Below, one piece after another: positions 1 through 64,000 of a stretch of 64,000 nt of DNA. The stretch lies in the NCBI GenBank assembly GCA_012798115.1, contig JAAZNV010000006.1, positions 19,232-83,231 on the forward strand, read 5' to 3'. This stretch comes from a candidate division WWE3 bacterium. GTDB taxonomy: Bacteria > Patescibacteriota > WWE3 > UBA101185 > UBA10185. The position numbers and the translations under genes were made by a program. The notes beneath the pieces are model-generated. The model had not been told where the DNA came from. It did not search any database and saw only the letters and a program-made list of their open reading frames with translations. Numbering within the stretch: position 1 is the first letter of the stretch; each line of letters begins with the position of its first letter.

Positions 1-1203
1 TTGAAGAGGTTGTCTGAAATCTAAAGACAAAATTATTACTCCTGCTAATATTTGGGCCCAGAGAACAAGATAATAAACATTTCCAATATTCTTTTCACTA
101 AGTTTATTTGAAGTTAAAATTACATTTTCTGAGATGATTCTACTTGTAGCGTCAAACACACCAAGCTGTGTTCCAAATAATGTTAATGCAACAACAATCA
201 TAAATATAGTACTTATGATAGGGAGTGACATTTGGCCTATCTTTGAACTCTCAATTATTAAGAACTCAATGTCTTGCTTGTTTCCAACTTGACCATAAAT
301 TGTTGTAAATGCTAAAAGTCCAAGTGTTAGTATTGTTATTGTTCCTGTTAACCAAAATATCAAAGCATGCTCTTTATTTATTGTCCTCCACCACTCTTTA
401 AATGTTTTTATACTTTCTTTTGTTATTTCAAATTTACTTCCAGTAATACTTGTATCCTCATTGCTCTTTTCATGAAGCAATCCTTTTATCTTTCCTGTGT
501 ATTTTCCCATTCCATATCCTTTTTCTCTTATATAACTTGATTGGGCTAAGTTTAGGTTTCCTCCAGCTCCTGCATAAGCTAGTGCACCTAAAAATGATGC
601 AATTGGTATTCCTACTGGTAAAAACCAATAGTTTTCTCCTATTCCAATAGATCCTTTTGCTAGAGCTGCCCAATGTTCTGCTTTGGCTAAGTAAAATGTT
701 AAAAAAACTAGAAAAGATACTCCAAATATAGTTACCCATTTTTGAAAATGTTCCACTGTTTTGTATAGTGTAGAACCAAAAGAAAGAATTAATCCTACTA
801 GAATTAAAAGTACTATAGAAAGTACGTGTACATTTTGAAGCCCAAATAAATTACCAATAATAGTTGCAGAAGCACTAGCTGTTCCTGGCCATATCCATGG
901 TATAAATGTAGATAGAATAAACCATATTGGTAATCTCTTAAGCTTTCTGGCAAAACCAATAAATACACTTTCTCCTCTAGCTAATGCATATCTTTCTATT
1001 TCCATGTTCATGAAGAATTGAAAGGTTATTCCTAGTATAGCTCCCCATATGATCCCCATTCCAAATTTGGATATCAGATTTGGCCATAAGATAAGCTCTC
1101 CAGTACCTAAACCAAGTCCTAGAATGATAAAGCTAGGTCCTACTAATTTGGAGAAGGGAAGTGGCTTAGGAAGCTCTTTTGTTTCAAGAGGTTTTAATAT
1201 CAT
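1..1203 (-). CDS. Polytopic membrane transporter, partial (N-terminus at 1203, C-terminus beyond the left window edge).
   Basis: Reverse-strand ATG at 1201-1203 opens a continuous hydrophobic multi-TM translation (MILKPLETKELPKPLPFSKLVGPSFIILGLGLGTGELILWP...). It is absent from the ORF track because no stop lies in the window. Family not recognised. Confidence 0.45.
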   Translation of the reverse strand, partial: MILKPLETKELPKPLPFSKLVGPSFIILGLGLGTGELILWPNLISKFGMGIIWGAILGITFQFFMNMEIERYALARGESVFIGFARKLKRLPIWFILSTFIPWIWPGTASASATIIGNLFGLQNVHVLSIVLLILVGLILSFGSTLYKTVEHFQKWVTIFGVSFLVFLTFYLAKAEHWAALAKGSIGIGENYWFLPVGIPIASFLGALAYAGAGGNLNLAQSSYIREKGYGMGKYTGKIKGLLHEKSNEDTSITGSKFEITKESIKTFKEWWRTINKEHALIFWLTGTITILTLGLLAFTTIYGQVGNKQDIEFLIIESSKIGQMSLPIISTIFMIVVALTLFGTQLGVFDATSRIISENVILTSNKLSEKNIGNVYYLVLWAQILAGVIILSLDFRQPLQ

Positions 1204-1281
1204 GCATTAATGTTATCAGCTAAATAATGTTGAAGGAAGATAAGAAACGGCGGCTTTTGTTCATCAAAAACCGCCTGGCTG

Positions 1282-1614
1282 CTACTTTAGTGGTATGTTG
1301 AAGAGCTTTGCTACAAACTTTTGTGTTGGTGTTAGATTTTTAGCTTTTTGTTTAAGTTCTATCTCAACGTTGTTTTCTTTTCCCCATGTTTTTAATATTT
1401 GTATTCTCTTTTCCTTCTGTAGCTTTTCTAGGAAGTTCATAATTGTGTTATTTTGGTTGTCATAGAATTCTATCTCTGCGTTCGGATGCGTACAGTCGTT
1501 GAATTTAATCTCTGTACCAATGCTTCCTGCTAGATTCAATAATCTTTCTTCTGGAAGAATTTCAAAATCTTCTAAGAAGATCTTAAGCAATACTTTTCTC
1601 CACTTTTGAATCAT
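1282..1614 (-). CDS. Hypothetical protein (110 aa).
   Basis: ORF with coding-like composition; no recognisable motif. Confidence 0.35.
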   Translation of the reverse strand: MIQKWRKVLLKIFLEDFEILPEERLLNLAGSIGTEIKFNDCTHPNAEIEFYDNQNNTIMNFLEKLQKEKRIQILKTWGKENNVEIELKQKAKNLTPTQKFVAKLFNIPLK

Positions 1615-1690
1615 TTCTCCTCCTCCTTACTTATTTGCTTGAATCATATACTATATTAACTTGACTTTCAAAAAGTGATATTATTTATGC

Positions 1691-1861
1691 ATGGAACCTC
1701 AAGAGGTGCAGCAACAAACCACCGTAGAGCCGGTAGTAGAAGATAAGAAAGTTGAAGCTGAAAAAGCTCCTGTTGCCGTAAATTGGAAGAAACCTCTAAC
1801 CTCCATAGTCATAATTGGAGCGTTAGCTTTAGGTTTGATGCTATTAGTAAAGTACTTATAG
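1691..1861 (+). CDS. Small C-terminally membrane-anchored protein (56 aa), below the ORF-track cutoff.
   Basis: Translation MEPQEVQQQTTVEPVVEDKKVEAEKAPVAVNWKKPLTSIVIIGALALGLMLLVKYL has an acidic N-terminus and one TM helix. It overlaps the antisense ORF 1699-1905, which looks spurious. Confidence 0.25.
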   Translation: MEPQEVQQQTTVEPVVEDKKVEAEKAPVAVNWKKPLTSIVIIGALALGLMLLVKYL

Positions 1862-2497
1862 CTTTTTCCAAAAAGACACACAGTAGATTTTTCTGTCTTT
1901 TCCAAAGCGCAATCTTTTTGCCCATGTTGTTTCTGTATCCCTTAAATCTTTTTTGCTTAGCTTCTTGTAGTCGTCAAGGGTAAATCCGTAAGATTCAAAT
2001 GATGGAATAATGGTTTTTATTACTAACTCTTCTTCCATTGGAGGTAAGTTTAGTCTTTTTGATTCAGATGGTTCAAGTTCAGGGGTATATCCAAACGTAG
2101 TTATTAATTTCCCATCTTTTTTAAGTAAATTAAATATTTTCAATACAAAGTCTTTTTTTGGCTTGACAATGCTTTCTAATAATGTCCCCCATGGGAGGGT
2201 AATATATATCTTGTCTACACTGTTGTTAGCAATGATCGGCATTTGCTCCATAGAACCAACGATAAAAAGAACGTTATTTACTTTCCTCCTTAATGCTTTT
2301 TTTGAATAAACTCTTAGTTGTTTCTCTGATGGATCTACTCCTATGTACAAAACATTACAGTTGATCAACCCATTTTTATATACAAACCTTCCGTCACCAG
2401 TTCCAATATCAACTACTACTGATGAGTATGTAGAAATTATTTTATTTAGTTCTTCATTGGTTAATTCCTTTTGTTTGTTCCCAACAACCAATCGCAT
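1856..2497 (-). CDS. Class I SAM-dependent methyltransferase (possibly an rRNA/tRNA methyltransferase).
   Basis: Glycine-rich motif I, VVDIGTGDGRF, is typical of the Rossmann-fold MTase SAM pocket. Confidence 0.55.
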   Translation of the reverse strand: MRLVVGNKQKELTNEELNKIISTYSSVVVDIGTGDGRFVYKNGLINCNVLYIGVDPSEKQLRVYSKKALRRKVNNVLFIVGSMEQMPIIANNSVDKIYITLPWGTLLESIVKPKKDFVLKIFNLLKKDGKLITTFGYTPELEPSESKRLNLPPMEEELVIKTIIPSFESYGFTLDDYKKLSKKDLRDTETTWAKRLRFGKDRKIYCVSFWKKL

Positions 2498-2640
2498 AGC
2501 GCAATAATATCATACAAGATATCTTGATTAATTTGCTTTTTATGTCAAAATATCTTCATTATGCCAAGACACAAGAAAAGAAATCTTAGACAAATGAACA
2601 AAAAGATAAAAAGAACCAAGAAGAAAATGCACAGAGTTTG

Positions 2641-3354
2641 TTAATTTCCTCCAAATCTTCTTTCTCTCTGCGAGAAATTCTTAACTGCTTCTTCCAGCTG
2701 TTTTACCCCAAAATCTGGGAAGTATGTGTCTGTGAAGTAAAGTTCTGCATAAGCACATTGCCAGGACATAAAACCACTTAGCCTCTTTTCTCCTCCTGTT
2801 CTAATAATCAAGTCTATTTGTGGTAATGAAGCTGTATCCAAGTTCTTTTCTATATTTTCTTGTGTAATTTCCTCTTTGTCTTCTTTCATCTTTTTCATTA
2901 CTCTTAGCAATTCATCATGTCCACCATAGTCAACTCCTATTGCTACTGTAAAATCATTAAAACCCTTAGTAGATTCTTCCACATCTTCAAGGGTTTTTCT
3001 TGTTTCTTCAGGAATTCTATCTTTTCTTCCAAGGTGAATAAACTTTGTTTTCTTTTCTTGGCATTTCTTTTTATACCTTTCAGCAAGCCCCCCAATTAAA
3101 GAAAAAAGATATTTTACTTCTTCTTTAGATCTCTTCCAATTTTCAGTAGAAAAGGCCCATCCTGTGAAGCATAAAATTCCAAGTTCCTTTGCTCTTTCTG
3201 CTAGTTTCTCAAAATTATCTGCTCCTCTTCTATGTCCTTCTAAAGATGGCAACCCTTTTTCCTTAGCCCATCTTCTGTTTCCATCCATTATTATAGCTAC
3301 ATGTTTTGGGACAGATAATATATTTTGAGTATCTTGTGACATAGACAGAGACAA
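2641..3354 (-). CDS. uppS: Undecaprenyl pyrophosphate synthase (isoprenyl transferase).
   Basis: HVAIIMDGNRRWA signature, downstream RTGGEKRLSGF and C-terminal ERRFGG. Confidence 0.9.
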   Translation of the reverse strand: MSLSMSQDTQNILSVPKHVAIIMDGNRRWAKEKGLPSLEGHRRGADNFEKLAERAKELGILCFTGWAFSTENWKRSKEEVKYLFSLIGGLAERYKKKCQEKKTKFIHLGRKDRIPEETRKTLEDVEESTKGFNDFTVAIGVDYGGHDELLRVMKKMKEDKEEITQENIEKNLDTASLPQIDLIIRTGGEKRLSGFMSWQCAYAELYFTDTYFPDFGVKQLEEAVKNFSQRERRFGGN

Positions 3355-3384
3355 TTATATCAAATAAAGGCTGTTAAGATTATA

Positions 3385-3948
3385 TTAGTTATGGAATTCT
3401 GATGCAGATAACCACTCAGGGGTTGGAAGGTTTTTGTAGTTTTTATTTGGAATAAACGTAGCATTTTCATTCCTATTTACCAGAAAATACCCCATCCCTC
3501 CAAGTTTTTCTATTTGACTGTAATCTTGAGGGGGATGCCCATCCTTCCAATCATCAAGTGTAATTAAGGGCTCAGTACCAATGTTAGACCATGAGTGACC
3601 CCACTCCACTGATATTTCTATTTCATCTCCTGGCATAAGCTCTACAAAGCATATCCTTTCAATGTTTTCTGGACTCCAGTCATCATCAACAAACTTTCTT
3701 TTTTGCATTAGTAGAATGCCTTGACCACAAAGAAGCTTATATCTTTCTATAGAGTTGCTACTTGTGTGATAATGCCCGAAAGTTTTAGGAAATTCTTCTC
3801 CAAAACTTCTAGGAGATATTACAGTCATGTTTTCCCATTTCTTGGAGACATTAGAAAATACCCAGTACACAGGACTAGATCCAGAAACATTTTTATCCAA
3901 TAACACAGGGGACATTTCACTTAAGGTACGTGTAGACTTGAGCAGCAT
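3385..3948 (-). CDS. Cupin-type sugar-phosphate isomerase, most like archaeal-type cupin glucose-6-phosphate isomerase.
   Basis: TFGHYHTS...E metal-binding cupin motif (GHxH...E); about 187 aa. Confidence 0.45.
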   Translation of the reverse strand: MLLKSTRTLSEMSPVLLDKNVSGSSPVYWVFSNVSKKWENMTVISPRSFGEEFPKTFGHYHTSSNSIERYKLLCGQGILLMQKRKFVDDDWSPENIERICFVELMPGDEIEISVEWGHSWSNIGTEPLITLDDWKDGHPPQDYSQIEKLGGMGYFLVNRNENATFIPNKNYKNLPTPEWLSASEFHN

Positions 3949-3999
3949 ATTTAAAGTATATAATTTTTATTAAACTTTAAAAGCCACAAACTAACATTA

Positions 4000-4722
4000 C
4001 TAATACTTAACAAGTATGTTTATCTTTGCATCTTTTCTAATTGAATCAAGCCAAGTTTGAAATTCAGTGCTAATCTTTTGTTGAACAAGCTGTTGTTTAA
4101 CTAATGTTTTAACATCTTCCATGTTTGTTCCTTCTGGAAGAGATGCTTTATTATCATCAATATACTTTTGGACTTCCTCGTCAGTTACTGTAGCTTTGTC
4201 AGCTAATATCCTTTCTATCAACTTCTGCAGTTCAATATTCTCAATTAGTTCATCTCTTGTCATTCCTTGTGAGGCTAATATCTCTTCAAGAGTTTGATTT
4301 TGTCCTTTTAAACTTTCTTCTATGTTTGTCATTTCATCATTAATTTCTTCTTTAGTTATTTTTATTCCTTTCTTCTTACCTTCTTGCCTTATTAATTCTT
4401 CTGTAATTATAGAATTTAACGTTGTAAGACCTTGATTCTTCTCTAATCTTCTTACTACCATCGACCTTGATATTGGTTTTCCATTGATAGTTGCTGCTAT
4501 GAAGTAACTTTTCAAGAAAAGACCAAATAGGAAAGCTATGAGTATAGCAATAACTCCTATAGAAAGAAGCTTGTTTTCCTTAAACCATTTTCTTAGATCA
4601 ATTTTCTTAAAGAAGGTTTTAATTTTGTTACACATATTGCATTTGGGTAGTTTATTATCGGATTTTTTGAAAAATCCTTTGATTTTATTTAATATTTTCT
4701 TCATTGGCAAAGTATAACACAA
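4000..4722 (-). CDS. Membrane-anchored SurA-N-terminal-domain chaperone-like protein (PrsA/SurA-like, no obvious PPIase domain).
   Basis: N-terminal TM helix then helical domain ...INGKPISRSMVVRRLEKNQG..., like SurA_N/PpiD N-domains. Start is ambiguous (Met at 4722 or 4704). Confidence 0.5.
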   Translation of the reverse strand: MCYTLPMKKILNKIKGFFKKSDNKLPKCNMCNKIKTFFKKIDLRKWFKENKLLSIGVIAILIAFLFGLFLKSYFIAATINGKPISRSMVVRRLEKNQGLTTLNSIITEELIRQEGKKKGIKITKEEINDEMTNIEESLKGQNQTLEEILASQGMTRDELIENIELQKLIERILADKATVTDEEVQKYIDDNKASLPEGTNMEDVKTLVKQQLVQQKISTEFQTWLDSIRKDAKINILVKY

Positions 4723-4769
4723 ATATTGTGTTTATCTTATCTACTGGTTTAATTGAGTATAATATAGCC

Positions 4770-5300
4770 ATGGTTTTGAGTGTAAATGACATAGATACTA
4801 TATCTCTATTGCTTAGTGAAGGCAAAATCGGTGTTTTACCTACGGATACAATCTATGGTATCCATTGTTTGGAAAACAGGAAGGATCTTATAGATAAGAT
4901 TAGTTGTATAAAAGGGAGGGAAAAATCTATACCCATGATAACAATGATCTGTAGCAATAAAGATTTAATGAACTTTGGAGTAAAGCTGGGAGAATTTGAA
5001 GATAAGATAATTTCTGAGTATTGGCCTGGACCAAATACTCTAATTTTTGATTTAGAACATAACGTCACGAAATCGTTTAGATTGCCGAATAATCATTTCT
5101 TGTTGTCTGTAATAAAGAAGAGTGGCTCATTAGTTTCAACTAGTGCAAATCCACATGGTATGTCTCCTTCCACGAATATTAATCAAGCAATAAGATACTT
5201 TGGGAAAAAAGTAGATTTTTATGTTGATGGCGGAGAGTTAGATAATCCACCGTCCAGCATCTATAAATTATCAAATAATAAGTTAGTAAAGATTAGATAA
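4770..5300 (+). CDS. tsaC: L-threonylcarbamoyladenylate synthase (TsaC/YrdC family).
   Basis: GVLPTDTIYGI and STSANPHG motifs. The start is set at the internal ATG 4770 to avoid the head-on overlap the track ORF (4704) has with the neighbour. Confidence 0.8.
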   Translation: MVLSVNDIDTISLLLSEGKIGVLPTDTIYGIHCLENRKDLIDKISCIKGREKSIPMITMICSNKDLMNFGVKLGEFEDKIISEYWPGPNTLIFDLEHNVTKSFRLPNNHFLLSVIKKSGSLVSTSANPHGMSPSTNINQAIRYFGKKVDFYVDGGELDNPPSSIYKLSNNKLVKIR

Positions 5301-5343
5301 TATTGGTTTGACAATAAATACTTATTGGAGATAGTATTGAGCC

Positions 5344-6117
5344 ATGAGCACTGATACTTTGTTGAATAGCTTTGGGGAAAAGAATAAGGAAGACGTCAGA
5401 AGTTGTTTGCTTAAGCTGCTTCCACATGTCAATATAAATAACTTAATACTGTGTGGTGGCCTTGCTGTAAGGTATCATCTTAGGAGGAGTAACAAGACTT
5501 TTGATTACGGCAGGGAGTTTAATGACTTAGATTTTCTCCTGAAGGATGTAGGTGATTTAAAATCCTCCATCTGCAAAGATTTGATTGTGTATCATTACCA
5601 TGATTACACAAATAAAAAGAAAGAACATGCAGATGATTTTTTCGTGGCTCTTGTTGATAGATCTTCTAAGGTAAAATTAGACATATTTAGTTATGTTCCT
5701 TATACGCCTTTTGACGTTGAGGAAGTCGAGTTTGAGAACGTGAAAATAAAGATTAGGAATCCTGAAGACCAGTTAGCTACTCAGATTCTTGAAAGTGCTG
5801 TTGTTCTTGAAGGTGGAACTATTAATCCAAAGTGGATTGAGAATATCGAGATGTTACTAACGATATCAGATTCTGATAAGGCTAATAAATACTTTCATAG
5901 TAAACATTACTATAATGGAAGAGAAGAAAATCCTTTTACTGAAAATGTGTTGGATGTATACGAAAGAATAAAGAATAAAATAAAAGTTAATCCGGAGGTT
6001 CTTGCAACTAAATCCACCAAAAGAACCCCATACAAGTGTGAGTTATGTGAGAATAAAAATGGATTTACTGTTTCTCCTATGGAAAATGTGTATAAAGTAC
6101 TTGGATATACGGAATAA
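5344..6117 (+). CDS. Hypothetical protein, possibly nucleotidyltransferase-like with a C-terminal CxxC.
   Basis: LILCGGLAV...FNDLDFLL (GG...DxD-like) and YKCELCENKNG; weak. Confidence 0.35.
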   Translation: MSTDTLLNSFGEKNKEDVRSCLLKLLPHVNINNLILCGGLAVRYHLRRSNKTFDYGREFNDLDFLLKDVGDLKSSICKDLIVYHYHDYTNKKKEHADDFFVALVDRSSKVKLDIFSYVPYTPFDVEEVEFENVKIKIRNPEDQLATQILESAVVLEGGTINPKWIENIEMLLTISDSDKANKYFHSKHYYNGREENPFTENVLDVYERIKNKIKVNPEVLATKSTKRTPYKCELCENKNGFTVSPMENVYKVLGYTE

Positions 6118-6152
6118 GAAAGAGTCATCAATATCACATCATTTTTGTTTGA

Positions 6153-7715
6153 ATGTCATATAATTATTTCATGAGCAAAACTGTTAAGGTTTTAAGTGTG
6201 CTAATCTTTATAGCTTTGTATTTAGGAACTAGGCTTCCAAGGGCTGGAACGACCATAGTTAATACAGATGAAGTGTATTGGCATGACAGATCAGAAAGAT
6301 TTCTTAATGCGCTTGCTTCTAAGAAGTATGTTGATACATTTCAAAAATATCATCCTGGAGTCCCCCTCATGTGGGAAATATCTCTAACTGCACAGTTATT
6401 AAGCATGAAGGATCATAAGGCTACTATTGAGATATTTAATGATTTTGAGTATCTTCATACAAACACTCAACTTCTCTTGATCATTTGGTTTTTATTTTTA
6501 TCTATTCTTTTAATGATATTTTTGAATAAGGCAATCAATAACTGGTGGTTATCATTACTTTTTGTGGTTATTCTTAGTCTAGAGCCATTTTATATTGGCA
6601 ACTCAAGATTAATCCATCATGATGCTCAAATATCCTTGTGTGTAATTATTGCTATTGTTTTTACTTATTTAACTTCAAAAAAGCAAAATATTTTTTATAT
6701 CTTCTTAGCTTCATTCTTCTTAGCAATAGGAGCTTTAAGTAAAACATTATTTGTTGGAGCTTTCTTGTTCTGTTTATTTGCTGGAGCGCTAATTACATTC
6801 CTTAATCAAGGTTTAAAAAAGATGTTAGTTTATATTTCTTGTATTTCTCTTGGTTTCATATTTTTTTATACAGTCCTTTTTCCTGCCATATGGGTTGCTC
6901 CTGTTGAAACTTTAAACAAGATATTTATGCAAAGTTATCAAGTAGGGGAGGAAGAAGGACACACTCAAATATTCTTTGGAAGAGAAACTAGAACTCCTGG
7001 GTTTTGGTTTTATCCTATTCTCTTGGTCTTAAAGACATCTCCATTCATGATTTTAGGGATAGTCATTTATATTGTTGATGTTCTTGCTTCCTTGTTTAAA
7101 AAGATAAAAGATAGAAAGTTTTGTGGTGTAAAAGATATCTCTTATATATCTTTTGCTGGTATCTTCTACTTGGGGTACTTTTGTGTAATTATGTTCTTTA
7201 GCAAAAAAGTAGATAGGTATGTTGTTCCTATTTACCCTTATCTTGCTCTAATGGCAACTTATGGGTGGTATAAGTTAGTTAAGAAGAAGAAGTTTGTTGT
7301 CTTTCCTGTGGCACTTTTCTTAACTACAGTTGTTTATCAGCTATTTACTCTCTTTCCACATTACTTAATGTATGTGAATCCCTTAGTGGGAGATGCCAAA
7401 AAAGCTAACGAAATTATTGGGCAAAAACTCTTTGGTATTGGAGTATTTGATTTAAGACAAAAGATAATTGATAGATATGGGGATAGTATGAGCATTGGTA
7501 GCAGTGACTTTGGTCCTTTGAAATCAATCTATCCAAAAGGAGTTGTTTATAACGTTCTTGTTGAACATCCTAATAGTTTTAAAGTTATGATTTTAGGTCC
7601 TAATAAAGAACTTCCGGAGTCCATACGAAAAGATCCAAATATTAAGTTTAAGCAGGTTGATTCTGTTTATATTAATGGTCTAGAGTTTTGGCGGATTTAT
7701 CAAAGGAATTACTAA
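6153..7715 (+). CDS. GT-C family glycosyltransferase (ArnT/PMT-like, lipid-carrier dependent), about 12 TM.
   Basis: N-terminal GTRLPRAGTTIVNTDEVYWHDRSERF..YHPGVPLMW resembles GT39/GT83 loop-1 motifs; polytopic. Confidence 0.55.
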   Translation: MSYNYFMSKTVKVLSVLIFIALYLGTRLPRAGTTIVNTDEVYWHDRSERFLNALASKKYVDTFQKYHPGVPLMWEISLTAQLLSMKDHKATIEIFNDFEYLHTNTQLLLIIWFLFLSILLMIFLNKAINNWWLSLLFVVILSLEPFYIGNSRLIHHDAQISLCVIIAIVFTYLTSKKQNIFYIFLASFFLAIGALSKTLFVGAFLFCLFAGALITFLNQGLKKMLVYISCISLGFIFFYTVLFPAIWVAPVETLNKIFMQSYQVGEEEGHTQIFFGRETRTPGFWFYPILLVLKTSPFMILGIVIYIVDVLASLFKKIKDRKFCGVKDISYISFAGIFYLGYFCVIMFFSKKVDRYVVPIYPYLALMATYGWYKLVKKKKFVVFPVALFLTTVVYQLFTLFPHYLMYVNPLVGDAKKANEIIGQKLFGIGVFDLRQKIIDRYGDSMSIGSSDFGPLKSIYPKGVVYNVLVEHPNSFKVMILGPNKELPESIRKDPNIKFKQVDSVYINGLEFWRIYQRNY

Positions 7716-7733
7716 GTGGAGTATTAAATCACA

Positions 7734-7973
7734 TTACTTTTGTGTATCTGGTCTTTGTATAGGCTTATCTCCATTAAACAATCTCTGTTGCGGAGAAATC
7801 ATCTTTCTTTGCTGGAAGTTTCTCCTAGTAGATTCTTGTTCATAATATCTCCCTAAATAAAATCCTATTAAAGATGCTATTAGAAAAGTAGATACTACTA
7901 TTAACATAGTTTGTTGTTTGATATTTTTATCTCCTTTAATTGAATCTATTATTTTGTTAAATAGTTTATTCAT
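7734..7973 (-). CDS. Small membrane protein (79 aa) at the 3' end of the efflux operon.
   Basis: Single TM (LIVVSTFLIASLIGFYLG); overlaps the permease stop. Confidence 0.35.
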   Translation of the reverse strand: MNKLFNKIIDSIKGDKNIKQQTMLIVVSTFLIASLIGFYLGRYYEQESTRRNFQQRKMISPQQRLFNGDKPIQRPDTQK

Positions 7974-9189
7974 ATCTTAATGCTTCAATAGGTTGTAGCT
8001 TTGAAGCCTTATATGCTGGATACCAACCAAATATGATTCCAATCAAGCATGAAACTACAACAGACAACACTATTGATTGATATGATATTGCTGTTGGCAA
8101 GGACATTGCCTTTGTTATGATGGTAGATGCACCAACTCCAATAAGCACCCCAAGCATCCCTCCTGTAATTGTTAGAACTACAGCTTCGGTAAGGAACTGT
8201 GTTATTATGGTCCTGCTCTTTGCACCTAGAGACATTCTCAGCCCTATCTCCATAGTTCTTTCAGTTACTGTTACAAGCATAATATTCATGATTCCTATTC
8301 CTCCCACAATAAGAGAAATAGCTGCTATTCCTGTGAGAAGTGTTGTGAAAGTACTAGTTACTTCAGTTGCCGTCTCGAGAATGTCTGCTTGAGATGAGAC
8401 TGTAAAATCTGCGTCCGAAGGAGTAGCTTTATTATGAAGTTCTAGCAAGAGAAATCCCAATTGATTTTGTGCTGCTTCCATAAGATCATCATTCTTAGCA
8501 GTTACATAAATAGTACTAATGTAATCAACCCCAAATAGTACTTTTTGAGCAGTTTGAAGAGGAACGTATGCAATATCATCAGAATTTCCAACTCCAGAAC
8601 TTCCTTTTGATTTAGTAACACCTACTACAGTGAAAGAAGTACCATTTATTCTAATACTCTTACCGATTGGATTCACATTTGTACCAAATAAATCTTCCAC
8701 GACCGTTGGTCCAAGCACTACAACTTTTTCCATATTTTGATTTTGTTGTTCTGTAATAGGAGAACCTACTGTCAAGGTAATGTTTCTACTATCAAAATAT
8801 TCACCTGTTACACCAGATACTTGTATGTTTGTGTTATTTCTTCCATATACAAGCTGAGTTCTTGAACTGTACTCTGCAGCTACTTTTTGTATTGTGTTTA
8901 TTCTTTGAGATGCCTCTATAGCTTTGGCGTCAGAGTATTTTAATGTTGTATTTCCTGAAGCCGATCCACGTAAGAAGCCACTTCTTTGGGCACCTGGTCT
9001 AACAATTAATAGATTTGACCCTAGTGATTGAATTCTGTTTTTAACACTCTGTTGACTTGCTTGACCGAGTGTCATAAGGGTGATTACTGATCCAATACCT
9101 ATAATAATTCCTAGAGCAGATAGTGCTGTCCTCATACCGTTTGTTTTTAGTACTGATATACTTTCTTCAAATATTTCAATTAATCTCAT
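7966..9189 (-). CDS. ABC transporter permease, MacB/FtsX family.
   Basis: N-terminal TM, large periplasmic domain, C-terminal FtsX-like four-TM bundle; overlaps the ATPase gene. Confidence 0.85.
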   Translation of the reverse strand: MRLIEIFEESISVLKTNGMRTALSALGIIIGIGSVITLMTLGQASQQSVKNRIQSLGSNLLIVRPGAQRSGFLRGSASGNTTLKYSDAKAIEASQRINTIQKVAAEYSSRTQLVYGRNNTNIQVSGVTGEYFDSRNITLTVGSPITEQQNQNMEKVVVLGPTVVEDLFGTNVNPIGKSIRINGTSFTVVGVTKSKGSSGVGNSDDIAYVPLQTAQKVLFGVDYISTIYVTAKNDDLMEAAQNQLGFLLLELHNKATPSDADFTVSSQADILETATEVTSTFTTLLTGIAAISLIVGGIGIMNIMLVTVTERTMEIGLRMSLGAKSRTIITQFLTEAVVLTITGGMLGVLIGVGASTIITKAMSLPTAISYQSIVLSVVVSCLIGIIFGWYPAYKASKLQPIEALRYE

Positions 9190-9863
9190 ATATTTTTTTG
9201 ATCGCTAACTATACGACCATCTACCAAAGTTAATACGCGCCTTGCCTTTTTTGCTATATCATCATTGTGTGTGATTATGATAACAGTGTGTCCGTTTTTA
9301 TTTAATTCCTCAAAAAGTGAAATAATTTCATTACTTTGATTAGTTGGTAAGTTACCAGTAGGTTCATCGGCTAATATTATTGCTGGTTCCATTGTCAAAG
9401 CTCTAGCAATAGCAACACGTTGCTTTTGTCCCCCCGATAGTTGGTTAGGAACGCTTCTAAGTTTGTCTTCCAACCCTACAACTTTCAACATCTTTTCAGC
9501 TTTTTTAATCCGTTCTTTTTTTGGTATTCCTCCATATGCCATAGGTAACATGACATTCTTTAGAGAAGACATACGAGGGAGTAGGTTATAAGATTGAAAC
9601 ACAAAACCAATTTCTTTGTTTCTTATTTCTGCTAACTCATCTTTTTTCATATTTTCAACATTCTTTCCATTCAGGATATATTCACCGGAAGTGGGTTTAT
9701 CAAGTGCTCCTAAGATATGCATTAAAGTAGATTTACCAGATCCGGAAGGTCCAATAATAGCTACAAATTCTCCTTTTTCAACCTTGAAGGAAACATCCAC
9801 TAAAGCTTGTGTTTCAACCCCTCCGTTAGAATATGTTTTTGACAATTTCTTTACTTCAATCAT
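9186..9863 (-). CDS. ABC transporter ATP-binding protein (MacB/LolD-like).
   Basis: Walker [10 protein letters not shown], signature [15 protein letters not shown], Walker [11 protein letters not shown]. Confidence 0.9.
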
Positions 9864-9884
9864 AGACTTGAGCCTTAGTTTGAA

Positions 9885-11117
9885 TTACATTCCAGGTCCA
9901 CCCATCATCATTCCACCACCCCTATCATTTGAGGAATTCTTTGATGATGATGTAAAGCCTTCTGTAGGAAGTGTGCTTAGTATTACTACATCATTTTCGT
10001 TTAACCCTTCTAATATTTCTGTATTGGAATCATCAGATATTCCTACTTTTACTGTTGCTTTCTTTTGACCTGCCCCTTCTGGAACCAAAACGTATTTTGT
10101 ATCTCCTGCAGTATTGATAGCACTTGTAGGAACATAAAGTGTATTGTCATGACTTTCAATAATAATGTCTGCAGTCACACTCATGTTAGGAAGCACCTTG
10201 TCATTGTCTGAATCAAACTTTACTATTACTGGGTAGTTAGACACTCCACTTGATTGTGTTCCAATCTTATCTATTCCAGTTACTGTTCCTTCAAATGTTT
10301 GATCGGATATACTGCTTAAAGTAAGTTTTGCTTTTTGGCCAACCTTAATATTATTTATATCCACTTCTGTTACATTTAAAGAAGCTGTTGGAGTCCCTTC
10401 TTGTTTGATTGAAGCTACCGTTTCAACAGATCTATCTGAGGTAACTGAATTTTCTATCTTAGTTCCTTCAGTTGCTACTATATTTGCTATTACTCCATTT
10501 GCTGGGGCAGTAATAGTTGATGAATAAGCTTGATATTCTGAATAAGCACTTTCTAGTGCTATTTCTGCTTGTTTAATAGAAGACTTTTGTATTTCGTAAG
10601 CATTTTTTGCTTGAAGGTATTCGTTTTCTGCATATTTGTATGAAAGCCTTTCATCATGATCTTGGTAGCTATTTGTTTCTTTCTCGTCTTCGAAAGCTTC
10701 TTCTTTTTGAAGCATTGCAGTTTCTAAACCATAAAGACTATTTTTAGCTGATTCTAGACTGTTTTTTGCTCTTAGATATGAAGAGTAAGCATCTGCTAAA
10801 CTTCTTTCTCCTTCCGAGTCTAAAGTAACTTCCATTATTTTTTGTCCTTTAACTACTTTTTCACCTTCAGTAACGTAAACCTTTTTAACAATACCATTAA
10901 CGCTTGTTGTTATAGCAAGATAATTTGCTGCTTGTATTGTCCCAGTTGTTGAGACATAAGAAGTAATCGTACCTCTTTTAACAGTTGAAGTGAGTTGTTG
11001 TTGTGTTCCTGCTTCCTTACTCCCTAGTATTTTTTGTCCTACTATAATTATCGTTGGTATAAGTACTATAGCTAACACTATCCATTTATATTTTAGCAAT
11101 AAGCTTTTGATTTTCAT
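9885..11117 (-). CDS. Periplasmic adaptor / membrane fusion protein (HlyD/MacA family) with a Gly/Met-rich C-terminal tail.
   Basis: N-terminal TM, coiled-coil segment, beta-barrel/lipoyl-like regions; tail ...DRGGGMMMGGPGM. Confidence 0.75.
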   Translation of the reverse strand: MKIKSLLLKYKWIVLAIVLIPTIIIVGQKILGSKEAGTQQQLTSTVKRGTITSYVSTTGTIQAANYLAITTSVNGIVKKVYVTEGEKVVKGQKIMEVTLDSEGERSLADAYSSYLRAKNSLESAKNSLYGLETAMLQKEEAFEDEKETNSYQDHDERLSYKYAENEYLQAKNAYEIQKSSIKQAEIALESAYSEYQAYSSTITAPANGVIANIVATEGTKIENSVTSDRSVETVASIKQEGTPTASLNVTEVDINNIKVGQKAKLTLSSISDQTFEGTVTGIDKIGTQSSGVSNYPVIVKFDSDNDKVLPNMSVTADIIIESHDNTLYVPTSAINTAGDTKYVLVPEGAGQKKATVKVGISDDSNTEILEGLNENDVVILSTLPTEGFTSSSKNSSNDRGGGMMMGGPGM

Positions 11118-11183
11118 GCATTAAATTATAACCATAAATACTGGGAAATTTCTGAGAGTTTTTACATTAACACCAAAAGGTGA

Positions 11184-12227
11184 TTAACAAGCAATAGGTA
11201 GCTTTACTAGAAATGAGGATCCTTTATTCGGTCTACTTTTTACACTTATAGAACCACTGTGCAAATTAACTATTTCCTTAGCTATTGATAAACCTAAACC
11301 ATAACCTTCAAAAGATTTTCTTGTTCTAGAATTATCTGCTTTATAAAAACGATCAAATACAAATGGAATATCTTTTTCTGATATACCAATACCATTATCT
11401 TTTACTTCTATTTCAAGGTTTTTATCTTCTTTGTTTATATTTATTTCAGCTAACCCTTCTTTCCTGTTAAATTTTATTGCATTATCAAGGAGGATAGTAA
11501 TTAGCTCCTTAATAGCATTCTTATCTGCATGAACTAGCAATTCATCTTGGGAAGAATTTACTTTTATGGTTACTCCTTGTTTTATAGCCTTTTGTTTCAT
11601 ACTCTCATGAACCTTATTTACAACTTCTGTTATGTTGAAGTCCTCAATACTGTTCTTATTTTCATAGTTCTGATAACGGCTAGCTTTTAAAAGGTCATTA
11701 GTAAGAGTTGTTAAAGAGTCAATATCTTCAATTACACTGCTTACAATTTCAGAACTTTCTAGTGTATTAAACTTTTTACACTTTTGACCAACTTCCAATT
11801 GAGCTTTCATTGATGTTAAAGGTGTTTTTAGTTCATGAGCAGCATCGGCAATAAACTTCTTTTGTTTTTCTAGCATCTTTTCTATTGGCTCTAGTGTAAC
11901 TCCTGCAAGAAAGTAGCTAATACTTCCAGAAATTATTAATATTGCAATGTTTACAACAAACAATAACGTGATGGTATTTGTTTTTACATTTTTTATCATT
12001 TCAATTCTTGCTGGGTTTTGAATATTGTTGGGTAGGGGTAACATTTTCTCAAATCTTTGTTCTATTCCTCTTTCATAATTTCCAAGTGCTCTTTCTGTTG
12101 ATTTAACAACACCAGAATATACAACTATGCTAAAAGAAACGGTAATACACATTATGATAAGAAGATACCAAGTTGTTAATCTAATTCTTGCTGACTTTAG
12201 CATTTTGCTCCTCAAGTTTATAGCCAA
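11184..12227 (-). CDS. Sensor histidine kinase.
   Basis: Two TM helices, H-box AAHELKTPLTSM, and C-terminal ATPase motifs (N, G1, G2 boxes: DNAIKF, DNGIGI, GYGLGLSI). Confidence 0.8.
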   Translation of the reverse strand: MAINLRSKMLKSARIRLTTWYLLIIMCITVSFSIVVYSGVVKSTERALGNYERGIEQRFEKMLPLPNNIQNPARIEMIKNVKTNTITLLFVVNIAILIISGSISYFLAGVTLEPIEKMLEKQKKFIADAAHELKTPLTSMKAQLEVGQKCKKFNTLESSEIVSSVIEDIDSLTTLTNDLLKASRYQNYENKNSIEDFNITEVVNKVHESMKQKAIKQGVTIKVNSSQDELLVHADKNAIKELITILLDNAIKFNRKEGLAEININKEDKNLEIEVKDNGIGISEKDIPFVFDRFYKADNSRTRKSFEGYGLGLSIAKEIVNLHSGSISVKSRPNKGSSFLVKLPIAC

Positions 12228-12879
12228 ATCCCCAAAGAGTTCTTAATAAAGGCTTCATATTCTTAAAGGATTTATCAATCTTATTTCTTAGGTATCCAAT
12301 ATAAACTTCAACTGTGTTTGGCAGGATGTCTGCATCATAGTTCCATACGTGTTCTATTATGTCTTCTTTTGCAATTACCTTATTTTTATTTCTCATTAAG
12401 TACTCTAATAGTGCAAATTCTTTTTTTGATAAGTTAATGTTTTTATTGCCACGTGATACTGTAAAGTTTCTTGTGTTCATTTTTAAATTTTCACATGTTA
12501 ATTCATCTGGTGTGAAGGTGGATGAGCGTCTTAAGAGAGATCTGATCCTTGCAAGGAGCTCGTCAAAAGAAAAAGGTTTTGCCAGGTAATCATCTGCACC
12601 TATGTTTAGTCCTGCTATTTTATCTTCCACTTCACTTTTAGCTGTAAGCATTAAAATCAATGTATGTTTGTTTTCTTCTCTTAATTTCTTGCATATCTCC
12701 ATACCATCCATGCCTGGGAGCATTAGGTCCAAAATGACCAAGTCATAATCTGTAGTGGAAGCTAAGTCATATCCATAAGTGCCTGTTTCAGCAATATCAA
12801 TAGCAAAGCCTTCAAACTCAAGACCTTCTTTTAAAGCATTTGATATTTTTTTGTCATCTTCTACAACAAGTATTCTCAT
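12181..12879 (-). CDS. OmpR-family response regulator.
   Basis: MRILVVEDD receiver, DLMLPGMDG, C-terminal winged helix (LRTLWGFGYKL). Overlaps the kinase gene by a few codons. Confidence 0.9.
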   Translation of the reverse strand: MRILVVEDDKKISNALKEGLEFEGFAIDIAETGTYGYDLASTTDYDLVILDLMLPGMDGMEICKKLREENKHTLILMLTAKSEVEDKIAGLNIGADDYLAKPFSFDELLARIRSLLRRSSTFTPDELTCENLKMNTRNFTVSRGNKNINLSKKEFALLEYLMRNKNKVIAKEDIIEHVWNYDADILPNTVEVYIGYLRNKIDKSFKNMKPLLRTLWGFGYKLEEQNAKVSKN

Positions 12880-12974
12880 ATGTTAGTATGTTAGTTTTAA
12901 TAACTAACTTTATTATAGTCTAATGAACAGAGTACTAGCATTCAGAAGGAGTCCCTGCCCAGACTCTTTCTTTG

Positions 12975-13385
12975 TTAGTTACTAGAATTGTTTGTTTCCT
13001 CTGACCTTGGGGATCCCATTTCTGGTATGCCCATTGCTGTTCTTAAGTCAGCTACAGAAACTCCTAAAGTAGTAGCAGCATTTTCAAGATTCAGCTGTTC
13101 CCCAGCCTTAACTGTTAGTACTTCTTTTACTTTATCTTCTGTTAAGTTTAATTTTTGTGCTATTAATGCGTAGTCAATATTGTTTGGATCGAATCCTTTT
13201 CCTTGTGGTGCTCCTTCAGGTGGAGTTTTGTCCCCTCCTTTAAATTGTGCGTTTTCACCTTGTTTATTTCCAGTTCCAGGATTAGTTGAATTTCCTTTTC
13301 TGCAGATTAAGAGTGAAACACAAATAACTATTGCAATTGTGATAACAGCATACATAATTTGGGTTTTATTTTTTTGATCTTTCAT
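12975..13385 (-). CDS. Small membrane-anchored secreted protein (136 aa) at the head of the two-component system and efflux operon.
   Basis: N-terminal TM, low-complexity G/P/N-rich linker, short C-terminal helical domain. Confidence 0.4.
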   Translation of the reverse strand: MKDQKNKTQIMYAVITIAIVICVSLLICRKGNSTNPGTGNKQGENAQFKGGDKTPPEGAPQGKGFDPNNIDYALIAQKLNLTEDKVKEVLTVKAGEQLNLENAATTLGVSVADLRTAMGIPEMGSPRSEETNNSSN

Positions 13386-13715
13386 CCTTGTCCACCTCCT
13401 TAAAAAAAGTTCAAGTATTAATAGTTAGTAGAGTAGTAAAAAATGCTGAGAAAGTGCTTAAGCTTTTCTTTATACTTTTAATCTATAAATTCTTTTTCTT
13501 CCTATACCATGGAGAAGGTTAATATATTTTCTAAACTCACAGCCAATACCTTCCCAATTCTATATACACATTACAAAATTTATATCTAGGTACTATTAGA
13601 AAGATATATATATATTAGCTAGATATCTTGATAGAGAACAAAAAGATAATTTACTTTGTAAGTAGCTCTTCTCTAGATTTTTGATCAGGTACATGGGTAG
13701 TTATTGGAACTTTCA

Positions 13716-14231
13716 TCAGCAAGAAAGTATAAGATTTGAAGTTAATATAGCTGGTGCATTCTTTTTATATATTAAATCTTTTCCACCTCCTAGATTGTAC
13801 AGATCTTCCCTTCCAGCTATTTTGTACCTATGCTTAAGAAGAAAGAACTTGATGGCATAATTAACAGATTTGGCATCGCAAAGTATAATTTTTGATTTAA
13901 ACTCCTTTGAGCCTTCTATCTCTGTGTTTCTCAGTAAGAAGCTAGCCAAGTATCTACCTCTAAATTCTGGTCTAACAGTTAGGTTTTTAATTTCAAGAGC
14001 ATCTGAATACGTTTTATGTTTTTGGTAAATAGATACTCCAACAATATTCCCTGAAGATATGGCGATTAATGCTCTTTTACTTTCTTTATGAAGTTCTTTG
14101 TAAGATTTATCAGCCCAATCAAGAAAATCTGGGTAATCTGTATTAGGGATCCATAACCTAGGTCCAAGAATAAAGTTTACAATTTCATCCAGTTTAGAGG
14201 CTGGATACTCATTTGTAAATCTATAATCCAT
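13716..14231 (-). CDS. GNAT-like acetyltransferase (tentative).
   Basis: LEIKNLTVRPEFRGRYLASFLL resembles the GNAT motif A Q/RxxGxG/A-like segment; otherwise unrecognised. Confidence 0.4.
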   Translation of the reverse strand: MDYRFTNEYPASKLDEIVNFILGPRLWIPNTDYPDFLDWADKSYKELHKESKRALIAISSGNIVGVSIYQKHKTYSDALEIKNLTVRPEFRGRYLASFLLRNTEIEGSKEFKSKIILCDAKSVNYAIKFFLLKHRYKIAGREDLYNLGGGKDLIYKKNAPAILTSNLILSC

Positions 14232-14297
14232 AATTAGAAATTATTTTAGCATAAGATATTTAAGATTGATTTATGTTGCTACAAAGACAAGATAATT

Positions 14298-14340
14298 GGC
14301 TGAGCATGCTGGTCAGGAGCGTCTGCGTCTACTTTCCCAG
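14298..14340. repeat. Intergenic repeat copy R1 (GGCTGAGCATGCTGGTCAGG...CTACTTTCCCAG).
   Basis: Shares the GGCTRAGCATGYYGGT core with the copies at 14954 and 15572, and the CTA-TT-CCCAG 3' end with R3. Confidence 0.55.
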
Positions 14341-14910
14341 GTCAGGATAATTTACATCAAATCCTTTTAAATACTCCCCATGAAAAGAACTTTTTATATC
14401 TTCATACTTAATATCTTTGTAATTTTTAAAACTGCCAGAATAATATAAATACAATATTTGCATGAAGAAGCTATGGGTAACACAAAGCATATTATTGTAG
14501 CTGAGACCTTTTAGATATTTATCTAGCTCCTTTATTCTTTCCCAGGTATCTTTTAGAGTACTAAGTTCGGTGCCATCGATGAATCTATTAATTCGTTCCC
14601 CTGGTAAATCTGGATTCCAGGCACATTCCTCTAAAAGTTCACATGTCTCTATTTTTATGTTGAGATTGAATACTTTTTTAACCTCGTTGGCGCTTTCTAA
14701 AGTGCGTTTTGAGGGACTACTTATGATCACATCAAATTGCTTGTATGCATCTAGGTCTAATTCGTTTGTAATGTAGTTTTTAACGTCACTATTTATAGAT
14801 GGATCAATAAGTCCTTTGGATAGGTTTACATATTGCTCATGATCTGTGTTTTCTTTGGAATCAAACGGGTATGCTAATCTGTAATGTCTGATAAATGTAA
14901 CCACTTTCAC
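14329..14910 (-). CDS. Histidine phosphatase superfamily protein (phosphoglycerate mutase-like), tentative.
   Basis: N-terminal VTFIRHYRL (RHG-like) and C-terminal CVTHSFF segment. Confidence 0.45.
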   Translation of the reverse strand: MKVVTFIRHYRLAYPFDSKENTDHEQYVNLSKGLIDPSINSDVKNYITNELDLDAYKQFDVIISSPSKRTLESANEVKKVFNLNIKIETCELLEECAWNPDLPGERINRFIDGTELSTLKDTWERIKELDKYLKGLSYNNMLCVTHSFFMQILYLYYSGSFKNYKDIKYEDIKSSFHGEYLKGFDVNYPDLGK

Positions 14911-14953
14911 ACACGAATTATATTATCCCGTGAGCCCTTTCTCAAGGTTACAT

Positions 14954-14993
14954 GGCTAAGCATGTCGGTTTAGAACGCATGGGACTATTACAC
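14954..14993. repeat. Intergenic repeat copy R2 (GGCTAAGCATGTCGGTTTAGAACGCATGGG...).
   Basis: Aligns to R3 over about 35 nt, with the upstream GTGAGCCCTTTCT / GTGTGCCCATTCT also shared. Confidence 0.55.
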
Positions 14994-15067
14994 AAGAATC
15001 AGATTAATTTTAATGTTTTTCTGTATGCGAGCTTGACATTACATTAAATTATGTGTAGATTGAGGCA

Positions 15068-15427
15068 ATGAATGATGAAGGCTTAAAACAAGAACCAGAT
15101 TTAACCGAAGTCGTGAAAGATCTCTTGGATGCAGGCCATCGGGATGAGGTCGTTTCTGCCATCACCCAATTATATAACCAGTCTGAAGCAGGTATGATAC
15201 CTGGTGACTTTGACTCACTTGTAAGAACAAACCTAGAGAAGGTTGAAAAATCATTAGCTGACAACCCTGATGTAGATCTAAAAGATGAATTTACTGGATT
15301 TGTGGAGGATCTTACACGAGTAGCTGGTATGAACTCTTATCATGGTATAACACCCCCGTCCCATATTATGCAAGAAGCCATTGTGGATATGTTAAAAAAC
15401 ATGGATAAAGGAGAGGTTGTGAGTTAG
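15068..15427 (+). CDS. Acidic hypothetical protein (119 aa), flanked by repeat copies R2 and R3.
   Basis: ORF with locally higher GC than its neighbours; no motif recognised. Confidence 0.4.
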   Translation: MNDEGLKQEPDLTEVVKDLLDAGHRDEVVSAITQLYNQSEAGMIPGDFDSLVRTNLEKVEKSLADNPDVDLKDEFTGFVEDLTRVAGMNSYHGITPPSHIMQEAIVDMLKNMDKGEVVS

Positions 15428-15571
15428 TTTTCATCTGTCTTTACGCCTGTTTACGTGTATTATTTTCCATGTGTCATCGCTCTAATCATAGGTAGTTTAG
15501 GTTCGATCAAGGAGTATCTACTAGCCTTGAAAGAGTATTTGAGGCTTCGTGATCACTTGTGTGCCCATTCT

Positions 15572-15624
15572 GGCTGAGCATGTCGGTCTAACACCCATTT
15601 CATTCTCTAGGCTCTAATTCCCAG
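15572..15624. repeat. Intergenic repeat copy R3 (GGCTGAGCATGTCGGTCTAACACCC...CTAATTCCCAG).
   Basis: Third copy of the family; overlaps the last codons of the convergent gene. Confidence 0.55.
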
Positions 15625-16063
15625 ATAATTGAGCATACTTGTCTAGAGCCCTTAATCGTTTTAGTTCTTTTCTCACTTTACTTTTGAGAGTTTGGTATCT
15701 TTCAAGAATTTTATACTCACAAGCACTCTTTGAATTTAGAATCTCATCTTTTGTTTTATACTCATATATATTAAATTTTGTAGGTTTTTTAAACTGACAT
15801 CTGCTGAAATCTTGATTCGTTCCATCTGGAAGTACATTCCAAACATGAAAGTTATTTTTATCGTAAGCTAGTTTCCCCCCAAATAAGTCATACACAATTA
15901 AAGCAGTGGGTACACATTGTCCCAAGGCTTTGTCAACTCTAGTCCATTTATTAGCTAAATTGGGAAATACTGTATTGTTTGACCATGTGTCTTTAAATAT
16001 AGATTCGAGCTCATCAAATTGTTCTTTAGAAAGAAGATTTGAGTTTTGATATAAGTTCAACAT
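15614..16063 (-). CDS. Hypothetical protein (149 aa), co-operonic with the UDG-like gene.
   Basis: 7-nt overlap with the upstream ORF; no motif recognised. Confidence 0.4.
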   Translation of the reverse strand: MLNLYQNSNLLSKEQFDELESIFKDTWSNNTVFPNLANKWTRVDKALGQCVPTALIVYDLFGGKLAYDKNNFHVWNVLPDGTNQDFSRCQFKKPTKFNIYEYKTKDEILNSKSACEYKILERYQTLKSKVRKELKRLRALDKYAQLSGN

Positions 16064-16617
16064 AAGAGGTCTCTCAGTTGCTTAGCTAATTTATTAAATA
16101 TTTCTATGTTTTTCTGATGATTATATGGCCCAATTGGTGAGGGATGATATATAGGAAGGAATTGATACATACTTTCGGACAGAGATGCCTCAGTAATGAC
16201 TCCTATTTCCAAGTTTAAGTTGGAATTTTTATTGAATATTTCCAAAGTTTTTACGCCTAATAAAATAATAAATCTGATATTATTTGCTTTTAGTTGTTTT
16301 AGGAAGATAGGCCAACACTTAGATCCACAAACATCCAGTTGCTTCCGTTTTTTATCTACATAGCATTTGACCAATTCTGTAAATGAACAGTCATCAATGT
16401 TTAGTTGATAGGGTTCGAATAATTTATTTAAATTTTTACCAGTGGGCAAAAGCTTTCCGTTTATCGTATAGAATGCTTTACCAGATTTTCTCCAACCATT
16501 AGGTGCAGGAGATTCCCCAACTAAGAGAATATGCTTTCCTCTGGTGTTACCTAACTTGAAAAACTTTGTTATTGGGTAAGTGTCCGTATTTTCACAGTAA
16601 TGTTCTTGTTCATCCAT
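16057..16617 (-). CDS. Uracil-DNA glycosylase superfamily protein (family 4/5-like), tentative.
   Basis: LLVGESPAPNGW (GE[GS]PG-like motif A) and IYHPSPIGPYN (HPSP motif B), with several Cys. Confidence 0.5.
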   Translation of the reverse strand: MDEQEHYCENTDTYPITKFFKLGNTRGKHILLVGESPAPNGWRKSGKAFYTINGKLLPTGKNLNKLFEPYQLNIDDCSFTELVKCYVDKKRKQLDVCGSKCWPIFLKQLKANNIRFIILLGVKTLEIFNKNSNLNLEIGVITEASLSESMYQFLPIYHPSPIGPYNHQKNIEIFNKLAKQLRDLLC

Positions 16618-16709
16618 ACGCCAATTATATATGATTATATATTATGGAACTTATAGTGGCTGATTGATTTAATAACAATCCTATCCATATGAGTACTCTC
16701 CGGGCTACT

Positions 16710-16783
16710 TGGCTGGGGGACAGGGACTTGAACCCCAATTATTGCATCCAGAGTGCAACGTCCTACCATTAGACGATCCCCCA
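16710..16783 (-). tRNA. tRNA-Gln (anticodon CUG).
   Basis: Manual cloverleaf: U1-A72 acceptor stem (as in bacterial tRNA-Gln), D arm TCGTCTAATGGTAGGAC, anticodon loop CTCTGGA, T arm with TTCAAGT loop, encoded CCA. Confidence 0.8.
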
Positions 16784-16833
16784 ACGTTTATTTGATTTTA
16801 CCATTTATACACTATTGCTGATAAAATATTTAT

Positions 16834-17040
16834 ATGGATAAAAAGATAAAGAAAATAAAAATAAATGAAGATATATGTATTGGTTGTGGAGCTTGTGGAA
16901 TAACTGCCCCAGAAGCTTTTGGTTATGATAATGAAAGAGCTAAAGCAACCGTTAAAGAAGGAGCAGAAGATACAGATAATGAAAAGATAAAAGAAGCTGT
17001 AAGAAGATGTCCTGTACAAGCTATAAGTATTGAAGAGTAG
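16834..17040 (+). CDS. Small 4Fe-4S ferredoxin.
   Basis: CIGCGACGITAPEAF ... RRCPVQAI (CxxCxxC...CP single-cluster ferredoxin pattern), 68 aa. Confidence 0.75.
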   Translation: MDKKIKKIKINEDICIGCGACGITAPEAFGYDNERAKATVKEGAEDTDNEKIKEAVRRCPVQAISIEE

Positions 17041-17162
17041 ATTGGTTGTTTAGTGTATAACCTCAAAGAATAAAGAAAATAAGAAGGGGTAACATTTATT
17101 AAAAGCTACAAGCAAGTCGCGTTCAACAGAAAGCCACCTAAGTTGATAGATGGCTTTTGTGG

Positions 17163-17624
17163 TTAAAGTAAAAATAAACCTTCGGTGAATTTTTTGGCTA
17201 TTCTCAAGAGTTCATTTATCATTGGGCCTTTTAAACAATCAATTGAAATGACTTTATAAATCCATTGCTCTATGGATAAGCTTTCTCGTCCTCTTTCAGC
17301 TGGCGTCTCCCAATTTCTAAAGATGTATTTGATATGCTCTGCATTAGCACGGACGAAGATGTCCCCTTTCTCTATTTCAACACGATGAGAGAAAGGTCCA
17401 TGAGAACTTATTGTGGAAAATGCAAACACTGTGAGAAGTTCAATTCCTTCAAAGCTTTTAACGTCCTTTAAAAAAGCAATGGGTTTGCTCGGCGTGATTA
17501 ATTCCCACCTAGTATCGGCCCCATCCTTCTTAAGGTATAAATGTCCAGCCTCTAGAGACACAACTTCTTCTTCCATTTTTAACTCCTTTTTATTTAGAAT
17601 GTTGCTATTTAACAAAATAACCAT
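17163..17624 (-). CDS. Hypothetical protein (start possibly the internal MEEEVV at about 17576).
   Basis: ORF only; no motif recognised. Confidence 0.35.
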   Translation of the reverse strand: MVILLNSNILNKKELKMEEEVVSLEAGHLYLKKDGADTRWELITPSKPIAFLKDVKSFEGIELLTVFAFSTISSHGPFSHRVEIEKGDIFVRANAEHIKYIFRNWETPAERGRESLSIEQWIYKVISIDCLKGPMINELLRIAKKFTEGLFLL

Positions 17625-17703
17625 ACATAAGTCAAATGGTGTTTAAAATTACAGTATTTGTGTACTTTGTTAGTTATGTAGTTTAGGATACAATTTACTT
17701 ACT

Positions 17704-18276
17704 ATGATTCCAGCACAACATAAAGAACAAAGAGTAGCCATATTTGTAGATGTACAAAATATGTACTACTCTGCTAAAAATTTATATGGAGCTAAAGTTG
17801 ACTTTGGGAGAGTTCTTGCATCAGGAGTAGCCGGGAGAAAATTAGTAAGGGCATTTGCTTATGTGATCAAAGCAGATGTTGGTGCAGAAAAAGATTTCTT
17901 TGGAGCACTGCAAAAAATAGGTTATGAAGTAAAAGAAAAAGATCTTCAAATATTCTTTGGAGGAGCAAAAAAAGGAGATTGGGATGTAGGTTTGTGTATG
18001 GATGCAGTAAGGATGGTACCAAAGATAGATGTGATGATACTTGTTTCGGGAGATGGAGACTATACAGATCTTCTTGAATATGCAAGAAGTCAAGGAGTAA
18101 GGACAGAAGTAATTGCATTTGGAAAAACTGGATCTAGTAGACTTTTCTCTGAAGCAGATTTTGTAGTAGACATGGATGAATCTCCAGAGAAATTCTTAAT
18201 TGGAAAGATAGGAAAGCAAAAGTTTTCAATTCTTAGGGAATTTAACAAGAATGAAAGTGAAAACAAAGCTAGGTGA
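17704..18276 (+). CDS. NYN/LabA-like domain protein (predicted RNA nuclease fold).
   Basis: VAIFVDVQNMYY ... ILVSGDGDYTDLL pattern of NYN/LabA domains. Confidence 0.7.
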   Translation: MIPAQHKEQRVAIFVDVQNMYYSAKNLYGAKVDFGRVLASGVAGRKLVRAFAYVIKADVGAEKDFFGALQKIGYEVKEKDLQIFFGGAKKGDWDVGLCMDAVRMVPKIDVMILVSGDGDYTDLLEYARSQGVRTEVIAFGKTGSSRLFSEADFVVDMDESPEKFLIGKIGKQKFSILREFNKNESENKAR

Positions 18277-20050
18277 TTTTTATTCTAGAATCTGCCTAAA
18301 GTTAAAATTAAATAAGATTAACTTTAAAAATATTAATCCATCAAAGATAAGAAATATAGTTCTTGCTTTTTATACTATTCTCTTATTATCAACAATTTAC
18401 CATCTTGTTTATGCAAGGAGAGTAATCCCTGGGGTAAAGATTGCTGGAGTAAAAATTGGAGGAATGACTTTTGATCAAGCTAAAAAGCATCTTGAAGAAA
18501 AAGATAAGGAAACAACTAAAGATTTAAAACTTAAATATGATGAGAAAGAATTCTTGATAAGAGCAGAAGATATTGGACTTGTTTATGATTGGGATGCTTC
18601 TGTAAGCAGGGCTTTTGAGGTTGGAAGAAATGGAAACATAATTACTGATACAAAAGAAAAAATTGCAGGGTTAATGAAAAACTTAGTGGTTCCAGCCTCA
18701 TACGATTACGACGATGATTCTTTAGGTATAAAACTTTCTATAATAAGGGGAGAAGTAAATAAAGAAGCAAAACAATCTAGAGTTATCTTATCTGATGAAA
18801 ATTTGGTTGTTTCTGCTTCGGAGAAAGGAAGAAAGATAATTGAAGACGATCTATATTCTGCAGTTATTGGGTCTTTTGATAACTTGGATTTTAGTAATAA
18901 AAATGTTCCTATTAAAACTGTCAATCCTCAAATTGTAGAAAAAGATGTAAATAACTTACTTAATGAAATAGAAAAGATAGTATCTAAAGATTTAGTTTTG
19001 AAGTATGGAGATAAAACATGGACTTTAAATCAAGAACAACTCCTTGATTTAATTTCCCTTGAAAAAGATGAGAATAAAGTAAAAGTTTCTTTAAACAACG
19101 CTAAATTTGAGGCTTTGATAGAAAATATTGGCGGGGAAGTTAATGAATTACCAAGAGGTCAAGTTACCTCGTCAAATGAGAAACAAGTGTTGGAGTTTAA
19201 GATAATAAAGGAAGGAAAAGAGTTGGATGTTTCTAAATTTACTAATGATTTTAAGGCTTCTATGTTTGGAGAAAGAGTTGTTGTTAATATTCCAATGAGT
19301 AAAGTGGAAGGTCCTACAGATAAGGAAAAGTATGGGATTTATGCTCTTCTTGGGGAAGGAGTTTCTCATTATGCTGGATCTATCCCTGGAAGAATACATA
19401 ATTTAACATTGGCAGCAGAAAGAACAAATGGTGTTCTTGTTGCCCCTGGTGCTACCTACTCGATGAATAATTCCGTTGGACCAATTGATGCAGTACATGG
19501 TTTTCAAATGGCATATATAATAAAGGAAGGAAGAACTGTACTTGGAGAAGGAGGTGGTGTGTGTCAAACATCTACCACTCTTTTTAGAGCAGTCTTGAAT
19601 GCGGGTTTACCTGTTGTTGCAAGGTATCCACATGCGTATAGAGTAGGGTATTATGAGCAAGACATGCCTGCTGGTTTTGATGCAGCTGTGTTTCAACCAT
19701 CTTGGGATTTTAAGTTTAAAAATAATACTTCAGCATATATCTTGGTGCAAACCTCATGGGATGTTGATGAGAATAGTCTCACGTTTAAGTTGTATGGAAC
19801 ACCGGATGGAAGGACTGTTGAAATAACAAGTCCTGTGATTACTAATCAATCTCCTCCTCCTGAGCCTTTGTATCAAGATGACCCTACTCTTCCAGTAGGA
19901 CAGATCGTCCAAGTAGAACATCCTGCATGGGGAGCTGATGTTTCTTTTTCAAGAACTGTTAAAAAAGGGGATCAAATAATGTTCACAGATATTTTTAATA
20001 GTAGATTTCAACCTTGGAGAGCAATTTACTTAAGAGGAACTAAAAAGTAA
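18251..20050 (+). CDS. VanW family protein (membrane-anchored, with N-terminal peptidoglycan-binding-like domains).
   Basis: VanW core ...LAAERTNGVLVAPGATYSMN...GEGGGVCQTSTTLFRAVLNAGLPVVARYPHAY...; N-terminal TM. Confidence 0.8.
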   Translation: MKVKTKLGDFYSRICLKLKLNKINFKNINPSKIRNIVLAFYTILLLSTIYHLVYARRVIPGVKIAGVKIGGMTFDQAKKHLEEKDKETTKDLKLKYDEKEFLIRAEDIGLVYDWDASVSRAFEVGRNGNIITDTKEKIAGLMKNLVVPASYDYDDDSLGIKLSIIRGEVNKEAKQSRVILSDENLVVSASEKGRKIIEDDLYSAVIGSFDNLDFSNKNVPIKTVNPQIVEKDVNNLLNEIEKIVSKDLVLKYGDKTWTLNQEQLLDLISLEKDENKVKVSLNNAKFEALIENIGGEVNELPRGQVTSSNEKQVLEFKIIKEGKELDVSKFTNDFKASMFGERVVVNIPMSKVEGPTDKEKYGIYALLGEGVSHYAGSIPGRIHNLTLAAERTNGVLVAPGATYSMNNSVGPIDAVHGFQMAYIIKEGRTVLGEGGGVCQTSTTLFRAVLNAGLPVVARYPHAYRVGYYEQDMPAGFDAAVFQPSWDFKFKNNTSAYILVQTSWDVDENSLTFKLYGTPDGRTVEITSPVITNQSPPPEPLYQDDPTLPVGQIVQVEHPAWGADVSFSRTVKKGDQIMFTDIFNSRFQPWRAIYLRGTKK

Positions 20051-20473
20051 TCATTTAACTATTGTTTCTATACTTACTATTGTACCCTTGTCGTTTCCTT
20101 CTGGCGTTATCACTATGGTTATTACTTCCTTTTCTTTTTGGTAAGTTACAGTGCTTGTGTTTTCTAGAATCTTTTCGTTCACTATTTTCCATGCCTTACC
20201 ACTGTATATGTTTCTATAAAACTCTTGTATTTCTTCTTGAGTTTTATACGTTCTAAATGTTGTTTGTTTTGATTTTGGGGTTTGGTAGAAACCAATCTTT
20301 ACTGCATCAGAAGGATAAGGTACATCGTCTGTATTTATTGAAGATATTCCTTTTACTTCTTCTATTTTTCTTAATATTTTAGGTTGATATTTTTGGAAAT
20401 TAATATAACTAAGTGAAAATAAAATTAGTAAAGGTATTAGTATTAAAGTTGTTCTTTTAGAGTTTGTAGTCAC
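20051..20473 (-). CDS. Small secreted or membrane-anchored hypothetical protein (140 aa).
   Basis: N-terminal signal/TM (LILIPLLILFSLSYINF); no motif recognised. Confidence 0.4.
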   Translation of the reverse strand: MTTNSKRTTLILIPLLILFSLSYINFQKYQPKILRKIEEVKGISSINTDDVPYPSDAVKIGFYQTPKSKQTTFRTYKTQEEIQEFYRNIYSGKAWKIVNEKILENTSTVTYQKEKEVITIVITPEGNDKGTIVSIETIVK

Positions 20474-20540
20474 TAAGTAAATTATAGTGTACTTTCCATT
20501 ATGATCAAAATGAGTTTTTTGGTAGAATGTGTTGTACTAG

Positions 20541-20615
20541 GGCCCCATCGTCTAATGGTTAGGACGTCAGGTTCTCAGCCTGTAAATCCGGGTTCGACTC
20601 CCGGTGGGGTCACCA
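20541..20615 (+). tRNA. tRNA-Glu (anticodon CUC).
   Basis: Manual cloverleaf: acceptor GGCCCCA/TGGGGTC, D arm TCGTCTAATGGTTAGGAC, anticodon loop TTCTCAG, T arm CCGGG-TTCGACT-CCCGG, encoded CCA. Confidence 0.8.
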
Positions 20616-20705
20616 CTCATGCCCTGTAGTATTTGACCTCCTCATAATATTATAATATAATAAGGCTATTAATCCGTTCAAATATTGAAAGGAAGGAGCT
20701 TAAAA

Positions 20706-21047
20706 ATGGCAGATTTATATGTTGGTTTAGGGGGGATCCTCGGAGCAATCTTGCTTGCTGCACTGGCCGTTCGCCAGCTTGGTGATTTCAACTACGACCA
20801 CCCGGAGATGAAGAAAGGTGAAGTTTTTATCACCAATGCTGATGCGGAAGACCTGCACCATGTGGGGTGGAAAACCAAACGATGTGGGAAGAAAGCATAT
20901 GATGCCCATGGCAGGTGCATTTCGGAATCTTATTGGCAAGGATCATTCCCTGTATTTGTTCAGAAATCCGAGATGATTCAAGCTGGTTTTAGGATTTTCC
21001 AGATTCGCTTTCTCTGCATTCAGATTCTTGACTCCCACAAAAGATAA
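20706..21047 (+). CDS. Small membrane protein with a His/Cys-rich soluble domain, in a GC-elevated islet 3' of tRNA-Glu.
   Basis: Strong RBS (GGAAGGAG, 7 nt upstream of ATG 20706), N-terminal TM (LYVGLGGILGAILLAALAV), DLHHVGWKTKRCGKKAYDAHGRC, and a terminator directly downstream. Confidence 0.4.
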   Translation: MADLYVGLGGILGAILLAALAVRQLGDFNYDHPEMKKGEVFITNADAEDLHHVGWKTKRCGKKAYDAHGRCISESYWQGSFPVFVQKSEMIQAGFRIFQIRFLCIQILDSHKR

Positions 21048-21056
21048 CCATTGAAA

Positions 21057-21091
21057 AACTTCTCTTGTTAAAAGCAACGAGAAGTTTTTTA
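21057..21091 (+). terminator. Rho-independent terminator (stem ACTTCTC..GAGAAGT, then TTTTTT).
   Basis: Hairpin plus U-tract seen directly in the sequence, immediately after the 20706-21047 ORF. Confidence 0.5.
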
Positions 21092-21298
21092 TTCCTCAAA
21101 GTAATCAAGTGAATTACCTGAGATTTCTAGTAAATGTACTGTAGTATCATGTGCCAACTTCTAAACATTGATGTAATTTCCGACAGGCGATCCCAAACTG
21201 GTTCTTGTGGGGGCTACCAATTGGTATTCATCAGGTGAGGATTATAATTTAGCGAGTTTCACATTGTTGATATTTTTTAATGATTATACAATGACTAT

Positions 21299-21850
21299 AT
21301 GCAAGCAATAGAATTACTAGGGGAAACTCAAAAATCTTTCGAGGCACAATTATCCCCCGAGAAACAAGAGAATATAAGGGCTATAACAGCTCATGAAGGT
21401 GCTCATGCTTTTGTTTCCCTAAAATTAGGTATCCCACTTATGAAGATCGAAATGAGTATAGAAAACGATAAGCAGGCAGGGAGAATTGTTTGGAATGACT
21501 TGAAAGGTATTACAACTGAGATGAGGGGAATTTCGTATGCAGCTGGATTAGCAGGTGAATTGGTCGTATTGGGCGAGGATTATGTAAGGAACAATGGTTT
21601 CAAAGGAGTAAGAACTGATTCTAAAAGACTTAACCAGCTTGGTTACATATCACAAGAAGATAAGGCAAGGTTACTAACAGAAGCCTTAGATGTTCTTATT
21701 AGTAACAAGGATGATTTTGAGAAATTTCGCGCCACCTTAGAGAGAGAATTAATAAAAGCCTCAAGAAAAGGCACTGATAGAATACTTTTAGACAGGGATA
21801 GATTAACAGAATTAGGAATACAAAAACCAGAGAAAGAGGCACTACATTAA
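21299..21850 (+). CDS. Standalone FtsH-like M41 zinc-metallopeptidase domain protein (no AAA ATPase).
   Basis: ITAHEGAHAF (HExxH) followed by ISYAAGLAGELVVLGEDY, which parallels the FtsH protease-domain TAYHEAGHA ... LGGRAAEE..FG; only 183 aa. Confidence 0.55.
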   Translation: MQAIELLGETQKSFEAQLSPEKQENIRAITAHEGAHAFVSLKLGIPLMKIEMSIENDKQAGRIVWNDLKGITTEMRGISYAAGLAGELVVLGEDYVRNNGFKGVRTDSKRLNQLGYISQEDKARLLTEALDVLISNKDDFEKFRATLERELIKASRKGTDRILLDRDRLTELGIQKPEKEALH

Positions 21851-21941
21851 ATGCAAAATTCCTGTATTAGGAAAAACAGTTGTTAAACCTTTCACAATTG
21901 TAAGAAATTTGTAAATCTTGAAGTTTGAAGTAAACCAATTG

Positions 21942-23264
21942 TTATTGATCGGAAACAACGTACTTAAAACTTTTTAATATCTCATCCACTTTCTTCTCAA
22001 AAGATACTCCTGACATATTCTTAATAGAAATCACAAGAACGATATTACGTGAAGATCCTGGGGATATATTTACGTAAATTAAATCTTCTCCTCTCCAGGA
22101 ATATCCCTTTAACATCAATCCATTTTTATCCCCAACTTTCAAAGATTTTTCTTCAAGTTTTGGAGCTTCTCCTTTAACTACAATATAATCATCAACTAAA
22201 GTTTTCTTTTGAACTTCCATGTATGTATTAAAATCTTCATCATATGATTTATCTACAAAAATACCAATACCATCAAAATTATTCTTATCTATAAAGGTAG
22301 AAGTATCTCCAAGAACTACTATCTTTTCTGCATTCTTGGAAGCTGGGTTTGAAATTTCACAACATTCCAAGCTAAATTTTGGATGTTCAAATTGAAAACC
22401 ATAAGGTGTACTTATAAATGTTTCTAGGGGACCCCTATCTGTTTTATCTAGATAAAATTTTAAAGAACTTAAAATATCTTCTGTTTCTGCTTTATACACT
22501 TGTTTATAACCAATATCTCCTTTAACAACTTGAGCAAATTCATAATTTAAAGTTCCTTTAACTATGTAAGTTAATTTATAATCAGAGCCGCAATTAGTAA
22601 CTTCAAATGTTCTTCCTTCAATTCCGTCTATTGTTGTTTCATTAATGTCTGATAATGTTGCTGTTTGCGGACATTTTATAGTAAAGGCATCCTTTTTAAC
22701 TTGAACAATCTCATCCAATTCCCTTTGAGTAGTAATAAACGTAGAAACTTTAAAAATATAACCTTCCTTTAAATTATCTTCTGTAACACTTGCTGATGTA
22801 TCTGAAGATGGTTGCTTCTCATAAATTATCTCAAGCTTCTTTATTTGGCCATCTCCTTCTGCAGATTCTAGAAGCTTTGCTTTATCTAAATATTCAAGAG
22901 AAATAGATAAGCTATCGCTGTTATGTTGTATCTTTTTTTCAACTTGAATATCTTCTACTTTTATTTTTTTATCTTCTTCCTCTATTGTTTGAACAATAGG
23001 TTTGTTCTTTATATAACTTCTTTTATAAAAATTAACAACTATCGGAACAAGTGTTAAGAGAAGTATGGATATAATAAGAACTGTTAAAATAAACTTAAAT
23101 CTTTTCTTTTTCTTTTTTATTTCCATTTCTTTCTTTTCAATATCAATCACAGATTCAACATTTGATTTAGTATTAGGAATACTATTCAAAATAGTATCTT
23201 CTTCTTGTTGTAAAGGGATTTCTTGAGATGTTTGTTTGGAGTTAGTTATTTGTTCTTCTGGCAT
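21942..23264 (-). CDS. Membrane-anchored hypothetical protein with a large extracytoplasmic domain (440 aa).
   Basis: Charged N-terminus, KKKKKRFKFILTVLIISILLLTLVPIVV TM, then no recognisable motifs. Confidence 0.45.
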   Translation of the reverse strand: MPEEQITNSKQTSQEIPLQQEEDTILNSIPNTKSNVESVIDIEKKEMEIKKKKKRFKFILTVLIISILLLTLVPIVVNFYKRSYIKNKPIVQTIEEEDKKIKVEDIQVEKKIQHNSDSLSISLEYLDKAKLLESAEGDGQIKKLEIIYEKQPSSDTSASVTEDNLKEGYIFKVSTFITTQRELDEIVQVKKDAFTIKCPQTATLSDINETTIDGIEGRTFEVTNCGSDYKLTYIVKGTLNYEFAQVVKGDIGYKQVYKAETEDILSSLKFYLDKTDRGPLETFISTPYGFQFEHPKFSLECCEISNPASKNAEKIVVLGDTSTFIDKNNFDGIGIFVDKSYDEDFNTYMEVQKKTLVDDYIVVKGEAPKLEEKSLKVGDKNGLMLKGYSWRGEDLIYVNISPGSSRNIVLVISIKNMSGVSFEKKVDEILKSFKYVVSDQ

Positions 23265-23280
23265 ACACTAATAATAACAT

Positions 23281-23880
23281 CTAAAGGCCTAGAAGATCAG
23301 ACGCGTTCTGCATTGCAAGAAGAGACACTCGAATAAATTCTTCTGGCTTTATTCCTAGCTTTTCTTCACATTGAGTTATTTGATTTCTATCAACAGCTTT
23401 TGCAAATTCTTTTTGCTTAAACTTTTTTAGTATTGATTCTAAAGTTACATCAGATAGTTTTTTGTTTGGCATCACAAGAGCTATTGCAACTATAAATCCT
23501 GTAAGTTCATCGCAACATTCTAAAGTCCACTCAAGAATACTTTCTGGTGATTTTAAGTTAGTAAGTTTATTGTTGTGTGATTTTATTGTGTTAATTATTT
23601 CTTCTGGGACTTCATACTCCTTTAACCACTTTAAAGTTTCTAAAGTATGTTTACTTGGATCTTGGTTTGTTAACTCCCAATCTGCATCATGGAGTATTCC
23701 TGTTATTTCCCATTGTTCTTTACTTAAATTTCCTATGTTTATTCCTTTTTCCTTGTAGTAGTCATAAAAAGCAGATAATACTTTTCCTACAGCATAACAA
23801 TGCTTTCTTAAGTTTTTGTTCTGCATATGTTCATGAAGAAGATCTAATGCAGATTCTAAGGTTAATATCTCCTTGTTCAT
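23281..23880 (-). CDS. HD-domain phosphohydrolase.
   Basis: H...HD pattern (RKHCYAVGKV ... ILHDADW). Confidence 0.6.
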   Translation of the reverse strand: MNKEILTLESALDLLHEHMQNKNLRKHCYAVGKVLSAFYDYYKEKGINIGNLSKEQWEITGILHDADWELTNQDPSKHTLETLKWLKEYEVPEEIINTIKSHNNKLTNLKSPESILEWTLECCDELTGFIVAIALVMPNKKLSDVTLESILKKFKQKEFAKAVDRNQITQCEEKLGIKPEEFIRVSLLAMQNASDLLGL

Positions 23881-23886
23881 ATTTAA

Positions 23887-25383
23887 CTACGATCTAGGTT
23901 TTAACGTTGGAAATGCAACAACATCTTTTATTGCCCAGGTGTCTGTTAAGAACATAACAAGTCTGTCTATCCCAAATCCTATACCTCCAAGAGGAGGGCA
24001 TCCGTATTCTAATGCTTCAATAAATTCTTCATCCAAAGGCATTGCTTCTGCATCTCCTTCTTTCATGTTCTTTTGTTCTTTCTCAAATCTTTCTCTTTGT
24101 TCAAGTCCAGAAACAATTTCACTCCATCCATCAAATATTTCAATTCCTCCAATGTAGCCTTCAAACCTTTCCGTTCTTCCTGGTTTGCTCCTGTGAAATT
24201 TAGCAAGTGGACTTACTGAAGCAGGGTAGTCTATTACCCATGTAGGATTTGATAGCTTAGGAGTAATCTCTTTGTCATAGAGGTTAAAAAGAGCTTTGTT
24301 CTTGTCCCATGCTCCTCTTGTCTTTACTCCATGCTCTTCACAAAGTTTTTTAACTTCATCATCTGTAACTTTACCCCATTCAATCCCAAGGTATTGTTTA
24401 ACAACGTCCTCAATGGTTATTCTTTCCCATTTCTTTCCAATATCAATTTCTTTTCCTTTAACTTTTACTATACTTTTACCTGTAATTTCCTTTACTAAAT
24501 ACTTGATTAATTCTTCTGCTAAATCCATTACTTTATGATAATCAGCATATGCTTCATACCATTCAAGCATGGTAAATTCTGGGAAATGTGAGTGGTCTAT
24601 ACCTTCGTTTCTAAAGTTCTTTGCAATCTCAAATACCTTTTCATATCCCCCAACTATTAATCTTTTTAAATAAAGTTCTGGAGCTACTCTTAAGTAAAAA
24701 TCACAGTCTAAAGCATTAAAGTGAGTACTAAATGGTTTTGCGTTAGTGCCACCATATAAAGGTTGTAACACAGGGGTTTCTACTTCTTCAAATCCCTTAC
24801 TCCATAAAAACTTTCTAATATTTTGTGTGATTTTCCATCTGGCATCAATTACTTTTTTAACTTCATCATTTGTTAAAAAGTCTATATATCTTTTTCTATA
24901 TCTTTCTTCAATATCCTTGAAACCTTCCCATTTATCAGGCAATGGTCTTAAAGCTTTTGAAAGAATTCTAATTGATTTTACTTCAATAGAAATTTGTCCT
25001 GTTTTTGTTTTAGTAACTTTTCCATTTGCTTCTACAAAATCTCCTGTATCAAGCAAATTTAAATCATTAAATCCAATTTCACTATCTTTGTATTCTGGAG
25101 TAGGAAAATTTTCTTCTTTAATATAAAGCTGAATTTTTCCTGATGCGTCTTTTAAGTCTATAAAGTACAGCTTATTGTGAGATCGTATTGATGTGATTCT
25201 TCCTGAAACAACAACGTCCTCACCTTCTAGGTCATTGAACTTTTCTATAACTTCATTGTTTGTTTTTGTTCTGTGAGATTCTGCAGGATAAGGATTAACG
25301 CCAAGCTCAATAAGCTTATTTAATTTACTTATTCTAATATTTCTATATTCTTTGAGAGTTGCCATTATACTCAATTCAACCAC
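23887..25383 (-). CDS. lysS: Lysyl-tRNA synthetase, class II.
   Basis: N-terminal OB anticodon-binding domain, class II motifs (FRNEGID, GGIGFGIDRLVM). Confidence 0.92.
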   Translation of the reverse strand: MVELSIMATLKEYRNIRISKLNKLIELGVNPYPAESHRTKTNNEVIEKFNDLEGEDVVVSGRITSIRSHNKLYFIDLKDASGKIQLYIKEENFPTPEYKDSEIGFNDLNLLDTGDFVEANGKVTKTKTGQISIEVKSIRILSKALRPLPDKWEGFKDIEERYRKRYIDFLTNDEVKKVIDARWKITQNIRKFLWSKGFEEVETPVLQPLYGGTNAKPFSTHFNALDCDFYLRVAPELYLKRLIVGGYEKVFEIAKNFRNEGIDHSHFPEFTMLEWYEAYADYHKVMDLAEELIKYLVKEITGKSIVKVKGKEIDIGKKWERITIEDVVKQYLGIEWGKVTDDEVKKLCEEHGVKTRGAWDKNKALFNLYDKEITPKLSNPTWVIDYPASVSPLAKFHRSKPGRTERFEGYIGGIEIFDGWSEIVSGLEQRERFEKEQKNMKEGDAEAMPLDEEFIEALEYGCPPLGGIGFGIDRLVMFLTDTWAIKDVVAFPTLKPRS

Positions 25384-25392
25384 GAAATGGCA

Positions 25393-25863
25393 TTAATATT
25401 CAATCTTTACTACTGTGTATATTAATTTTCCAACAGGAGCTTCCACTTCTATCTTATCTCCAACTCTTTTGCCAACAAGTGCTGAGCCAAGAGGAGATTC
25501 ATTAGAAACTTTCTTTGCAATGGGATCTGCTTCAGGTGCTCCAACAATATGAAATGTATCATCAACACTATCTATGTGTACAGTTACCTTACAACCAACA
25601 TCTATATAATCTTTTTTAACTGATTCAGTAACTTTTGCATTTTTAATAATATCCTCCAATTCAGTAATTCTACCTTCCACATAAGCTTGTTCTTGCTTTG
25701 CTGAATCATATTCAGAATTTTCAGAAATATCTCCCATTTCTCGAGCTTCTTGAATTCTCTTTGCTATTTCTGGTCTTTTAACTTCAGTAAGTTCCTTAAG
25801 TTCCTTCTTTAAGTTATCAAGACCTTCTTGTGTCATTAATAAGTTGTTATTTGTTTTATCCAT
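25393..25863 (-). CDS. greA: Transcription elongation factor GreA.
   Basis: Coiled-coil N-terminus (LKKELKELTEVKRPEIAKRIQEAREMGDISENSEYD) and FKBP-like C-terminal domain. Confidence 0.9.
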   Translation of the reverse strand: MDKTNNNLLMTQEGLDNLKKELKELTEVKRPEIAKRIQEAREMGDISENSEYDSAKQEQAYVEGRITELEDIIKNAKVTESVKKDYIDVGCKVTVHIDSVDDTFHIVGAPEADPIAKKVSNESPLGSALVGKRVGDKIEVEAPVGKLIYTVVKIEY

Positions 25864-26059
25864 ATTATTTTCTTAGAGCTCTTAAACACAAAGATTTATA
25901 TTCTATAGGTGTTTGGGGCTCTAAAACTAAAAATTCCCCAGAATATCTTCGGGGACTTCACACAGACAAAGGTATTTTTATCATATATAACGTTTGGTGT
26001 CAAATTATATAAATTAAAACAAATGTTGTTGTTGCAATAAAAGTTAGTAAGATGTTTTA

Positions 26060-26617
26060 TTATTTTCTTAGTTTATTTATGTTTTCTATGCTAATCCATG
26101 CGCTAGATATGCCAAATCCTGTTTTATCTATTTCAAATGGTTCTACTGATTTGGGATTAGATAAAAACACTAATATGCAGTAGTGTTTATTTGAACAACT
26201 CTTTATCCATTCTTCGTATTTATCTTCTTTAAATCCAATTTCTTTTCCATAAAGTTTTAGAATTTCTAATATTTTACTTGGAGTAAGATTGTCAAACTGG
26301 ATAACATTACTAACTTTAGCTTTTGCAGTTACTTTTTCTCCACTGTCCTTAAACCACACTGTTTCTCCTTTTCTGATTTTGTTCCAAGGAGATATTTTAT
26401 TTACATACCATCTTGATTCTATTGTTTTTTCTCCAGACAAAATCATCTCTATGAACTTTTTCTTCTTATTCATTATTGCTAAATGATTCATGTTATTGTC
26501 CCATCCCTTATCTATCTCAAAATCTACCACAAAACCAAATTTATTCGAAATGACAATCTTGGTAATTCCATATACTCTATGGGATTCAGAAATAACATCG
26601 GGGGTAATGAAATACAT
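26060..26617 (-). CDS. ASCH-domain protein (start may be the internal Met near 26473-26491).
   Basis: FIEMILSGEKTIESR...GETVWFK resembles the ASCH beta-barrel signature. Confidence 0.5.
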   Translation of the reverse strand: MYFITPDVISESHRVYGITKIVISNKFGFVVDFEIDKGWDNNMNHLAIMNKKKKFIEMILSGEKTIESRWYVNKISPWNKIRKGETVWFKDSGEKVTAKAKVSNVIQFDNLTPSKILEILKLYGKEIGFKEDKYEEWIKSCSNKHYCILVFLSNPKSVEPFEIDKTGFGISSAWISIENINKLRK

Positions 26618-26757
26618 GAGATATGCTTTATCTTGTGGTGAAGACGAAAATAAAAGTACAAAGTATATTGCTTTATATCTACTATTTGTTGATAGTAGAA
26701 TAGTTATGGGTTTAGGAATTTGACATTTTCGATGAAAGAATGTACAAATACCTCATT

Positions 26758-26783
26758 CCCAGCTGCCGCTGGGTGTTTTGTTT
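26758..26783 (+). terminator. Terminator-like hairpin CCCAGC-tgcc-GCTGGG followed by TGTTTTGTTT, in the leader of the giant surface-protein gene.
   Basis: Seen in the sequence. Confidence 0.35.
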
Positions 26784-26838
26784 ATGAAAATGCCTGTTAG
26801 TGTAGCTAATTTAATAGGTTTATTTATTTAACTTCGGT

Positions 26839-26866
26839 GCCACAGTTTTCCTGTGGCTTTTTATAA
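26839..26866 (+). terminator. Second terminator-like hairpin GCCACAG-ttttc-CTGTGGC followed by TTTTT, ending 5 nt before ATG 26871.
   Basis: Seen in the sequence; argues the real start is ATG 26871 rather than the track GTG at 26853. Confidence 0.35.
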
Positions 26867-26870
26867 ATTT

Positions 26871-29800
26871 ATGAAAAAAATAAAAATAAAGATCCACAGT
26901 GAAAAACTGTTTTCGTATGTTGCTATGTTTTCTATGGTTGCAAATGTGTTATCTCCATTTGCAGCTGTGCTTCCTTCCACTGCTTATGCAGAAGGTTCTT
27001 CTACTACAGAAACTACTCAGCAAGTAGAGGAAGAATCTAAAGAAGAAGTTAAACCTGAGGAAGAAGCCCCTGCAGAAGAACCAGAAGGAACGGTAGAACA
27101 AATAGAAGAGCAGAGTACTGAAAAAGAAAGCACCGAAGAAACCCAAGAACCTGTACAAGAAGAAACTGCTGAGCCAAAAGTTTCAGTAGAGTCTTCAAAT
27201 GAAATACCAGAAGGTAAATTTACAATAGATTCAGTAGAGAGTCCTATAACAGAACCTGAAGTCGTAGAAGTTATAACTCCTGCTGAACCGGTAGTTGAAG
27301 AACCAGCAATGGTAGAAGAACAGACAGGAGATATACTTCCTGATGGAGTCTCTGACTACAGACCAGAGATAGAGATTGAAGAAGGTGAAGCTACAGAGGT
27401 TCAGGAAGTTGTAGATCCTGTTTCAACAGAAACTAGTAGTACAGAGCCGGAAGTAGTTATTACAGAGCCTAGTGAAACTGAACCAGCAGTAACTGTTGAA
27501 CCAATTACTCCAACTGAAACTGGAGAAACTCCTAAAGAAGTAATTAAAGAATATGAGACGTTAGCAGATGGAGCAGAAGTAAAAGATAGTACAAAAGAAG
27601 ATTGGGATATTGATGGGGAAAAAGCTGAAACGAGGGAAGTAGTTAAACTTGGTATTAAATATATTTTCCCTATAGATAGTGAGGATAATGAAGTTAGTGT
27701 TACATTTACTAAACTTCCAAAATTAAGTGAAGATAAATCTACTTTAATAATAGAAAGAGTAAAAGTATCAGATCTTGATTTACCTGAAGATTTTAAAACT
27801 GATGCAGAATATGCATTTGATATTACTACTCCAGATATGAATGATGGAGAATTTGAATATAATTTAACTCTTCCTAAACCTGAAGGTGTGGACGCAGAAG
27901 TTGCATATATAGAAAAATCAATAAATGAGGCTAAAGATGAAGTTAAGAGTGAAGATGTAAAAAAGGTTGAAGAAGATAAAATTGATCAGGACGGCGGAAG
28001 CATAAAAGTAGAAAGTTTAGATCACTTGACCTTATTTATTCCTCTTGGTGGTGTAGTTCTTAGTGTATCTGGTAGTTTTGATGGCGCAACACAGGTTACT
28101 GTGGAACCTGGGACTGCTATTGAAGTTGATATTACAGTAGAGCGTAGTGATGGTTGGGATTGGTGGAGTAATGATGTTGAAAATGATTGGAAAGCTACTT
28201 CTTGGAAAATAAATGATGGCTCTTGGAATTGTGAGAATCACAGTGATCATACATGGGGTAATGGGACAGACACAGGTTCCTTCAATATTACAGCTCCTCT
28301 GGCAGAAGGTACGTACGACGTCAGTTTCAGGGCACATAGAAGTAATTCATGCGAAGACACTGGTGTTAGTAATACATTTACGTTAACAAATGGAATTAAG
28401 GTTGAAAGTTACTCTGCTCCAAGTCCAACACTTCATTATAATGTTAACGATGATTATGTTTTAACATCTGTTTCAGGAGTCTGGACAGATGTAAATGGTG
28501 GTAGTGAAGTAACTGGCGAGGGAACTAATGAAGTTAGGTGGGGACGTAGCGCAGAATATGGCAAGAAGAGTGGATTAAGATTTGATGGCAGTGATCAACA
28601 AAGTTTTAATGAAGGAAGTAGTTTTTATCTTGGAGCATTAACGCACTTTAACTGGCCAATTACCAATGCTTCACGTGGAGCCACTCTTAAGATCACTTTG
28701 CATTTTTCTAAACCTGGTATAAGTCCAGATCCAGATTTTAGTTATGACTTTAATATAGAAGAAACTTCTAACAGCTATGGTCATTGTCTTTCTTGGCAGC
28801 AAAGTTCAACTCCTTGTGATGACAAGATAACATTTCCATCTAGTTATGGTGAAAAGAGTTTTACAATAGGAGATAAACTTTATACTCTAAAAATATTAGG
28901 ATTTGTTAACTCCTATCCAGGAGGTTCTCCTGTTTCTCAGTTTATTACAGAAGAACAAAAGAATAACACAGCTTATTTAGTTGGTACCCTTTCATCTGTT
29001 CTTGTTCCTGCTCCTCAAATAACCCTAGTTGAGAAAGCAATTAATGGTAATGATGCTGATTCGTCTCCTGGAGATAGCTTATATGTTGGAGATGCAGTAA
29101 CATTTACCTATCAAGTTCAAAATACAGGTAATGTTGATTTAACTAATATAGTTATTCATGATAACGACTCAAGTTTATCTGTTACTTGTCCTTCTACGTC
29201 TTTAACTTCTGGGTCTTCTATGACCTGTACAGCAACAAGTACCGTTAAGCTAGGGAATTATCACAATACTGCTTATGTAACAGCAAAGCATGGTTCTCAG
29301 TCTTTAAGGAGTAGTGATGAAGAAGGATATTATGTTGGTGTAAATAGAATAATTTGTGGCGATGGTATAAAAGATGTTTCGGAAGCATGTGATAACGGTC
29401 CTGATAATGGAGATGTTTGTACGGCTCCTTATGATGGGGATTGTAATTATTGTGGTGTAAGTTGTGAGATTATAACAGTGAGAGGGCCCTACTGTGGAGA
29501 TGGAACTAAGAATGGGTCGTCAGAACAGTGTGATGGTCTAGACTTGGGTAATCTACCATCTTCAGATTTTTCTTGTACTAAAAAATGTGAACTTAATTTA
29601 ATTCAAGATAAAGTAACTATTTGTCATGCTGACGCTTCTGGACATAAACCATATACCATCAATAAGCCAAATAAATCTGCTGATGTAAATGGACACGATG
29701 GGCATAATGGACCTATTTGGTTCCTAGGTATAACAGGCGATTGGGGAGATATAATTCCTCCATTTTATTACGTTGGGGGTTATTACGTCGGAAAAAACTG

Positions 29801-32800
29801 GACGCCTGAAGGTGAAGCAATTTGGAGGAACGGTTGTGATGTTCCACCATACTGTGGTGATGGGGTTATAAATCAGCCTACAGAACAATGTGATGATGCT
29901 AACTCTGTAAATAATGATGGGTGTAGTGCCACGTGCCAGCTTGAAACTGGAACAATTACAATTATTAAGGATGCACAACCTGATGATAGTCAAACATTTA
30001 ACTTTACATATGAGAGTAATCCTTATGCTATCGGTAATTTCAGCTTAACAGATAATGGAGGTGGCAATGAAAAGATAAGTTTTGCGTCTATTCCAATAGG
30101 GTCATACTCTTGGACTGAGGATCTAGTTACAGATTGGCGCTTGGATAGCATTGCATGTGATGATAGCAATAGCGTTGGGGACTTATCAGCAAGAAGAGTT
30201 GATGTTGTGTTAGATGCTAATGAACATGTAACTTGCATCTTTACTAATGTGTTGAAGACTGGGACAATCTCAGGAGTCAAATTTGAAGACATAAACGGCA
30301 ATCGTGTCCAGGACAGTAATGAACATGGACTATCTGGTTGGACAATATATATTGATAGCAATAAGAATAATCAATTGGATGCTGGTGAACCTACTCAGGT
30401 TACTGATGTAAATGGAAACTTTGTTTTCAATGGCTTAACTCCTGGAAAATACTGGGTGAAGGAAATTAATCAAACTGGTTGGAGTCAAACAGTGCCAGCA
30501 GGGCTATACCAGGAAGTTGATCTGAAAGCTGATGAAAATGAGTCTATATATTTTGGAAATCAAAGGAATCCAGTAACTATAAATGCATATAAAGTAGTTT
30601 GTGATAATGAGTCTTACTTACCAAATTATGGTATTGGTGGACCAGACATTACTTCTACAACAGCACAAGATTGGGTAAGTAACAGCAATGGACATTGTAA
30701 GCTTGAACCTAACTGGAAGTTCCAGTGGAGTTTTGATGGTGTAGATAATCCTGGAGATAATATAACCAGTGAAGCAGGAACAGGTTGGAATACTTTTGGT
30801 CCAACTGATGGTGATGGTTTTGCACAAGTTAAGATCTATCAGCTTGATACGCCTAAGCTTTGGTTTAGAGAAGTACTTCAAGATGGTTATATTCCATTTA
30901 CATATGGAGCACACCCCGATAATTCAGATAATGTAAGTGCTGAGTTTTACTGCAATGATGATGTTTTTAACTACGATAACTGGGAATGGATAGATAACCC
31001 GCAATACGGAAATACTTACTACTGTGTTGCATGGAACACACTAAAGAAGGGATCTTTAGAAGTAACAAAGACTGTAAACTGGACAGAAATTATTCCTGAT
31101 GTGTCAAAGACTTTTGAAGTATGTATAACAGGTCCTTCTTACACATCTGGAAACTGCAAGACGATAGATTATGATGGTGGAACTTTAACGTGGAATGATT
31201 TATTGCTGGGTGATTACACAATAACAGAATCTGATCTTGGTGCACATTGGTCAGTTGTTGGTTCTGGATCTGTAGTTTCAGTATCTGATTCCTCTACGAC
31301 ACATCAAATAACTAATACATACATCCCATACTGTGGCGATGGAGTTAAGAATGGAGCAGAGCAATGTGATGGGAGAAGTGGAGTTAATGAAGATATGGAG
31401 TTTTGTACTAGCCAGTGTAAGCTAGTTCCAGTTTACGATGGTAATCATGAGTGTCCAAAAGGAACAATTGAAAAATATATTACCGGAATTACTTTAGGTA
31501 GCCAAAGTAGTTCTTTGCAAACACTTAATTTATCAGGTGGGAGATCTTATCTTCTAAAAGCTTTTGGAACTTACCAATATGGTAGTGGTTCTACAAGAAA
31601 AGCTGACCCAGCTTATGGATCTGAGGATAATTTTGCTACCTGGAGACCTGATATAGGAATTTGGGGTGTAAACAACAGAGGTGTTACTTCAATTCTAGGA
31701 AATCTAGGACGTGGGATGGGTGTAATTGAATGGGATAACGATAAAAATATTGATGAAGATCACATTTATGAAAAGTTAATTAAGCCTGAAAGTGACTTGG
31801 AAGCAAAGTTTGTTATTAGCGACTGGTACAGCAATTGGTATGGAAACAGCTGTGATAATCAAGGTTGTATGACTGATAATAATGGCTCGTTGAATGTAGA
31901 TTTGTATGAATGTGTTGAACCAAGTTCAATTCAAGGAAAGAAATTCAAAGATGTTAATGGCAATGGGATAAGAGACAGTGGTGATACGTACCTTGATGGT
32001 TGGACAGTAAATCTGTATCAACAAAAAGAAGGGTGGAGTTTAGTAAAAAGCATGATAACAGGCAATGATTTAACTGAAGCTGGATCAGTAGATCAAGGTC
32101 AATACAGATTTGTTAATCTTCTTCCTGGAAAGTATTTAGTTTGTGAGGAACTTAAGTCTGGTTGGGTGCAAACAGCACCAGTTGAAGGGACTTCTTATAA
32201 CGGTACTACTTGTTACGAAATAGACCTAGCAGCTGGAAAAAGTGAGGTTGGAAAAGTGTTTGGTAACTTTGAATTAGGAAAAGTTCAAGGTATGAAGTTT
32301 AATGATCTAGATGGGGATGGAAACTCACATGAAACTGGTGAAGAATATTTAAATGGTTGGACAATTAGATTATATAAAGATTGGGCAGAACCAGTTGAAG
32401 TTATAACTTCAAATACAGGAACTTTAGGGCAATATAAATTCGAGAATTTAAAGCCAGGAACTTATCAGGTTTGTGAGGTTTTACAACAAGGATGGGTACA
32501 GACATGGCCAAGTGCTGGGGATATTCCAGTTGGAGACAATGGAGTTACACACCCCAACTATGGAACTGCTGTTATTAATTCATCTAGTGCTTTAGATGAG
32601 GGTGCAAATTGCTGGCAAACAGTAGTTTCCGCATCGGGTCAATTCAATCAGCTGTTAAGGTTTGGGAACTCAAATCTTGGATCAATTCATGGTATGAAGT
32701 ATATAGATACTTCTGGTGATGGGAACTTTGATAGCGGAACCGATTGGGGTGCTTCTGGTTGGACAATAAATTTGTATAAACTAGTTAATAGCACGTATGT

Positions 32801-34994
32801 TCTTGCAAGTTCGGTATCAACTGATTCAAATGGATATTATTCATTTGCAAATCTCGAGCAAGGAACATACAAGTTGGAAGAAGTTCAACAATCTGGTTAT
32901 CAAATTATAAATCCATCTGCAGGAATTTATGAAGGAATTATTTTAAATCCTGGAGATAATTTAACGAATTATAACTTTGGTAATTTCCAGAACGGGAGTG
33001 TGTACGGTTGCAAGTACAACGACTTAGACGGTGATGGTGTTAGAAATAGAGAAATTGAACCTCAAATGGCAGGTGTAACAATGAACTTATATGATTCTTC
33101 ATGGAATTTAGTAGCATCAACAGCTACATCTGAAGGCTCTGGATATGGTAATAATTACTCGTTTAGTAATCTTCTTGGAAAGGGTACTTATTACGTTTGT
33201 GAAGTAATGTGGAAAGGTTGGGCACAAACTGAACCTAACGCGGAAAATGGTGTACTAAATGTATCACCAAATGCAGAAAATGAAGGTTCTTACTGCAGAA
33301 AGATAGAAAATAACTACTCTGGTGGTGGTTATGCAAGTCAAAGGTTTGGTAATGTTTTTGTAAATCCAAAACTTCAAATCTCAAAGAGTAATGATGCATC
33401 TTCTGCAAAGAAGATTGGAGATATTGTTACATTTACCATAAAGGTAAAAGTATTAGACTTCAAGCTTGATAATGTAACAGTTCTAGATCTTCTTCCAAAA
33501 GGATTCATATTCCAAGATGAGGATTGGGGAGTAACCTCCAGCAACCCATTGTTTAGTTTCACAGGAGATCCTCATTATGCCTCTCCTGGGACATGGAAGT
33601 TAGGGAGTCTACAGAAAGATGAAGAAGTTACTATTACATATGAGGCTAAAGTTGGATCAGATGTAGACCCTGGTGTTTATAAAGATTTGGCTTGGACTTC
33701 TGGGGATGATATTTTAGGTAGTAATGTCTTAGGCTTGGCTCAAGATGGTAAGGTAAATGATTATTTTGTAGGTACAGAAGTTGAAGTAACAAAGGACAAG
33801 GATTCTACTAAAGATACAGTTGATGTGAAAGAAACAGAAGAAGAGGAAGAGAAAGAAGAAGTGTTGGGTGCTTCTGATGTAAGATTACCTGCTACAGGAG
33901 CTAGCACAGCTATACTAGATGTAGTTTTAATAGCTGGTTTAGTGGGAGCCTTACTTATGATAATTGGAGGTATAGGAAAAATGTTAAAAGCTAAAAAGAA
34001 AAAGGATAAAAACTCAAGACTTAAAAAAGCGTTGTTAACAATGCTTATGTTAAGTTTTAGTTTGATACTTACTAGTAAAGTGTATGCAGAGTCAGACTCT
34101 AAACTAGTTGCTAGAATAGAAGATCCTAAATCTCCTGCTATATCATCGTTCAGCTTAAGCTTTGTTGTTCTTGATGCAAATGAAACACCAAGAAGTATTG
34201 AAGCTCAATGCTGGAAGAAAGGCCCGCTTGATTTAGACTTTGTTAAGTTTGCAGATCCTAGCGTTGATGGTGTGGGTGGAAACACAAATAATTGTTTGGT
34301 TGATAATTCAGTATTAACAAAATCAGGGACATATGTGTTTAAAGTTAAGGTTAAGGCTGATAGCGGTGATTGGCAAGATTCAATAAACACAGCCGCTGTT
34401 GTGTTTGATAATGATGGACCTGATAAACCGAAATATATAGAAAAAGATAAGAAGTCTGATTGCAAATATGAGATAACGCTAAAAACAGCAGATGATGATC
34501 AAACATCTTATATAGAAGTGTATAAAGATGATGATAAAGAAATGAATCTTCATTCTGGTAACTTGATTAAGACTAAGACAATAGGACCTGATGAAAAATA
34601 TGAATTTACGTATGAAGTTTATAGCAGTGATTGTGCAAAAACATGGTATTTTGCTGTAATTGCATTTGATGATTCTGGTAATGCATCGGATCCTAGAGCT
34701 GAAGAAGTAGTTACAAAGGTTACAGTAACAAAAACTACTAAAACGGAAGAAGTGCTTGGGGCGCTTGAAGTTCCTGGTGGAGCAAACCTTTCGCAGGAAG
34801 GTGAAGGAGCAAACAAGGAAGTACCTACTAAGACTAGTGAAGAATCAAAAGGTGCAGTTCTTGGAGAAAAAACTCAAGAACAAGGATTTGTGCTAAGGGT
34901 AGTTAAGTCTTTATGGTTTTGGTTAATAATTGTTCTTCTTGTGTATATCATTGTACGTGTTGTTAAAAAGAAACAAAATAAAAAGAAAAGGTAA
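26871..34994 (+). CDS. Giant modular cell-surface protein (about 2707 aa) with an internal LPATG sorting signal and an in-frame C-terminal module.
   Basis: Signal peptide, acidic E/T/P-rich spacer, at least three CGDG...CDDGN Myxococcus-type Cys-rich repeats, five SdrD-B/Cna-B-like repeats (GxKFxDxNGNG...GWTIxLY...PGxYxVxE), a DUF11-like repeat, then LPATG, TM and KAKKKKDK tail. Confidence 0.85.
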   Translation: MKKIKIKIHSEKLFSYVAMFSMVANVLSPFAAVLPSTAYAEGSSTTETTQQVEEESKEEVKPEEEAPAEEPEGTVEQIEEQSTEKESTEETQEPVQEETAEPKVSVESSNEIPEGKFTIDSVESPITEPEVVEVITPAEPVVEEPAMVEEQTGDILPDGVSDYRPEIEIEEGEATEVQEVVDPVSTETSSTEPEVVITEPSETEPAVTVEPITPTETGETPKEVIKEYETLADGAEVKDSTKEDWDIDGEKAETREVVKLGIKYIFPIDSEDNEVSVTFTKLPKLSEDKSTLIIERVKVSDLDLPEDFKTDAEYAFDITTPDMNDGEFEYNLTLPKPEGVDAEVAYIEKSINEAKDEVKSEDVKKVEEDKIDQDGGSIKVESLDHLTLFIPLGGVVLSVSGSFDGATQVTVEPGTAIEVDITVERSDGWDWWSNDVENDWKATSWKINDGSWNCENHSDHTWGNGTDTGSFNITAPLAEGTYDVSFRAHRSNSCEDTGVSNTFTLTNGIKVESYSAPSPTLHYNVNDDYVLTSVSGVWTDVNGGSEVTGEGTNEVRWGRSAEYGKKSGLRFDGSDQQSFNEGSSFYLGALTHFNWPITNASRGATLKITLHFSKPGISPDPDFSYDFNIEETSNSYGHCLSWQQSSTPCDDKITFPSSYGEKSFTIGDKLYTLKILGFVNSYPGGSPVSQFITEEQKNNTAYLVGTLSSVLVPAPQITLVEKAINGNDADSSPGDSLYVGDAVTFTYQVQNTGNVDLTNIVIHDNDSSLSVTCPSTSLTSGSSMTCTATSTVKLGNYHNTAYVTAKHGSQSLRSSDEEGYYVGVNRIICGDGIKDVSEACDNGPDNGDVCTAPYDGDCNYCGVSCEIITVRGPYCGDGTKNGSSEQCDGLDLGNLPSSDFSCTKKCELNLIQDKVTICHADASGHKPYTINKPNKSADVNGHDGHNGPIWFLGITGDWGDIIPPFYYVGGYYVGKNWTPEGEAIWRNGCDVPPYCGDGVINQPTEQCDDANSVNNDGCSATCQLETGTITIIKDAQPDDSQTFNFTYESNPYAIGNFSLTDNGGGNEKISFASIPIGSYSWTEDLVTDWRLDSIACDDSNSVGDLSARRVDVVLDANEHVTCIFTNVLKTGTISGVKFEDINGNRVQDSNEHGLSGWTIYIDSNKNNQLDAGEPTQVTDVNGNFVFNGLTPGKYWVKEINQTGWSQTVPAGLYQEVDLKADENESIYFGNQRNPVTINAYKVVCDNESYLPNYGIGGPDITSTTAQDWVSNSNGHCKLEPNWKFQWSFDGVDNPGDNITSEAGTGWNTFGPTDGDGFAQVKIYQLDTPKLWFREVLQDGYIPFTYGAHPDNSDNVSAEFYCNDDVFNYDNWEWIDNPQYGNTYYCVAWNTLKKGSLEVTKTVNWTEIIPDVSKTFEVCITGPSYTSGNCKTIDYDGGTLTWNDLLLGDYTITESDLGAHWSVVGSGSVVSVSDSSTTHQITNTYIPYCGDGVKNGAEQCDGRSGVNEDMEFCTSQCKLVPVYDGNHECPKGTIEKYITGITLGSQSSSLQTLNLSGGRSYLLKAFGTYQYGSGSTRKADPAYGSEDNFATWRPDIGIWGVNNRGVTSILGNLGRGMGVIEWDNDKNIDEDHIYEKLIKPESDLEAKFVISDWYSNWYGNSCDNQGCMTDNNGSLNVDLYECVEPSSIQGKKFKDVNGNGIRDSGDTYLDGWTVNLYQQKEGWSLVKSMITGNDLTEAGSVDQGQYRFVNLLPGKYLVCEELKSGWVQTAPVEGTSYNGTTCYEIDLAAGKSEVGKVFGNFELGKVQGMKFNDLDGDGNSHETGEEYLNGWTIRLYKDWAEPVEVITSNTGTLGQYKFENLKPGTYQVCEVLQQGWVQTWPSAGDIPVGDNGVTHPNYGTAVINSSSALDEGANCWQTVVSASGQFNQLLRFGNSNLGSIHGMKYIDTSGDGNFDSGTDWGASGWTINLYKLVNSTYVLASSVSTDSNGYYSFANLEQGTYKLEEVQQSGYQIINPSAGIYEGIILNPGDNLTNYNFGNFQNGSVYGCKYNDLDGDGVRNREIEPQMAGVTMNLYDSSWNLVASTATSEGSGYGNNYSFSNLLGKGTYYVCEVMWKGWAQTEPNAENGVLNVSPNAENEGSYCRKIENNYSGGGYASQRFGNVFVNPKLQISKSNDASSAKKIGDIVTFTIKVKVLDFKLDNVTVLDLLPKGFIFQDEDWGVTSSNPLFSFTGDPHYASPGTWKLGSLQKDEEVTITYEAKVGSDVDPGVYKDLAWTSGDDILGSNVLGLAQDGKVNDYFVGTEVEVTKDKDSTKDTVDVKETEEEEEKEEVLGASDVRLPATGASTAILDVVLIAGLVGALLMIIGGIGKMLKAKKKKDKNSRLKKALLTMLMLSFSLILTSKVYAESDSKLVARIEDPKSPAISSFSLSFVVLDANETPRSIEAQCWKKGPLDLDFVKFADPSVDGVGGNTNNCLVDNSVLTKSGTYVFKVKVKADSGDWQDSINTAAVVFDNDGPDKPKYIEKDKKSDCKYEITLKTADDDQTSYIEVYKDDDKEMNLHSGNLIKTKTIGPDEKYEFTYEVYSSDCAKTWYFAVIAFDDSGNASDPRAEEVVTKVTVTKTTKTEEVLGALEVPGGANLSQEGEGANKEVPTKTSEESKGAVLGEKTQEQGFVLRVVKSLWFWLIIVLLVYIIVRVVKKKQNKKKR
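30258..33240 (+). repeat. Region encoding five divergent SdrD-B-like (Cna-B type) beta-sandwich repeats, interleaved with other domains, inside the giant CDS.
   Basis: Repeating protein pattern (I/V)xG(V/M)K(F/Y)xDxNG(N/D)G...GL(S/D)GWT(I/V)xLY...GxYxFxNLxPGxYxVxE...GWxQTxP, seen five times. Confidence 0.6.
33885..33899 (+). other. LPATG sortase recognition motif codons (followed by a hydrophobic segment 33900-33980 and a basic tail), internal to the giant ORF.
   Basis: TTA CCT GCT ACA GGA read directly; downstream ASTAILDVVLIAGLVGALLMIIGGIG then KMLKAKKKKDK. Confidence 0.75.
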
Positions 34995-35628
34995 CTTAGA
35001 TCTGCTAGATACTTTAATTAGACTAGGGCTATTTTTAATAGCCCTAGCTTTGTTACTATTTGTTGTTATCTTTTGTCCTGTAGTTATTAAAGAAATAGAG
35101 TATAGATTATCAAAACCTAGTGAAAATATGGTTGTTCTAGCCCCTAAGAGCAGTTCTACAGGGGTTGCTAATGAGGGTAAAGAAATAGTACCAGTAGATA
35201 AGGATTTTAGTATTGTAGTGCCAAAAATCAAAGCAAACTCTAAGGTAATTCCTGATGTAGATCCTTATGACTCTAAAATATACCAAAAGGAATTAACTAA
35301 GGGAGTTGCTCATGCCAAAGGCAGTGTTTACCCTGGACAAGTAGGCAACTCTTTTTACTTTGCTCATTCTTCAGACAATTTTTATAATGCAAATAGATAT
35401 AATTCAGTTTTTTATCTCTTAAATAAATTGGAAGAAGGAGATTTGTTTTATTTTTCTTATAAAGAAGAATTATTCAAGTATAAGGTTGTTCAAACAAAGA
35501 TCGTTGAATCAGAATCAATCAATTACTTAAGTGGAAAAACAAATAGAAAACTAGCAACACTCATGACCTGTTGGCCAGCAGGTACTACACTTAAAAGATT
35601 GGTTGTGGTGGGAGAGCTAGTAGAATAA
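34930..35628 (+). CDS. Sortase (class A/E-like transpeptidase).
   Basis: N-terminal membrane anchor, catalytic His region (YFAHSSDNF), Cys motif (LATLMTCWPAG), conserved Arg (TLKRLVVVG). It overlaps the last 65 nt of the LPXTG substrate gene in another frame. Confidence 0.75.
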   Translation: MFFLCISLYVLLKRNKIKRKGNLDLLDTLIRLGLFLIALALLLFVVIFCPVVIKEIEYRLSKPSENMVVLAPKSSSTGVANEGKEIVPVDKDFSIVVPKIKANSKVIPDVDPYDSKIYQKELTKGVAHAKGSVYPGQVGNSFYFAHSSDNFYNANRYNSVFYLLNKLEEGDLFYFSYKEELFKYKVVQTKIVESESINYLSGKTNRKLATLMTCWPAGTTLKRLVVVGELVE

Positions 35629-35673
35629 CACCTTTTTCTAGATTCAATTTTCTTTGTAGTTTATAATATCTAC

Positions 35674-36924
35674 ATGTCCAAAGTCTCAAATATTAGCTCA
35701 GACTCTTTTTTGCAAGATTCCATTGATTCAAACAGCTTAGACAATATGAACTTACAACCTCTTCAAGAGAGTACTTCTCAAGTAACAACTTTATATCCGG
35801 AGAAGAATATTATGAATGGAAAAGGAAATAAAAAAGCTTTAAGAATAATTAAAATAATATTTGCATTATTTCTTGTCTTGTTTGTTGCTTGGTTGATTCT
35901 TTCTAAGACGAGCAGTGGCAATATTGTGAGTCCATTTTCTAATAATTCAACTGTAAATAAAGAAACTAAAGTAATGTGTGATTTAACTGGAGAATACTTT
36001 ACTGAAGATCAAGCTGCTTACTGGAAAGATCAAAGACCTTTTGGAGTGATGATAAATAATCATGTTGATGCTAGACCTCAGTCTGGTTTAGTTTATGCAG
36101 ACTTGGTTTATGAGATAGTTGCTGAAGGAGGAATTACAAGGTTCTTAGCTTTCTTTCTTTCTAATACCCCAGAGAAAATTGGTCCTGTAAGAAGCACTCG
36201 TGAGTATTATCTTGTTTTGGTAAAAGAACTTAGTGATGCAATGATTATGCATATTGGATATTCCCCACAAGCTCTTATTGCAATAGATACGTGGCCAGTT
36301 AGAAGTTTATTTAGAGGTGGTTGTGAGTCTTTGCCTGGGTGTGAGTGGAGAGATAATCCAAGAAATGTAGCTTACGAGCATACTGCATTTGTTAATGGTG
36401 TAAAACTAAGAGAGCTTGGTGCAAGCTTAGGATGGGAAGGAAAGGGGGATATTAGACTTTGGAAGTTCAAGGATTCTGCTGATAAATATTCTCAAAGGCC
36501 AAGTGCAAGTAAAGTATCAATTGATTTTTGGACTAAAGGAGATTATTCAAGCATATTTACTTATAATCAGCAAAATAATTCTTATCTTAAATACACTGGT
36601 TATGATTCTAGTGACCAACCAATTCCAACTGTAGATCAAGAAACAAATGTACAAGTAGAAGTTAAAAATCTAATTGTCCAATTTGCAACGGAAACATCCA
36701 TAGATGGGGATGAAAAAGGAAGATTAGAGTATCAGCTTGTTGGGAGTGGAAAGGCCTTAGTATTTGTTGATGGAAAGGTAATTAATGCTACTTGGAATAA
36801 GTCAGGAAGAGATGATAGAACCATATTTTACGATACAGATGGAAATGAGGTAGAATTTAATAGAGGAAAATTTTGGATAGCAATAGTACCTGACAGGAAC
36901 GTTGATCAGGTAGTCTATAATTAA
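35674..36924 (+). CDS. DUF3048 (YerB-like) domain lipoprotein or membrane-anchored protein.
   Basis: DQRPFGVMINNHVDARPQSGLVYADLVYEIVAEGGITRFLAFF matches the DUF3048 N-terminal region. Confidence 0.6.
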   Translation: MSKVSNISSDSFLQDSIDSNSLDNMNLQPLQESTSQVTTLYPEKNIMNGKGNKKALRIIKIIFALFLVLFVAWLILSKTSSGNIVSPFSNNSTVNKETKVMCDLTGEYFTEDQAAYWKDQRPFGVMINNHVDARPQSGLVYADLVYEIVAEGGITRFLAFFLSNTPEKIGPVRSTREYYLVLVKELSDAMIMHIGYSPQALIAIDTWPVRSLFRGGCESLPGCEWRDNPRNVAYEHTAFVNGVKLRELGASLGWEGKGDIRLWKFKDSADKYSQRPSASKVSIDFWTKGDYSSIFTYNQQNNSYLKYTGYDSSDQPIPTVDQETNVQVEVKNLIVQFATETSIDGDEKGRLEYQLVGSGKALVFVDGKVINATWNKSGRDDRTIFYDTDGNEVEFNRGKFWIAIVPDRNVDQVVYN

Positions 36925-36943
36925 TCTGCCCCAAGGAATAAAT

Positions 36944-37531
36944 ATGTTAAATAAAATATTTGTGTCTGAAGTGAGAGTTAATATATTAAAATTGCTTCTT
37001 CTTAATCCAAAAAGGAGTTATCACGTAAGAGCTATTGTTAGACATGTTGGTGCAGAAATAAATGCAGTAAGAAGGGAGCTTGAAAATCTTTGTGAAATTG
37101 GTCTTGTTACCAAAAGACAAAGCTCTAATAGAATCTTCCATCAGATAAACACAAACCACCCTTTTTATTCCGACCTTCTTTCTCTCGTAGCTAAGGAGGA
37201 TGGCATAGGTGCTGCTATTGTTAAAAAGGCAAAATACATAGGAAGTATTGACTATGCAGTTTTATCTCTTGCTTTTTTGAGAGGTAGAAAATCTACAGCC
37301 TTAGATGTTGATTTATTTATAGTTGGAAATATTGATATTAAAGTTCTTGAAAGCATTGTAAGGGAAGAAGAAGATAAGACAGGAAGAGAAATAAATTATT
37401 CTGTGATGGATATGGATGAGTTTATGAACAGAAAAAGAACAAACGATCCTTTTATATATAGGGTTCTCACTCAAAGCAGGACAATGCTGATTGGTGATGA
37501 TGAGAAGTTTTGTGCAGTAATAAATGCTTAA
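36944..37531 (+). CDS. Winged-helix transcriptional regulator-like protein.
   Basis: N-terminal wHTH-like (VRVNILKLLLLNPKRSYHVRAIVRHVGAEINAVRRELENLCEIGLV). Confidence 0.4.
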   Translation: MLNKIFVSEVRVNILKLLLLNPKRSYHVRAIVRHVGAEINAVRRELENLCEIGLVTKRQSSNRIFHQINTNHPFYSDLLSLVAKEDGIGAAIVKKAKYIGSIDYAVLSLAFLRGRKSTALDVDLFIVGNIDIKVLESIVREEEDKTGREINYSVMDMDEFMNRKRTNDPFIYRVLTQSRTMLIGDDEKFCAVINA

Positions 37532-38864
37532 AAATGATTACTTTAAAGCAGTTTTAATTTCTTTTCTTTTTTCTTTATCTGTTCTTGTTGTTCTCCCTAA
37601 AATCCCAGTGTTTGTTAATAGTAAGCTGTATAAAGTAGACTCGTATGTTGGAGGATATCAAATTAAGATAGGATCGTTAAATCTTGATTTATCAAGATTT
37701 AGGAGTGGTGTAGATGTTCAAGGCGGGGATAAAATAATATTGAAAGTTGAAGACTTTGAACAACAAGATAAAGGTAAATACTTATCTTCTTTAGTTGAGG
37801 TGGTTATAAGAAGACTTCTTTTAGCTGGGTACTCTGATTTTAGCGTGGGGATAGAAAATGCAAATAACGGGGAAGTCTATATTCTTGTTCCAGAATTTTT
37901 AGATTCTTCTAAAATTAGTAGTTTAGTAAGTGGAAGTGGGGATATAGAAATTAAAAAGTTAAAGGATCCAAATAAATGGAGTGCTGAAGTAGCTTCTGAA
38001 TTAATTTCAGAACCTTCCGAATGGGTATCTACTGGTTTAACTAGACAAGATATTGAAGATTTAAGGTTAATAAGAAACACATCTGGACAGGATCAAATTC
38101 AGCTTATATTCACTCCCGAAGGAAAAGATAAGTTTAAAGAATTTCTTAAGGATATTTTAAATAAACCTTTTAGTATCAATGTAAACGGTTCGCCCCAACC
38201 TATTGCTGCACCAGTAGTGTCACAAAGCTTAGTTGACCAACCAAATTTAGATCCAGTTATTACAGGTGGGTTTGAAACAAATACTGTTAAAGATTATATA
38301 GTTCAAATGAAAAATCCAATCTTATCACATTTAAATGTTTCTGTTAATAAGGGTGTAAAAGCACAACTAGGAGATAACTTTTTAAATAAGTGTATCTTAT
38401 CAGTTCTTATTGGAATTTTAGTTTCATTTGTTTTTTTTACCTTAAAGTTCAAAAGTTATGGTGTAATAGGAAGTGTTTCTTTAATGCTGTCTTTAATACT
38501 TTTTTGTGCACTCTTTAAAGTTTTTTCTTTAGTAATTAATGTTTTTAGCATAGTTTCTTTTGTCATTTTTTATACTGTACTACTTGAATTTACTAATTTA
38601 GTTTTGTTAAATATCTCGTCTTCAAGTTCATCAAGTAAACCTAGAAATTTAGCTGTACGACAAGCTTTTAGTGTAAATATTGAGAGTTTGAAACTAATTT
38701 TAGTTTCTTTCCTTTCTTTTGCTTTTGTATTTTCTTTTTATGTTCACGACAATACTAAATATTTCTTATCAACTTTAGTACTTGGAGCCTTAGTTATAGT
38801 TTTTCATTATTTTTATTTATTAAAAACTTTTATTGAGTTATTTGGAGGAGAAGATGAAAAGTAG
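37524..38864 (+). CDS. SecD-like protein-export membrane protein (divergent).
   Basis: RSGVDVQGGDKIILKV resembles the SecD GLDLRGG periplasmic motif; C-terminal polytopic region with an odd SSSSSS run. Confidence 0.4.
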   Translation: MLKNDYFKAVLISFLFSLSVLVVLPKIPVFVNSKLYKVDSYVGGYQIKIGSLNLDLSRFRSGVDVQGGDKIILKVEDFEQQDKGKYLSSLVEVVIRRLLLAGYSDFSVGIENANNGEVYILVPEFLDSSKISSLVSGSGDIEIKKLKDPNKWSAEVASELISEPSEWVSTGLTRQDIEDLRLIRNTSGQDQIQLIFTPEGKDKFKEFLKDILNKPFSINVNGSPQPIAAPVVSQSLVDQPNLDPVITGGFETNTVKDYIVQMKNPILSHLNVSVNKGVKAQLGDNFLNKCILSVLIGILVSFVFFTLKFKSYGVIGSVSLMLSLILFCALFKVFSLVINVFSIVSFVIFYTVLLEFTNLVLLNISSSSSSSKPRNLAVRQAFSVNIESLKLILVSFLSFAFVFSFYVHDNTKYFLSTLVLGALVIVFHYFYLLKTFIELFGGEDEK

Positions 38865-39411
38865 TTACTTAGCTGATTTTATTTTTGATAAAGAAGTTTT
38901 ATCTTTTACTATTTTTTCTTTGGTACTTGTACTTGTTTATTGTTACCTATTGTTTAATAAATATTCTTTTAAATTTTTCATTAAAATATTTCTATCTGCT
39001 TCCTTAGCTTTTATATCTAGTCTTGTCTTATTACGTTTTTCCTTTGCTTTTGTATCTTTGCTTTCTAGAGGAGTCGACAATCAATTTGTTATTGCTTCTG
39101 CTATGTTTTTCTTTCTTTATTCCACTACCATGATTTCTAGATACTTAATACATTTGAAAAATGCTTTGCCAAAGGGAAAAAGAACCACTTCTTTAAGTGA
39201 TATCTTAAGTGATGTTAAAAAAGAAAAAAGGTTTGAGTTGATGTATTCGTCCTCCTTTTTACTTATGCTCTCGTTATCAATTATTTTCTTTAGTAATGGA
39301 AGAATAAATACTCTTGTTATTCTTTTGTTAGTATCAAGTATTTTATCTTTGATATCTTGTCTTTTTATTCTTCCTTGTTTTTTAAGATTATTTGAAAAAG
39401 TATTTAAGTAA
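38833..39411 (+). CDS. Polytopic membrane protein, possibly a degenerate SecF-like partner.
   Basis: Hydrophobic and low-complexity; placed by position only. Confidence 0.3.
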   Translation: MSYLEEKMKSSYLADFIFDKEVLSFTIFSLVLVLVYCYLLFNKYSFKFFIKIFLSASLAFISSLVLLRFSFAFVSLLSRGVDNQFVIASAMFFFLYSTTMISRYLIHLKNALPKGKRTTSLSDILSDVKKEKRFELMYSSSFLLMLSLSIIFFSNGRINTLVILLLVSSILSLISCLFILPCFLRLFEKVFK

Positions 39412-39444
39412 AAATATATTGCAAAATATTGATAATATACTGTT

Positions 39445-41073
39445 ATGTTTAACTGGAATGTTCTTGGAAAATATGATCCTGGAAAAGATGTTATTGAAAC
39501 TATTCTTAAGAATAGAGGAATAAAAAATGTAAAAGAATTCCTTTCCAATAAGACTTTAAATGAGTGTTTTGATCAAATGCCTAAAGACTTTAAAAAGTCT
39601 TTAAATGAAGCAAAGGATATTGTTGATACTGCAATAAAAAAGGATATTCCTATTGTTGTCTTTGGTGACTACGACTCAGATGGAATAAACGCTACAGCTA
39701 TTCTTTATAATTTCTTTAAAGATGAAAAAGGTTATGAGAATATTCATTACTTTATTCCTAATAGATTTGAACATAGTTATGGAATAACTATTAGTGCAAT
39801 AGACGATATTTTAAGAAAATTTAAGAAGGAAAAAGAGATGTTGTTTATCACAGTAGATGTAGGCATTACTGCTTATAAAGAAATTGAGTATATTAAAAGC
39901 TTAGGTCATAAGGTGATTCTTACTGATCATCACCAAAGGCCTGATAAAATTCCTAATGCAGACTGTGTATTATGGTCAGATCAAATATGTGGTGCTGTAA
40001 TATCATGGATTTTAAGTAAAGCCTTGGGATCCAAGAATAAGCAAAGTCTTGCAAATGCTGCCCTTGCAACAATTACAGACCTTCAAACCCTTGTAGGATT
40101 TAATAGAGTAGTTGTTAAATATGGTCTTAGTATTTTAAATAACAATCCACCTCTTGGTTTAAAAAAACTCCTTAGTATATCTGGAAAAGAAGAAGGAGAA
40201 ATAACAACATATGAATTAGGATGGGTTCTTGGACCTAGATTAAATGCTTCAGGAAGATTAGAAACTGCAGAAGATTCAATTAGGTTATTAATTGAAAAAG
40301 ATGAAAAGGTGTTAAGTGAATTAGCATTAAAGTTAAATACGAAAAATATTCAAAGGCAGGAAAAAACGTTAGAGATGTATGAAATAGCATCGGAGTTTAA
40401 AGATAATAATTTACCAAAGATAATTTTCTCCGTGGATAAGAAGTATCATGAAGGTATTATTGGCTTAGTTGCAGCAAAACTAACTCAAAAATACTACAGA
40501 CCTTCTATTGTTATATGCTTGATGGATAAATATGGGAAGGGATCTGTAAGGTCTGTTCCTGGAGTAAATATTATTGAAATACTTAGGAAATATGAAGACT
40601 TATTCATTGATCTTGGTGGTCATCCAATGGCTGCTGGTTTTACTATTGATAAAGAAAACATTGATAAGTTTAAGAAGAAAATAGAAAAGTATGCAGAAGA
40701 AAACATTAATGAAAAAGATTTAATTCCATCAATAAATATAGATTTAAATATTCCTGCTAACTTAATAAGTGAGAAATTAGTAAATTTGATTGATAGCTTA
40801 AAGCCGTTTGGACTTGGAAATGATCAACCTGTGTTTTTAACTCAAAACTTGGGAGTGGTTTCTTGTGATATGATAGGCAAGAATCAACAACACTTAAAGT
40901 TAAGTTTATATGATGGAAAGAAATACTACAAAGCTGTGTACTTTGATGGAGCTAAAAGTTGTAAAGGTTTAAATATTGGGTCAAAGATTGATTTAGTTTA
41001 TACATTGAAGAAAAATGAGTACAATGGTAATAGAAATATTGATTTGATAGTAAAGGATTTTAGAAAGGTTTAA
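39445..41073 (+). CDS. recJ: Single-stranded-DNA-specific exonuclease RecJ.
   Basis: DHH motifs (VVFGDYDSDGINATAIL, TDHH), DHHA1-like region, C-terminal OB. Confidence 0.9.
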   Translation: MFNWNVLGKYDPGKDVIETILKNRGIKNVKEFLSNKTLNECFDQMPKDFKKSLNEAKDIVDTAIKKDIPIVVFGDYDSDGINATAILYNFFKDEKGYENIHYFIPNRFEHSYGITISAIDDILRKFKKEKEMLFITVDVGITAYKEIEYIKSLGHKVILTDHHQRPDKIPNADCVLWSDQICGAVISWILSKALGSKNKQSLANAALATITDLQTLVGFNRVVVKYGLSILNNNPPLGLKKLLSISGKEEGEITTYELGWVLGPRLNASGRLETAEDSIRLLIEKDEKVLSELALKLNTKNIQRQEKTLEMYEIASEFKDNNLPKIIFSVDKKYHEGIIGLVAAKLTQKYYRPSIVICLMDKYGKGSVRSVPGVNIIEILRKYEDLFIDLGGHPMAAGFTIDKENIDKFKKKIEKYAEENINEKDLIPSINIDLNIPANLISEKLVNLIDSLKPFGLGNDQPVFLTQNLGVVSCDMIGKNQQHLKLSLYDGKKYYKAVYFDGAKSCKGLNIGSKIDLVYTLKKNEYNGNRNIDLIVKDFRKV

Positions 41074-41082
41074 CTTAGTTAT

Positions 41083-42375
41083 ATGGAAAGAACTTATATT
41101 AAGGATTTAAAAGATCAAGTTGGTAAGCAGGTTAAGGTCTATGGTTTTGTACAAACTATTAGAAAGCAAGGTGGAATAGTATTTTTAATTATTAGAGATG
41201 TTACTGGAATAGTACAAGCGGTTGTTTTAAAAGGAGATCTTCTTGTTTTTGAAGAGGTTTCAGACCTTTCTCTTGAGTCTGTTGTTGAGTTAGAAGGCTT
41301 AATTAAAGAAGAAAAACAAGCCCCAAGTGGGTTTGAAATGAAGGTAGATAAAATTAAAGTCTTATCTAAGGCAGAACCAGAACTTCCAATTCCAGTTGTT
41401 GAAGAAAAAGGTGGAAATGAAACTGATGTTACCAAGAGACTTGACTGGAGGTGGCTTGATTTAAGAAAAGAAAAAAACCTTTTAATTTTTAAGGTTTGGA
41501 CAGAGTTGGAAAAGGGTTTTAGAAAGTATTTTAGTGATAATGATTATGTTCAGATATACACTCCATCTTTCATGGGTACTTCTAGTGAGACAGGAGCTGA
41601 TGTTTTTGAAGTTAAATATTTCAATACAGTAGCATATCTTTCACAATCTCCTCAGTTTTATAAACAAATGGGGATGGCGTGTGGATTTGAGAAGGTTTTT
41701 GTTGTAGGGCCGGTATTTAGAGCAGAGCCATCATTTACTACAAGGCATACCACAGAATTTACTGGATGGGATTTTGAAATTTCATATGTTAATTCACATG
41801 AAGATGTTATGTCTGAGGAAGAGAAAATGTTAGTTGAGGGATTTAAGAATCTTAAAGAAAATCTTAGTTTGGACATTGAAGTTCCTTCTATTCCTTTCCC
41901 AAGAATTACTATGGAAGAAGCAAAAAAGAAATTAAATATGGCAGGAGTAAAAAGTGACAAAAAATACGATTTAGCTGGAGAAGAGGAAGTAGCTTTAGGA
42001 GAAATAATCAAAAAAGAGTTTAATCATGATTTTGTGTTTGTTACAGATTGGCCTATTGAAGGAAGACCTTTTTACCATATGAGATATGAGGAGAATCCTT
42101 CTATCACAAAGAGTTACGACCTTTTATATAAAGGTCTTGAGATAACAACAGGGAGTCAGAGAGAACACAGATACGATGTATTAAGAAAACAAGCTGAAGA
42201 AAAAGGAATGGATACTGCACCATTACAGGATTATTTAAATTTCTTTAGATATGGTTGCCCCCCACATGGTGGTGCTGGGATAGGACCTGGAAGAATGATA
42301 ATGAAAATATTAAATATTCCAAGTCTTAAGGAAGTTACATACCTTCCAAGAGATGTTAAGAGGTTAAGACCTTAA
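41083..42375 (+). CDS. aspS: Class IIb aspartyl-tRNA synthetase, archaeal/eukaryotic type (possibly non-discriminating; AsnRS not excluded by eye).
   Basis: N-terminal OB, SQSPQFYKQM, FRAEPS..RHTTEF, GCPPHGGAGIGPGRMIM; about 430 aa, like type-2 AspRS. Confidence 0.75.
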   Translation: MERTYIKDLKDQVGKQVKVYGFVQTIRKQGGIVFLIIRDVTGIVQAVVLKGDLLVFEEVSDLSLESVVELEGLIKEEKQAPSGFEMKVDKIKVLSKAEPELPIPVVEEKGGNETDVTKRLDWRWLDLRKEKNLLIFKVWTELEKGFRKYFSDNDYVQIYTPSFMGTSSETGADVFEVKYFNTVAYLSQSPQFYKQMGMACGFEKVFVVGPVFRAEPSFTTRHTTEFTGWDFEISYVNSHEDVMSEEEKMLVEGFKNLKENLSLDIEVPSIPFPRITMEEAKKKLNMAGVKSDKKYDLAGEEEVALGEIIKKEFNHDFVFVTDWPIEGRPFYHMRYEENPSITKSYDLLYKGLEITTGSQREHRYDVLRKQAEEKGMDTAPLQDYLNFFRYGCPPHGGAGIGPGRMIMKILNIPSLKEVTYLPRDVKRLRP

Positions 42376-42389
42376 GGAGTATAAATAAA

Positions 42390-43412
42390 ATGACCCTTTC
42401 CTTCCCAAGAAAAGTTATTCTTTACTTAGTTGAAGTTGGTATAAGAGTCCTTTGGGTCATTGATAAGATTACAAACTTTAGCTTAAGGGATTTGTTGTCT
42501 TTTCTAAAGGTATTTTTTGCTTCAGTTATAAGTCTTATCTTTGTATTATTTCTTGTTTATTCTTATCGTTTTGACTATTTAAAGATGGTTGCAGAAGGAT
42601 TATTTTTAAGCAATGATCCTATATCTAATAGTGCCTTTATTTCTTCTCCTATAGTCGTTAGAAAAATACCTGAACCTCAAATATCTGCAAAGTCGGCTTT
42701 AGCTGTTGATAGAAAAACAAACAAAGTGCTATTTGAAAAAGAGCCTTCTTTGAAAGTTCTTCCTGCTTCGACAGTTAAGCTAATGACTGCTGCTGTTTCT
42801 TTGGACGTTTATAAACTTGATGAAGAAGTAGAAGTTTCAAGATATTGTTCCAGCATAGAAGGAACAAAAGCAATGCTTCCTGAAGGCAAAGTTTTTAAGG
42901 TTTCTGATTTGATTAGTGTAATGCTTGTAGGTTCAGCTGGTGATGCTGCTTGTACACTTGCAACGTTTAAAATATCAGAAAAGGATTTTGTTGGTTTAAT
43001 GAACAAAAAAGCTAAGGAAATTGGTATGGAATTGACTAAGTTTTCAAATCCTGTAGGTTTGGAGAATATAAATGGGGGACATTATTCCACAGCTTGGGAT
43101 TTATATAAACTTGCTAAGTATGCTACATCCATTTCTTTTATTAAAGATGTTGTTGGGAAAAATAATTATATTATTTCATCTGTAGATAACTCATTTTCTA
43201 CTACTTTAATGAATACAAATAAGCTTTTGTGGGAAGTTCCAGGAACTATTGGTGTAAAAACAGGTACTACAGAAAATGCTGGAGAAGTTTTAGTTTATGA
43301 ATATAAGGATGGTATTGAGGATGTAATCATTGTTGTAATGGGAAGTAAAGATAGATTTGGAGACACTAAATTAATTCTTAACTGGATAAACAATAGTTAT
43401 TCTTGGAATTAA
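42390..43412 (+). CDS. D-alanyl-D-alanine carboxypeptidase (peptidase S11, PBP5-like).
   Basis: SxxK active site ASTVKLMT, N-terminal TM, SGN-like region (GSAGDAA). Confidence 0.8.
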   Translation: MTLSFPRKVILYLVEVGIRVLWVIDKITNFSLRDLLSFLKVFFASVISLIFVLFLVYSYRFDYLKMVAEGLFLSNDPISNSAFISSPIVVRKIPEPQISAKSALAVDRKTNKVLFEKEPSLKVLPASTVKLMTAAVSLDVYKLDEEVEVSRYCSSIEGTKAMLPEGKVFKVSDLISVMLVGSAGDAACTLATFKISEKDFVGLMNKKAKEIGMELTKFSNPVGLENINGGHYSTAWDLYKLAKYATSISFIKDVVGKNNYIISSVDNSFSTTLMNTNKLLWEVPGTIGVKTGTTENAGEVLVYEYKDGIEDVIIVVMGSKDRFGDTKLILNWINNSYSWN

Positions 43413-43430
43413 GTTTTAGCAAGATTGTAT

Positions 43431-44570
43431 TTATTGACTTGGCGGAGTTGTTTGTTTTGTATACTGACCAGCCACAGCAGGGAAATAAATAGCAATATCT
43501 CCTCCAGAAGCTCCTCTGGTTGTGTATGTTCCACTAAAGACATATATAGGCTGCATATACTTTTGATAGTTTGGAGTTTCATAATAAGCAAGAAATATAT
43601 TATCTATTAATATTCTTTCTATATTAACTGGTGTATTTGTGTCAAAAGGATTTGCTTCCTTTGGGGTTACCATCGTTATCACACCTCTTCCTCCTTTTAC
43701 TGCATCCCATGCTTCTTTTGGAGATATTATTGGATATGTTGCATTTGAAGGTGTAACTATTTCCCAGTAATATGCTTCAATCATAGGATGATTCATTGGG
43801 TATTTTCCTTGAGACTTGTCTCTAACAATACATCTTAGCAGCCCCTTTGAAGGATCAGGCCCAAGTATTTGATATGAATTTATTGATCTGTAAAAATCAA
43901 CTAAGGCTACTTGAGCTTCTCTAATGTCTGTTGTTTCGTATAGTTTATTACCAAGATAACTGCCTAGTTTTACAGCTTGAGTTCCTTCAGTATATAAAGA
44001 ATCTTCAAACCTAAATATTGATGTAAACAATGCCTTTGCTGCTTCTATGGCCGTTTGTTGATTTATAGATCCAGGTGAGAAATCTATGTTTCTGCCGTTT
44101 AAATTTGTACTTAACTCCAGCTTCCTTGTTTCTATTTCTATTGTTAGTAAACTTCCTGTACTAGAGTTTCTCCATTTATATATATCTCCTTTTAAATCAG
44201 ATATTAGGTCTTTTTCTGTAAATCCTAACGTGTTGGCATCTGCAATTGCATTTTTTCCTGCAAGATATGAATACTGTTGAGGTTTAAATTTATAGACAAT
44301 CATTTTATCTGGAAAGTTAGTAGGAAGTCTTCCATCTTTTGTGTTTAGTACATATTCTGGTGTATTTTGCCCTATTGGCTTTTCAACAAACTCTAGTGGA
44401 TCTAATAGACCAAAGGATATATTAGCAGGTTCTTTCTTTGAGAATATAGCCTTAATTAAGCTTGCTGATCCTGGTGCTATTACTAATATGATTAAGTAGT
44501 AAGATACAAAAAATATTAATAAGTACTTACCAAACTTTTTGATAATATTAGAAATGTTGGTTAAGTTCAT
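43431..44570 (-). CDS. Membrane-anchored hypothetical protein (379 aa).
   Basis: N-terminal TM (LLIFFVSYYLIILVIAPG); no motif recognised. Confidence 0.4.
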   Translation of the reverse strand: MNLTNISNIIKKFGKYLLIFFVSYYLIILVIAPGSASLIKAIFSKKEPANISFGLLDPLEFVEKPIGQNTPEYVLNTKDGRLPTNFPDKMIVYKFKPQQYSYLAGKNAIADANTLGFTEKDLISDLKGDIYKWRNSSTGSLLTIEIETRKLELSTNLNGRNIDFSPGSINQQTAIEAAKALFTSIFRFEDSLYTEGTQAVKLGSYLGNKLYETTDIREAQVALVDFYRSINSYQILGPDPSKGLLRCIVRDKSQGKYPMNHPMIEAYYWEIVTPSNATYPIISPKEAWDAVKGGRGVITMVTPKEANPFDTNTPVNIERILIDNIFLAYYETPNYQKYMQPIYVFSGTYTTRGASGGDIAIYFPAVAGQYTKQTTPPSQ

Positions 44571-44613
44571 TGCTTATATATTATAACAATACTTTTCATG
44601 TTAGAATCCTGTT

Positions 44614-46074
44614 ATGAAGATTCGTACAAGGCTTGCTCCTAGCCCGACTGGAGAAATTCATGTAGGAACCATGAGAACTTTGCTTTATGACTATGCTTTA
44701 GCAAAGCAAACAAGTGGCGAATTAATATTAAGAATTGAAGATACAGATAGAGAAAGGTATGTAGAAGGAGCTGAAGAAAGAGCTTTGAAAGTCATAGAAG
44801 ATTATGGACTTTCTTGGGATGAAGGTCCTAAAGTTGGTGGTCCTCAAGAGCCTTACTTTCAATCACAAAGATTAGATATTTATAAGAAATATGCTATAGA
44901 GCTTGTAGAAAAAGGCTTTGCTTATTATTGTTTTTGTACTCAAGAAAGATTGGAGAAGTTAAGAGAAGAGCAAAGAAAAGAAAAATTAGCTGTAACTAAG
45001 TATGATAAGCATTGTTTAAGCTTAACTAAAGAAGAAGTAGAAAAAAACCTTAAAGAAGGCATTCCTTATGTAATTAGACTTAAAGTTCCTAGTAACGAAG
45101 AAATTGAAGTAGAAGATTTAGTTTTAGGGAAGTTAACATTTCCTTCAAATGATATAGACGATCAAGTTTTAATGAAGTCTGATGGCTTTCCTACATATCA
45201 CTTAGCGGTTGTTGTAGATGATCATTTAATGAATATTACTCATATTTTAAGAGGAAGAGAATGGCTACCTTCTACTCCTAAACACGTGTTGTTGTATAAA
45301 GCTTTTGGCTGGAGACCTCCTAAATTTGTTCATTTACCCTTGTTAAGGGAAGTTAACAGCACAAAGAAGTTATCTAAAAGAACAGGATCTGTTAATGCTG
45401 CAGATTTTCTTAAAGATGGTTATCTTCCTGAGGCTTTATTGAATTTCATGATGTTTTTAGGTTGGAATCCTGGAACAGAAAAAGAAATATATTCCTTAGA
45501 AGAATTTGTTAAAGACTTTTCTATTGGAAAAATACAAACGTCGGAAATGGCAGCTTTTGATAGACAAAAATTGTTATGGTTTAACGGTATGTATATCAGG
45601 AATATGAGCACAGAAGAATTATGGAATAAAGTAGTTTTATGGCATGAAAGGTATTTAGAAAAGATGGATTTTGGTAAGTATAAAAAAGAATTTTCCTTGA
45701 AAGTTTTGGATTTAGTTAAAGAAAGAATGAAAACCTTAGCAGAATTTAACGACCTTACTTCTTACTTTTATTTTAAGCCTTTTGTTGATAAAAGTAAGTT
45801 CATTGAATTTTCTGTAAGTTTAGATAAAGCAAAGGAAATAATTAAGAATTATCTTGATTTATATAGAAATATTCCTAGTGAAGAGTGGACTAAAGATAAT
45901 TTAGATAAGTTATCACATGAGTATTTAAGCAAATATAATTACAAACCTAAAGAAGCATTTATGACGTTAAGATATGCAACTTGTGGAGTAAGTTTCACGC
46001 CTCCATTGTTTGATGTCTTTAATCTAATAGGTAAAGAAGAAACTACTAGTAGGTTAGAAGATTCCTTAAGATAG
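44614..46074 (+). CDS. gltX: Glutamyl-tRNA synthetase.
   Basis: RLAPSPTGEIHVGT (HIGH-like) and KLSKR (KMSKS) class I motifs. Confidence 0.9.
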   Translation: MKIRTRLAPSPTGEIHVGTMRTLLYDYALAKQTSGELILRIEDTDRERYVEGAEERALKVIEDYGLSWDEGPKVGGPQEPYFQSQRLDIYKKYAIELVEKGFAYYCFCTQERLEKLREEQRKEKLAVTKYDKHCLSLTKEEVEKNLKEGIPYVIRLKVPSNEEIEVEDLVLGKLTFPSNDIDDQVLMKSDGFPTYHLAVVVDDHLMNITHILRGREWLPSTPKHVLLYKAFGWRPPKFVHLPLLREVNSTKKLSKRTGSVNAADFLKDGYLPEALLNFMMFLGWNPGTEKEIYSLEEFVKDFSIGKIQTSEMAAFDRQKLLWFNGMYIRNMSTEELWNKVVLWHERYLEKMDFGKYKKEFSLKVLDLVKERMKTLAEFNDLTSYFYFKPFVDKSKFIEFSVSLDKAKEIIKNYLDLYRNIPSEEWTKDNLDKLSHEYLSKYNYKPKEAFMTLRYATCGVSFTPPLFDVFNLIGKEETTSRLEDSLR

Positions 46075-46193
46075 TTTTATATTCTTCCTCTATTTAAAAT
46101 AGAAAAGATCATTTGCTAAATGTCTTTATATTGGTAAAATTTAAGTAACAAATTTAAGTAAAGATTCTTAAGAATCCTAAAAGGAGGACTCCA

Positions 46194-47285
46194 ATGACTG
46201 TAAAAGTTGCATCAAAAGTAAAAGAAAAAACACCTGCTCAACAAGGTAAAGATTTGGCCTTGAAGACCGCAATAGATCAAATAGAAAAGAGCTTTGGAAA
46301 GGGTTCAATTATGAAGCTTGGGGAAAATGTTGGAGAAAGATCTGTACCTGTTATTCCTACTGGTTCTATTGCTTTAGATATTGCACTTGGAGTTGGAGGA
46401 GTTCCAAGAGGTAGAATTATTGAAATCTTTGGACCGGAATCTTCAGGAAAAACGACGTTAGTTCAACACATAATTGCAGAGACTCAAAAGCTTGGTGGAA
46501 CTGCTGCTCTTATTGATGCTGAAAATGCTTTTGATCCTAACTATGCAGAGAAAACTGGAGTAGATGTTGAAAATCTTTTAGTGTCTCAACCTGATACTGG
46601 GGAGCAAGCTTTGGAGATTGCAGAAACTTTAATTAGGTCTAATGCAGTAGATCTGGTTGCAATTGATTCTGTTGCAGCACTTGTGCCAAGAGCAGAAATT
46701 GAAGGTGATATTGGAGAAAGCCATGTTGCTATGCAAGCAAGACTTATGAGCCAAGCTTTAAGAAGATTAAGTGGTGCAATAAGTAGATCAAAGTGTACTG
46801 TGATTTTTACTAACCAACTAAGAATGATGATTGGAGTCATGTTTGGAAACCCTGAAACTACCTCAGGAGGAAAAGCTTTAAGATATTATGCTTCAGTGAG
46901 AATAGATCTTAGAAAGATTGAATCATTAAAAAAGGGTGATGAATTTTTTGGAATAAGAGTAAAAGCTAAAGTTGTTAAGAACAAAGTAGCACCTCCATTT
47001 AGGTCAGCTGAGTTTGATGTTTTGTTCAATGAGGGAATAAGTAAGGAAGGAAATTTGCTTGATGTTGGAGTTGATCTTGGAGTTGTTAAGAAAAGTGGGG
47101 CATGGCTTGAGTTCAATGGAGAAAAAATAGGACAAGGTAAAGATGCTGCAAGGCAGTTTATTAGAGAAAATCCTAAAGTGGGCGGGGATATAGAAAAAGC
47201 TATTAGGTCTGCTATGAAACAAAAAGGAGGGGTGCCTTTAAACATTGGATCTGACGAAGAAGAAAAAGTACCTACAGAAGAATAA
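46194..47285 (+). CDS. recA: Recombinase RecA.
   Basis: GPESSGKTT Walker A, canonical RecA core, no intein (363 aa). Confidence 0.95.
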
Positions 47286-47294
47286 AATTAAGGC

Positions 47295-47798
47295 ATGGAA
47301 GAAAAAAAACTTAATGAAGCATATGAAAAAACATACTTCAAGATGCTTAACTTTGTATCGTATAGGTTAAGAAGTGAAAAGGAAGTATTGGATAGGCTTG
47401 AAAAATACTTGTCAAAATTCTCTTTACCAAAAGATTCAAGTGATAGTGTTAAATCCAAAGTTTTATCCAAACTTGAAGACGATGGGTATTTAAACGATGT
47501 GAAGTTTGCTTCTTCTTATGTTAAGGGTTTGATATTTTCTAATAAACCAGTAAGTAACATGAAAATTTTTCAGTTCTTGTTGAAAAGAGGAGTTTCTAAG
47601 GAAGTTATTATGAATGTTTTGAGTAGTGACTTACCGTCTGATTTCCTTCTAAAAAATGCTCTTAAAGAAGGAGAAAAGAAGAAAAATTCTTTAAGAGATG
47701 TTAATCCATATACATTAAAAAGAAAGCTTTTAGATTACTTATACAAAAAAGGTTATCCTTCAGAAGTCATTCATTCTGTGATTGACAGTTTGTTGTAG
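47295..47798 (+). CDS. recX: RecX-like regulatory protein.
   Basis: Directly downstream of recA; helical-repeat composition typical of RecX. Confidence 0.6.
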   Translation: MEEKKLNEAYEKTYFKMLNFVSYRLRSEKEVLDRLEKYLSKFSLPKDSSDSVKSKVLSKLEDDGYLNDVKFASSYVKGLIFSNKPVSNMKIFQFLLKRGVSKEVIMNVLSSDLPSDFLLKNALKEGEKKKNSLRDVNPYTLKRKLLDYLYKKGYPSEVIHSVIDSLL

Positions 47799-47983
47799 TT
47801 GCAATAAAATCAACTCACGGAATTTGCTATGAAGAAATATTTTGCAATTACATTAAAACCGGAGAATTGTTCCTTTAATACCAAGGCGGATCGGATGTAA
47901 TTACTCAATTTCATGCAAATCCAAAGTATTTAAAACCTTAATATTTGAGGTTGATTTTATGTTTAATATGGAGGTAAAAACTT

Positions 47984-49540
47984 ATGGAATTAATAGAAAT
48001 AGCCTTTGTTGGCGTTATTGTTTTGTTAGGTGGACTAGGTGCTTATGTCATAGTTTCTAGAAAAAAGCCCACATCTAAAGAAAAGTCTAACAGTGTATCT
48101 AACTCATTAAATGAGTTAAACCCTGCTGTTGAGAAAGATTCTCAAGTTATTGAAGCTAAAGCTAAAGCTAGAGAAATAATTGTTGAAGCAAAGTCTTTGG
48201 CTTTAAACATTCAATCCAAAGCTCAAGAACAAGCAAGACAGATAAAAGAAGAAGCCATTGAATCAGAAAGAAAAGCAAATATTCTTAAAGCTCAAGTTGA
48301 TGCTAGAGCTAAGGAGCTTGAAAGCAAGGCAAAAAGCCTTGCATCAATAAAAGAAGTATTAGAAAAGAAGCAAGATGAAATTGAAAACTTTCATAGGAAA
48401 AAGCAAGAAGAGCTAGAAAAGATATCAATGCTTTCAAAAGAAGAAGCTAAAGAATTGTTGTTAAAAAGCTTAGATAAAGATTTAGCAGAAGAAAAAGGTA
48501 AAAGAATAAAAGAAAAAGAAGAAGAAATTAGAAAAGAATCTCATGAAATGGCAAAACAAATACTTATGGAAGCCTTAGAGTTTGGTTCTACAGATATTGT
48601 TATTGAACATTCTACGTCTAAAGTTAAACTTCCTGATGAAGAATTAAAAGGAAGAATAATTGGAAAAGAAGGAAGAAATATCAGAACCTTTGAAGAATTA
48701 ACTGGAGTTGATTTGGATCTGGACTCATCACCCGGGGATATTATTGTTTCTTGCTTTGATTCTGTAAGAAGAGCTGTAGCTACAGCTGCACTTGAAAGGC
48801 TTGTTGCAGATGGAAGAATACAACCTGCAAGGATAGAAGAAATTGTTGAACAAACTCAAAAAGAAATGGATAACATCATGTATAAAGCAGGAGATAGTCT
48901 TTGTCATAAAATTGGTTTGTATAATGTCTCAAAAGAACTTATTCAAACTCTTGGAAGGTTTAAGTATAGATTTTCTTATGGTCAAAATATGCTTGAGCAT
49001 ACAATGGAAACTGCAAGGATTGGTGTTTATATTGCTGAAGAGTTAGGAGCTGATGTAGATACTGTAAAAATGGCTTGTGTGTTTCATGATATAGGTAAAG
49101 TTTTAACTGATAAGGATGGTTCACATGTTGAGCTTGGGGTTGAGTATTTAAATAAGTTTAAAGTTCCAAGTGAAGTTGTTAAATGTATAGCAGAACATCA
49201 TGATGATAAATTTAGTTCCATTGAGTCAGCTATTGTTGCTCTTGCAGATCATGTAAGTGGAGCAAGACCTGGATCAAGAGGTGAAGATTACGAATCTTAT
49301 ATCAAAAGACTTAAAGATTTAGAAGATGCTGCATTATCTCAAGATGGTGTAGAAAAAGCTTATGCAGTATCTGCTGGGAGAGAATTGAGGGTTTTTGTTA
49401 AGCCTGAAAAAGTAGATGATTACTCAACAGCTCTATTAGCAAAAGAAATTGCTAGGAAGATAGAGCTTGAACAAAACTACCCAGGTGTAGTAAAAGTAAT
49501 AGTAATAAGAGAAACTAGAGTTTCTGAGACTGCTAAGTAA
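47984..49540 (+). CDS. rny: Ribonuclease Y.
   Basis: N-terminal TM, long coiled coil, KH domain (IIGKEGRNIRTFE), HD domain (HTMETARIG...FHDIGK). Confidence 0.9.
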   Translation: MELIEIAFVGVIVLLGGLGAYVIVSRKKPTSKEKSNSVSNSLNELNPAVEKDSQVIEAKAKAREIIVEAKSLALNIQSKAQEQARQIKEEAIESERKANILKAQVDARAKELESKAKSLASIKEVLEKKQDEIENFHRKKQEELEKISMLSKEEAKELLLKSLDKDLAEEKGKRIKEKEEEIRKESHEMAKQILMEALEFGSTDIVIEHSTSKVKLPDEELKGRIIGKEGRNIRTFEELTGVDLDLDSSPGDIIVSCFDSVRRAVATAALERLVADGRIQPARIEEIVEQTQKEMDNIMYKAGDSLCHKIGLYNVSKELIQTLGRFKYRFSYGQNMLEHTMETARIGVYIAEELGADVDTVKMACVFHDIGKVLTDKDGSHVELGVEYLNKFKVPSEVVKCIAEHHDDKFSSIESAIVALADHVSGARPGSRGEDYESYIKRLKDLEDAALSQDGVEKAYAVSAGRELRVFVKPEKVDDYSTALLAKEIARKIELEQNYPGVVKVIVIRETRVSETAK

Positions 49541-49583
49541 ACAAGTATACTAATGGTATTAATTTAAACTAGGAGGTGCATAT

Positions 49584-49793
49584 ATGTACTATGTGTTGGT
49601 AACTATATTAGGCCTTCTTATATTTGTTTTGTTTCTTAAAGCTTTAGGATCAGTTTTGAAAAGTATATTTACTATGCTTTTTGTCGTTGCAGGTATATCT
49701 GCTATTGTCATTATGGTTAAGTCTTTGACTAATCCTGTTACTGTTTTTGGGGTATATAAAGTAGATAATTTAGTAATTACAAAAATTAAGTAA
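49584..49793 (+). CDS. Small two-TM membrane protein (69 aa).
   Basis: Good RBS (AGGAGG) and hydrophobic translation. Confidence 0.45.
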   Translation: MYYVLVTILGLLIFVLFLKALGSVLKSIFTMLFVVAGISAIVIMVKSLTNPVTVFGVYKVDNLVITKIK

Positions 49794-49808
49794 AAGGTAA
49801 AGCTTGTT

Positions 49809-50588
49809 ATGAAAATATTATTTGTAGGAGAAATAGTTGCAAAACCTGGAAGAGAAATAGTATCTAAGTTCTTACCGGGGATTATTAAGACTAATAAAGT
49901 TGATCTTGTGTTTGCAAATGCTGAAAATTTGTCTGGAGGCAGGGGGGTTACTGAAGAAAAGTTAGATCAAATGAAACTTGTAGGAGTTGATTATTTTACA
50001 AGTGGAGAGCATATATTTTGGGAAAAAGGAACAGAAGATATTATTGATAAACTCCCAATACTAAGGCCAGCTAATTACCCGTTGGGCACTCCTGGTGAAG
50101 GTTATAAGATTATTGATGCAGGGGAGAATGGTCAAGTACTTTTAATTAATCTTATGGGAGTTACTTCCTATAGTGGAAAGAATGCATTCTTAGATAATCC
50201 TTTTGCAAAGGTAGATGAAATTCTAGAAGAAACAAAAGACCAAGAATTTGTTGCAAAGATTGTTGATTTTCATGCTGAAGCAACTAGTGAAAAGTATTCC
50301 CTAGGGTTTTATTTAGATGGAAGGGTTGATGCAGTTGTTGGTACTCATACTCATGTTCCAACTTGTGATAACTATGTTTTACCTAAAGGAACTTTGTATG
50401 TAACTGATGTTGGAATGTGTGGTGCAGTAGATTCTTCATTGGGTGTTAAGGCCGATATTACAATAAAAATGTTTAAAACCGCGATGAATCAACGTTTTGA
50501 GTGGGAAAGTGCTGGTAGAAAGGCTTTTCGCAGTGTATTATTAGATCTAGAGGCAAAATCAATCGTTAGGATTGATAATATGATATAA
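49809..50588 (+). CDS. ymdB: YmdB-like metallophosphoesterase (TIGR00282 family).
   Basis: MKILFVGEIVAKPGRE ... ANAENLSGGRG; the rny-ymdB order is conserved as in Bacillus. Confidence 0.85.
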   Translation: MKILFVGEIVAKPGREIVSKFLPGIIKTNKVDLVFANAENLSGGRGVTEEKLDQMKLVGVDYFTSGEHIFWEKGTEDIIDKLPILRPANYPLGTPGEGYKIIDAGENGQVLLINLMGVTSYSGKNAFLDNPFAKVDEILEETKDQEFVAKIVDFHAEATSEKYSLGFYLDGRVDAVVGTHTHVPTCDNYVLPKGTLYVTDVGMCGAVDSSLGVKADITIKMFKTAMNQRFEWESAGRKAFRSVLLDLEAKSIVRIDNMI

Positions 50589-50628
50589 ATAAGTTGCCTA
50601 CCTGGGCAGCAATTTCTTTTGAGAGGGG

Positions 50629-50913
50629 GTGTTATTAAAAATGGTAAAAACAGATTTAATTGCTAAAGTTGCAGACATGGCTGGAATGACTAAAGTTGAT
50701 GCAAATAAAGCTATTGATGCAATTGCAGAATCAATTCAAGCTTCTCTTGCAAAAGGTGAGAAAGTAACTTGGACAGGATTTGGTACATTTGAAGTGAGAA
50801 ACAGAGCAGCAAGAATGGGAAGAAATCCTCAAACTGGAGCACCCCTTCATATTCCAGCAAGCAAGACTCCTGCATTCAAGTCAGGAAAGAGTTTGAAGGA
50901 TGCTGTAAAGTAA
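50629..50913 (+). CDS. hup: HU family DNA-binding protein.
   Basis: [11 protein letters not shown]...[21 protein letters not shown]... Confidence 0.9.
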
Positions 50914-50927
50914 GAGATTTGAGAATT

Positions 50928-50941
50928 GTACAATATTGTAC
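50928..50941. promoter_or_regulatory. Perfect 14-bp palindrome GTACAATATTGTAC between hup and the J-domain gene (candidate operator).
   Basis: Seen in the sequence; no known regulator assigned. Confidence 0.25.
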
Positions 50942-50947
50942 GATATA

Positions 50948-50982
50948 GATCCTCGGGTGATACCGGGGATCTTTGTATTTTC
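50948..50982 (+). terminator. Rho-independent terminator after hup (GATCCTCGG-gtgata-CCGGGGATC then TTTGTATTTT).
   Basis: Seen in the sequence. Confidence 0.6.
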
Positions 50983-51017
50983 CACTTCTTGTTTACAAGT
51001 GCTAAAATATCTTTCGT

Positions 51018-51926
51018 ATGGCAACAACAAAAGATTATTATGAAATACTTGGTGTTCAAAGAAATGCTTCGTCTGAAGATATAAAGAAAGCATATAGGAA
51101 ATTAGCTAGGGAGCATCATCCTGATATGGTCAAGGAAAGTGATAAAGCTGCAGCTGAAAAAAGATTTAAAGAAATAAATGAAGCATATCAAGTTTTAAGT
51201 GATCCTCAGAAGAGAAAAATGTATGATCAGTTTGGTCAAACTGGTGAAGGTTTTGCTGGGGCACAAGGTGGTCAATGGGGTCCTTTTACTTATACTTATT
51301 CAAGTTCAGGTGATAATCCTTTCAGTAGTTCTGATTTTGATCCTTTTGATATATTTGAAGATTTCTTTGGATTTAGAGGATTTTCATCTAGAAGACCAAA
51401 AAGAGGAAAGAATCTTTATTATGAGATGAGGATTGAATTTAAAGATGCTGTATTTGGTGTAGAGAGAGATATAAATGTTGAAAGTGGAAAGGTAAAGGTA
51501 AAAATACCTGCAGGTATGAGGGATGGCATGGAAGTTAAGTTTTCTGGAAAAGGAATGCCAGGGCCAGATGGAGCACCGTCTGGAGATTTATACATAACAG
51601 TAAGATTAAGAGATGTTCCTAATTTTGTGATTATGGGAGATGATGTCTTGGTTTCAAAAGAAATTGATATGGTTGAAGCAGCATTGGGTATTGTTGTTGA
51701 TGTTCCAGTTGTTGATTTATCTGATAAAGATGGTGTTGGAAAAACAAAATTAAAGATCCCAGGAGGGACACAATATGGATCTAGGTTTTTAATAAGGAAT
51801 AAAGGAATGCCTAAGCTTCATGGAAGAGGACAAGGTAATGTTATTGTTCAAGTTTTAGTTAAAATACCTCAAAGATTAAATAGGAAGCAAAGAGATTTAT
51901 TAGAAAAGTTGTTAGAAGAAAGATAG
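51018..51926 (+). CDS. J-domain co-chaperone, class B DnaJ/CbpA-like (no zinc-finger CxxCxGxG repeats).
   Basis: DYYEILGV...HPD J domain, G/F-rich linker, C-terminal substrate-binding domains; no Cys-rich repeats. Confidence 0.8.
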
Positions 51927-51968
51927 TTTAGCTAGAGAAGATATCTAAAGTTAAGCTATGTTTTGTTA

Positions 51969-52787
51969 TTATTTCTTCCATCCACACTTGCTAATGGTTT
52001 CTATACACCCACATGTGTAGCCAAGGTTAGATGGGAAGTTTTCAACGATATCACATGTAGTTATGGCATCTTCATACTTTTCTGGTTCATTTGTACACAT
52101 TCCATGTCCACCTCCACAACCTTCTCCTGCCCAAATGCATTCTGAGTCGGTTGTACAAGTTCCTTCAGAGTATTCAATAGTATAAGCTGGAAGTTCTGTG
52201 TCTTCTGGTTTGTACCATTTTGCACTTCTTGTTCCTTCACCGGAATGAATCCAATTATCTGGAGTTCCAGGTTTCTTTTGATCAAGACTTCCCCAATACC
52301 ACCCTTGTGTTAGTTCTTGTTCAGTTATGTTTGATGTAGTGTCTTCAACTTCTTGTGATGCTTGTGATCTAAAGTATTCCCATTCTTCGTATTCTTCTTC
52401 ATTAATTTTGCATACTCCATATTGGTCCCCTGTTTCTTCATTTGTTTTTATTTCAATTGTTCCACCCATGCATACGCAAAAAGAAGATGCAGGGTTGGTC
52501 ATGCATACTTGACCTTCTTCACATTCAACGTTTGTAACTTGATCATAACATTCTTCAATTTTTAATATGTCAGAGGTTGTGGAATCATATACCATTTCAG
52601 GTGTATACCAATTGTTGTTTTGTTCTTTGGTTGTTTTGTATTCAAGATATGCATACGATAAAACAATTATTGTTATAGAAGTGATGAGGCTAATTTTTAA
52701 CCACTTAGGTATGTTTTTTAAAGGTGTAAGGAAATGTTTTTGTAGTTTTGTTTTTATTTGTTTATCTTGTTTAAGTCTTTCTTCCAT
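51969..52787 (-). CDS. Membrane-anchored Cys-rich secreted protein with a DUF333-like (putative hemolysin) module plus a C-terminal Cys-rich domain.
   Basis: ...NPASSFCVCMGGTIEIKTNEETGDQYGVCKINEEEYEEWEYFR resembles DUF333; C-terminal CTTDSECIWAGEGCGGGHGMC...CGCIETISKCGWKK. Confidence 0.45.
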   Translation of the reverse strand: MEERLKQDKQIKTKLQKHFLTPLKNIPKWLKISLITSITIIVLSYAYLEYKTTKEQNNNWYTPEMVYDSTTSDILKIEECYDQVTNVECEEGQVCMTNPASSFCVCMGGTIEIKTNEETGDQYGVCKINEEEYEEWEYFRSQASQEVEDTTSNITEQELTQGWYWGSLDQKKPGTPDNWIHSGEGTRSAKWYKPEDTELPAYTIEYSEGTCTTDSECIWAGEGCGGGHGMCTNEPEKYEDAITTCDIVENFPSNLGYTCGCIETISKCGWKK

Positions 52788-52859
52788 ATAAGTACATGGT
52801 AGTGTATCTATTGTTAATGGTCAAATAAGTTAAGAGTTAATGTAGTACTTGATTGGAAT

Positions 52860-53252
52860 TTATTGTTTGCAGTCTTGAGGACAGTTGCAATGATCTTCAT
52901 ATTGTGTATCACAAATGTTGTTTCCACATGGACTACAAATGTAGTTAAGTGTTCCTATGTTTTTACCACATATGTTTGAGTTTTCTATGTTTATGGTTTG
53001 TTTTCTTTCAATTTTTTTAAGTTCTAGGCAACAATCTTTTGTTTTTATGTTGGGATTTACTTTCCCAGTAGTCATATCTAAGTTACTAATGGGAGATTCT
53101 CCAGCTTTTGCACAATGTTCTTGAGTTGGTTGATCTTTTCTTAAATTGTTGCTGTAATAAATGTTAATAATTCCAAATGTTATTGAGATAATACAAGCTA
53201 TTGCAAGAATTATTCTTAAGATAGAAGATGTATCCCATTTGTTAGATTTCAT
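52860..53252 (-). CDS. Small membrane-anchored Cys-rich protein (130 aa).
   Basis: TM then ...DCCLELKK...NICGKNIGTLNYICSPCGNNICDTQYEDHCNCPQDCKQ. Confidence 0.45.
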   Translation of the reverse strand: MKSNKWDTSSILRIILAIACIISITFGIINIYYSNNLRKDQPTQEHCAKAGESPISNLDMTTGKVNPNIKTKDCCLELKKIERKQTINIENSNICGKNIGTLNYICSPCGNNICDTQYEDHCNCPQDCKQ

Positions 53253-53351
53253 AGTTTAATCATAACAAACATGGTTCTTTAAGACTAATTTAAAGTAGAT
53301 AAGATAAAAAGAAAACCCAGATTTGCTTTTAGCATTTCTGGGTTTTAGTTT

Positions 53352-54167
53352 TTATTCTGTTTCTTCCATCCACAACTGCATACAGGAAACTTCACCATTT
53401 TTATTTACGCCATATCCATACTCATCACCATTAGGTAGTGTGTAGACAACGCACTGTTCTTCGTTGAATGCTTTAGCATCTATGTGAGTAAAACCATTGT
53501 CTTGCTCCATACAGTAATCCCCTTGATAGTTTCCTGTTACTCCCCCAATGTTTGTTAGAGAAACTGTTGAGTCTGGGTAGATACTAATGCCTATTTTGGG
53601 ATCGGGCTCAATGTGTAATAAACCTTGGTTGAGTTGGTTTATGTCTGCTGTCGATGAATACATAAGGAAGCTATTTGTTGTTGGTGAAAACATAAGGGTG
53701 TAGGCTGTATCGTAGCTTGGCGGGTCTTTATAGAGATCTATGTATAATATGGCTCCTTCTGTCATGGTTATTTTTGCACCGTTTATGGAAAAATATACCA
53801 ATCCATCTATTACTTGAGGGTTGGTAATCTCCATTGTTACTCCCATTTTATTGATCTTCCAAGATGAATCATCGTGTGTGACATGACGAGATATTATTGT
53901 TCCACCCTGCACATTGTAGCCATACCAATCATAATAACCAACGTTTTCAAACTTTGGTATCCTCTCGCAATTCTCAAAATCTTCTGCCTTCTTTGGCGTT
54001 GGTGTGATAGTTGGTGTTATCTCTGGAACAGTTGTTGGTGTAGTTGAAACTTGGACTTCTACTTCTGGAGTGATGACATTGGTATTTGCAGACTCTTCTT
54101 GTTTTTGACTGCACGAGGTAGCAATGACAAGAAGAAGTACTGCCAGTAAAATTGTTTTCTTTTTCAT
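53352..54167 (-). CDS. Lipoprotein with a Thr/Pro-rich linker.
   Basis: Lipobox LLLVIATSC|S, TP-rich spacer, then a globular domain. Confidence 0.55.
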   Translation of the reverse strand: MKKKTILLAVLLLVIATSCSQKQEESANTNVITPEVEVQVSTTPTTVPEITPTITPTPKKAEDFENCERIPKFENVGYYDWYGYNVQGGTIISRHVTHDDSSWKINKMGVTMEITNPQVIDGLVYFSINGAKITMTEGAILYIDLYKDPPSYDTAYTLMFSPTTNSFLMYSSTADINQLNQGLLHIEPDPKIGISIYPDSTVSLTNIGGVTGNYQGDYCMEQDNGFTHIDAKAFNEEQCVVYTLPNGDEYGYGVNKNGEVSCMQLWMEETE

Positions 54168-54477
54168 TTTTTCCTCGTTTTGTTTTAGTTTTCAAAGTTC
54201 AGCCTATTTAAAGCTGTGCTTGAATTATACAACCCTTTATTTTCCACGTCAATACTATAGGTAACATTGAGTTTAACAGCTCGACAACAACTTTCCCTTG
54301 CAAACACAAAGAGCAGATGTCAAACTGAAATTATCTTACAAGTTTCAGAAAGAACATCGGCTATGTCTTATGCTAGCAATCCCACATTAGGAAGACAAGA
54401 AGATTAGCCGTGAACGGTGTACTTAGATAAAGGAGACTTTATGAAAGGTATATTTTACTATTCTTTACTTACGTAGA

Positions 54478-55455
54478 TTAATTAAGAATCTTTAATAAGT
54501 TCTTGCTAGTATCAATCTCAGCCTCTCCACCTAAGGGTATAGTAAATAAAGGATCAGTATGTCCAAAATCTAAGTTATAAATAATAGGTATGTTTACATC
54601 TTTAAATACATCTTTGTAGACTTCTTCTTCCGGATCTTTTTCAGAGAATCCTGTTTGGGACATGAACCTACCTATGCAAATACCTTTTAGGCTGTTTAAG
54701 TCGGTTATTTGTGATAAATGTGTAAAAAATCTATGCACCATTTGAGTATCTGTACTTTCATCTTCTTCAATAAATAAAACTTTCTTTTTCATATCTGGAA
54801 AGTATCTAGTTCCTGCAAGTACAAGTAGAGTTTGAAGGTTTGAAGCTAGTATCTGTCCTTTTGCTTTTCCTTGTTTGAATATTTTTCTACCTGGATTTTC
54901 TTTCTTTACTCTTTTCGTAGGGTCTGGATTTAAGAAATAGAGATCATCAGCGTACTGGCTAGAATCTTCAATAATAATCTCTGGCTCATGATCAATAACA
55001 GTTTTTTTAAAATAGTCATAAGAGTACCCAAAAGGTTCTGGTTTATCAAATGTAATTCCTGCAGGTCCCATATAGGTTTTAATTTGTGAAAGTTTATTTA
55101 CTGCAAGTAACAACGCAGACGTATCCGAAAACCCAATTATAGGTTTTGCATACTTCTTAAATAGTTCATAGTTAAGATAGGGTAGTAATTGATTTGTGTT
55201 TGCTCCGCCCCAGTAAGCCATAAGAATATCAATATTGGGGTCTGATACCATGGCATGTAAGTCATTAACTCTTTCCTCCACCGACCCTGCACTATGATAA
55301 GTTCTCTTTCTTAAAGAGACACTCTCAGTTATCTTCAAACCTTTAGATTTTAAGTAAGAAAAGTCGTTTTCCTTTTTATCTCTTCCTAAAGGGCTGGAAG
55401 TTGCAAATATTCCTATGGTTAGTGTTTTATCCATGCTACTCATTATATCATTCAC
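54478..55455 (-). CDS. LD-carboxypeptidase (peptidase S66, LdcA/MccF-like).
   Basis: Nucleophile motif GFSDTSALLLAV and overall S66 organisation. Confidence 0.8.
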   Translation of the reverse strand: MNDIMSSMDKTLTIGIFATSSPLGRDKKENDFSYLKSKGLKITESVSLRKRTYHSAGSVEERVNDLHAMVSDPNIDILMAYWGGANTNQLLPYLNYELFKKYAKPIIGFSDTSALLLAVNKLSQIKTYMGPAGITFDKPEPFGYSYDYFKKTVIDHEPEIIIEDSSQYADDLYFLNPDPTKRVKKENPGRKIFKQGKAKGQILASNLQTLLVLAGTRYFPDMKKKVLFIEEDESTDTQMVHRFFTHLSQITDLNSLKGICIGRFMSQTGFSEKDPEEEVYKDVFKDVNIPIIYNLDFGHTDPLFTIPLGGEAEIDTSKNLLKILN

Positions 55456-56216
55456 TAAATTTTAGTCTTTGTACAATATCCATTTTTAGCAATATTATTG
55501 AAGATAGAACTACGTATTGCTATCATAAGATTATGGATCTGCCTATTGATTCTTTACAAGATAAGGAGTTAAGCTCAGAAGTGAATAATAAATCTTCCTC
55601 TAAGAAAACCTTAATTATTCTGTTTACCTTTTTGTCTTTAGTGCTCGTATTATTTGGTATTCTCTATGGTGTTAATACGGGTGTCTTTAATTCTATACTT
55701 AAGATAAAAACTGATGAGAATAAAGAAGATTTAAGTGTAATAAAAAATACTGTTGATGGCAAAGACACAGCTTTTGGAAGTTTAGTCAATAAAAGTGAGG
55801 TTCTAACTCAAGAAATATCAGCAAATGATTTTCTAACTTTTAAGGAAAAGATGCTTTCTGGGATAAGCGATGAACTTTGGAATTGGAAGGATGATTTTGC
55901 TCACGTCAATGTTTACGAGATGAATAAAGGGGAAGGTATTATTTATGTGGGTTTTTTGATTCCTGGTGATAGTAGATTTAGTGGAAGTGATAATATCAAA
56001 GAACATTCTGCTGTTAAGGTGTCTTGTTTAGATGAATTTACACTTGTTGTTGATCCATCAAGCTTAGAAGTTACCAAAACTGGGGTAAATTTATTTGATA
56101 ATCTTATACCTGGAAAGGACTCACTTCTTTTTAAATGTTCCGATGAAAAGTGTAGAGAAACAAGAAAGGAGTGTCTCATATTAAAAGATGCAAATACAAA
56201 TACCAATACTGAGTAA
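55401..56216 (+). CDS. Membrane-anchored hypothetical protein (likely start is the internal MDLPID near 55533).
   Basis: TM ([21 protein letters not shown]) then a Cys-containing domain. Confidence 0.4.
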
Positions 56217-58386
56217 CTTTCGTATTAAATATGTGCTATATGCTATAGCTCTTCTTTTTGTTATTTGTTTTCCTTTAAAACACTCTTTTGCTTGTAGCAC
56301 TTGCCCATCTGGGTGGAAAGATGGTGGAGATGTTTGTTACACAGGTGAGGGGTGTCCCTCTTGGGTGTGTAGATGGTGGGGGTGTGTGAATTGGAAGTGT
56401 GGTAGGTGTAAATATGCTGCTGGTGGTTGTGAGGCTTGGACTGGAGGCGTTTGTACAAAATGGTGTTGGAGGAACTACTCCCCTTATGGATACTACTGTT
56501 GTGGTCCTCGTACGCCACGAGAGTGTATAAGATGGGCTGAGGATTGTACTAAGTGTGGTTCTGATTGTGTTGCTAATGGGTGGATAACAGGTAATTGTGA
56601 GGGGAGTTGCTTCCTATGTCCTTGTACTCCAGTAAATGGAGGATGGTCAGCATGGAGTACATGTTCTAAAACATGTGGAGGAGGAACTCAAACAAGAACA
56701 TGTACTAATCCTTCTCCATCATGTGGAGGATCATCATGTTCTGGAGCATCATCTCAAGCTTGTAATACTCAAGCATGTGATGTTTTACCAATTGGTGCTC
56801 ATGATTCTTCAAATTGTAGTTGTTCTGGTCAAGTTACAGCAAGTGGATGGGCTTGTGATCAAAACAACTGGTCATCTGATTTAAATATAGACTTCTATAG
56901 AGATGGAACATCATCAACAGGAATATTTATTGGTTCAACCATTGCAAGCAGTTCAAGACCAGACTTAGGAAGTGGCTGTGGTGGAGATATAAACCATGGA
57001 TTTAAATTTACATCATCTTCTCAACCTACTGGATCTCATTCAATTTATGCTTATGCTACAGATGTACCTCTTGGCACCAAAAGCTTGCTTGCAAACTCTC
57101 CAAAGTCAATTACTTGTGGATTAACATACACACTAAAGATAAACATTAAAGATGCTTCAAATGGTTGCAGCAGTCTTGGAGAAGGAATTGAAGGAGCAAA
57201 AGTTTATGTATATAAATCAATTGGAGGAATAGCAGGAGATCCAATTACTGGCTCTCCAGCTACATCCAACTCAAATGGAGTTGCAACATTTGAAAATGTT
57301 TCAGTTTTGGATAAAAGCTTTATCATTTCAGTATCCAAGTCAACAGGAGGATCAAACCCAATATATTACCAGCTAACTTGTCCAACACTTTCACTATACA
57401 AGATAACTTTTGATCCTTCTCCTACTGCTTGTTCTACTCAAACTATTAATCTTGGAATAAAACAAATTAAGAAAGATCCATGGTTAACAGTAATAGATGG
57501 AGATATCTTTTCATCAAATGTATCTGTTGTTGTTCCTCAAGGAGAAGGATCAGGTGATTTTTCCTTATCTCTTGTTAATTCAAAAGACAAAGTAACTGGA
57601 GGATATATATTTACCAAAGGATATATATCAACAAATGACAACTCTTTGTATGAGCCCAGTCTTGGAGGAAAAATCTTTGATATATCTCAAAGATCAAGCT
57701 TAAATCATGATGATATATCTTTAATGAACCTATCAAAAAGAAGCTTTTCTCCTCCAACTCATGATATGGTTGTAGAAACATCAAGCATATCATCATTTGA
57801 AGCTGGAAAGGTATACAAGATATCAGTTTTGGATTTTAACAATAAAATCTCATCTTCTCCAGTTGTCTATACAGTATCTTCATCATCTGAAGAAGAGTTA
57901 TCTTCAAAAGGAGTATCAACTGCAATACTATACATAACAAGTGATAATAATGATACTGATATAGTCTTTAAAAACTCATATACATCATCAAACAACAACT
58001 CAAGGTTAATAATAGTTACAGATTTAAATGTTGTAGTATCATCAAATGTTGGGTTTTCTAACATATCAACATACACCATAAACTCTTTACCATTAATTCA
58101 AGCTGCAATAATATCTTCAAAAGATATATCTTTTGAATCCAAAGGTACTTCTCCTGCATCAGATATTCCTATCATGGTAACAGGACCTTTGATTACCTCA
58201 TCAAATATATTACGAGGAAGAAACATTGGGTCATTAAATGGGTATTATCCTTCCTTAGCAGTATCTTTTTATCCTAAATATCTTTATGATATTGCAGTTA
58301 TAGAAAGATACATGTCAAAGACATATGATATAAGATCATATACAGGAATATCTTCTTATGATCTTCAATTTGATTATCAACCTTAG
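56188..58386 (+). CDS. Secreted Cys-rich protein with a thrombospondin type-1-like repeat and a long Ser/Thr-rich C-terminal region.
   Basis: Signal peptide, then about 28 Cys in 190 aa, including [21 protein letters not shown], which matches the TSP1 consensus WSxWSxCSxTCGxGxxxRxRxC. Confidence 0.6.
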
Positions 58387-58523
58387 GTCTTAAGCCAACG
58401 CTTATTTGACCTCCTTATCTCTATGCTATAATATCAATAGTTGTAAGAATACAATTGAAGTAGTAAAGTAATAAAGTTGTTACAAGTGGGAAAACCCACT
58501 TTTTTTAATAAAAGGAGCATAAA

Positions 58524-59696
58524 ATGGCAATATCGGAATTTAATGCAGCAATAAGTCAAGTTGCAGCTGAAAAAGGAATAACTGTAGAAAGTGTTCTTGA
58601 ATCAGTTAAATCTGCATTAGCTACAGCTTATAAAAAAGACAGAAGAGAAGCTGGAGAAAAGGTGGAGCTAGAAGAAATAGTTGTAGACCTTAACCCAGAT
58701 ACTGGAGAAGTAAAAATATTAAAAGATGGTATGGATGTAACCCCTTCTGGATTTGGAAGAATAGCTGCACAAACTGCAAAACAAGTAATGGTCCAAAAGA
58801 TAAGAGAAACAGAAAAAGATGTTGTAACATCTGAATTCAAAGAAAAAATTGGTCAAATCATGTCTGGCATAGTATTTAGAATAGACAGAGGAACTGTAAC
58901 TCTTGATATGGGAAAAAATAGAAGCCAAGGAGTAATGCCAAAAAGTGAACAAGTACCTACAGAAGCTTATAGAATAAACCAAAGATTAAAGGTATTAGTA
59001 AAAGACATACAAGACACTACAAGAGGAACAGAAATTATTGTTAGTAGATCAGATCCTAAATTTGTAATTGAACTATTTAAACAAGAAGTTCCAGAAATAG
59101 CATCAGGTGTAGTAGTAATTGAAGCCATTGCTAGAGAAGCAGGATCAAGAACTAAAATGGCAGTATCTTCAAGTGATGAAAAGATTGATCCAGTAGGAAG
59201 TTGTGTTGGACAAAAAGGAGTAAGAGTTCAATCAATAATATCTGAGTTATTTGGAGAAAAGATAGATATTGTTCCTTATTCAAATATTACAGAAAAGTTT
59301 ATTGCTGCAAGCTTATCTCCTGCAAAAGTTACTGAAGTAGAATTGAATAAAGAAGAAAACAGAGCAATAGTGACTGTACCTGAAGACCAACAAAGTTTAG
59401 CAATTGGAAAAGAAGGTCAAAACGCAAGACTTGCAAACAAATTAACTAAATGGAAGATAGACATTAAAGGAATAGCTGGAGTATTCTCAAGTGAAGATGT
59501 AGAACAAGGTCTTGTTGGAGCAACTCCTGAAAAGGTGGTTGGGTTTTGGGATGAAGAAATCAAAAAAGCTAATGAAGCAGAAGAAGCTAAAAGGCAAGAG
59601 AAGAAAAATATAGAAGAAGCAGTTAAATCTTCTGATAACAAGGAATCTGTTGAGCAGAAAGAACAAGAGCAAACTGAAGAAAAAGTTGAAGAATGA
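58524..59696 (+). CDS. nusA: Transcription termination/antitermination factor NusA.
   Basis: N-terminal domain, S1, two KH (GSCVGQKGVRVQSII), acidic tail. Confidence 0.9.
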   Translation: MAISEFNAAISQVAAEKGITVESVLESVKSALATAYKKDRREAGEKVELEEIVVDLNPDTGEVKILKDGMDVTPSGFGRIAAQTAKQVMVQKIRETEKDVVTSEFKEKIGQIMSGIVFRIDRGTVTLDMGKNRSQGVMPKSEQVPTEAYRINQRLKVLVKDIQDTTRGTEIIVSRSDPKFVIELFKQEVPEIASGVVVIEAIAREAGSRTKMAVSSSDEKIDPVGSCVGQKGVRVQSIISELFGEKIDIVPYSNITEKFIAASLSPAKVTEVELNKEENRAIVTVPEDQQSLAIGKEGQNARLANKLTKWKIDIKGIAGVFSSEDVEQGLVGATPEKVVGFWDEEIKKANEAEEAKRQEKKNIEEAVKSSDNKESVEQKEQEQTEEKVEE

Positions 59697-59754
59697 AAAT
59701 GAAGTGCAGCTTACTTAACTTAAAAGTTAATAACTTTAAGAAGTTACTTAAAAT

Positions 59755-61248
59755 ATGGTCAATGAAAACAAAAGCAAAATTGAACAAAATATTAGAGCTC
59801 CAATTGTTACCGTTATGGGGCATGTTGACCATGGTAAAACCAGTATCCTTGATGCATTAAGAAAAACACACGTCCAAGAAAATGAATATGGTGGAATAAC
59901 TCAGCACATAGGTGCTTATCAAATATCCAAAGGCAATAAAAAAATTACATTCATTGACACCCCTGGTCATGCTGCGTTTGCTCAAATGAGAGCAAGAGGT
60001 GGAAAAGCAGCTGATATTGTTGTCCTAGTTGTTGCTGCAGATGAAGGGGTAAAGCCTCAAACAAAAGAAGCAATATCTCATATTAAAGCTGCTAACGTTC
60101 CTTTAATTGTTGCAATAAACAAAATGGATAAACCTGGAGCTGATCCAAGAAAAGTTAAGCAAGAACTAGCTCAAGAAAGCATATTAGTTGAAGATTGGGG
60201 AGGAAGTGAGTTATGTGTAGAATTATCTGCAAAAACGGGAGAAGGGTTAGACAAACTTTTAGATGCAATTCTCCTTTTGGCAGAAATGAATAACTTAAAA
60301 GGTGACCCTAAAGGAGAATTGGAAGCAATAATTATTGAATCAAGACTTGATAGAAAAAAAGGTGTTGTTGTTTCTTGCATAGTTAGAAATGGAACTTTAA
60401 GAGTGGGGGACAAGATAACAGCTAGTGGCTATAACGCAAAGGTTAGGTCAATGGTTGATGCAAATGGTAAGAATGTTAAGGAAGCCTTTCCTTCTGATCC
60501 TGTTGAGATACTTGGGTTTAGTAACGTTCCTCATGTTGGGGATTTAATCCTAACCGAAGGAAGTGAATTAGCTATATTATCACAAGATGAAGATAAAGTG
60601 GAAGTTGTTGGTAAAGATGCAAAAAGAATGATTTCTATCATTCTAAAAGCAGATACTCAAGGAACACTAGAAGCAGTAAAAAGCAGCCTTGCTGATCTTG
60701 TTACTACATCTTCTGCAGAAACAACATATGCTTTAAAATTTCTTCATTCTGGAACAGGAGATATAACAGAATCAGATGTAATGCTTGCCCAAAGTGGAAA
60801 AGGGGTTGTTATTGGGTTTGATGTTAGAATACCTTCTTCTGTAGAAGATTTAGCAGAGGCATCTGAAGTAATAGTTAAAACATACAAGACTATCTATGAT
60901 CTTATTGATGATGCAGCAAAACTTCTTGAAGGAACTGCAATTACAGAAACTTCAAAGATAAAAGGAAGAGCTAAAGTATTAAAGTTATTTAAACTTGAAT
61001 CTGGAGACATTATTGCAGGTTGTAAAGTATTAGCAGGAGCTTTAAAAGTTAAAGCTAGAGTTGCAATTTATGATAAAAATCCTGCAGATTTAAAGAAGGA
61101 AGATGAACCTTTGTTTTATGGTTCTATTAAAAAGCTTAAGAAAGGAAAAGATGATATTGATGTAGCTGGGAAAGATAATGAATGTGGAGTTCTTCTTAAA
61201 CCTCAATATGAAGAAATAGCTGAAGAGATGTATTTGGAGGTTCTTTAA
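59755..61248 (+). CDS. infB: Translation initiation factor IF-2 (short form lacking N-terminal extensions).
   Basis: G domain GHVDHGKTSILDAL, DTPGH, NKMD; C-terminal beta-barrels. Confidence 0.92.
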   Translation: MVNENKSKIEQNIRAPIVTVMGHVDHGKTSILDALRKTHVQENEYGGITQHIGAYQISKGNKKITFIDTPGHAAFAQMRARGGKAADIVVLVVAADEGVKPQTKEAISHIKAANVPLIVAINKMDKPGADPRKVKQELAQESILVEDWGGSELCVELSAKTGEGLDKLLDAILLLAEMNNLKGDPKGELEAIIIESRLDRKKGVVVSCIVRNGTLRVGDKITASGYNAKVRSMVDANGKNVKEAFPSDPVEILGFSNVPHVGDLILTEGSELAILSQDEDKVEVVGKDAKRMISIILKADTQGTLEAVKSSLADLVTTSSAETTYALKFLHSGTGDITESDVMLAQSGKGVVIGFDVRIPSSVEDLAEASEVIVKTYKTIYDLIDDAAKLLEGTAITETSKIKGRAKVLKLFKLESGDIIAGCKVLAGALKVKARVAIYDKNPADLKKEDEPLFYGSIKKLKKGKDDIDVAGKDNECGVLLKPQYEEIAEEMYLEVL

Positions 61249-61290
61249 TTTTAAAGGCCCTATCAATTATTGTTTTGATAAGGCCTCCAA

Positions 61291-62583
61291 TTAGTTAAAG
61301 TCTTTTCTGTTGTAGAAAACATCTCCTTTCTCGTCTACATTCCAAACTCCTTGTGCCCATTCTCCAGTGTAGGGATTGTATGTGCAGTTAGGAAAGGGTG
61401 CAGATTTAAACCCTATTTTCTCTCCGCAACTGCTGTATGATAAAGCTCTGCAATCATCACAGCAGTAACGATACTCACAGTCTTTACACACCAGTACGTC
61501 GTCCTTTGTATTTTTCCAGATGCTTTGAACGTTACTCTGGTTTACTAGATCACTTAGTCTAGATTCTCTACTGTTACCTAACACAATACTTCTCGAAAAG
61601 ATACACGGTAAGTAATCTCCGAATTCTGTTATAGTGATCTTTCCTTTGAGACACGAGTTGAAGGATCTAGATTTGCATATTGACTGTAGATCTGCGTAAA
61701 AGTTTGGTTTTGTTACTAATCCGTACTTTAGGTAGTACTCTAAGTCAGGTACTGTATCAATATCAGATCCCCGACCGGAAGGTCTGACCAGATCTACTTT
61801 TCCGTCTTTGATCCCTAAACCCTTTCTAAATTCTATAGTTTCTTCGATGGTATGTTGGTTTATTTTGGTTACCACTATTTCTGCCCTGACACTTACACCG
61901 AGATCCAAAAGCAATTTAATATTTTCTACAGTTCTCTTAAAACTTCCTGGTGTTCTTGTCACGGCATCATGTATCTCCTCTTTGTTTGAGTATAAAGTGG
62001 TTGCAATACTTAAACCCAATTTCTTAATGCATTGTATTTCAAGTGGTTTTACCAATGTGAGATTAGTAAAAAGCTCAACAAATTTCCAACCAACTTGCAG
62101 AGCGTACTCGGACAAATCTAGAACTGAGTGTCCAAATTTGTCTTTGTACTCGAAGGGTTCCCCACCTATAAACTGACACTTTCTGCATCCAAGAGAAAAT
62201 CCCTCTTCAATCAAACTTTTCCAGTCCAAATGTGTGAGAGTTTCTCTAGTTTCGCTATGGATGTCTTCTTTTGGAGGTCTTGAGTTAGAGTAACAGTGGA
62301 TGCACTGCAAGTTACATTTTTTAGTACAGATCTCAAACCACACAAAATCCAATTTAGCCACGCCTCTATCTTTCGGTATTGTACTGTCCACATATCTGTC
62401 AGTTACTTCGGCCAATCCTAATTTCTGTAAATCCTTCCAATAGTTGTCTTCTTTCTGACCATTCTGGATAATACTGACCGCGGATTTATTAATAGAGTAA
62501 ACTTTTTTGGAATTTGTATCTAGTATTGCCCCTCTTAATGCTCCTGTTACAAGGTACACCCCTGGTGAAAGCTTGTAGGCCAT
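61291..62583 (-). CDS. Radical SAM/SPASM-domain peptide-modifying enzyme with an N-terminal PqqD-like RRE (RiPP maturase candidate).
   Basis: CNLQCIHC (Cx3Cx2C) about 90 aa from the N-terminus; C-terminal Cys cluster CKDCEYRYCCDDCRALSYSSCG...C (SPASM/twitch-like); N-terminal AILDTNSKKVYSINKSAVSIIQNG...LQKLGL resembles PqqD/RRE. Confidence 0.8.
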   Translation of the reverse strand: MAYKLSPGVYLVTGALRGAILDTNSKKVYSINKSAVSIIQNGQKEDNYWKDLQKLGLAEVTDRYVDSTIPKDRGVAKLDFVWFEICTKKCNLQCIHCYSNSRPPKEDIHSETRETLTHLDWKSLIEEGFSLGCRKCQFIGGEPFEYKDKFGHSVLDLSEYALQVGWKFVELFTNLTLVKPLEIQCIKKLGLSIATTLYSNKEEIHDAVTRTPGSFKRTVENIKLLLDLGVSVRAEIVVTKINQHTIEETIEFRKGLGIKDGKVDLVRPSGRGSDIDTVPDLEYYLKYGLVTKPNFYADLQSICKSRSFNSCLKGKITITEFGDYLPCIFSRSIVLGNSRESRLSDLVNQSNVQSIWKNTKDDVLVCKDCEYRYCCDDCRALSYSSCGEKIGFKSAPFPNCTYNPYTGEWAQGVWNVDEKGDVFYNRKDFN

Positions 62584-62635
62584 TATTATATTATCTCCTT
62601 TCTCTAGTTTATTGGTGAGTATACTACACTACCTT

Positions 62636-63394
62636 TTAATATTTTTCATCTTCATCTTTATTGTACTGCGGATATTTTTCTTGCATTATTTTAAGGAATT
62701 GGTATATGTCTATTTGTTTACCGATTAGGTAGTTGTTCCAGTCCTCCAAAATATCTTTCTCCACTTTTTGTAAATGTTTATGTCCAACAGATTCTTTATT
62801 ACACTTAAAGTAGTACCCAGTTTTATTTAATCTTAACCTCATTTCATTATCTGAAATTAATTCTATTATTGCGTGTTCCAATACAGAATATTTAAATAAA
62901 GAATGAAGAAATTCATGAACTAAATAAACTAGGCTATAGTTTTTCCAGTGTTCGTACTGTCCCCAAAAAATTTTGTTGTGAGAATTTTTACCTATATGTA
63001 ATAATGAGCCAAATATAAACACATCAAAATTATTATTTGGTATAGGTATTCTTAGAATATTCTGCATCTCCTTATGTATGAGATCTTTGTTTGTTTTCCA
63101 TTGTTTCTCTAACCACTCTTTATGCTCTGATGCATTTTTTAACAAAGTAGAGAACTGCTTTGATTCAAGCCCATCTTGCAATATTCCTACAATATCCTCA
63201 TTTGCCTGATTTAGAATATTCTTAACATTATCGTTAAGTAATAATTCTTGATAGTTCCCCTGTAGTAATTGATACCCCATTTGGTACTTTTTCCACAGTG
63301 AATTTTGTAAGTCCACCCACCCTTCAATATCTGGATTTTGCATTAGCCCTGTAATAAATAGTATTTCTTTTGAGATTTTAAAATGTAGTTCCAT
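62636..63394 (-). CDS. HExxH-motif protein (putative zinc metallopeptidase or scaffold) between the precursor and the radical SAM gene.
   Basis: LVYLVHEFLHSLF then ...VLEHAIIE; no other family recognised. Confidence 0.5.
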   Translation of the reverse strand: MELHFKISKEILFITGLMQNPDIEGWVDLQNSLWKKYQMGYQLLQGNYQELLLNDNVKNILNQANEDIVGILQDGLESKQFSTLLKNASEHKEWLEKQWKTNKDLIHKEMQNILRIPIPNNNFDVFIFGSLLHIGKNSHNKIFWGQYEHWKNYSLVYLVHEFLHSLFKYSVLEHAIIELISDNEMRLRLNKTGYYFKCNKESVGHKHLQKVEKDILEDWNNYLIGKQIDIYQFLKIMQEKYPQYNKDEDEKY

Positions 63395-63424
63395 ATATGT
63401 TTTATTCTAAAATACTTATCTAAA

Positions 63425-63463
63425 TAAAAAAAGCGGACGGAATTTCTTTCGATAACTCCGTCC
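63425..63463 (-). terminator. Intrinsic terminator or attenuator hairpin (GGACGGA-loop-TCCGTCC then U7 on the minus strand) 7 nt after the precursor stop.
   Basis: Inverted repeat 63435-63441 / 63457-63463 and A7 run 63425-63432 on the plus strand, seen directly. Confidence 0.55.
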
Positions 63464-63469
63464 TTGAAG

Positions 63470-63628
63470 CTATTGTTTTGGTGCACATTGTGGTATGCAG
63501 TTAGGACTACACCCATTACCTACGTCTGGGCTGCATCTGGAAGTAGTTTTATTTACTTCAGATACGTCAGTCACAAGAAGAATTTCAGGTTTTTCTTCTT
63601 TAGTACTTGGTTTTTTAGCAGTATCCAT
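63470..63628 (-). CDS. Candidate RiPP precursor peptide (52 aa) with a Cys-rich C-terminal core.
   Basis: MDTAKKPSTKEEKPEILLVTDVSEVNKTTS|RCSPDVGNGCSPNCIPQCAPKQ, with four C-x-P-x units. ATG 63628 has RBS GAGAAAGGAG 8 nt upstream. The track ORF extends to GTG 63703, but the predicted promoter lies inside that extension. Confidence 0.55.
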   Translation of the reverse strand: MDTAKKPSTKEEKPEILLVTDVSEVNKTTSRCSPDVGNGCSPNCIPQCAPKQ

Positions 63629-63657
63629 AGCACGTGCTCCTTTCTCTAATAATGCTA

Positions 63658-63685
63658 ATATTACACTGCTTGAAACAACTGTCAA
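63658..63685 (-). promoter_or_regulatory. Sigma70-like promoter for the precursor operon (TTGACA, 16-nt spacer, TAATAT on the minus strand).
   Basis: -35 at 63680-63685 and -10 at 63658-63663 (minus strand), read directly. Confidence 0.4.
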
Positions 63686-63798
63686 TTTGAGCGCTGTTGA
63701 CACTATAAGTCAAATATTGTACAATACCCATGATTCTGATACCATACTAAGTTCCTAACTTAATTATCCTGCTTTTAAATAAATATTATGAATGGTGA

Positions 63799-64000
63799 AA
63801 TAGATAAAACAAATCAAATAATAGAACTGTTAAAAGAAGCAAATAACATTGCAGTAGTACCTTCTAAAGTAGCTGGTGTTGATGCATTTGCTGCTGGAGT
63901 AGGGCTATACTTCATGCTTAAAGATTTAAATAAAAACGTTACCGTTGTTTATCCGGGGGCTAAGCCAGAAGAATTTACTGATTTAACAGATGTAAACATT
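63799..64000 (+). CDS. NrnA/DHH-family phosphoesterase-like protein, N-terminal fragment (continues past the window edge).
   Basis: MNGEIDKTNQIIELLKEANNIAVVPSKVAGVDAFAAGVGLYFMLKDL resembles the NrnA N-terminus (xHxxPDGDAxGS..AL), with PDGD replaced by VAGVD. Confidence 0.35.

Follow-up and report, generated by a model that had tools for sequence, protein, structure and literature searches.

Direct repeats beside a tRNA-Gln gene of a WWE3 bacterium as probable att-site junctions of a large serine recombinase

Three short direct repeats (R1, R2 and R3) in a 64-kb stretch of DNA from a candidate division WWE3 bacterium (the window, analysed at its full length) are probably att-site junctions that arose when a large serine recombinase (LSR) integrated DNA at the 3' end of a tRNA-Gln gene, leaving serial, mostly integrase-less cassettes. 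The order in the window was tRNA-Gln, a segment with UDG and YunG genes, R3 with the stump of an integrase gene, an ORFan, R2, His_Phos and R1 (Table 1). This layout of cassettes stacked at tRNA-Gln recurs across bacteria of the CPR/Patescibacteria, which account for much of bacterial diversity, have tiny genomes and are hosts for which, to our knowledge, only very few descriptions of mobile-element systems exist. If the reading is correct, the repeat unit (X) beside tRNA-Gln, bounding variable segments of one to a few genes, would represent a testable route of gene flow in CPR. The serine-integrase system would be an unusual one, with a tRNA as target, a site made of the enzyme's C-terminal codons and tandem cassette arrays. 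It may also yield new integrases whose target is defined and highly conserved, and X could serve as a simple marker for accessory-gene hotspots in CPR genome assemblies.

The repeat unit and its neighbours in the window

The initial annotation had described three direct repeats in the same orientation, and these were real. The core GGCTRAGCATGYYGGT was found exactly at 14298, 14954 and 15572, all on the plus strand; no fourth exact match was present in the 64 kb. When up to 3 mismatches were allowed, 5 matches were obtained against 1.0 expected, and none of the 100 shuffles reached 5. The in-register unit was 25 nt long (TGGCTGAGCATGYCGGTCWRGAACC, here X) and only the three copies in Table 1 were found in the 64 kb. 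The downstream block GGT(T/C)TA(G)AAC was indeed shared, but it is simply part of X. By contrast, the upstream block GTG(A/T)GCCC(T/A)TTCT was out of register, its distance from the core being 11 nt greater in R2 than in R3, and so was the CTA-TT-CCCAG end claimed for R1 and R3, which 16 nt separated from the core in R1 and 27 nt in R3. Since that end fell on the stop and last codons of minus-strand genes (His_Phos, ...LGK-stop; YunG, ...SGN-stop), its similarity is probably a coincidence.

Within the window, copies of X farther from the tRNA were more diverged (2, 3 and approximately 5 differences); this trend was absent in three other loci (L189, L269 and L213), and no relation between divergence and distance is therefore claimed. 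The arm adjoining X at R3 was also observed beside X in loci from several CPR lineages. The flank of R2 was assigned to the type b family with a borderline similarity score of 13, and this family also occurred 3' of the real tRNA-Gln in L189. Neither flank of R1 was assignable to any recognisable flank family.

As first described, the repeats bracketed the His_Phos gene and the 119-aa ORF in a stretch that also held tRNA-Gln. The His_Phos stop codon was 7 nt from R1, and a homologue search with the 119-aa ORF returned nothing beyond the ORF itself. The third, tRNA-proximal segment (UDG and YunG) stopped 18 nt short of R3; it was absent from the initial annotation, as were the tRNA mimicry and the coding origin of X described below. 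The comparison of related genomes that had been proposed revealed differing gene content: from tRNA-Gln onward the window was syntenic with two loci, L177 and L189, except that the gene content separating the tRNA from the first X differed. A nucleotidyltransferase-like gene took the place of the UDG and YunG segment in L177. Relative to the tRNA, the UDG gene of L189 has the opposite orientation to that of the window, a difference that a simple integration model leaves unexplained.

Table 1. Features of the tRNA-Gln array (positions within the 64-kb window)
Feature	Position	Strand	Description
R1	14297-14321	+	X copy TGGCTGAGCATGCTGGTCAGGAGCG; most diverged, ~5 differences from consensus
His_Phos (histidine-phosphatase family)	14329-14910	-	Cassette R2-R1
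R2 flank	14925-14952	+	Weakly type b; minus strand reads tgtaaccttgagaaagggctcacgggat
R2	14953-14977	+	X copy TGGCTAAGCATGTCGGTTTAGAACG; TAAG replaces TGAG, 3 differences from consensus
119-aa acidic ORF	15068-15427	+	Cassette R3-R2, reverse orientation
LSR-gene 3' remnant (conserved type A module)	15500-15591	+	~95 nt, in-frame stops, at R3
R3	15571-15595	+	X copy TGGCTGAGCATGTCGGTCTAACACC; 2 differences from consensus
Arm adjoining X at R3	15594-15613	+	cccatttcattctctaggct; conserved
tRNA-proximal segment	15614-16617	-	UDG-superfamily gene (16057-16617) and YunG-family gene (15614-16063)
Sequence directly 3' of tRNA-Gln	16676-16709	-	agtagcccggagagtactcatatggataggattg; resembles type b flank following X copies
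tRNA-Gln(CTG)	16710-16783	-	Array anchor; gene intact

Copies of X in CPR genomes and their tRNA-Gln anchor

A search for further copies had been proposed. The window held no more of them, but 144 copies (118 distinct) were recovered from more than 100 CPR/Patescibacteria contigs through exact-pattern scans (43 CPR genome loci and 68 metagenome loci), a sample in which every locus was retrieved via its X match. The lineages sharing X included WWE3, Saccharibacteria, Microgenomates, Woesebacteria and others. Information content was high solely across the 25 nt of X and approximately 0 on both sides. When viral contigs were scanned with a 17-mer, 93 matches were obtained, the largest group (approximately 60) coming from one conserved phage gene family; the extended CPR consensus was present in 0 of the 93. 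Arrays of X contained mostly single, mostly co-oriented ORFs approximately 0.6-1.3 kb apart, and half of the intervals between copies held exactly one ORF with tight boundaries.

Among the 38 tRNA genes in 719 kb of X loci, 29 were tRNA-Gln (20 distinct 3' ends), and X was located downstream of tRNA-Gln, oriented like the tRNA 3' end, in 28 of these 29. That X recurs in many CPR genomes as co-oriented arrays on the downstream side of tRNA-Gln supports the suggestion that the repeats are recombination sites marking cassettes in a stretch ended by tRNA-Gln. On the minus strand, X resembled the tRNA-Gln 3' end at 15-18 of 25 bases, ungapped and with the same CAGCCA end. The 3' end of the tRNA-Gln in the window (GGTTCAAGTCCCTGTCCCCCAGCCA) matched X at 16 of 25 positions and pointed toward R3, R2 and R1, and the sequence directly 3' of it scored 14 against an X flank in L239. 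Every resident tRNA-Gln gene departed from X at 7-10 of 25 positions, none of them matched the acceptor strand of X (ATGCTCA), and X was more conserved than the tRNA-Gln sequences themselves. An origin of X as a duplicated local tRNA-Gln 3' end was rejected because the resident sequence differed at 9 of 25 positions.

A large serine recombinase ending in X and the integration junctions

A serine-integrase gene also ends in X, and the CAGCCA edge of X coincides with exchange boundaries; both observations support the recombination-site reading. P0004, an intact LSR of 526 aa with Pfam Resolvase (PF00239) and Recombinase (PF07508) domains, starts with MKKALIFCRVSSREQ and showed 25-27% identity to annotated phage integrases of Firmicutes (E down to 2e-46). 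Its C-terminus is ...ERSAWLSMSV, and the last 6 codons plus the stop are X in frame. An LSR pseudogene in L189 ended (...SIWLSM-stop) inside X; these two genes link an LSR to the att site, as in LSR elements. R3 read in the same way as TGG CTG AGC ATG TCG GTC TAA (W L S M S V stop). P0004, encoded on a contig of 12.3 kb, is probably from the same MAG as the window, a placement based only on neighbouring accession numbers (NMB91230 vs NMB91347-9). Intact integrases ending in X were rare in databases, with only P0004 plus fragments found, and no linked recombinase was present within approximately 8 kb of X in most loci. In a similarity clustering of the ORFs from 112 loci, the LSR was the only recombinase family that recurred near X copies; no tyrosine-recombinase family did so, Pfam being run on 8 window ORFs.

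No recombinase gene was found in the window, and tblastn of P0004 against it gave no significant match. The stump at R3, which is too short, was recognised solely through alignment to L177 and L112 and through in-frame translation. It reads ...SLERVFEAS, stop, SLVCPFWLSMSV, stop, and positions 15511-15590 were 90% identical to the WWE3 locus L177. The TGG CTG frame of this type A extension agreed with real integrase C-termini. An extension in the GGC TGA frame (...HLCAHSG-stop) was dropped, as that frame was not kept in L146 and L194.

Hybrid junctions of the kind left by LSR elements were observed in three forms. An attL-type junction was present in L100, L168 and L226, where a 146-codon LSR C-terminal remnant ran directly into antisense tRNA-Gln (...VRGHTR/WLGEEDSNPR-stop). 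At least 5 flank families were common to real tRNA-Gln and X, following each at an identical offset; 21 tRNA-Gln/X flank pairs scored at least 14, compared with 0 of 4205 shuffled pairs, and the array of L189 read tRNA with b, X with b, X with b, and X with the integrase. The X/tRNA side (25 nt) was conserved alone, the opposite side consisting of several unrelated families. Finally, a one-gene unit without integrase was 98.9% identical over 472 nt between L259 (1176-1647) and L231 (1214-1685). This block began at TGGCTG of X, finished at TGGCTGGGG of the tRNA(-like) end and had CAGCCA at both borders, and the DNA outside it was unrelated between the two loci, indicating that the unit had moved recently.

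A series of steps consistent with these junctions can be proposed. The enzyme would be an LSR of a CPR-wide family and X its element-borne half-site. Read on the tRNA strand (GGTTCYWGACCGRCATGCTCAGCCA), X mimics the T-loop-to-CCA end of tRNA-Gln, the putative chromosomal partner site, and its other strand supplies the last six integrase codons and the stop (WLSMSV-stop). Strand exchange would occur at the shared CAGCCA or up to approximately 10 nt 3' of it, so that the tRNA would stay intact and X, with the old downstream DNA, would come to lie beyond the insert, on the side away from the tRNA. Repeated insertion would produce a tRNA-Gln followed by alternating segments and copies of X. Since the array lacks an integrase, further movement of the window copies, if they are active at present, would need the enzyme in trans; the intact P0004, probably on another contig of the MAG, is a candidate. 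Canonical LSR attP and attB sites are approximately 40-50 bp long, and in each a central dinucleotide is flanked by two related half-sites. In contrast to such paired half-sites, one side (X) is conserved here. Under the rules that LSRs normally follow, neither attL nor attR serves as an integration target; for an array to grow in tandem, relaxed site choice or cycles of excision and re-integration would thus be needed.

More tentatively, the system might be the CPR counterpart of an integron built on an LSR, with tRNA-Gln as the dock, an LSR in trans moving integrase-less cassettes and a pool that crosses phyla; we regard this extension as possible but rather unlikely. A cassette would comprise an entry arm of approximately 30-45 nt, usually one gene and the 25-nt tRNA-mimic X. 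Such cassettes would leave as circles and be re-inserted by the LSR in trans, whose stop codon lies inside the site, and single-gene cassettes would be shared across phyla among hosts with genomes of approximately 1 Mb.

Alternative explanations and known systems

The repeats might instead be inert scars of ancient integrations, with decayed integrases, X kept by chance and cassettes that are merely leftovers of deletion. The absence of an integrase from the array, the in-frame stops in the R3 stump, the 3-5 deviations from consensus in R1 and R2 and the lack of a recognisable flank at R1 are in keeping with this explanation, to which we give a minor share of our confidence. However, X was near-invariant over CPR phyla while its flanks were unconserved, and both the tightly bounded single ORF in half of the inter-copy intervals and the CAGCCA-bounded unit shared by two contexts at 98.9% identity argue against inert remnants. 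A tRNA-gene island of the classical type, formed by a tyrosine integrase, with displaced host tRNA-Gln 3' ends as repeats, would account for an array that adjoins the tRNA 3' end and for co-oriented repeats resembling that end; it is also the commonest known pattern (PMC4383910). It is very unlikely here, given the mismatch of X with every resident tRNA-Gln, the unmatched ATGCTCA, the higher conservation of X and a recurrent recombinase that was an LSR only, with its ORF ending in X.

A dispersed REP/MITE-like repeat, as the initial annotation had favoured alongside a recombination site, or an RNA element that acts at gene 3' ends as a terminator or in cis-regulation would fit the proximity of X to opposite-strand stop codons (within approximately 125 nt in 31 of the 44 copies with a downstream ORF). 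However, the copies folded no better than shuffled sequences (z -0.8 to +1.4), and the consensus folds of both strands contained no compensatory pair; the conserved secondary structure for which a check had been proposed was not found. No hairpin, terminal inverted repeat, target-site duplication, U-tract or Rfam match was detected; Rfam covariance models gave only tRNAs over threshold in the window and 10 related loci, and no model matched the repeats when E was relaxed to <=10. The copies also clustered in a single orientation beside tRNA-Gln and had no dispersed members in the window, making this explanation highly improbable. An integron with attC sites is still less credible. The mostly single, mostly co-oriented ORFs approximately 0.6-1.3 kb apart resemble one, but no intI-type tyrosine recombinase or attI/Pc platform was found in the window ORFs examined or in the loci, and X lacks both the RYYYAAC...GTTRRRY imperfect palindrome and a foldable bottom strand (GTTRRRY was seen by inspection in just 1 of 3 window copies). 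Moreover, X is conserved in sequence, whereas attC is conserved in structure. Chance similarity of three segments, for which only their short length speaks, is refuted by the shuffles and by 144 copies with identical boundaries.

The closest analogue of the CPR array is SCC/ECC, with a tRNA as the target instead. The repeats of SCC copy the end of the gene at which the cassettes insert, and cassettes lacking ccr are found in tandem. In SCC/ECC a single conserved housekeeping gene receives, at its 3' end, elements inserted by an LSR (CcrAB), with flanking direct repeats of approximately 50 nt and remnants that remain beside the target (PMC6222049). In both systems, direct repeats resembling the target 3' end delimit tandem units, some without a recombinase. 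By contrast with SCC/ECC (rlmH 3' end, CcrAB/CcrC), the CPR array targets tRNA-Gln, its site doubles as the last codons and stop of the integrase, its cassettes are often single genes of approximately 0.6 kb and its hosts are CPR bacteria. P0004 is likened to Ccr as an LSR, the measured comparison being that with Firmicutes phage integrases only. In Islander-type tRNA/tmRNA islands and Prochlorococcus tycheposons, insertion at the tRNA 3' end leaves the tRNA intact, and partial-tRNA-like repeats border successive, degenerate elements piled beside it (PMC4383910; 10.1101/2020.12.28.424599). The CPR array shares the intact tRNA and the tRNA-like repeats bordering successive elements. However, those islands use tyrosine recombinases and carry true copies of tRNA ends, whereas the enzyme linked to X is a serine recombinase and X, itself conserved, mimics the tRNA end at 15-18 of 25 positions without being identical to any resident gene; neither a displaced true tRNA fragment at the repeats nor a tyrosine integrase inside the island (112 loci clustered; 8 window ORFs through Pfam) was found.

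P0004 has the Resolvase plus Recombinase architecture of phage large serine integrases (phiC31, Bxb1, TP901-1 and A118 type). In these phages attP lies directly beside int, and recombination of attB with attP yields hybrid attL and attR; the targets of known phage LSRs are mostly protein-coding, and attP and attB share just a few bases. By contrast, X shares approximately 16 of 25 bases with the tRNA end, one half-site is conserved and the units form tandem arrays. Like integron arrays, the CPR arrays have a fixed chromosomal platform, short, mostly one-gene, mostly co-oriented units ending in a recombination site and a recombinase outside the units. However, IntI, attI/Pc and a structured attC are absent, the site is conserved in sequence and the enzyme is of another class; the likeness to integrons is one of layout only, not of membership.

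Sigma-54 promoter, ECF promoter, integron attC and dif/Xer site were each discarded as identities of the repeat, by eye, on misfit of spacing and consensus. A single promoter or operator role had been considered unlikely from the differing positions of the repeats relative to genes, and that argument holds. The flank of R2 contained the -35 hexamer of a predicted sigma-70-like promoter for His_Phos (14945 to 14917), and a promoter-like site at 15033-15061 is predicted to belong to the 119-aa ORF.

The repeat unit in the window and across the CPR

The exact 16-nt core GGCTRAGCATGYYGGT was found at window positions 14298, 14954 and 15572 (+), with no other exact match in the window. When up to 3 mismatches were allowed, 5 matches were recovered where 1.0 was expected, a count that none of 100 shuffles reached, confirming that the three direct repeats of the initial annotation were real. 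Two of the extra blocks it had described as shared were out of register between copies; CTA-TT-CCCAG overlapped the stop and last codons of two minus-strand genes and was therefore treated as coincidence. The 3-mismatch matches at 8228-8243 (-) and 52007-52022 (-) were on the opposite strand, distant from the array, and their number was within the chance prediction.

Features of the repeat array and its surroundings
Feature	Position	Strand	Remark
GNAT gene	13716-14231	-	
R1 (X)	14297-14321	+	in-register repeat, 25 nt
His_Phos gene	14329-14910	-	
R2 (X)	14953-14977	+	in-register repeat, 25 nt
119-aa ORF (ORFan)	15068-15427	+	sole homologue is itself
R3 (X)	15571-15595	+	in-register repeat, 25 nt
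YunG gene	15614-16063	-	
UDG-superfamily gene	16057-16617	-	
tRNA-Gln(CTG)	16710-16783	-	

Scanning genomes for a 20-nt form of the core gave at least 117 loci. Among the matches listed, those of high GC were unrelated coding matches, and the approximately 45 of low GC were all from Patescibacteria (Saccharibacteria, WWE3, Microgenomates, Woesebacteria, Gottesmanbacteria and others) and had the longer consensus TGGCTGAGCATGYCGGTCWRGAACC in common. A metagenome scan with this 25-mer added 68 loci, bringing the copies of the repeat unit, X, to 144 (118 distinct); every related locus was retrieved via X itself, many being short metagenome contigs and some a single genome present in two collections. 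Information content was high over exactly the 25 positions of X and approximately zero immediately outside on both sides, and R1-R3, from a candidate division WWE3 (CPR) MAG, belong to this family. Co-oriented X arrays were present on several contigs; adjacent copies were spaced at a median of 1.3 kb (lower quartile 0.65 kb, 35 intervals), and 18 of the 35 intervals held a single ORF, co-oriented with the site in 14. The extended CPR consensus had no match in the viral-contig scan, where the biggest match group was one phage gene family. Approximately 60 small IMG/VR contigs (L002-L093; e.g., L002 1262-1278) had one conserved gene in common that contained the 17-nt core in frame (...HTGETMLAEHVGRAVAV...); the flanks there were unrelated to X, indicating coincidental matches.

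Read on the minus strand from the tRNA, the order in the window was tRNA-Gln with a b-like flank (type b being one flank family found 3' of X or tRNA-Gln), UDG, YunG, R3, ORFan, R2, His_Phos, R1 and GNAT. R3 comprised X, a conserved arm and an integrase stump, R2 comprised X and a flank of weak type-b character in which a promoter-like site for His_Phos was located, and R1 was X alone. The ORFan ran reversed in the array with its own promoter-like site. Sigma-70-like near-consensus promoters, TTGAGA-17-TATAAT at 14917-14945 (-) and TTGACA-17-TAGATT at 15033-15061 (+), diverged from the R2 region; since the former sits in the flank 3' of X, a cassette may obtain its promoter from its entry arm. 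No large serine recombinase (LSR) gene was present in the window. One 2713-aa ORF occupied 26853-34994 (+).

A tRNA-Gln mimic and an integrase C-terminus in X

In 719 kb of X loci, tRNA-Gln made up 29 of the 38 tRNA genes called by ARAGORN (anticodon CTG or TTG; 20 distinct 3' ends). X was located 0.2-10 kb downstream of tRNA-Gln and oriented like its 3' end in 28 of the 29 cases, and the window fits the same rule. On the tRNA strand, X (GGTTCYWGACCGRCATGCTCAGCCA) matched the 3'-terminal 25 nt of tRNA-Gln genes (GGTTC.A..CC ... CAGCCA) at 15-18 of 25 positions without gaps. Its acceptor strand equalled that of no tRNA-Gln compared and its 'T-loop' was non-canonical, indicating that X is a mimic and not a displaced host tRNA end. 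A degenerate tRNA-Gln-like sequence without an ARAGORN call was noted upstream of a 98-aa cassette (L231 1686-1760, -). The 3' end of this sequence, AGTTCGAATCCCCCATCCCCAGCCA, was of the genuine type, and it may contain a TTA anticodon loop.

On the other strand, X encodes the end of an integrase. LSRs were the sole recurrent recombinase family among the clustered ORFs of X loci, and the C-terminus of P0004 (NMB91230.1), an intact 526-aa WWE3 LSR, reads ...ERSAWLSMSV, which is X exactly, in frame. P0004 has Resolvase and Recombinase Pfam domains and shared 25-27% identity with annotated phage integrases (lowest E-value 2e-46). Its accession is near those of the window's own proteins (NMB91347-91349). 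Judged from this proximity alone, the same MAG very probably carries the P0004 gene, located on a 12.3-kb contig. The LSR pseudogene of locus L189 terminates within X (...ATC TGG CTG AGC ATG TAG, or ...S I W L S M stop); it looks like a chimera of a ~430-aa LSR family in its N-terminal part (up to 95% identity) and the P0004 type in its C-terminal part (54%). A homologue search with L189:6142-7047 placed >3000 CPR proteins in this ~430-aa LSR family, which has no X ending.

The ~95-nt extension upstream of R3 (15500-15591) shared 90% identity with L177, a syntenic WWE3 locus, and had conserved counterparts at loci of Saccharibacteria and Woesebacteria. In the integrase frame of X it translated as ...SLERVFEAS*SLVCPFWLSMSV*, to be compared with ...SLESLFEASWSLACPFWLSMSV* in L177 and ...GVFESTHSIWLSM* in L189, showing that R3 bears a decayed integrase-gene stump. 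The CAGG variant of X continues as WLSMPVRNLF(G/V/A)LC(S/T), which accounts for the conserved tail 'ttttcggtctttgttc' next to many copies.

Junctions, moved units and a proposed mechanism

In attL-type junctions (L100, L168, L226), a 146-codon LSR C-terminal remnant ran directly into antisense tRNA-Gln, reading ...AKVRGHTR before the junction and WLGEEDSNPR* after it, with the W-L codons being the tRNA's CAGCCA. A related integrase fragment, P0123 (L281), likewise read into a tRNA-like 3' end without an ARAGORN call. DNA just 3' of CAGCCA belonged to families that, depending on the genome, followed either a real tRNA-Gln or X, at equal offset; 21 such pairs scored at least 14, compared with 0 of 4205 shuffled pairs. 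The full series was present in L189: tRNA-Gln+b, UDG, X'+b, gene, X+b, gene, X+integrase. L259 and L231 shared a one-gene unit (98-aa membrane protein) at 98.9% identity over 472 nt. The block started at TGGCTG of X and ended at TGGCTGGGG, belonging to tRNA-Gln in L259 or a tRNA-like end in L231, and DNA outside it was unrelated on both sides. This identity across contexts indicates that integrase-less units have moved as modules, and the junction types and the block together suggest an exchange point at, or a few nt from, CAGCCA.

The entire loci L100, L168 and L226 were one ~57% GC element comprising tRNA-Gln, an LSR remnant, a glyoxalase-like gene and X. Their contigs had been assigned to Nitrospirae and to Armatimonadota bins, reflecting either mis-binning or occurrence outside the CPR. 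In L281, tRNA-like 5' and 3' halves (2323-2615, -) were separated by ~190 nt, perhaps an intron or insertion; an LSR gene directly abutted these halves and read ...TLRPIWLPRQDSNLG into the 3' half.

We consider it probable that R1-R3 are sites of LSR-mediated integration at the tRNA-Gln 3' end, giving cassette arrays. An LSR-encoding element bearing X and the integrase 3' end as its site would recombine with the tRNA-Gln 3' end at the common CAGCCA, leaving the tRNA intact and placing X at the distal border beside the former downstream DNA. Arrays would arise from further insertions or from recombination between existing sites, and loss of the integrase gene would leave cassettes retaining X and a short entry arm. 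Catalysis by the LSR and the exact crossover point are inferred; tandem growth would have to be reconciled with LSR site rules, and R1-R3 may or may not still be usable. The backbone tRNA-Glu, 599-aa, NYN and tRNA-Gln was common to the window, L177 and L189. Between tRNA-Gln and the first X, L177 had a different gene from the window, and L189 had UDG alone, inverted, which a simple insertion model does not account for. The UDG-superfamily gene of L189 (3927-4487) was 62% identical in amino acids (tblastx) to that of the window; it ran with the tRNA in the window and convergent with it in L189.

Alternative explanations and known systems

That the copies are inert scars is possible, though doubtful, and this overlaps with integration at tRNA-Gln as a sub-case. 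A tRNA island of a tyrosine integrase, with displaced tRNA fragments, is very unlikely, since X differed from every resident tRNA-Gln and tyrosine-recombinase families did not recur near X copies. The initial annotation had offered a REP/MITE-like element or a recombination site marking cassettes beside tRNA-Gln. The latter was borne out by the tRNA-Gln anchoring, the integrase C-terminus and the junctions. However, a REP/MITE or RNA element is slightly less credible still than the island, because X showed neither a fold nor covariation and had no Rfam match, and its copies were not dispersed. An integron is highly improbable, with no IntI among the window ORFs examined or the loci and no attC structure, and chance similarity has practically no weight.

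Mechanistically, the nearest known counterpart is SCC/ECC, whose LSRs (CcrAB) target the 3' end of a single housekeeping gene, rlmH; the inserted elements have ~50-nt flanking direct repeats, and remnants stay beside the target (PMC6222049). The X system differs in that its target is a tRNA and its site overlaps the integrase stop codon, as well as in cassette size and host range. In genomic pattern it is closest to tRNA-gene and tycheposon islands, where partial tRNAs lie between stacked, degenerate elements (PMC4383910; 10.1101/2020.12.28.424599); unlike the X system, those have tyrosine recombinases and true tRNA fragments. Full-text literature, at incomplete coverage and hence as absence of evidence only, held no description of the system by sequence or by CPR/tRNA-Gln/serine recombinase. 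The system is best classed with site-specific integrative cassettes; its likeness to integrons is in layout only, and a serine-recombinase analogue of the integron, common across the CPR, is a tentative proposition.

A tandem motif, AAATGAGACAAATGAGACAGTATAAAAA (2-3 copies of GAGACA(A/G)(A/T)), absent from the window, was found 20-75 nt from X at many loci of different CPR lineages (L113 ~1845-1875, L205 ~1390-1440; also L133, L194, L175, L159, L178 and L142) and could represent accessory protein-binding sites or a promoter.

Follow-up and report, generated by a model that had tools for sequence, protein, structure and literature searches.

Phage "morons", described as autonomous extra genes in prophages (PMC2920897, citing Hendrix), are among the known systems closest to the locus analysed here. 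The others are islands targeted to tRNA genes, the protease domain of FtsH, AFG3L2 and YME1 (MEROPS M41, PF01434), the ImmA/IrrE proteins (Peptidase_M78), and a small Vibrio cholerae protein of about 125 aa and unknown function (PDB 5IQJ). The locus belongs to a candidate division WWE3 (CPR) bacterium and lies in a stretch of 64 kb with a mean GC content of 33.7%, the whole of which is referred to as the window. An earlier note on this DNA had singled out positions 20616–21940 as a GC-elevated islet directly 3' of a tRNA-Glu gene, carrying a small membrane protein and a stand-alone FtsH-like protease domain, and had suggested that it might be the remnant of a mobile element or a compact acquired module. 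We report that two unrelated histories are probably juxtaposed in this interval.

Results

Composition of the interval

The tRNA gene bordering the interval was confirmed by ARAGORN and Rfam (RF00005, 58.8 bits) as tRNA-Glu with anticodon CTC (20541–20615, + strand); its CCA end is encoded in the genome. Only two ORFs of at least 40 aa with coding support occur in 20616–21940, designated orfA and orfB, and tRNA-Glu is the left neighbour of the orfA cassette described below. The surrounding genes encode an upstream 140-aa protein, for which an exact look-up returned no record, a VanW protein and LysRS, and a block comprising a 440-aa gene, LysRS and GreA adjoins orfB. Domain searches with Pfam and PHROG models revealed no phage or prophage genes among the neighbours of orfA. 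Structured RNA was rejected as the source of the GC peak, since the window's two tRNAs are its sole Rfam matches and the contig carrying the closest homolog of orfA (L001) has none.

The first of these genes, orfA (NMB91355.1; 113 aa; 20706–21047, + strand), has a GC content of 45.6%, and segments of 342 nt that are equally GC-rich make up 0.44% of the total, in only two places of the 64 kb. Both its GC3 (0.469 vs 0.244±0.062 for the 56 genes of the window; z 3.6) and its codon-usage log-likelihood (z -3.9) rank first of the 56. The excess is greatest at third codon positions; GC2 is normal (z 0.66), and GC1 (0.55) is raised by a Gly/Ala-rich transmembrane (TM) segment. The second gene, orfB (NMB91356.1; 183 aa; 21299–21850, + strand), had also been thought compositionally raised, a view that its 37.5% GC (z 1.2), its GC3 of 0.29 (z 0.7) and its codon usage (z -0.8, rank 12 of 56) contradict. 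Since these values lie within the native range, the elevation is confined to the approximately 0.35 kb of orfA. It does not extend over the whole 1.3 kb proposed as an islet, of which orfB and the host-like spacer between the two genes (251 bp, 33.9% GC) form part.

High GC3 is common to orfA and its closest homolog, found in L001 (0.47–0.51 vs 0.24–0.30 for neighbouring genes). More distant members of the family (L017, L019 and L021) show GC3 typical of their hosts, and the bias is therefore not a family trait. The quantitative check that the earlier note had called for thus bears out a deviation for one gene, and because its GC3 and codon usage are extreme among 56 genes while those of orfB are ordinary, we read orfA as foreign.

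Anatomy of orfA

Its product was correctly anticipated to be a small membrane protein, with a single N-terminal hydrophobic segment (residues 4–22, Kyte-Doolittle 2.34) followed by a small domain conserved in CPR (FNxxHPE..DEVFITN..GWKTKRxG..AYD..FPVFVKxxE). The AlphaFold model has a pLDDT of 82, reaching 93–97 in the core. Comparison with the L001 homolog gave a dN/dS of 0.135, at a dS that is saturated (about 2), and because of this ratio we conclude that orfA is a real protein-coding gene under purifying selection.

The gene is framed by its own expression signals. The Shine-Dalgarno sequence AGGAAGGAG (20690–20698, + strand), read from the sequence, is separated from the ATG by 7 nt, and its GGAAGGAGC is kept in the L001 homolog. 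Downstream, a hairpin followed by a U-tract (21052–21094, + strand; dG -16.8 kcal/mol, z -5.3) constitutes an intrinsic terminator that none of 200 shuffled sequences matched in folding energy, so that the strong ribosome-binding site and terminator originally ascribed to the gene are both borne out. A candidate sigma-70-like promoter, TTGACC and TATAAT separated by 17 nt (20633–20661, + strand), agrees with the consensus at 11 of 12 positions. Matches of this quality or better number six on both strands of the window and 4.6 in shuffled sequences, and are not rarer than chance; it is accordingly the position of the site, 45 nt 5' of the ATG, that argues for it.

Bracketing this cassette are two copies of the 9-nt direct repeat CTGTAGTAT (20624–20632 and 21139–21147, + strand), which may represent a target-site duplication. 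The repeat is not significant by itself, as 12% of shuffled sequences give one that is equal or better. It is spaced from the gene much like a duplication in L001. There, the counterpart cassette interrupts one copy of a repeat whose unbroken form occurs at another place in the contig, and both junctions carry the duplicated motif CC.CCA.CCAG (a duplication of 8–11 bp). Neither the window nor L001 revealed terminal inverted repeats or conserved ends of the cassette.

Distribution of the orfA family

The family comprises 67 small, unannotated proteins spread through Patescibacteria/CPR. The L001 homolog, the closest (64% aa identity), is likewise a GC-rich gene within an AT-rich contig. Searches of structures and profiles, including PDB sequence profiles, found no structural or HMM relative of orfA, and Pfam, NCBIfam, PHROGs and PADLOC gave no match. 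The family had no match in IMG/VR viral contigs, GenBank phages or plasmids, and a metagenome scan recovered orfA from the same genome only. Its members nonetheless occur in diverse settings. One lies on a phage-like contig with PHROG matches to endolysin, ribonucleotide reductase and helicase, the phage link of the family consisting of this one contig type (L023–L026). Another resides in a defence island, alongside SocA/Panacea, MazE and type I restriction-modification genes, and a third sits between pilM and pilO-like genes, in what appears to be an interrupted pilus operon. A context look-up for P0009 led to a contig of 705 bp.

Tests for an element integrated at the tRNA gene

Integration at tRNA-Glu would be expected, on the proposal of the earlier note, to leave a direct repeat of the 3' end of that gene. 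No second copy of the terminal 26 nt occurs in the 64 kb with up to three mismatches, no repeat family joins 20590–20615 to 20616–23400, and repeats near the interval, in either orientation, are at chance level. As had been stated, no integrase is present; recombinases are lacking from the ORFs of the interval and also from the flanking genes. Nor is atypical composition a property of the interval as an island, orfA alone being atypical.

Contigs of the same species from other samples (L011, L012, L016, and L013, which starts just upstream of orfA) carry both genes at 98.7–99.4% identity. In L014 and L015 the sequence starts within orfA, and orfB is present. The starts of L013–L015 (20692, 20754 and 20912) were considered as a sign of strain heterogeneity, an idea that was rejected because the break points are inconsistent. 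The same-species contigs sampled thus show no presence/absence polymorphism of either gene. Indels among these contigs do occur at tRNA-Gln. In the comparison of synteny, suggested as a check on acquisition, both genes are retained in the same-species contigs sampled, and in a distant WWE3 relative (L002) orfB keeps its position. Since no empty-site allele or strain without orfA was found among the same-species contigs, we infer the insertion of orfA rather than observe it.

The orfB product and its relatives

A promoter-like site (TTGGTA, a 16-nt spacer and TATAAT; 21221–21248, + strand) precedes orfB, matching the consensus at 10 of 12 positions and identified by this match only. The AlphaFold model of the protein (pLDDT 84, pTM 0.80) consists of a protease domain only; no hydrophobic segment and no AAA+ ATPase module were found. 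Foldseek comparison of this model with the PDB placed protease chains of FtsH, AFG3L2, YME1 and FtsHi in the top 24 positions (probability about 1.0), and FtsH-family chains account for 44 of the best 49 matches, at query-normalised TM scores of 0.5–0.58. A zinc motif, HEGAH, is formed by H32-E33-G-A-H36. In an alignment of 19 family members, H36 and D107 are invariant and H32, E33 and E87 nearly so. Alignment of profiles by hhalign to the protease domain of E. coli FtsH (E 0.0012) places E87 in the segment aligned to FtsH GGRLAEE, and D107 is a candidate third zinc ligand, the putative counterpart of the FtsH Asp.

Sequence models, on the other hand, are silent. Pfam and NCBIfam gave no M41 match at E values up to 1, a PDB profile search did not find FtsH, and PHROGs and PADLOC gave no match; the UniRef name of the protein is "Peptidase M41 domain-containing protein". 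The likeness to FtsH therefore appears to reside at the level of the fold, as modelled, and lacks support from HMMs. With that qualification the stand-alone FtsH-like protease domain initially recognised from the sequence holds, and the confidently predicted fold leads us to assign orfB as a cytoplasmic, stand-alone, M41-like zinc metallopeptidase. It is probably catalytically active, because the HExxH motif and the Asp/Glu ligand candidates are conserved.

Among 1.84 billion representative sequences, 21 clusters of orfB relatives were recovered by a HMMER profile search, and two of these are long, multi-stretch proteins, of 915 and 1518 aa. The family has so far been seen in CPR-like sequences only, has no match in IMG/VR, GenBank phages or plasmids, and yielded a single distant locus (L008) in a scan of genome contigs. 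A literature search found no report of stand-alone M41 proteins in Patescibacteria. The L002 homolog of orfB is 68% identical (aa), LysRS being 46% identical, and keeps its place beside the same block of 440-aa, LysRS and GreA genes. It lies between a gene for a large serine integrase (phrog_95, 2e-36) and a TerS-like gene (phrog_4102, 6e-15); a gene for an Xre-type HTH repressor 2.8 kb away and a gene of 54% GC are also present. No tRNA was found in L002, and no informative att-like repeats surround its integrase region. Elsewhere (L008–L010) contexts vary and the orfB homologs have a higher AT content than the genes next to them, which include housekeeping genes, for a glycosyltransferase and ClpP, in L008 and L010. 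In view of these compositions and of the flanks in L002, orfB itself may be mobile over longer timescales.

Discussion

On balance, we lean toward the interpretation that the two genes of the interval are independent, are transcribed separately and do not make up one island, with a moron-like, acquired orfA cassette beside a resident orfB peptidase. The independence of the two is argued by the co-occurrence of their families in this species only, and they would have become neighbours by chance of genome history. On this account orfA would be a self-contained cassette of about 0.5 kb, made up of a promoter-like site, a strong Shine-Dalgarno sequence, an ORF and an intrinsic terminator, that was gained by lateral transfer, much as a phage moron would be, with a CPR phage or a CPR genome of higher GC content as its source, and that settled between genes directly downstream of tRNA-Glu. 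The suggestion of an acquired module next to a tRNA thus fits orfA only, and the lack of att sites, integrase and polymorphism speaks against its wider form. The orfA protein would be anchored in the membrane, with its domain probably in the cytoplasm, and the settings of its relatives, in a phage-like contig, a defence island and an interrupted pilus operon, suggest an accessory role at the membrane tied to mobile elements or to phage-host conflict. By comparison, orfB would be resident in the genome and conserved in its lineage; its product, having neither an AAA+ unfoldase nor a membrane anchor, would need no ATP to act on peptides, on unfolded proteins or on particular substrates, and may assemble into a ring as the protease domain of FtsH does.

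Other histories can be proposed for the same observations. That a single element targeting tRNA-Glu brought in both genes, and subsequently lost its integrase and att sites, seems unlikely: the 3' end of the tRNA is uncopied, terminal repeats of either orientation are not significant, the composition of orfB is native, the arrangement is the same in all strains sampled, the L002 locus has no tRNA, and the two families are never together outside this species. Yet the interval does adjoin the tRNA 3' end, the composition of orfA is foreign, the contexts of orfB homologs differ among L008–L010, and in L002 the serine integrase, TerS-like, repressor and 54%-GC genes keep company with orfB; an old, decayed element that included orfB may have existed, because its L002 homolog is situated between the integrase and the TerS-like gene. 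We regard it as rather unlikely that nothing was acquired and that both genes are native, the GC content of orfA being the outcome of selection on expression level, mRNA structure or amino-acid content. Such an origin would suit a family widespread in CPR, a gene fixed in the sampled strains, and a GC1 lifted by the residues of the TM segment, but would not readily produce an excess greatest at third positions with GC2 unaffected, in a family whose other members have host-typical GC3 and whose closest homolog likewise stands out from its own contig, in an insertion-like context.

Two further proposals concern the function of orfB. A regulatory protease of the ImmA/IrrE kind, left behind by a mobile element whose excision or induction followed from cleavage of a repressor, with orfA as unrelated cargo, is suggested by the small size, cytoplasmic nature and HExxH motif of orfB and by the integrase and Xre-type gene near its L002 homolog. 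This is a quite improbable reading given that no Peptidase_M78/ImmA model matches orfB, that the fold matches are almost all of FtsH type, that the window has no HTH repressor near the gene, and that the neighbours in L008 and L010 are housekeeping genes. More improbable by far is a split, ATP-independent FtsH-like machine with orfA as anchor or adaptor and orfB as protease. Between the genes lie a strong terminator and a spacer of 251 bp, their compositions differ, and no other locus with one family holds the other, although their adjacency on the same strand, with a TM helix encoded by one and an M41-like domain by the other, might otherwise invite it.

A bolder extension of the favoured interpretation would make the orfA unit one of a class of transposase-free cassettes of CPR and their phages, about 0.5 kb in length, moving as promoter, gene and terminator with target duplications of 8–11 bp, and carrying an undescribed HPE/GWKTKR/FPVF fold that acts at the membrane in conflicts between phage and host; orfB, for its part, would represent an ATP-independent, stand-alone FtsH-like lineage peculiar to CPR. 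We hold this combined scenario to be distinctly speculative and of low probability.

From a broader perspective, a compositional spike beside a tRNA in the tiny, AT-rich genomes of CPR need not be an island of the integrase type, and a single self-contained gene is enough to explain a GC spike at such a position. Two uncharacterised families are brought to notice, the small domain of orfA found across CPR and the very rare, stand-alone FtsH-like orfB, and the latter could exemplify the use of an M41 protease without an unfoldase where the proteostasis machinery is minimal. Current understanding is unchanged by any of this unless function or mobility is demonstrated.

Set against the described systems, orfB resembles the FtsH protease domain in its predicted fold (Foldseek probability 1.0, query-normalised TM 0.54–0.58), in an HExxH motif on the equivalent helix, and in the following beta-hairpin and GxAxE segment, which align. 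It differs in being a protein of 183 aa without an AAA+ ATPase module or transmembrane segments, in its motif (HEGAH, as opposed to HEAGH in FtsH), and in belonging to a tiny family of 21 clusters that falls below detection by Pfam, NCBIfam and PDB profiles. The Vibrio protein 5IQJ is similarly small and stand-alone and aligns to the orfB model (target-normalised TM 0.65–0.69), but is shorter and only 14–16% identical. ImmA/IrrE proteins share with orfB a small, cytoplasmic HExxH architecture, and one orfB homolog neighbours an integrase and has an Xre gene in its vicinity, whereas orfB has an M41 fold, no M78 sequence match and no adjacent repressor in the window. The interval as a whole resembles a tRNA-targeted island in lying directly 3' of a tRNA gene with partly atypical composition, and departs from one in having no integrase, attL/attR or strain-level presence/absence, with one of its two genes atypical. 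Unlike a phage moron, orfA is intergenic in a chromosome beside a tRNA and not between phage genes; the window has no prophage genes, and no orfA-less strain was found. Like a moron, it stands as a lone gene that has a promoter-like site, a terminator and a GC content unlike that of its neighbours, its relatives occupy unrelated contexts, a phage-like contig among them, and in L001 its homolog interrupts a repeat, with a duplicated junction.

Composition and anatomy of orfA

The gene orfA (20706-21047, plus strand; 113 aa), whose product is identical to NMB91355.1 (locus tag GYA37_00745) of a candidate division WWE3 (Patescibacteria/CPR) genome, lies directly downstream of a tRNA-Glu(CTC) gene (20541-20615 by both ARAGORN and Rfam), as the earlier note had placed it. 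Its GC content is 45.6%, slightly under the 47% estimated there by eye and well above the 33.7% of the window. This value is attained by only 0.44% of 342-nt windows, all of them either in the tRNA-Glu/orfA region or in a Cys/Gly-rich ORF near 56.2-56.8 kb. The excess resides mainly in third codon positions, GC2 being normal. GC3 is 0.469 versus 0.244±0.062 across 56 window genes (z 3.6), and in leave-one-out codon-usage likelihood orfA ranks first of the 56 (z -3.9), so that the suspected deviation of this gene is borne out quantitatively. Its own ribosome-binding site and terminator, also noted earlier, are a Shine-Dalgarno sequence, AGGAAGGAG, ending 7 nt 5' of the ATG, and a hairpin with U-tract at 21052-21094 (dG -16.8 kcal/mol, z -5.3). 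A consensus-matching promoter-like site, TTGACC-17-TATAAT, occupies 20633-20661, equally good matches being no commoner in the window than by chance (6 versus 4.6 in shuffles). The product has one hydrophobic helix, N-terminal, at residues 4-22.

The other GC peak of the window coincides with the N-terminal part of a 732-aa ORF (56188-58386, plus strand, especially 56231-56760). Cys, Gly and Trp abound in this protein, which has no Pfam match at 1e-5 and includes a 20-residue stretch reminiscent, by eye, of a thrombospondin type-1 repeat.

A small protein family of Patescibacteria

The sole close homolog of orfA, P0002 on contig L001, shares 64% amino acid identity. Nucleotide differences between the two fall 30, 24 and 56 at codon positions 1, 2 and 3, and dN/dS is 0.135, with dS saturated; this third-position bias and low ratio mark orfA as a gene whose protein is under purifying selection rather than an RNA element, and no structured RNA matching Rfam was found at orfA or in L001. 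A profile of the pair retrieves 67 small proteins (about 70-170 aa) from Patescibacteria, including Nomurabacteria and Paceibacterota, with a common domain of ~60 residues (FNxxHPE..DEVFITN..GWKTKRxG..AYD..G..FPVFVKxxE). Across a 63-sequence alignment H32, E34, E39, N44, R59, G61, P82, F84 and E89 are invariant, and P33, F41, W55, T57, K58, Y65, G69 and V83 are conserved in ≥90%; the N-terminal TM helix is variable, present in some members and absent from others. The AlphaFold core of orfA (residues 31-90) has pLDDT 93-97. Since no member matches Pfam and the family profile has no match in PDB, the domain is unannotated.

Distant members of the family have GC3 close to that of their own genomes (0.30 and 0.30, respectively, at locus L017, 0.32 and 0.33 at L019, 0.33 and 0.29 at L021); the outliers are orfA (0.47 versus 0.24) and P0002 (0.51 versus 0.30). 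Because synonymous sites between these two are saturated, yet neither is at host composition, the simplest reading would be that each arrived recently and independently from a GC-richer source. On L001, P0002 stands within a unit of ~535 bp (promoter-like site, GGAAGGAGC, ORF and terminator) that interrupts one copy of a ~220-nt repeat found intact elsewhere on the contig, with CC.CCA.CCAG at both junctions; judged from sequence, this arrangement is an insertion-type signature. The repeat, with copies at 1-219, 1130-1247 and 1783-1893, has no match in Rfam; its termini pair as a long stem (GGACAGGGAT...ATCCCTGTCC), and GTTCGAAC palindromes recur in it. In the window, the 9-nt repeat CTGTAGTAT (20624 and 21139) brackets the orfA cassette at distances from the gene like those in L001, a repeat not significant alone, as 12% of shuffles equal it; the cassette showed neither terminal inverted repeats nor conserved ends.

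Other family members are found in three accessory settings. These are a phage-like 36-kb contig with an endolysin (phrog_315, 4e-43), a ribonucleotide reductase and a helicase (phrog_16, 2e-69); a defence island with SocA/Panacea, MazE and type I R-M genes; and a type IV pilus operon on a Patescibacteria contig (L019, 4738-7618), where the gene stands alone between pilM and the pilN/pilO-like genes.

orfB, a stand-alone M41-like peptidase

The neighbouring orfB (21299-21850, plus strand; 183 aa), whose product is identical to NMB91356.1 (GYA37_00750) of the same WWE3 genome, is compositionally native (GC 37.5%; GC3 0.29, z 0.7; codon-usage rank 12 of 56). The GC-elevated islet, thought earlier to span both genes, therefore covers ~0.35 kb and not 1.3 kb.

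No match to orfB was found in Pfam, NCBIfam, PHROGs or PADLOC, and a six-homolog profile did not retrieve FtsH from PDB; the family is very small, with no more than 21 clusters recovered by this profile from 1.84 billion representative proteins. While sequence models are thus silent, the earlier description of a standalone FtsH-like protease domain holds at the level of fold. With the AlphaFold model (pLDDT 84, pTM 0.80) as Foldseek query, the top 24 hits, and 44 of the top 49, are protease domains of FtsH, AFG3L2, YME1 or FtsHi, with probabilities of about 1.0 and a query-normalised TM of 0.5-0.58. Among 19 family members H36, G83, D107 and G115 are invariant and H32, A85, E87, G103 and S108 nearly so, E33 being kept in every complete sequence except one. 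Alignment by hhalign with the E. coli FtsH protease domain is weak yet sensible (E 0.0012), pairing HEGAH with HEAGH, KIEMSIE with KVTIIPR and AGLAGELVVLGEDYV with GGRLAEEIIYGPEHV. In UniRef orfB already goes under "Peptidase M41 domain-containing protein"; no hydrophobic segment or AAA+ module was found in it. We infer that orfB is an active zinc metallopeptidase working without its own unfoldase.

No Shine-Dalgarno sequence is recognisable before orfB (21258-21301). Because a weak promoter-like -10, GATTAT (21282-21287), lies only ~11 nt 5' of the ATG, its mRNA might, speculatively, be leaderless.

Neighbourhoods and strain variation

In a distant WWE3 relative (L002-L007; LysRS 46%, GreA 73% and the 440-aa protein 41% identical to those of the window), an orfB homolog, 68% identical, occupies, relative to the 433-aa/LysRS/GreA block, the side on which orfB lies in the window; orfB therefore seems to be a long-standing resident of the neighbourhood. 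The ~4.3 kb between homolog and block contain, besides a 54%-GC gene of 209 aa, genes for a TerS-like protein and a P-type ATPase. Upstream, where the window has tRNA-Glu and orfA, the relative has genes for a large serine integrase, an Xre regulator and a PLD-family protein. On this gene content, the neighbourhood is a mobile-DNA hotspot in that relative. The 209-aa gene (L002 3864-4493, minus strand; GC3 0.54, genome ~34% GC), directly downstream of the homolog and matching neither Pfam nor PHROG entries, makes a further islet of one GC-rich gene beside orfB, distinct from that of orfA.

Elsewhere orfB homologs are solitary each time, neighbouring a glycosyltransferase and polA-like gene (L008), a 305-aa gene (L009) or ClpP (L010). 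At all three loci GC3 is below the neighbour's (0.23 versus 0.53 for ClpP, 0.29 versus 0.40, 0.47 versus 0.64), a hint that the orfB family, too, may be mobile among CPR lineages.

Two segments beside tRNA-Gln (16710-16783, minus strand), 14302-16709 and 17052-17658, are absent from the same-species contigs L011 and L012; variation among strains is thus concentrated at tRNA-Gln and not at tRNA-Glu. The first segment, 2.4 kb long and abutting the tRNA-Gln 3' end, has genes for a histidine phosphatase, YunG, a UDG-family protein and a 119-aa unknown. The second contains a 153-aa ORF that ranks second in the window for atypical codon usage. What L011 has instead is ~1.35 kb (HMUDK_hel and tRNA_bind genes) near 13561-13596. 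Downstream of the GreA/ASCH genes, a giant 2713-aa ORF (26853-34994, plus strand) with CLIPPER, SpaA and SdrD_B-type repeat domains, probably a surface protein, differs in length among assemblies (2699 aa in L011).

Are the two genes one element?

A classical tRNA-integrated island was considered and rejected, four defining tests having failed. The 26-nt 3' end of tRNA-Glu has no second copy in the window with 3 mismatches allowed, so the direct repeat looked for near 21940 is missing; repeat searches around the interval gave chance-level matches only; and no recombinase was found in the interval, in agreement with the earlier note. Among same-species contigs (L011-L016, 98.7-99.4% identity) there is no allele without orfA or orfB: L011, L012 and L016 carry both, L013 begins just upstream of orfA, and L014 and L015, whose sequence starts within orfA, carry orfB. 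Both genes are also present in a second variant, seen at protein level (P0093/P0094). As no empty-site allele was seen, the mobility of orfA is something that we infer.

By HMM search of every fetched locus, the two families occur together only in the window's species; they are therefore not a conserved two-gene module, and orfA and orfB are adjacent yet unrelated genes. The earlier suggestion of a compact acquired module fits orfA only. That both derive from a decayed element containing orfB finds some favour in the L002 context, and seems improbable given the native composition and block position of orfB. We lean, with moderate confidence, toward orfA as a moron-type lateral cassette and orfB as a resident M41-like peptidase, unrelated neighbours. 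On this reading orfB would be a rare, stand-alone metallopeptidase, and orfA a laterally acquired, self-contained cassette whose product is a membrane-anchored member of an uncharacterised CPR family tied to accessory and phage-associated contexts. The interpretation is an ordinary one; both protein families are essentially unstudied.

Phage "morons", autonomous extra genes of prophages, have their own transcription signals, differ in GC and recur in different contexts (PMC2920897). Although the orfA locus is chromosomal and without phage genes, its anatomy fits this description in its own terminator, with a candidate promoter, its different GC and the varied contexts of its relatives.

Follow-up and report, generated by a model that had tools for sequence, protein, structure and literature searches.

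We describe a gene in a 64,000-nucleotide stretch of DNA from a candidate division WWE3 bacterium (CPR/Patescibacteria; hereafter the window, 33.7% GC). Its 183-residue, 20-kDa product is probably, at a confidence of about 60%, a minimal zinc metallopeptidase of the cytoplasm, made up of a single domain that is homologous to, but has diverged very far from, the C-terminal protease domain of FtsH (MEROPS family M41), and it has neither an AAA+ module nor a membrane anchor. FtsH-type proteases are familiar as machines in which motor and protease are fused, and a free-standing M41 site raises the questions of what it does without an unfoldase and how the cell is spared damage. The protein is identical in sequence to NMB91356.1 and to UniRef100_A0A7X9HSD5, which carries the automatic name "Peptidase M41 domain-containing protein". 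This name was already known, as were other stand-alone M41-like proteins from phages and PDB entry 5iqj. The positions of the gene, its predicted active-site codons and its surroundings are collected in Table 1.

Table 1 Features of the protease gene and of its surroundings in the window and at related loci (window positions unless a locus is named).
Feature	Position	Strand	Remarks
Candidate M41-like zinc metallopeptidase CDS, 183 aa	21299..21850	+	From the ORF list; ATG start, stop codon counted in
HExxH codons H32-E33-G34-A35-H36	21392..21406	+	Predicted two zinc ligands and catalytic Glu, helix 20-42
A82-G83-L84-A85-G86-E87 codons	21542..21559	+	Helix 73-99; counterpart of FtsH GGRxAEE
D107 codon	21617..21619	+	Invariant Asp in the opening turns of helix 102-113, downstream of conserved G103
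tRNA-Glu	20541-20615		Upstream of the small ORF; about 0.7 kb from the protease gene
Small ORF, 113 aa	20706..21047	same as protease	Single-pass membrane protein (one TM helix)
Intrinsic terminator, 3' end of small ORF	21052-21091		dG -16.8 kcal/mol, z -5.6
Putative promoter of protease gene	21221..21292	+	Consensus scan, consensus matches only: TTGGTA-16-TATAAT at 21221-21248; -10-like TACAAT at 21287-21292, 6 nt before the ATG
-10-like hexamer sites	window 21287-21298; L001 ~3160-3172; L017 ~2694-2707; L011 ~5988-6000		TACAAT/TATAAT, 6-8 nt before the start
Locus L001 (68% identical orthologue)			Divergent 83-aa gene, large serine recombinase and PLD operon; further on, syntenic 433-aa gene and lysS
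Loci L011-L015			HIT, HD, 49-aa gene, rve_3 integrase
Locus L016			Protease gene between frr and rseP-like M50+PDZ gene
Locus L017			Unknown genes and tRNA-Ser
Loci L018 / L021			Protease gene between glycosyltransferase and 5'-3' exonuclease

The initial annotation had described a soluble protein of 183 residues without an AAA ATPase, and this description holds. The open reading frame is present with its HEGAHA motif at residues 32-37, the highest 19-residue Kyte-Doolittle mean is 1.02 with a pI of 6.0, and there is neither a hydrophobic segment nor a P-loop or AAA+ module (no AAA Pfam match), so that "soluble" and "stand-alone" are both correct. The HExxH begins 31 residues after the start codon, which leaves no room for an AAA+ module upstream. 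Thus the N-terminal transmembrane anchor and the fused AAA+ module of FtsH proper are both missing. The HExxH alone is weak evidence, since a second window ORF of at least 100 residues carries one too. The gene occurs in several lineages, and comparison with its 68% identical orthologue at locus L001 gave a dN of 0.20 with saturated dS (dN/dS is thus unquantifiable). Taken together, this makes the ORF a real gene under constraint.

We explored the structure of the protein using AlphaFold2. Prediction from the six closest sequences gave a model with a pLDDT of 84 and a pTM of 0.80, with two of the five models poor, while prediction from 21 sequences gave five models with pLDDT of 88-90 (pTM 0.84). 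The models from the two runs (pLDDT 84 and 90) share the same topology, comprised of helix 20-42, a hairpin at 47-65, and helices 73-99 and 102-113, followed by C-terminal helices 119-135 and 137-156, a strand at 161-165 and helix 166-171. Foldseek comparison with the PDB placed FtsH, AFG3L2, YME1, FtsHi or 5iqj at every one of ranks 1-44, with probabilities of 0.85-1.00, nearly all 1.00. Against viral models, M41 proteins were again on top, with a stand-alone phage protein of 214 residues first. The model therefore has the three-dimensional fold of an FtsH protease domain and carries the HExxH (H32-E33-G-A-H36) on the first helix of the domain, as M41 proteins do.

Comparison of profiles supports the same assignment. 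Using hhalign, the 21-sequence family profile was aligned to two FtsH protease domains (E. coli 7vhp_A residues 380-604 and T. maritima 2ce7_A residues 244-456, sequences taken from PDB alignments) with a probability of 88.6% and an E-value of 2.6e-6. This alignment pairs HEGAH with the FtsH HEAGH, and ISYAAGLAGELVVLGEDYV with ISTLYGGRLAEEIIYGPEHV, placing E87 on E. coli FtsH E476 (E479 in older numbering). HMMER with its filters off also aligned the HExxH to FtsH and added a weak collinear match of the C-terminal helix. However, the curated models did not recognize the protein. At E<=10 it matched no Pfam family whatever, PF01434 included, and it had no NCBIfam match. Only two of the 21 relatives scanned singly matched PF01434, at E of about 1 (best 0.97, 9.7 bits), so that the window protein and all 21 relatives stay below the gathering cutoff of 29.9 bits. 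The proposal of a bona fide M41 catalytic domain is thus partly supported, by the fold and by the hhalign pairing of HEGAH and E87, but not by the curated M41 model. We conclude that the window protein is truly, though very distantly, homologous to the M41 protease domain along its entire length. Having no AAA+ module and no anchor, and failing the curated M41 HMM, it represents a known protease fold in a divergent, AAA-less form, outside FtsH proper. This also means that the curated HMM misses divergent single-domain relatives, which are under-counted as a result.

Conservation within the family is concentrated at the predicted active site. Of the 18 relatives whose sequences extend over the site, 17 have the HExxH; D107, G83 and G115 are invariant in all 21 sequences, at identities down to 22%, and A82, A85 and E87 reach a conservation of at least 90% across the same set. 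D107 is the only invariant polar residue of the family and lies in the motif G103-x-x-x-D107-S108. The third zinc ligand of FtsH, which we take to be the Asp of G-A-x-N-D, lies about 16 residues past the LAEE segment, and in FtsH crystal structures from 2006 it is reportedly an Asp at the start of the helix that follows GGRxAEE (E. coli D492/D495). MAFFT places D107 on this Asp (D492/495). A low-confidence extension of the hhalign alignment pairs the D107 segment with a different FtsH segment, in another register, but would set a predicted helix against a loop and strand of FtsH and offer no explanation for the invariant Asp. We therefore prefer D107, by the MAFFT alignment and secondary-structure logic, as the likely third zinc ligand and the predicted counterpart of the FtsH G-A-x-N-D Asp. 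The initial annotation had assigned the third-ligand region to the LAGEL segment within ISYAAGLAGELVVLGEDY (residues 78-95); this segment does match the FtsH LAEE, but the likely ligand is further downstream, at D107.

One relative departs from this pattern. In P0008 (190 residues) HKVGH replaces the HExxH, while the second His, E87 and D107 are retained. By its sequence P0008 may be a catalytically dead derivative, in which case catalysis is not retained throughout the family.

We propose the following mechanism for the window protein as a very divergent, AAA-less M41 peptidase. H32 and H36 of helix 20-42, together with D107 at the start of helix 102-113, would bind the zinc ion, E33 would act as the general base, and E87 of helix 73-99 would buttress the site in the manner of the equivalent FtsH Glu. 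The hairpin at 47-65 would offer an edge strand to bind an extended substrate, and the C-terminal helices (119-171) would match the helical portion of that domain in FtsH. With no motor there would be no unfolding, and since an unfoldase is absent the enzyme should act, independently of ATP, on peptides, disordered tails or proteins that are already unfolded. Assembly into a ring might precede cleavage, by analogy with the FtsH protease domain, which in isolation self-assembles into hexamers (review PMC9020784). If active, the window protein would be the smallest M41-like peptidase, a handy model for the protease chamber, and an accessory proteolytic function added to the very reduced CPR bacteria.

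Two further readings involve assembly with other subunits or proteins. The protein could be a free FtsH-type module that either forms an ATP-independent, self-compartmentalized ring or is recruited in trans by a separate AAA+ unfoldase, which we consider unlikely. If true, motor and protease, in all other cases fused, would here occur in split, or detachable, form, and the protein would offer a minimal setting in which to study how the M41 chamber works and is gated without a motor. There is also a slim chance of a non-proteolytic or trans-acting role, with the protein docking on the cell's FtsH ring or another AAA+ unfoldase as a pseudo-protease, an adaptor or a detachable protease subunit. 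The retained C-terminal helices of the domain, the hexamers of isolated FtsH protease domains, the relative that lacks the catalytic Glu and the presence of FtsHi pseudo-proteases among the best structural matches are consistent with such a role. However, the HExxH and D107 are otherwise strictly kept, which favors catalysis, no AAA+ gene is a conserved neighbor, and an identity to FtsH of 13-19% makes conservation of the interface doubtful.

A different ancestry was suggested by sequence models of the M50 families. PF13398 (Peptidase_M50B) matches 13 of the 21 members, with a best E-value of 8.2e-7, and PF02163 (M50) matches six; P0013, at 29.4 bits, is the sole member above the gathering cutoff (26 bits for PF13398). 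Searches of PDB sequences, by profile and by single sequence, gave nothing significant, and the profile search ranked the MJ0392 site-2 protease first (E 0.23) ahead of FtsH (E of about 1.4), both matching on the HExxH helix. The protein could on this basis be a soluble offshoot of M50/M50B, the site-2 protease-like families, rather than of M41. However, the M50B and M50 matches span only about 55 N-terminal residues (profile positions 21-81, approximately, of 201), that is, the HExxH helix and the strands of the hairpin that follows. Neither a full-length match to the model nor an HExxH set within a transmembrane helix of a polytopic membrane protein was found. The similarity to M50B reflects just the common module of HExxH helix and strands, and we regard an M50 origin as quite unlikely. 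A very divergent M41 domain remains our preferred reading.

Comparison with known systems indicates how far the window protein has departed from its relatives. The closest is the protease domain of FtsH, YME1 and AFG3L2 (M41; PF01434), at the 13-19% identity given above. Relative to FtsH, the window protein has neither AAA+ module nor transmembrane anchor (183 residues against more than 600), it has a shorter lid segment ahead of the second helix, and some 25-30 residues are absent after the third-ligand helix, corresponding to part of that helix and the next hairpin. Whereas FtsH is universal, the window family is sporadic. The structure of 5iqj, a Vibrio cholerae protein of unknown function (131 residues), matches at 13-16% identity but is shorter by about 50 residues and has no detectable sequence relationship to the window protein. 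Tailed phages encode stand-alone "Peptidase M41 domain-containing proteins" that are single-domain and similar in size, such as A0A6J5RJ76 (214 residues, BFVD; Foldseek E 4.6e-4, probability 1.00, query TM-score 0.60, 14% identity). The chloroplast FtsHi pseudo-proteases and Ycf2 have kept the AAA+ module and lost the HExxH (PMC9020784), the reverse of the window protein, which has kept the HExxH and has no AAA+ module. Literature searches on stand-alone M41 domains and on 5iqj returned nothing relevant.

We explored the extent of the family by searching 1.84 billion cluster representatives exhaustively with HMMER, which returned only 21 proteins at E<=1e-3. Two of these, P0018 and P0024, were tandem-repeat false positives and were left out, and the family amounts to about 19 clusters among the representatives. 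The relatives are 122-197 residues long, every one a single-domain protein or a fragment. Named sources are WWE3, unclassified "bacterium" and one Saccharibacteria MAG, and a scan of GTDB representative genomes found one locus, in a Saccharibacteria MAG. All members that could be placed belong to CPR bacteria. No homologue of the window family was found by a pattern scan of IMG/VR or by tblastn against INPHARED phages and PLSDB plasmids, and scans of all 21 members with PHROGs and PADLOC gave scattered, chance-level matches only. As there is no homologue in IMG/VR, INPHARED or PHROGs, the window family is a lineage separate from the phage M41-like proteins. AAA-less M41 domains are unusual, as the initial annotation noted, and the window family is an accessory gene, very rare and confined to CPR bacteria, where it occurs sporadically in WWE3 and Saccharibacteria.

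Next to the protease gene we found little that recurs from locus to locus. As a rule it is monocistronic, flanked by a divergent gene upstream and a convergent one downstream, the latter coding for a 440-residue protein in the window. All-against-all BLAST of the neighbors in six loci showed none shared other than the protease itself and the syntenic 433/440-residue gene. A survey of these homologous loci thus provided no conserved partner gene, and no functional context emerged for the family. There is no Shine-Dalgarno sequence upstream of the window gene. At four loci (the window, L001, L017 and L011) a -10-like hexamer lies 6-8 nt before the start in the absence of a Shine-Dalgarno sequence, which suggests that the protease mRNAs may lack a leader or start with a very short one. 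In our reading the window gene is transcribed independently of its neighbors.

The only operon-like context seen for the family is at L016 (positions 3-2080), a metagenomic contig, where frr, for the ribosome recycling factor, ends at 443 and the M41-like gene starts, abutting, at 444, followed by the gene for an rseP-type M50+PDZ site-2 protease. At L001, a divergent operon (631-3139) lies 34 bp from the protease gene and encodes the 83-residue protein, a 579-residue large serine recombinase and a PLD-family nuclease. The contigs break some 3 kb further along. This suggests that an integrated element lies beside the protease gene in that strain and is absent from the window.

Such surroundings would suit an ImmA/IrrE-like protease of mobile elements, which would cleave a repressor and so switch an integrated element on. 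The closeness of the L001 gene to the recombinase/PLD operon, with an XRE-type HTH gene 2.7 kb off, points this way, as do the block at L011-L015 with its rve_3 integrase, the outer flanks of which differ between contigs, and the proximity of the window gene to the tRNA-Glu. However, M78 (ImmA/IrrE) matched none of the 21 members at E<=10, no HTH gene is adjacent in the window, L011, L016, L017 or L018, and the gene is present at an orthologous site free of the element, as in the window. We therefore judge this role very unlikely.

Finally, the initial annotation had paired the protease with the adjacent small membrane protein in a toxin/antitoxin-like or regulatory system, in which the latter would be its specific substrate or inhibitor. 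The two genes are neighbors on the same strand, 251 bp apart, and the small ORF has its transmembrane helix, but the pairing is highly improbable: the small ORF comes with a promoter-like site of its own (TTGACC-17-TATAAT, 11 of 12 matches) as well as a strong Shine-Dalgarno sequence, the strong terminator that ends its unit falls within the 251-bp gap, by tblastn against all loci the small ORF turned up in the same-strain contigs L007-L010 alone and next to none of the other family members, the six loci have no such neighbor in common, and its GC content of 0.42-0.44, unlike that of its surroundings, suggests a separate origin. Neither conserved co-occurrence nor co-transcription, as expected of a toxin-antitoxin-like module, was found, and PADLOC gave no match. 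The terminator between the genes, the lack of a conserved neighbor and the confinement of the small ORF to same-strain contigs thus leave the pair unsupported.

The small ORF belongs to a complete small transcription unit directly after the tRNA-Glu (20619-21147), and its GC content of 0.42-0.44 compares with a mean of 0.337 for the window. An imperfect 14-nt direct repeat brackets this unit, with copies ATGCCCTGTAGTAT at 20619-20632 and ATGTACTGTAGTAT at 21134-21147, the first of which starts 4 nt past the 3' end of the tRNA. The unit may be the remnant of a tRNA-targeted insertion, although two copies of a 14-mer could also arise by chance.

Elsewhere in the window, a strain-variable region (13562-17657) surrounds a tRNA-Gln (16710-16783). 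The same-species contigs L007-L010 are 98.5% identical to the window outside this region. They lack window positions 14303-16708, which encode a histidine phosphatase, a 119-residue ORF, a YunG-like protein and a UDG-superfamily glycosylase, as well as 17053-17657, and carry instead a 318-residue HMUDK_hel (5-hmdU DNA kinase-like) gene and a tRNA_bind gene. Further downstream, a giant ORF of 2713 residues (26853-34994), for which SdrD_B, SpaA_4 and CLIPPER-type repeats are annotated in the same-species contigs, probably encodes a surface adhesin.

What the first reader, a model, noticed from the sequence alone, without database searches (positions are those of the whole stretch)
26871..34994. 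2.7-kaa adhesin-like surface protein combining Myxococcus-type Cys-rich repeats, SdrD-B-like repeats and a DUF11 repeat, in a small genome.
The gene occupies about 13 percent of this window. The Cys-rich CGDGxxxxxExCDDGN repeats are typical of Myxococcales and other Gram-negative lineages. They are fused here to staphylococcal-type SdrD B repeats and a Gram-positive LPXTG anchor, an unusual chimeric architecture that suggests host or partner attachment, for example an episymbiotic lifestyle. The repeats are divergent at the DNA level, so they are not recent tandem duplications.
Basis: partly seen in the sequence, partly recalled or inferred. Interest (0 to 1): 0.55.

Follow-up and report, generated by a model that had tools for sequence, protein, structure and literature searches.

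The report
Multiply cleaved CPR adhesin, internal sortase signal
Its sortase "anchor" is not at the end: it lies inside the protein and is followed by a conserved second membrane protein. Its tip also carries a self-cleaving GAIN-like domain, so one gene probably yields several surface pieces.

Summary
The ORF (26871-34994, +, 2707 aa) and its domain families are confirmed: 5 SdrD_B, SpaA_4, DUF11/CLIPPER, DUF7507, one significant Cys-rich repeat plus three motif-only copies, and choice-of-anchor K. It is NCBI NMB91363.1 from a candidate division WWE3 bacterium.

1. LPATG (aa 2339-2343) is not C-terminal; 364 residues follow. They are TM1, a basic loop, a signal-peptide-like TM2 ending VYA|E, two FN3-like domains, a linker and a C-terminal TM. 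A sortase gene overlaps the 3' end. This cassette ends at least 143 divergent proteins, and 948 50%-identity clusters match its profile. All named members are Patescibacteria. In four loci the same parts are two overlapping genes. Neither Pfam nor NCBIfam models it.

Best reading: a Sec-exported polyprotein cut by signal peptidase, autoproteolysis and sortase. No cleavage is shown experimentally. The verdict is a new variant of a known kind.

The parts
26871..34994 (+). Whole ORF: precursor of 2707 aa plus stop codon. It is identical to NCBI NMB91363.1, annotated 'DUF4215 domain-containing protein [candidate division WWE3 bacterium]'.
   Evidence: The same ORF is intact in 4 independent assemblies at roughly 97-99% identity.
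26871..26990 (+). N-terminal signal peptide, aa 1-40, with predicted cleavage at AYA|E. It carries the family-specific motif S-[LM]-[LV]-x-[NQ]-x3-P-[FY]; here this is F20-SMVANVLSPF-30.
   Evidence: Read directly from the sequence. The motif is conserved in 38 of 56 full-length members by a strict regular expression, and most others are near variants. N and P are invariant or nearly invariant in alignment A5.
26991..27575 (+). Acidic, Pro/Thr/Ser/Val-rich low-complexity spacer, aa 41-235: 61 D+E against 8 K+R.
   Evidence: In the family the spacer has a median length of 136 aa and a net charge of -0.26 per residue.
27576..28049 (+). Conserved head domain, aa ~236-393: a GAIN_B/ZU5/FIIND-like (MAIN-type) beta-sandwich.
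28023..28031 (+). H385-L386-T387, an HX(S/T) motif. The predicted autoproteolytic bond is L386|T387, in the 4-residue turn between the last two strands (aa 377-383 and 388-393).
   Evidence: H[FL][TS] is kept in 45 of 46 family members that have the head domain. The mechanism and motif are taken from bioRxiv 10.64898/2026.05.12.724683.
28467..28979 (+). Choice-of-anchor K domain, aa 533-703.
   Evidence: NF038131, 120 bits against a cut-off of 30.
29013..29297 (+). DUF7507 / CLIPPER_2 domain, aa 715-809.
   Evidence: PF24346, 59-60 bits.
29346..29951 (+). Cys-rich CGDG repeat region. Repeats start at aa 829, 875 and 995; only aa 987-1027 is individually significant.
   Evidence: TIGR02232 55.4 bits and DUF4215 31-37 bits. 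Motif positions.
29955..30248 (+). SpaA_4 prealbumin-like stalk domain, aa 1029-1126.
   Evidence: PF24514, 41-49 bits.
30279..30536 (+). SdrD_B domain 1, aa 1137-1222.
   Evidence: PF17210, 47 bits.
31323..31430 (+). Fourth CGDG Cys-rich repeat, aa ~1485-1520. It is below threshold.
   Evidence: DUF4215 E = 0.017. Motif position.
31944..33245 (+). SdrD_B domains 2-5, at aa 1692-1775, 1810-1892, 1943-2018 and 2049-2125.
   Evidence: PF17210, 35-43 bits each.
33372..33701 (+). DUF11 / CLIPPER domain, aa 2168-2277. It is the last passenger domain and is conserved across the family.
   Evidence: PF01345, 39-42 bits. Invariant columns in alignment A5.
33855..33899 (+). EEVLGAS-DVR-LPATG, aa 2329-2343: the internal sortase sorting motif together with a conserved upstream VLG element.
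   Evidence: Of 154 family sequences examined, 143 have an internal [LM]PxTG (LPATG in 105), and 137 of those have a VLG-type motif within 14 aa upstream.
33903..33980 (+). TM1, aa 2345-2370: the hydrophobic part of the sorting signal, acting as a stop-transfer segment.
   Evidence: Hydropathy. AF2 predicts a helix.
33981..34028 (+). Basic cytoplasmic loop MLKAKKKKDKNSRLKK, aa 2371-2386. M2371 is preceded by GGAGG 9 nt upstream and is a possible internal start codon.
   Evidence: In the family the loop has a median length of 8 aa and a net charge of +4. Met is enriched at the loop boundary: 74 of 143 members, against a background Met frequency of 0.8%.
34029..34088 (+). TM2, aa 2387-2406: a re-export, signal-peptide-like segment ending VYA|E.
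   Evidence: In split-gene relatives the homologous segment is the N-terminal signal peptide of a separate gene. A small-x-small site lies upstream of the VR(I)E(E)P motif in 104 of 104 members where that motif was found.
34089..34700 (+). Ectodomain of the post-sorting module, aa 2407-~2610. It has a conserved N-terminal strand (LVARIEDP) and two FN3-like beta-sandwiches containing a PKYIEKDKK..C motif.
   Evidence: AF2 pLDDT 80-95 across the ectodomain. Foldseek against the PDB gives tandem FN3 pairs and RbmA at E ~1e-7 to 1e-6. Alignments A1-A4.
34701..34907 (+). Disordered linker, aa ~2611-2679, containing a second EEVLGA (aa 2626-2631) and an invariant VLG (aa 2663-2665).
   Evidence: pLDDT below 50. 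A [VIL]LG motif lies within 70 aa before the last TM in 140 of 150 members, against a background of 6.6%.
34908..34991 (+). TM3 (aa ~2681-2698) plus the basic tail KKKQNKKKR: the C-terminal membrane anchor of the module.
   Evidence: A C-terminal TM is found in 150 of 154 members, with a median tail charge of +4.
34957..35628 (+). Sortase gene, 223 aa, with an N-terminal TM anchor and a TLMTC catalytic motif. It overlaps the adhesin gene by 38 nt.
   Evidence: PF04203, 72.7 bits. TIGR01076 62.5 bits, but below every class-specific cut-off. Sequence features. A sortase lies immediately downstream in all 10 related loci where downstream sequence is available.
26758..26857 (+). Structured 5' leader with two terminator-like hairpins just before the start codon. 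This is context only and its role is unknown.
   Evidence: fold z = -4.1. No Rfam family matched.

Best explanation
The ORF encodes a Sec-exported precursor, in effect a polyprotein, of a fibrillar surface adhesin of a WWE3/Patescibacteria cell. The sequence implies four processing events.

1. Signal peptidase removes a family-specific signal peptide (AYA40|E).
2. The conserved N-terminal GAIN_B/MAIN-like domain cuts itself at H385-L386|T387. This leaves an acidic ~345-aa cap held non-covalently on the tip of the stalk by the last beta-strand. It is a force-labile joint.
3. TM1 stops transfer, the basic loop stays in the cytoplasm, TM2 re-initiates export and TM3 stops it again. The topology is N-out, three spans, C-in. 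The sortase encoded by the overlapping next gene cuts LPAT2342|G and links the ~1950-aa stalk to peptidoglycan. The stalk consists of choice-of-anchor K, CLIPPER_2, the Cys-rich repeats, SpaA_4, 5 SdrD_B domains and CLIPPER.
4. The remainder stays in the membrane. Probably after signal-peptidase cleavage at VYA2406|E, it is a separate protein of about 300 aa: an N-terminal strand, two FN3 domains, a flexible linker and a C-terminal TM.

The function of that module is inferred only. I take it to be a partner that acts at the site of anchoring, either as an assembly or positioning factor for the sortase reaction or as a membrane tether for the base of the adhesin, in the way proposed for PamR.

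Shown: the architecture, its conservation, the linkage to sortase, the existence of split and fused forms, the fold and motif of the head domain.

Inferred: every cleavage event, the topology and the role of the module.
For: Internal sorting signal followed by a conserved module:
- LPATG lies 364 aa before the C-terminus and is followed by TM1, a basic loop, TM2 ending in AxA, an ectodomain and TM3 with a basic tail.
- The ORF is intact in 4 independent assemblies.
- Five genome loci from different Patescibacteria, at 40-69% identity, all have the same in-frame arrangement.
- A profile search found 948 cluster representatives at E <= 1e-3 and 481 at E <= 1e-30. In the top 150 the whole profile nearly always matches, and always at the extreme C-terminus, of proteins up to 3321 aa long.
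- Of 154 family sequences examined, 143 have an internal [LM]PxTG 298-429 aa before the end.

Topology: the positive-inside rule fits, with a median loop charge of +4 and a median tail charge of +4.

Sortase: a sortase gene lies directly downstream in every locus where it could be checked. The one in the window has a TM anchor and TLMTC.

Split forms: in L015-L018 the same parts are two genes. Gene 1 ends ...LPxTG-TM-basic tail-stop. It overlaps by 8-14 nt a gene 2 that begins with a canonical signal peptide homologous to TM2. A sortase gene follows where downstream sequence is held (L015, L017).

Module fold: two FN3-like domains.

Against: - No cleavage has been observed; everything rests on sequence, predicted structure and comparative genomics.
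- The sortase belongs to no defined class, so its specificity and its acceptor are unknown.
- The standard LPXTG-anchor model of NCBIfam did not report the site.
- TM2 may stay uncleaved, in which case the module would remain a 3-TM protein.
- In described MAIN proteins the domain sits next to the anchor, so that the passenger is released. Here it is distal and would release only an acidic cap, so its biological purpose is unclear.
- No sequence-level link of the head domain to YfkN-type MAIN domains was tested. A profile search against PDB sequences found nothing, and Foldseek against the PDB found nothing below E = 0.1.
- The four split loci come from short or low-coverage contigs. They could in principle be frameshift errors in A-rich DNA.
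Confidence: 0.62

Rival explanations
1. This is an ordinary LPXTG adhesin with a C-terminal wall anchor. Whatever follows is irrelevant or an annotation or assembly artefact, for example two genes joined by a sequencing frameshift or by a recently lost stop codon.
For: Split two-gene versions exist. The junction is A-rich, so it is prone to indel errors.
Against: The fused frame is identical in 4 independent assemblies. It is present in 143 of the 154 family sequences examined and in 5 genomes of different lineages. Such conservation at 30-45% identity excludes an artefact or a recent accident.
Confidence: 0.03
2. There are two proteins in practice. The module is made mainly from an internal start (M2371, with GGAGG 9 nt upstream) as an ordinary secreted, membrane-anchored protein. 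The in-frame continuity with the adhesin is tolerated because sortase and signal peptidase separate the parts anyway. Fusion then has no function of its own.
For: Met is strongly enriched at the boundary between TM1 and the loop: 74 of 143 members, against a Met frequency of 0.8%. SD-like GGAGG lies upstream in the window, L009 and L010. Split forms start exactly there.
Against: Without a stop codon, every ribosome that finishes the adhesin must also make the module, so the fused product is unavoidable. The fused form is by far the commoner state (143 against 4). The GGAGG may simply encode the conserved Gly-Gly of TM1 in an AT-rich genome. This reading adds to the polyprotein model rather than excluding it.
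Confidence: 0.2
3. Sortase does not attach the adhesin to peptidoglycan. Instead it ligates Thr2342 to the co-translated module, either at a Lys side chain as in pilus assembly or at its new N-terminus. The TM hairpin is excised and the adhesin ends up membrane-tethered through the FN3 pair and TM3.
For: The two parts are made in 1:1 stoichiometry and inserted side by side. The sortase scores best, although below threshold, against class C pilus-type models. A CPR protein of the same architecture, PamR, is proposed to tether a filament to the membrane.
Against: No invariant Lys is seen in the module: the K of PKYIEK is R in P0012 and P0135. The residue after the AxA site is variable (E, A, G, S), not a conserved Gly or Ala nucleophile. 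Peptidoglycan genes are present in the window and in a related locus (DacB-type carboxypeptidase in the window; Mur ligases and a PBP in L014), so the usual acceptor should be available.
Confidence: 0.1
4. The sorting motif is vestigial. The protein stays uncut as a three-span membrane-anchored adhesin, and the neighbouring sortase serves other substrates.
For: The site was not reported by the NCBIfam LPXTG-anchor model. No other LPXTG protein is seen in this window, so the substrate range cannot be judged here.
Against: LPxTG is kept in 143 of 143 members that reach that far, with LPATG in 105, together with a conserved upstream EVLG element. Sortase is the very next, overlapping gene in every locus checked. 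The split forms end with a textbook sorting signal.
Confidence: 0.05

Closest known systems
Sortase-dependent LPXTG cell-wall-anchored adhesins of Gram-positive bacteria (MSCRAMM/Sdr type, fibrillar adhesins with CnaB/SpaA/CLIPPER stalks)
   Same: A signal peptide, a long stalk of SdrD_B, SpaA_4 and CLIPPER domains, an LPATG motif followed by a hydrophobic segment and basic residues, and an adjacent sortase with a TLxTC motif.
   Different: The sorting signal is not terminal. It is followed in frame by a second export segment, two FN3-like domains and another membrane anchor, 364 aa in all. This cassette, not the passenger, is the most conserved part of the family. The sortase fits none of the NCBIfam class models (C, D, E, F, GN or the LPxTATN-specific SrtD).
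MAIN domains (Microbial Autoproteolysis INducing, GAIN_B-like) of sortase-anchored proteins such as B. subtilis YfkN (Brogan & Rudner, bioRxiv 10.64898/2026.05.12.724683), and the eukaryotic GAIN, ZU5 and FIIND domains
   Different: The domain lies at the distal N-terminus behind an acidic spacer, not between the anchor and the passenger. Cleavage would therefore free a cap and not the ectodomain. [quoted passage not shown] Sequence homology to YfkN-type domains was not tested, and autoproteolysis has not been shown.
PamR, the RbmA-like 'pilus tether' of the Pam pilus operon of the CPR bacterium Ca. Mycosynbacter amalyticus (bioRxiv 10.64898/2026.03.03.709456; QHN43270.1, 32.8 kDa)
   Same: A signal peptide, an extra N-terminal beta-strand, two tandem FnIII domains (V. 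cholerae RbmA is among the Foldseek hits of the module), a C-terminal TM helix, about the same size, and a CPR host.
   Different: PamR is a stand-alone gene in a chaperone/donor-strand pilus operon for which no sortase is described. The module here is fused behind, or overlaps, an LPXTG adhesin gene and is always followed by a sortase gene. No sequence comparison was possible, so homology is unknown.
Signalling by the sortase remnant: the 'C-pep' left in the membrane after SrtA processing of S. gordonii adhesins, sensed by the SGO_1180 two-component system (as summarised in PMC11326707)
   Same: The piece left in the membrane after sortase cleavage has a function of its own.
   Different: There the remnant is only the ~30-aa sorting signal. 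Here it is a folded protein of about 300 aa with an ectodomain, and no histidine kinase is linked to it in the window.
Myxococcus-type Cys-rich repeat proteins (TIGR02232 / DUF4215)
   Same: One repeat passes both models, and three more share the CGDG...C..C pattern. Such proteins were already noted in CPR genomes (PMC4736985).
   Different: The repeats are a minor insertion specific to this lineage: 2 of 22 family members have them. They do not define the protein.

Membership tests
LPXTG cell-wall sorting signal protein (classical sortase substrate) | N-terminal Sec signal peptide | tested here: met
   aa 1-40: a basic n-region, a hydrophobic core and an AYA|E site.
LPXTG cell-wall sorting signal protein (classical sortase substrate) | LPXTG pentapeptide followed by a hydrophobic segment and positively charged residues | tested here: met
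   LPATG at aa 2339-2343, TM at 2345-2370, then KAKKKKDK.
LPXTG cell-wall sorting signal protein (classical sortase substrate) | The sorting signal is the C-terminal end of the protein | tested here: not met
   A further 364 residues follow LPATG. The same holds in 143 family members, with a median of 366 aa from the start of the motif to the C-terminus.
LPXTG cell-wall sorting signal protein (classical sortase substrate) | A cognate sortase is present | tested here: met
   Overlapping downstream gene with PF04203 at 72.7 bits and a TLMTC motif. The same arrangement is seen in all related loci checked.
LPXTG cell-wall sorting signal protein (classical sortase substrate) | Cleavage between T and G and amide linkage to peptidoglycan | not testable with these tools
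   Requires biochemistry or mass spectrometry.
MAIN / GAIN_B-type autoproteolytic domain | GAIN_B-like beta-sandwich fold | tested here: met
MAIN / GAIN_B-type autoproteolytic domain | Conserved HX(S/T) motif in the beta-turn before the last strand | tested here: met
   H385-L386-T387 between strands 377-383 and 388-393. H[FL][TS] in 45 of 46 members.
MAIN / GAIN_B-type autoproteolytic domain | The domain is placed between the cell-envelope anchor and the released passenger | tested here: not met
   The domain is N-terminal, starting at aa 127-251 in the 42 members whose N-terminus is complete, with only an acidic spacer before it.
MAIN / GAIN_B-type autoproteolytic domain | Sequence homology to characterised MAIN domains (YfkN and others) | not tested
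The Pfam, NCBIfam and PDB-sequence searches gave nothing for this region.
MAIN / GAIN_B-type autoproteolytic domain | Autoproteolysis with the fragments remaining associated | not testable with these tools
   Needs expression of the wild type and a T387A mutant.
SdrD B-like domain (PF17210) | HMM match above the gathering score | tested here: met
   139 bits in total. Five copies score 35-47 bits each against a cut-off of 29.7.
DUF11 / CLIPPER (PF01345) | HMM match above the gathering score | tested here: met
   41.7 bits against 24.6, at aa 2168-2277. TIGR01451 gives 41.8 bits.
DUF11 / CLIPPER (PF01345) | Intramolecular Lys-Asn/Asp isopeptide triad | not tested
   Invariant K, D and D columns exist in alignment A5, but no structural check was made.
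Myxococcus cysteine-rich repeat (TIGR02232 / DUF4215) | HMM match above the cut-off | tested here: met
   55.4 bits against 20.8 for aa 993-1027, and DUF4215 at 31-37 bits against 27. The other three CGDG copies are below threshold.
PamR-like membrane tether (Pam pilus of CPR) | Signal peptide, N-terminal strand, two FnIII (RbmA-like) domains and a C-terminal TM helix | tested here: met
   AF2 model. Foldseek hits are tandem FN3 pairs and RbmA 4kkq/4be5. In split loci the module has its own signal peptide.
PamR-like membrane tether (Pam pilus of CPR) | Encoded in a pam operon with PamA/B pilins and PapD-like chaperones | tested here: inconclusive
   The neighbours here are a sortase, a DUF3048 protein, an HTH protein and a SecD-like protein. 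No Pam pilin models were available to search with.
PamR-like membrane tether (Pam pilus of CPR) | Sequence homology to QHN43270.1 | not testable with these tools

The most novel reading that the evidence does not exclude
Patescibacteria have a dedicated, so far undescribed route for building their giant adhesins. A single ORF carries its own family-specific signal peptide, a distal GAIN-like self-cleaving 'fuse', an internal sortase site and, behind it, a second membrane protein that is released from the same polypeptide by sortase and signal peptidase. Sortase would then act as a polyprotein-splitting enzyme. The FN3 module would be an obligatory partner for anchoring or holding the adhesin at the epibiont-host interface, as a tether or an assembly factor.
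Probability: 0.45. Interest if true: 0.78.

Novelty: new variant of a known kind. Interest (0 to 1): 0.66.

Why it matters
Textbook sortase substrates end with their sorting signal. Here a large and apparently CPR-wide family places that signal inside the protein and follows it with a conserved protein of about 300 aa that has no Pfam or NCBIfam model. At least 948 clusters at 50% identity match the profile, and every named member is a Patescibacterium.

The existence of both fused and split forms ties this module functionally to adhesin anchoring. That gives a concrete handle on how ultra-small episymbionts build and hold the long surface fibres they need to reach their hosts, an area where almost nothing is known beyond type IV and Pam pili.

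The finding also extends the newly reported microbial GAIN (MAIN) autoproteolytic domains to Patescibacteria and to a new, distal position. That suggests a different use of the force-labile joint.

There is a practical point as well. Current pipelines label this protein only as a 'DUF4215 domain-containing protein' and would miss the sortase signal.

Tried and rejected
- Tandem and direct DNA repeats in the gene: none of note.
- Rfam on the 5' leader: only chance miRNA matches.
- The afdb50 fold library was not available.
- The first word-indexed homologue search with the module found only 2 truncated hits. The profile version found 11. The exhaustive representative search was needed to see the family.
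- P0001 and P0002 were uninformative about the junction, because their contigs end inside the module.
- L014: the passenger there is broken into several ORFs. I tested whether genetic code 25 would heal it. It does not, and the stops include TAA.
- Pilin-type Lys acceptor, or an N-terminal Gly/Ala nucleophile in the module: no invariant residue supports either. An attempt at a motif logo was confounded by mis-anchoring of the regular expression and was discarded.
- The NCBIfam 'THxN PEP-CTERM' hit (92 bits) reflects the shared choice-of-anchor K domain. There is no PEP-CTERM tail.
- Literature searches for an internal LPXTG or a sortase-split polyprotein, and for LPXTG or sortase in CPR, found no description of this arrangement. 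The library is limited to open-access papers and preprints.
Full report
**1. The observation**

The window holds one long ORF on the + strand, from 26853 to 34994. The first ATG, at 26871, gives a protein of 2707 aa, which is 12.7% of the window. The exact sequence is in NCBI as NMB91363.1, 'DUF4215 domain-containing protein [candidate division WWE3 bacterium]', on a 252-kb contig. Near-identical copies (~97-99%) with the same uninterrupted frame occur in four independent assemblies, from two Logan SRA runs, a third Logan contig and a JGI metagenome.

- SdrD_B: five copies, each above threshold on its own.
- DUF11 (now called CLIPPER): aa 2168-2277.
- TIGR02232 and DUF4215 Cys-rich repeat: aa 987-1027. 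Three more CGDG copies are recognisable only by motif or at weak E-values.

The scans add choice-of-anchor K (aa 533-703), DUF7507/CLIPPER_2 (aa 715-809) and SpaA_4 (aa 1029-1126). There are no DNA-level repeats.

**2. The LPXTG motif is not a C-terminal anchor**

LPATG is at aa 2339-2343, and 364 residues follow it. In order they are:
- a hydrophobic segment, TM1 (aa 2345-2370);
- a strongly basic loop, MLKAKKKKDKNSRLKK;
- a second hydrophobic segment that looks like a signal peptide and ends VYA|E (aa 2387-2406);
- a region of about 200 aa that AlphaFold2 folds as two FN3-like beta-sandwiches, with pLDDT 80-95. Foldseek matches it to tandem FN3 pairs and to V. cholerae RbmA;
- a disordered linker;
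- a last TM with the basic tail KKKQNKKKR.

The positive-inside rule gives a consistent topology. The passenger is outside, TM1 crosses inward, the loop is cytoplasmic, TM2 crosses outward, the FN3 pair is outside, and TM3 crosses inward.

The next gene is a sortase. It starts at GTG 34957, overlaps the adhesin gene by 38 nt, and has an N-terminal TM anchor and a TLMTC motif. It passes the general sortase model but none of the class models.

**3. The arrangement is conserved, not accidental**

A scan of one genome per species with the module found five loci. All are Patescibacteria: two unclassified, two labelled Saccharibacteria, and one WWE3 (UBA1397). Identity to the module is 40-69%. Each has the same in-frame order: CLIPPER, EEVLGAS, LPATG, TM, basic loop, TM ending in AxA, module, TM.

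An exhaustive profile search over 1.84 billion cluster representatives gave 948 hits at E <= 1e-3 and 481 at E <= 1e-30. In the top 150 the whole 366-position profile nearly always matches, and always at the extreme C-terminus, of proteins 237 to 3321 aa long; the shortest are truncated fragments or stand-alone modules.

I examined 154 family sequences: the 150 listed in that search plus four found earlier.
- 143 have an internal [LM]PxTG: LPATG in 105, LPSTG in 18 and LPGTG in 10. It lies 298-429 aa (median 366) before the end.
- 137 of these have a VLG-type element within 14 aa upstream of the motif.
- The loop has a median net charge of +4.
- 150 have a C-terminal TM with a basic tail.
- 140 of 150 have a second [VIL]LG motif about 24 aa before that last TM. 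The background is 6.6% per 70-aa window.

A sortase gene follows directly in every related locus where downstream DNA is available. Every member that carries an organism name is a Patescibacterium. Pfam and NCBIfam have no model for the module.

**4. Split forms**

Of the 11 representatives without the motif, six are truncated fragments, one (P0098) was not examined, and four are stand-alone modules that start with a canonical signal peptide. Their contigs show two genes.
- Gene 1 is the adhesin. It ends with a textbook sorting signal: EVLGA..LPxTG, a TM, a basic tail and a stop codon.
- Gene 2 overlaps gene 1 by 8-14 nt. Its signal peptide is homologous to TM2.
- A sortase gene follows where the contig extends far enough (L015, L017).

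This is a fused-versus-split ('Rosetta stone') pair. It shows that the module can act as an independent exported protein, and that it is functionally tied to the adhesin and the sortase.

In the fused forms a Met is strongly enriched at the boundary between TM1 and the loop: 74 of 143, against a Met frequency of 0.8%. In the window, L009 and L010 a GGAGG lies 9-10 nt upstream of it. Additional internal initiation is therefore possible. Because there is no stop codon, the fused product must be made in any case.

**5. The other end of the protein**

The family also shares an N-terminal signal peptide with its own motif, S-L-L-x-[NQ]-x3-P-[FY]. A very acidic spacer follows it. Then comes a conserved domain of about 160 aa (window aa ~236-393) that has no Pfam or NCBIfam hit.

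- ankyrin and UNC5 ZU5 domains;

These folds are known for cis-autoproteolysis at an H-hydrophobic-S/T motif in the turn before the last strand. The window protein has D384-H385-L386-T387 exactly in the 4-residue turn between its last two strands. H[FL][TS] is kept in 45 of the 46 family members that carry the domain.

A 2026 preprint shows that bacterial GAIN_B-like 'MAIN' domains cleave at HF|S and stay associated. It also shows that they sit in large, mostly sortase-anchored surface proteins (10.64898/2026.05.12.724683). The head domain therefore fits that kind by fold and by motif.

Its position differs. It is distal, not anchor-proximal. Cleavage would detach only the acidic spacer plus most of the sandwich, and would leave a new N-terminus, TLFIPLGG..., on the stalk.

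**6. Mechanism proposed**

The protein is a Sec-exported polyprotein with up to four cuts:
- signal peptidase at AYA40|E;
- autoproteolysis at L386|T387;
- sortase at LPAT2342|G;
- probably signal peptidase at VYA2406|E.

The predicted products are:
- a non-covalently held acidic cap;
- a stalk of about 1950 aa, covalently bound to the wall;
- a small TM hairpin remnant;
- a membrane-anchored two-FN3 protein of about 300 aa.

The architecture, the conservation, the gene linkage, the folds and the motifs are shown. Every cleavage, the topology and the function of the module are inferred.

For the module I favour a role at the anchoring site. It could position the substrate for sortase, or it could tether the base of the adhesin. 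A CPR protein with the same architecture and size, PamR, has been proposed to tether Pam pili to the membrane through an N-terminal donor strand (10.64898/2026.03.03.709456). The module here likewise begins with a conserved strand, (V)R(I)E(E)P, found in 104 of 143 members by a strict pattern. Homology to PamR could not be tested.

**7. Rivals**

- An artefact or a recent gene fusion is excluded by the conservation.
- A vestigial motif is unlikely, given 143 of 143 conservation and the obligate sortase neighbour.
- Ligation of the adhesin onto the module is possible but lacks a conserved nucleophile.
- Independent translation of the module may occur in addition to the fused product.

**8.

The domain calls and the CPR inference were right. 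The 'unusual chimera' argument is weak. These stalk domains are pan-bacterial (PMC12617251). Cys-rich Myxococcus-type repeats and sortase were already noted in CPR genomes (PMC4736985). Within this family the Cys-rich repeats are a minority feature, in 2 of 22 members.

I class the whole as a new variant of a known kind, a sortase-dependent fibrillar adhesin.

**Caveats**

Everything is computational. The representative library carries no taxonomy, so restriction to Patescibacteria rests on the named subset. The split loci come from short or low-coverage contigs.

Noticed in passing
window 26700-26870 (+): The 5' leader of the giant gene folds unusually well (z = -4.1 against shuffles). It contains two terminator-like hairpins with T-runs, at 26758-26773 and 26839-26857; the second lies 14 nt before the start codon. 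The upstream gene is on the other strand, so these are not its terminators. This may be an attenuator or regulatory leader. No Rfam family matches.
   Followed up: partly
window 26928-26960 (aa 20-30) and the N-termini of P0013-P0154: The signal peptides of this protein family share a motif in the hydrophobic core, S-[LM]-[LV]-x-[NQ]-x3-P-[FY]. It recalls the specialised YSIRK-type signal peptides of Gram-positive LPXTG proteins, a comparison made from memory. It could mark a dedicated export site.
   Followed up: partly
window 33858-33875, 34749-34766 and 34857-34865: A short (E)VLG(A/E) element recurs three times: just before LPATG, and twice in the linker before the last TM. The copies before LPXTG (137 of 143) and before the last TM (140 of 150, against a background of 6.6%) are conserved across the family. 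The function is unknown. It may be a recognition or processing site, or a relic of a duplicated sorting signal.
   Followed up: partly
window 33981 (ATG of M2371), with GGAGG at 33967-33971: A possible internal translation start for the post-sorting module lies inside the giant ORF. Met is enriched at this position across the family, and the split-gene relatives start there.
   Followed up: partly
window 35674-38864; L010 2482-5660; L012 8518-11733: The gene order adhesin, sortase, DUF3048 protein, ArsR-like HTH protein (195 aa), SecD-head-like protein (446 aa) is conserved in related Patescibacteria loci. Whether DUF3048 belongs functionally to the cassette is unknown. It is absent from L011 and from the L014 and L017 loci.
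   Followed up: partly
L014 2391-11362: In one relative (Logan SRR27412187) the passenger is split into five or six consecutive ORFs before the LPATG-module piece. Code 25 does not repair it, and the stops include TAA. This is either a decaying copy or a locus that is genuinely multi-gene.
   Followed up: partly
window aa 394-532, 925-985, 1235-1395 and 1520-1690 (nt ~28050-28466, 29643-29825, 30573-31055, 31428-31940): Four stretches of the passenger have no family assignment in Pfam or NCBIfam. One of them is a His-rich segment, KVTICHADASGHKPY...HDGHNGP, lying between Cys-rich repeats. These may include the actual ligand-binding part.
   Followed up: no
window ~8000-18000: GC skew changes from negative to positive. 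Gene orientation switches from mostly minus to mostly plus around 14-18 kb, near tRNA-Gln at 16710-16783. This may be a replication origin or terminus region.
   Followed up: no
window 23887-25383 (-) and 41083-42375 (+): Two class II aminoacyl-tRNA synthetases of the D/K/N type, both with an OB anticodon-binding domain, lie within 18 kb of each other. Their specificities were not assigned.
   Followed up: no
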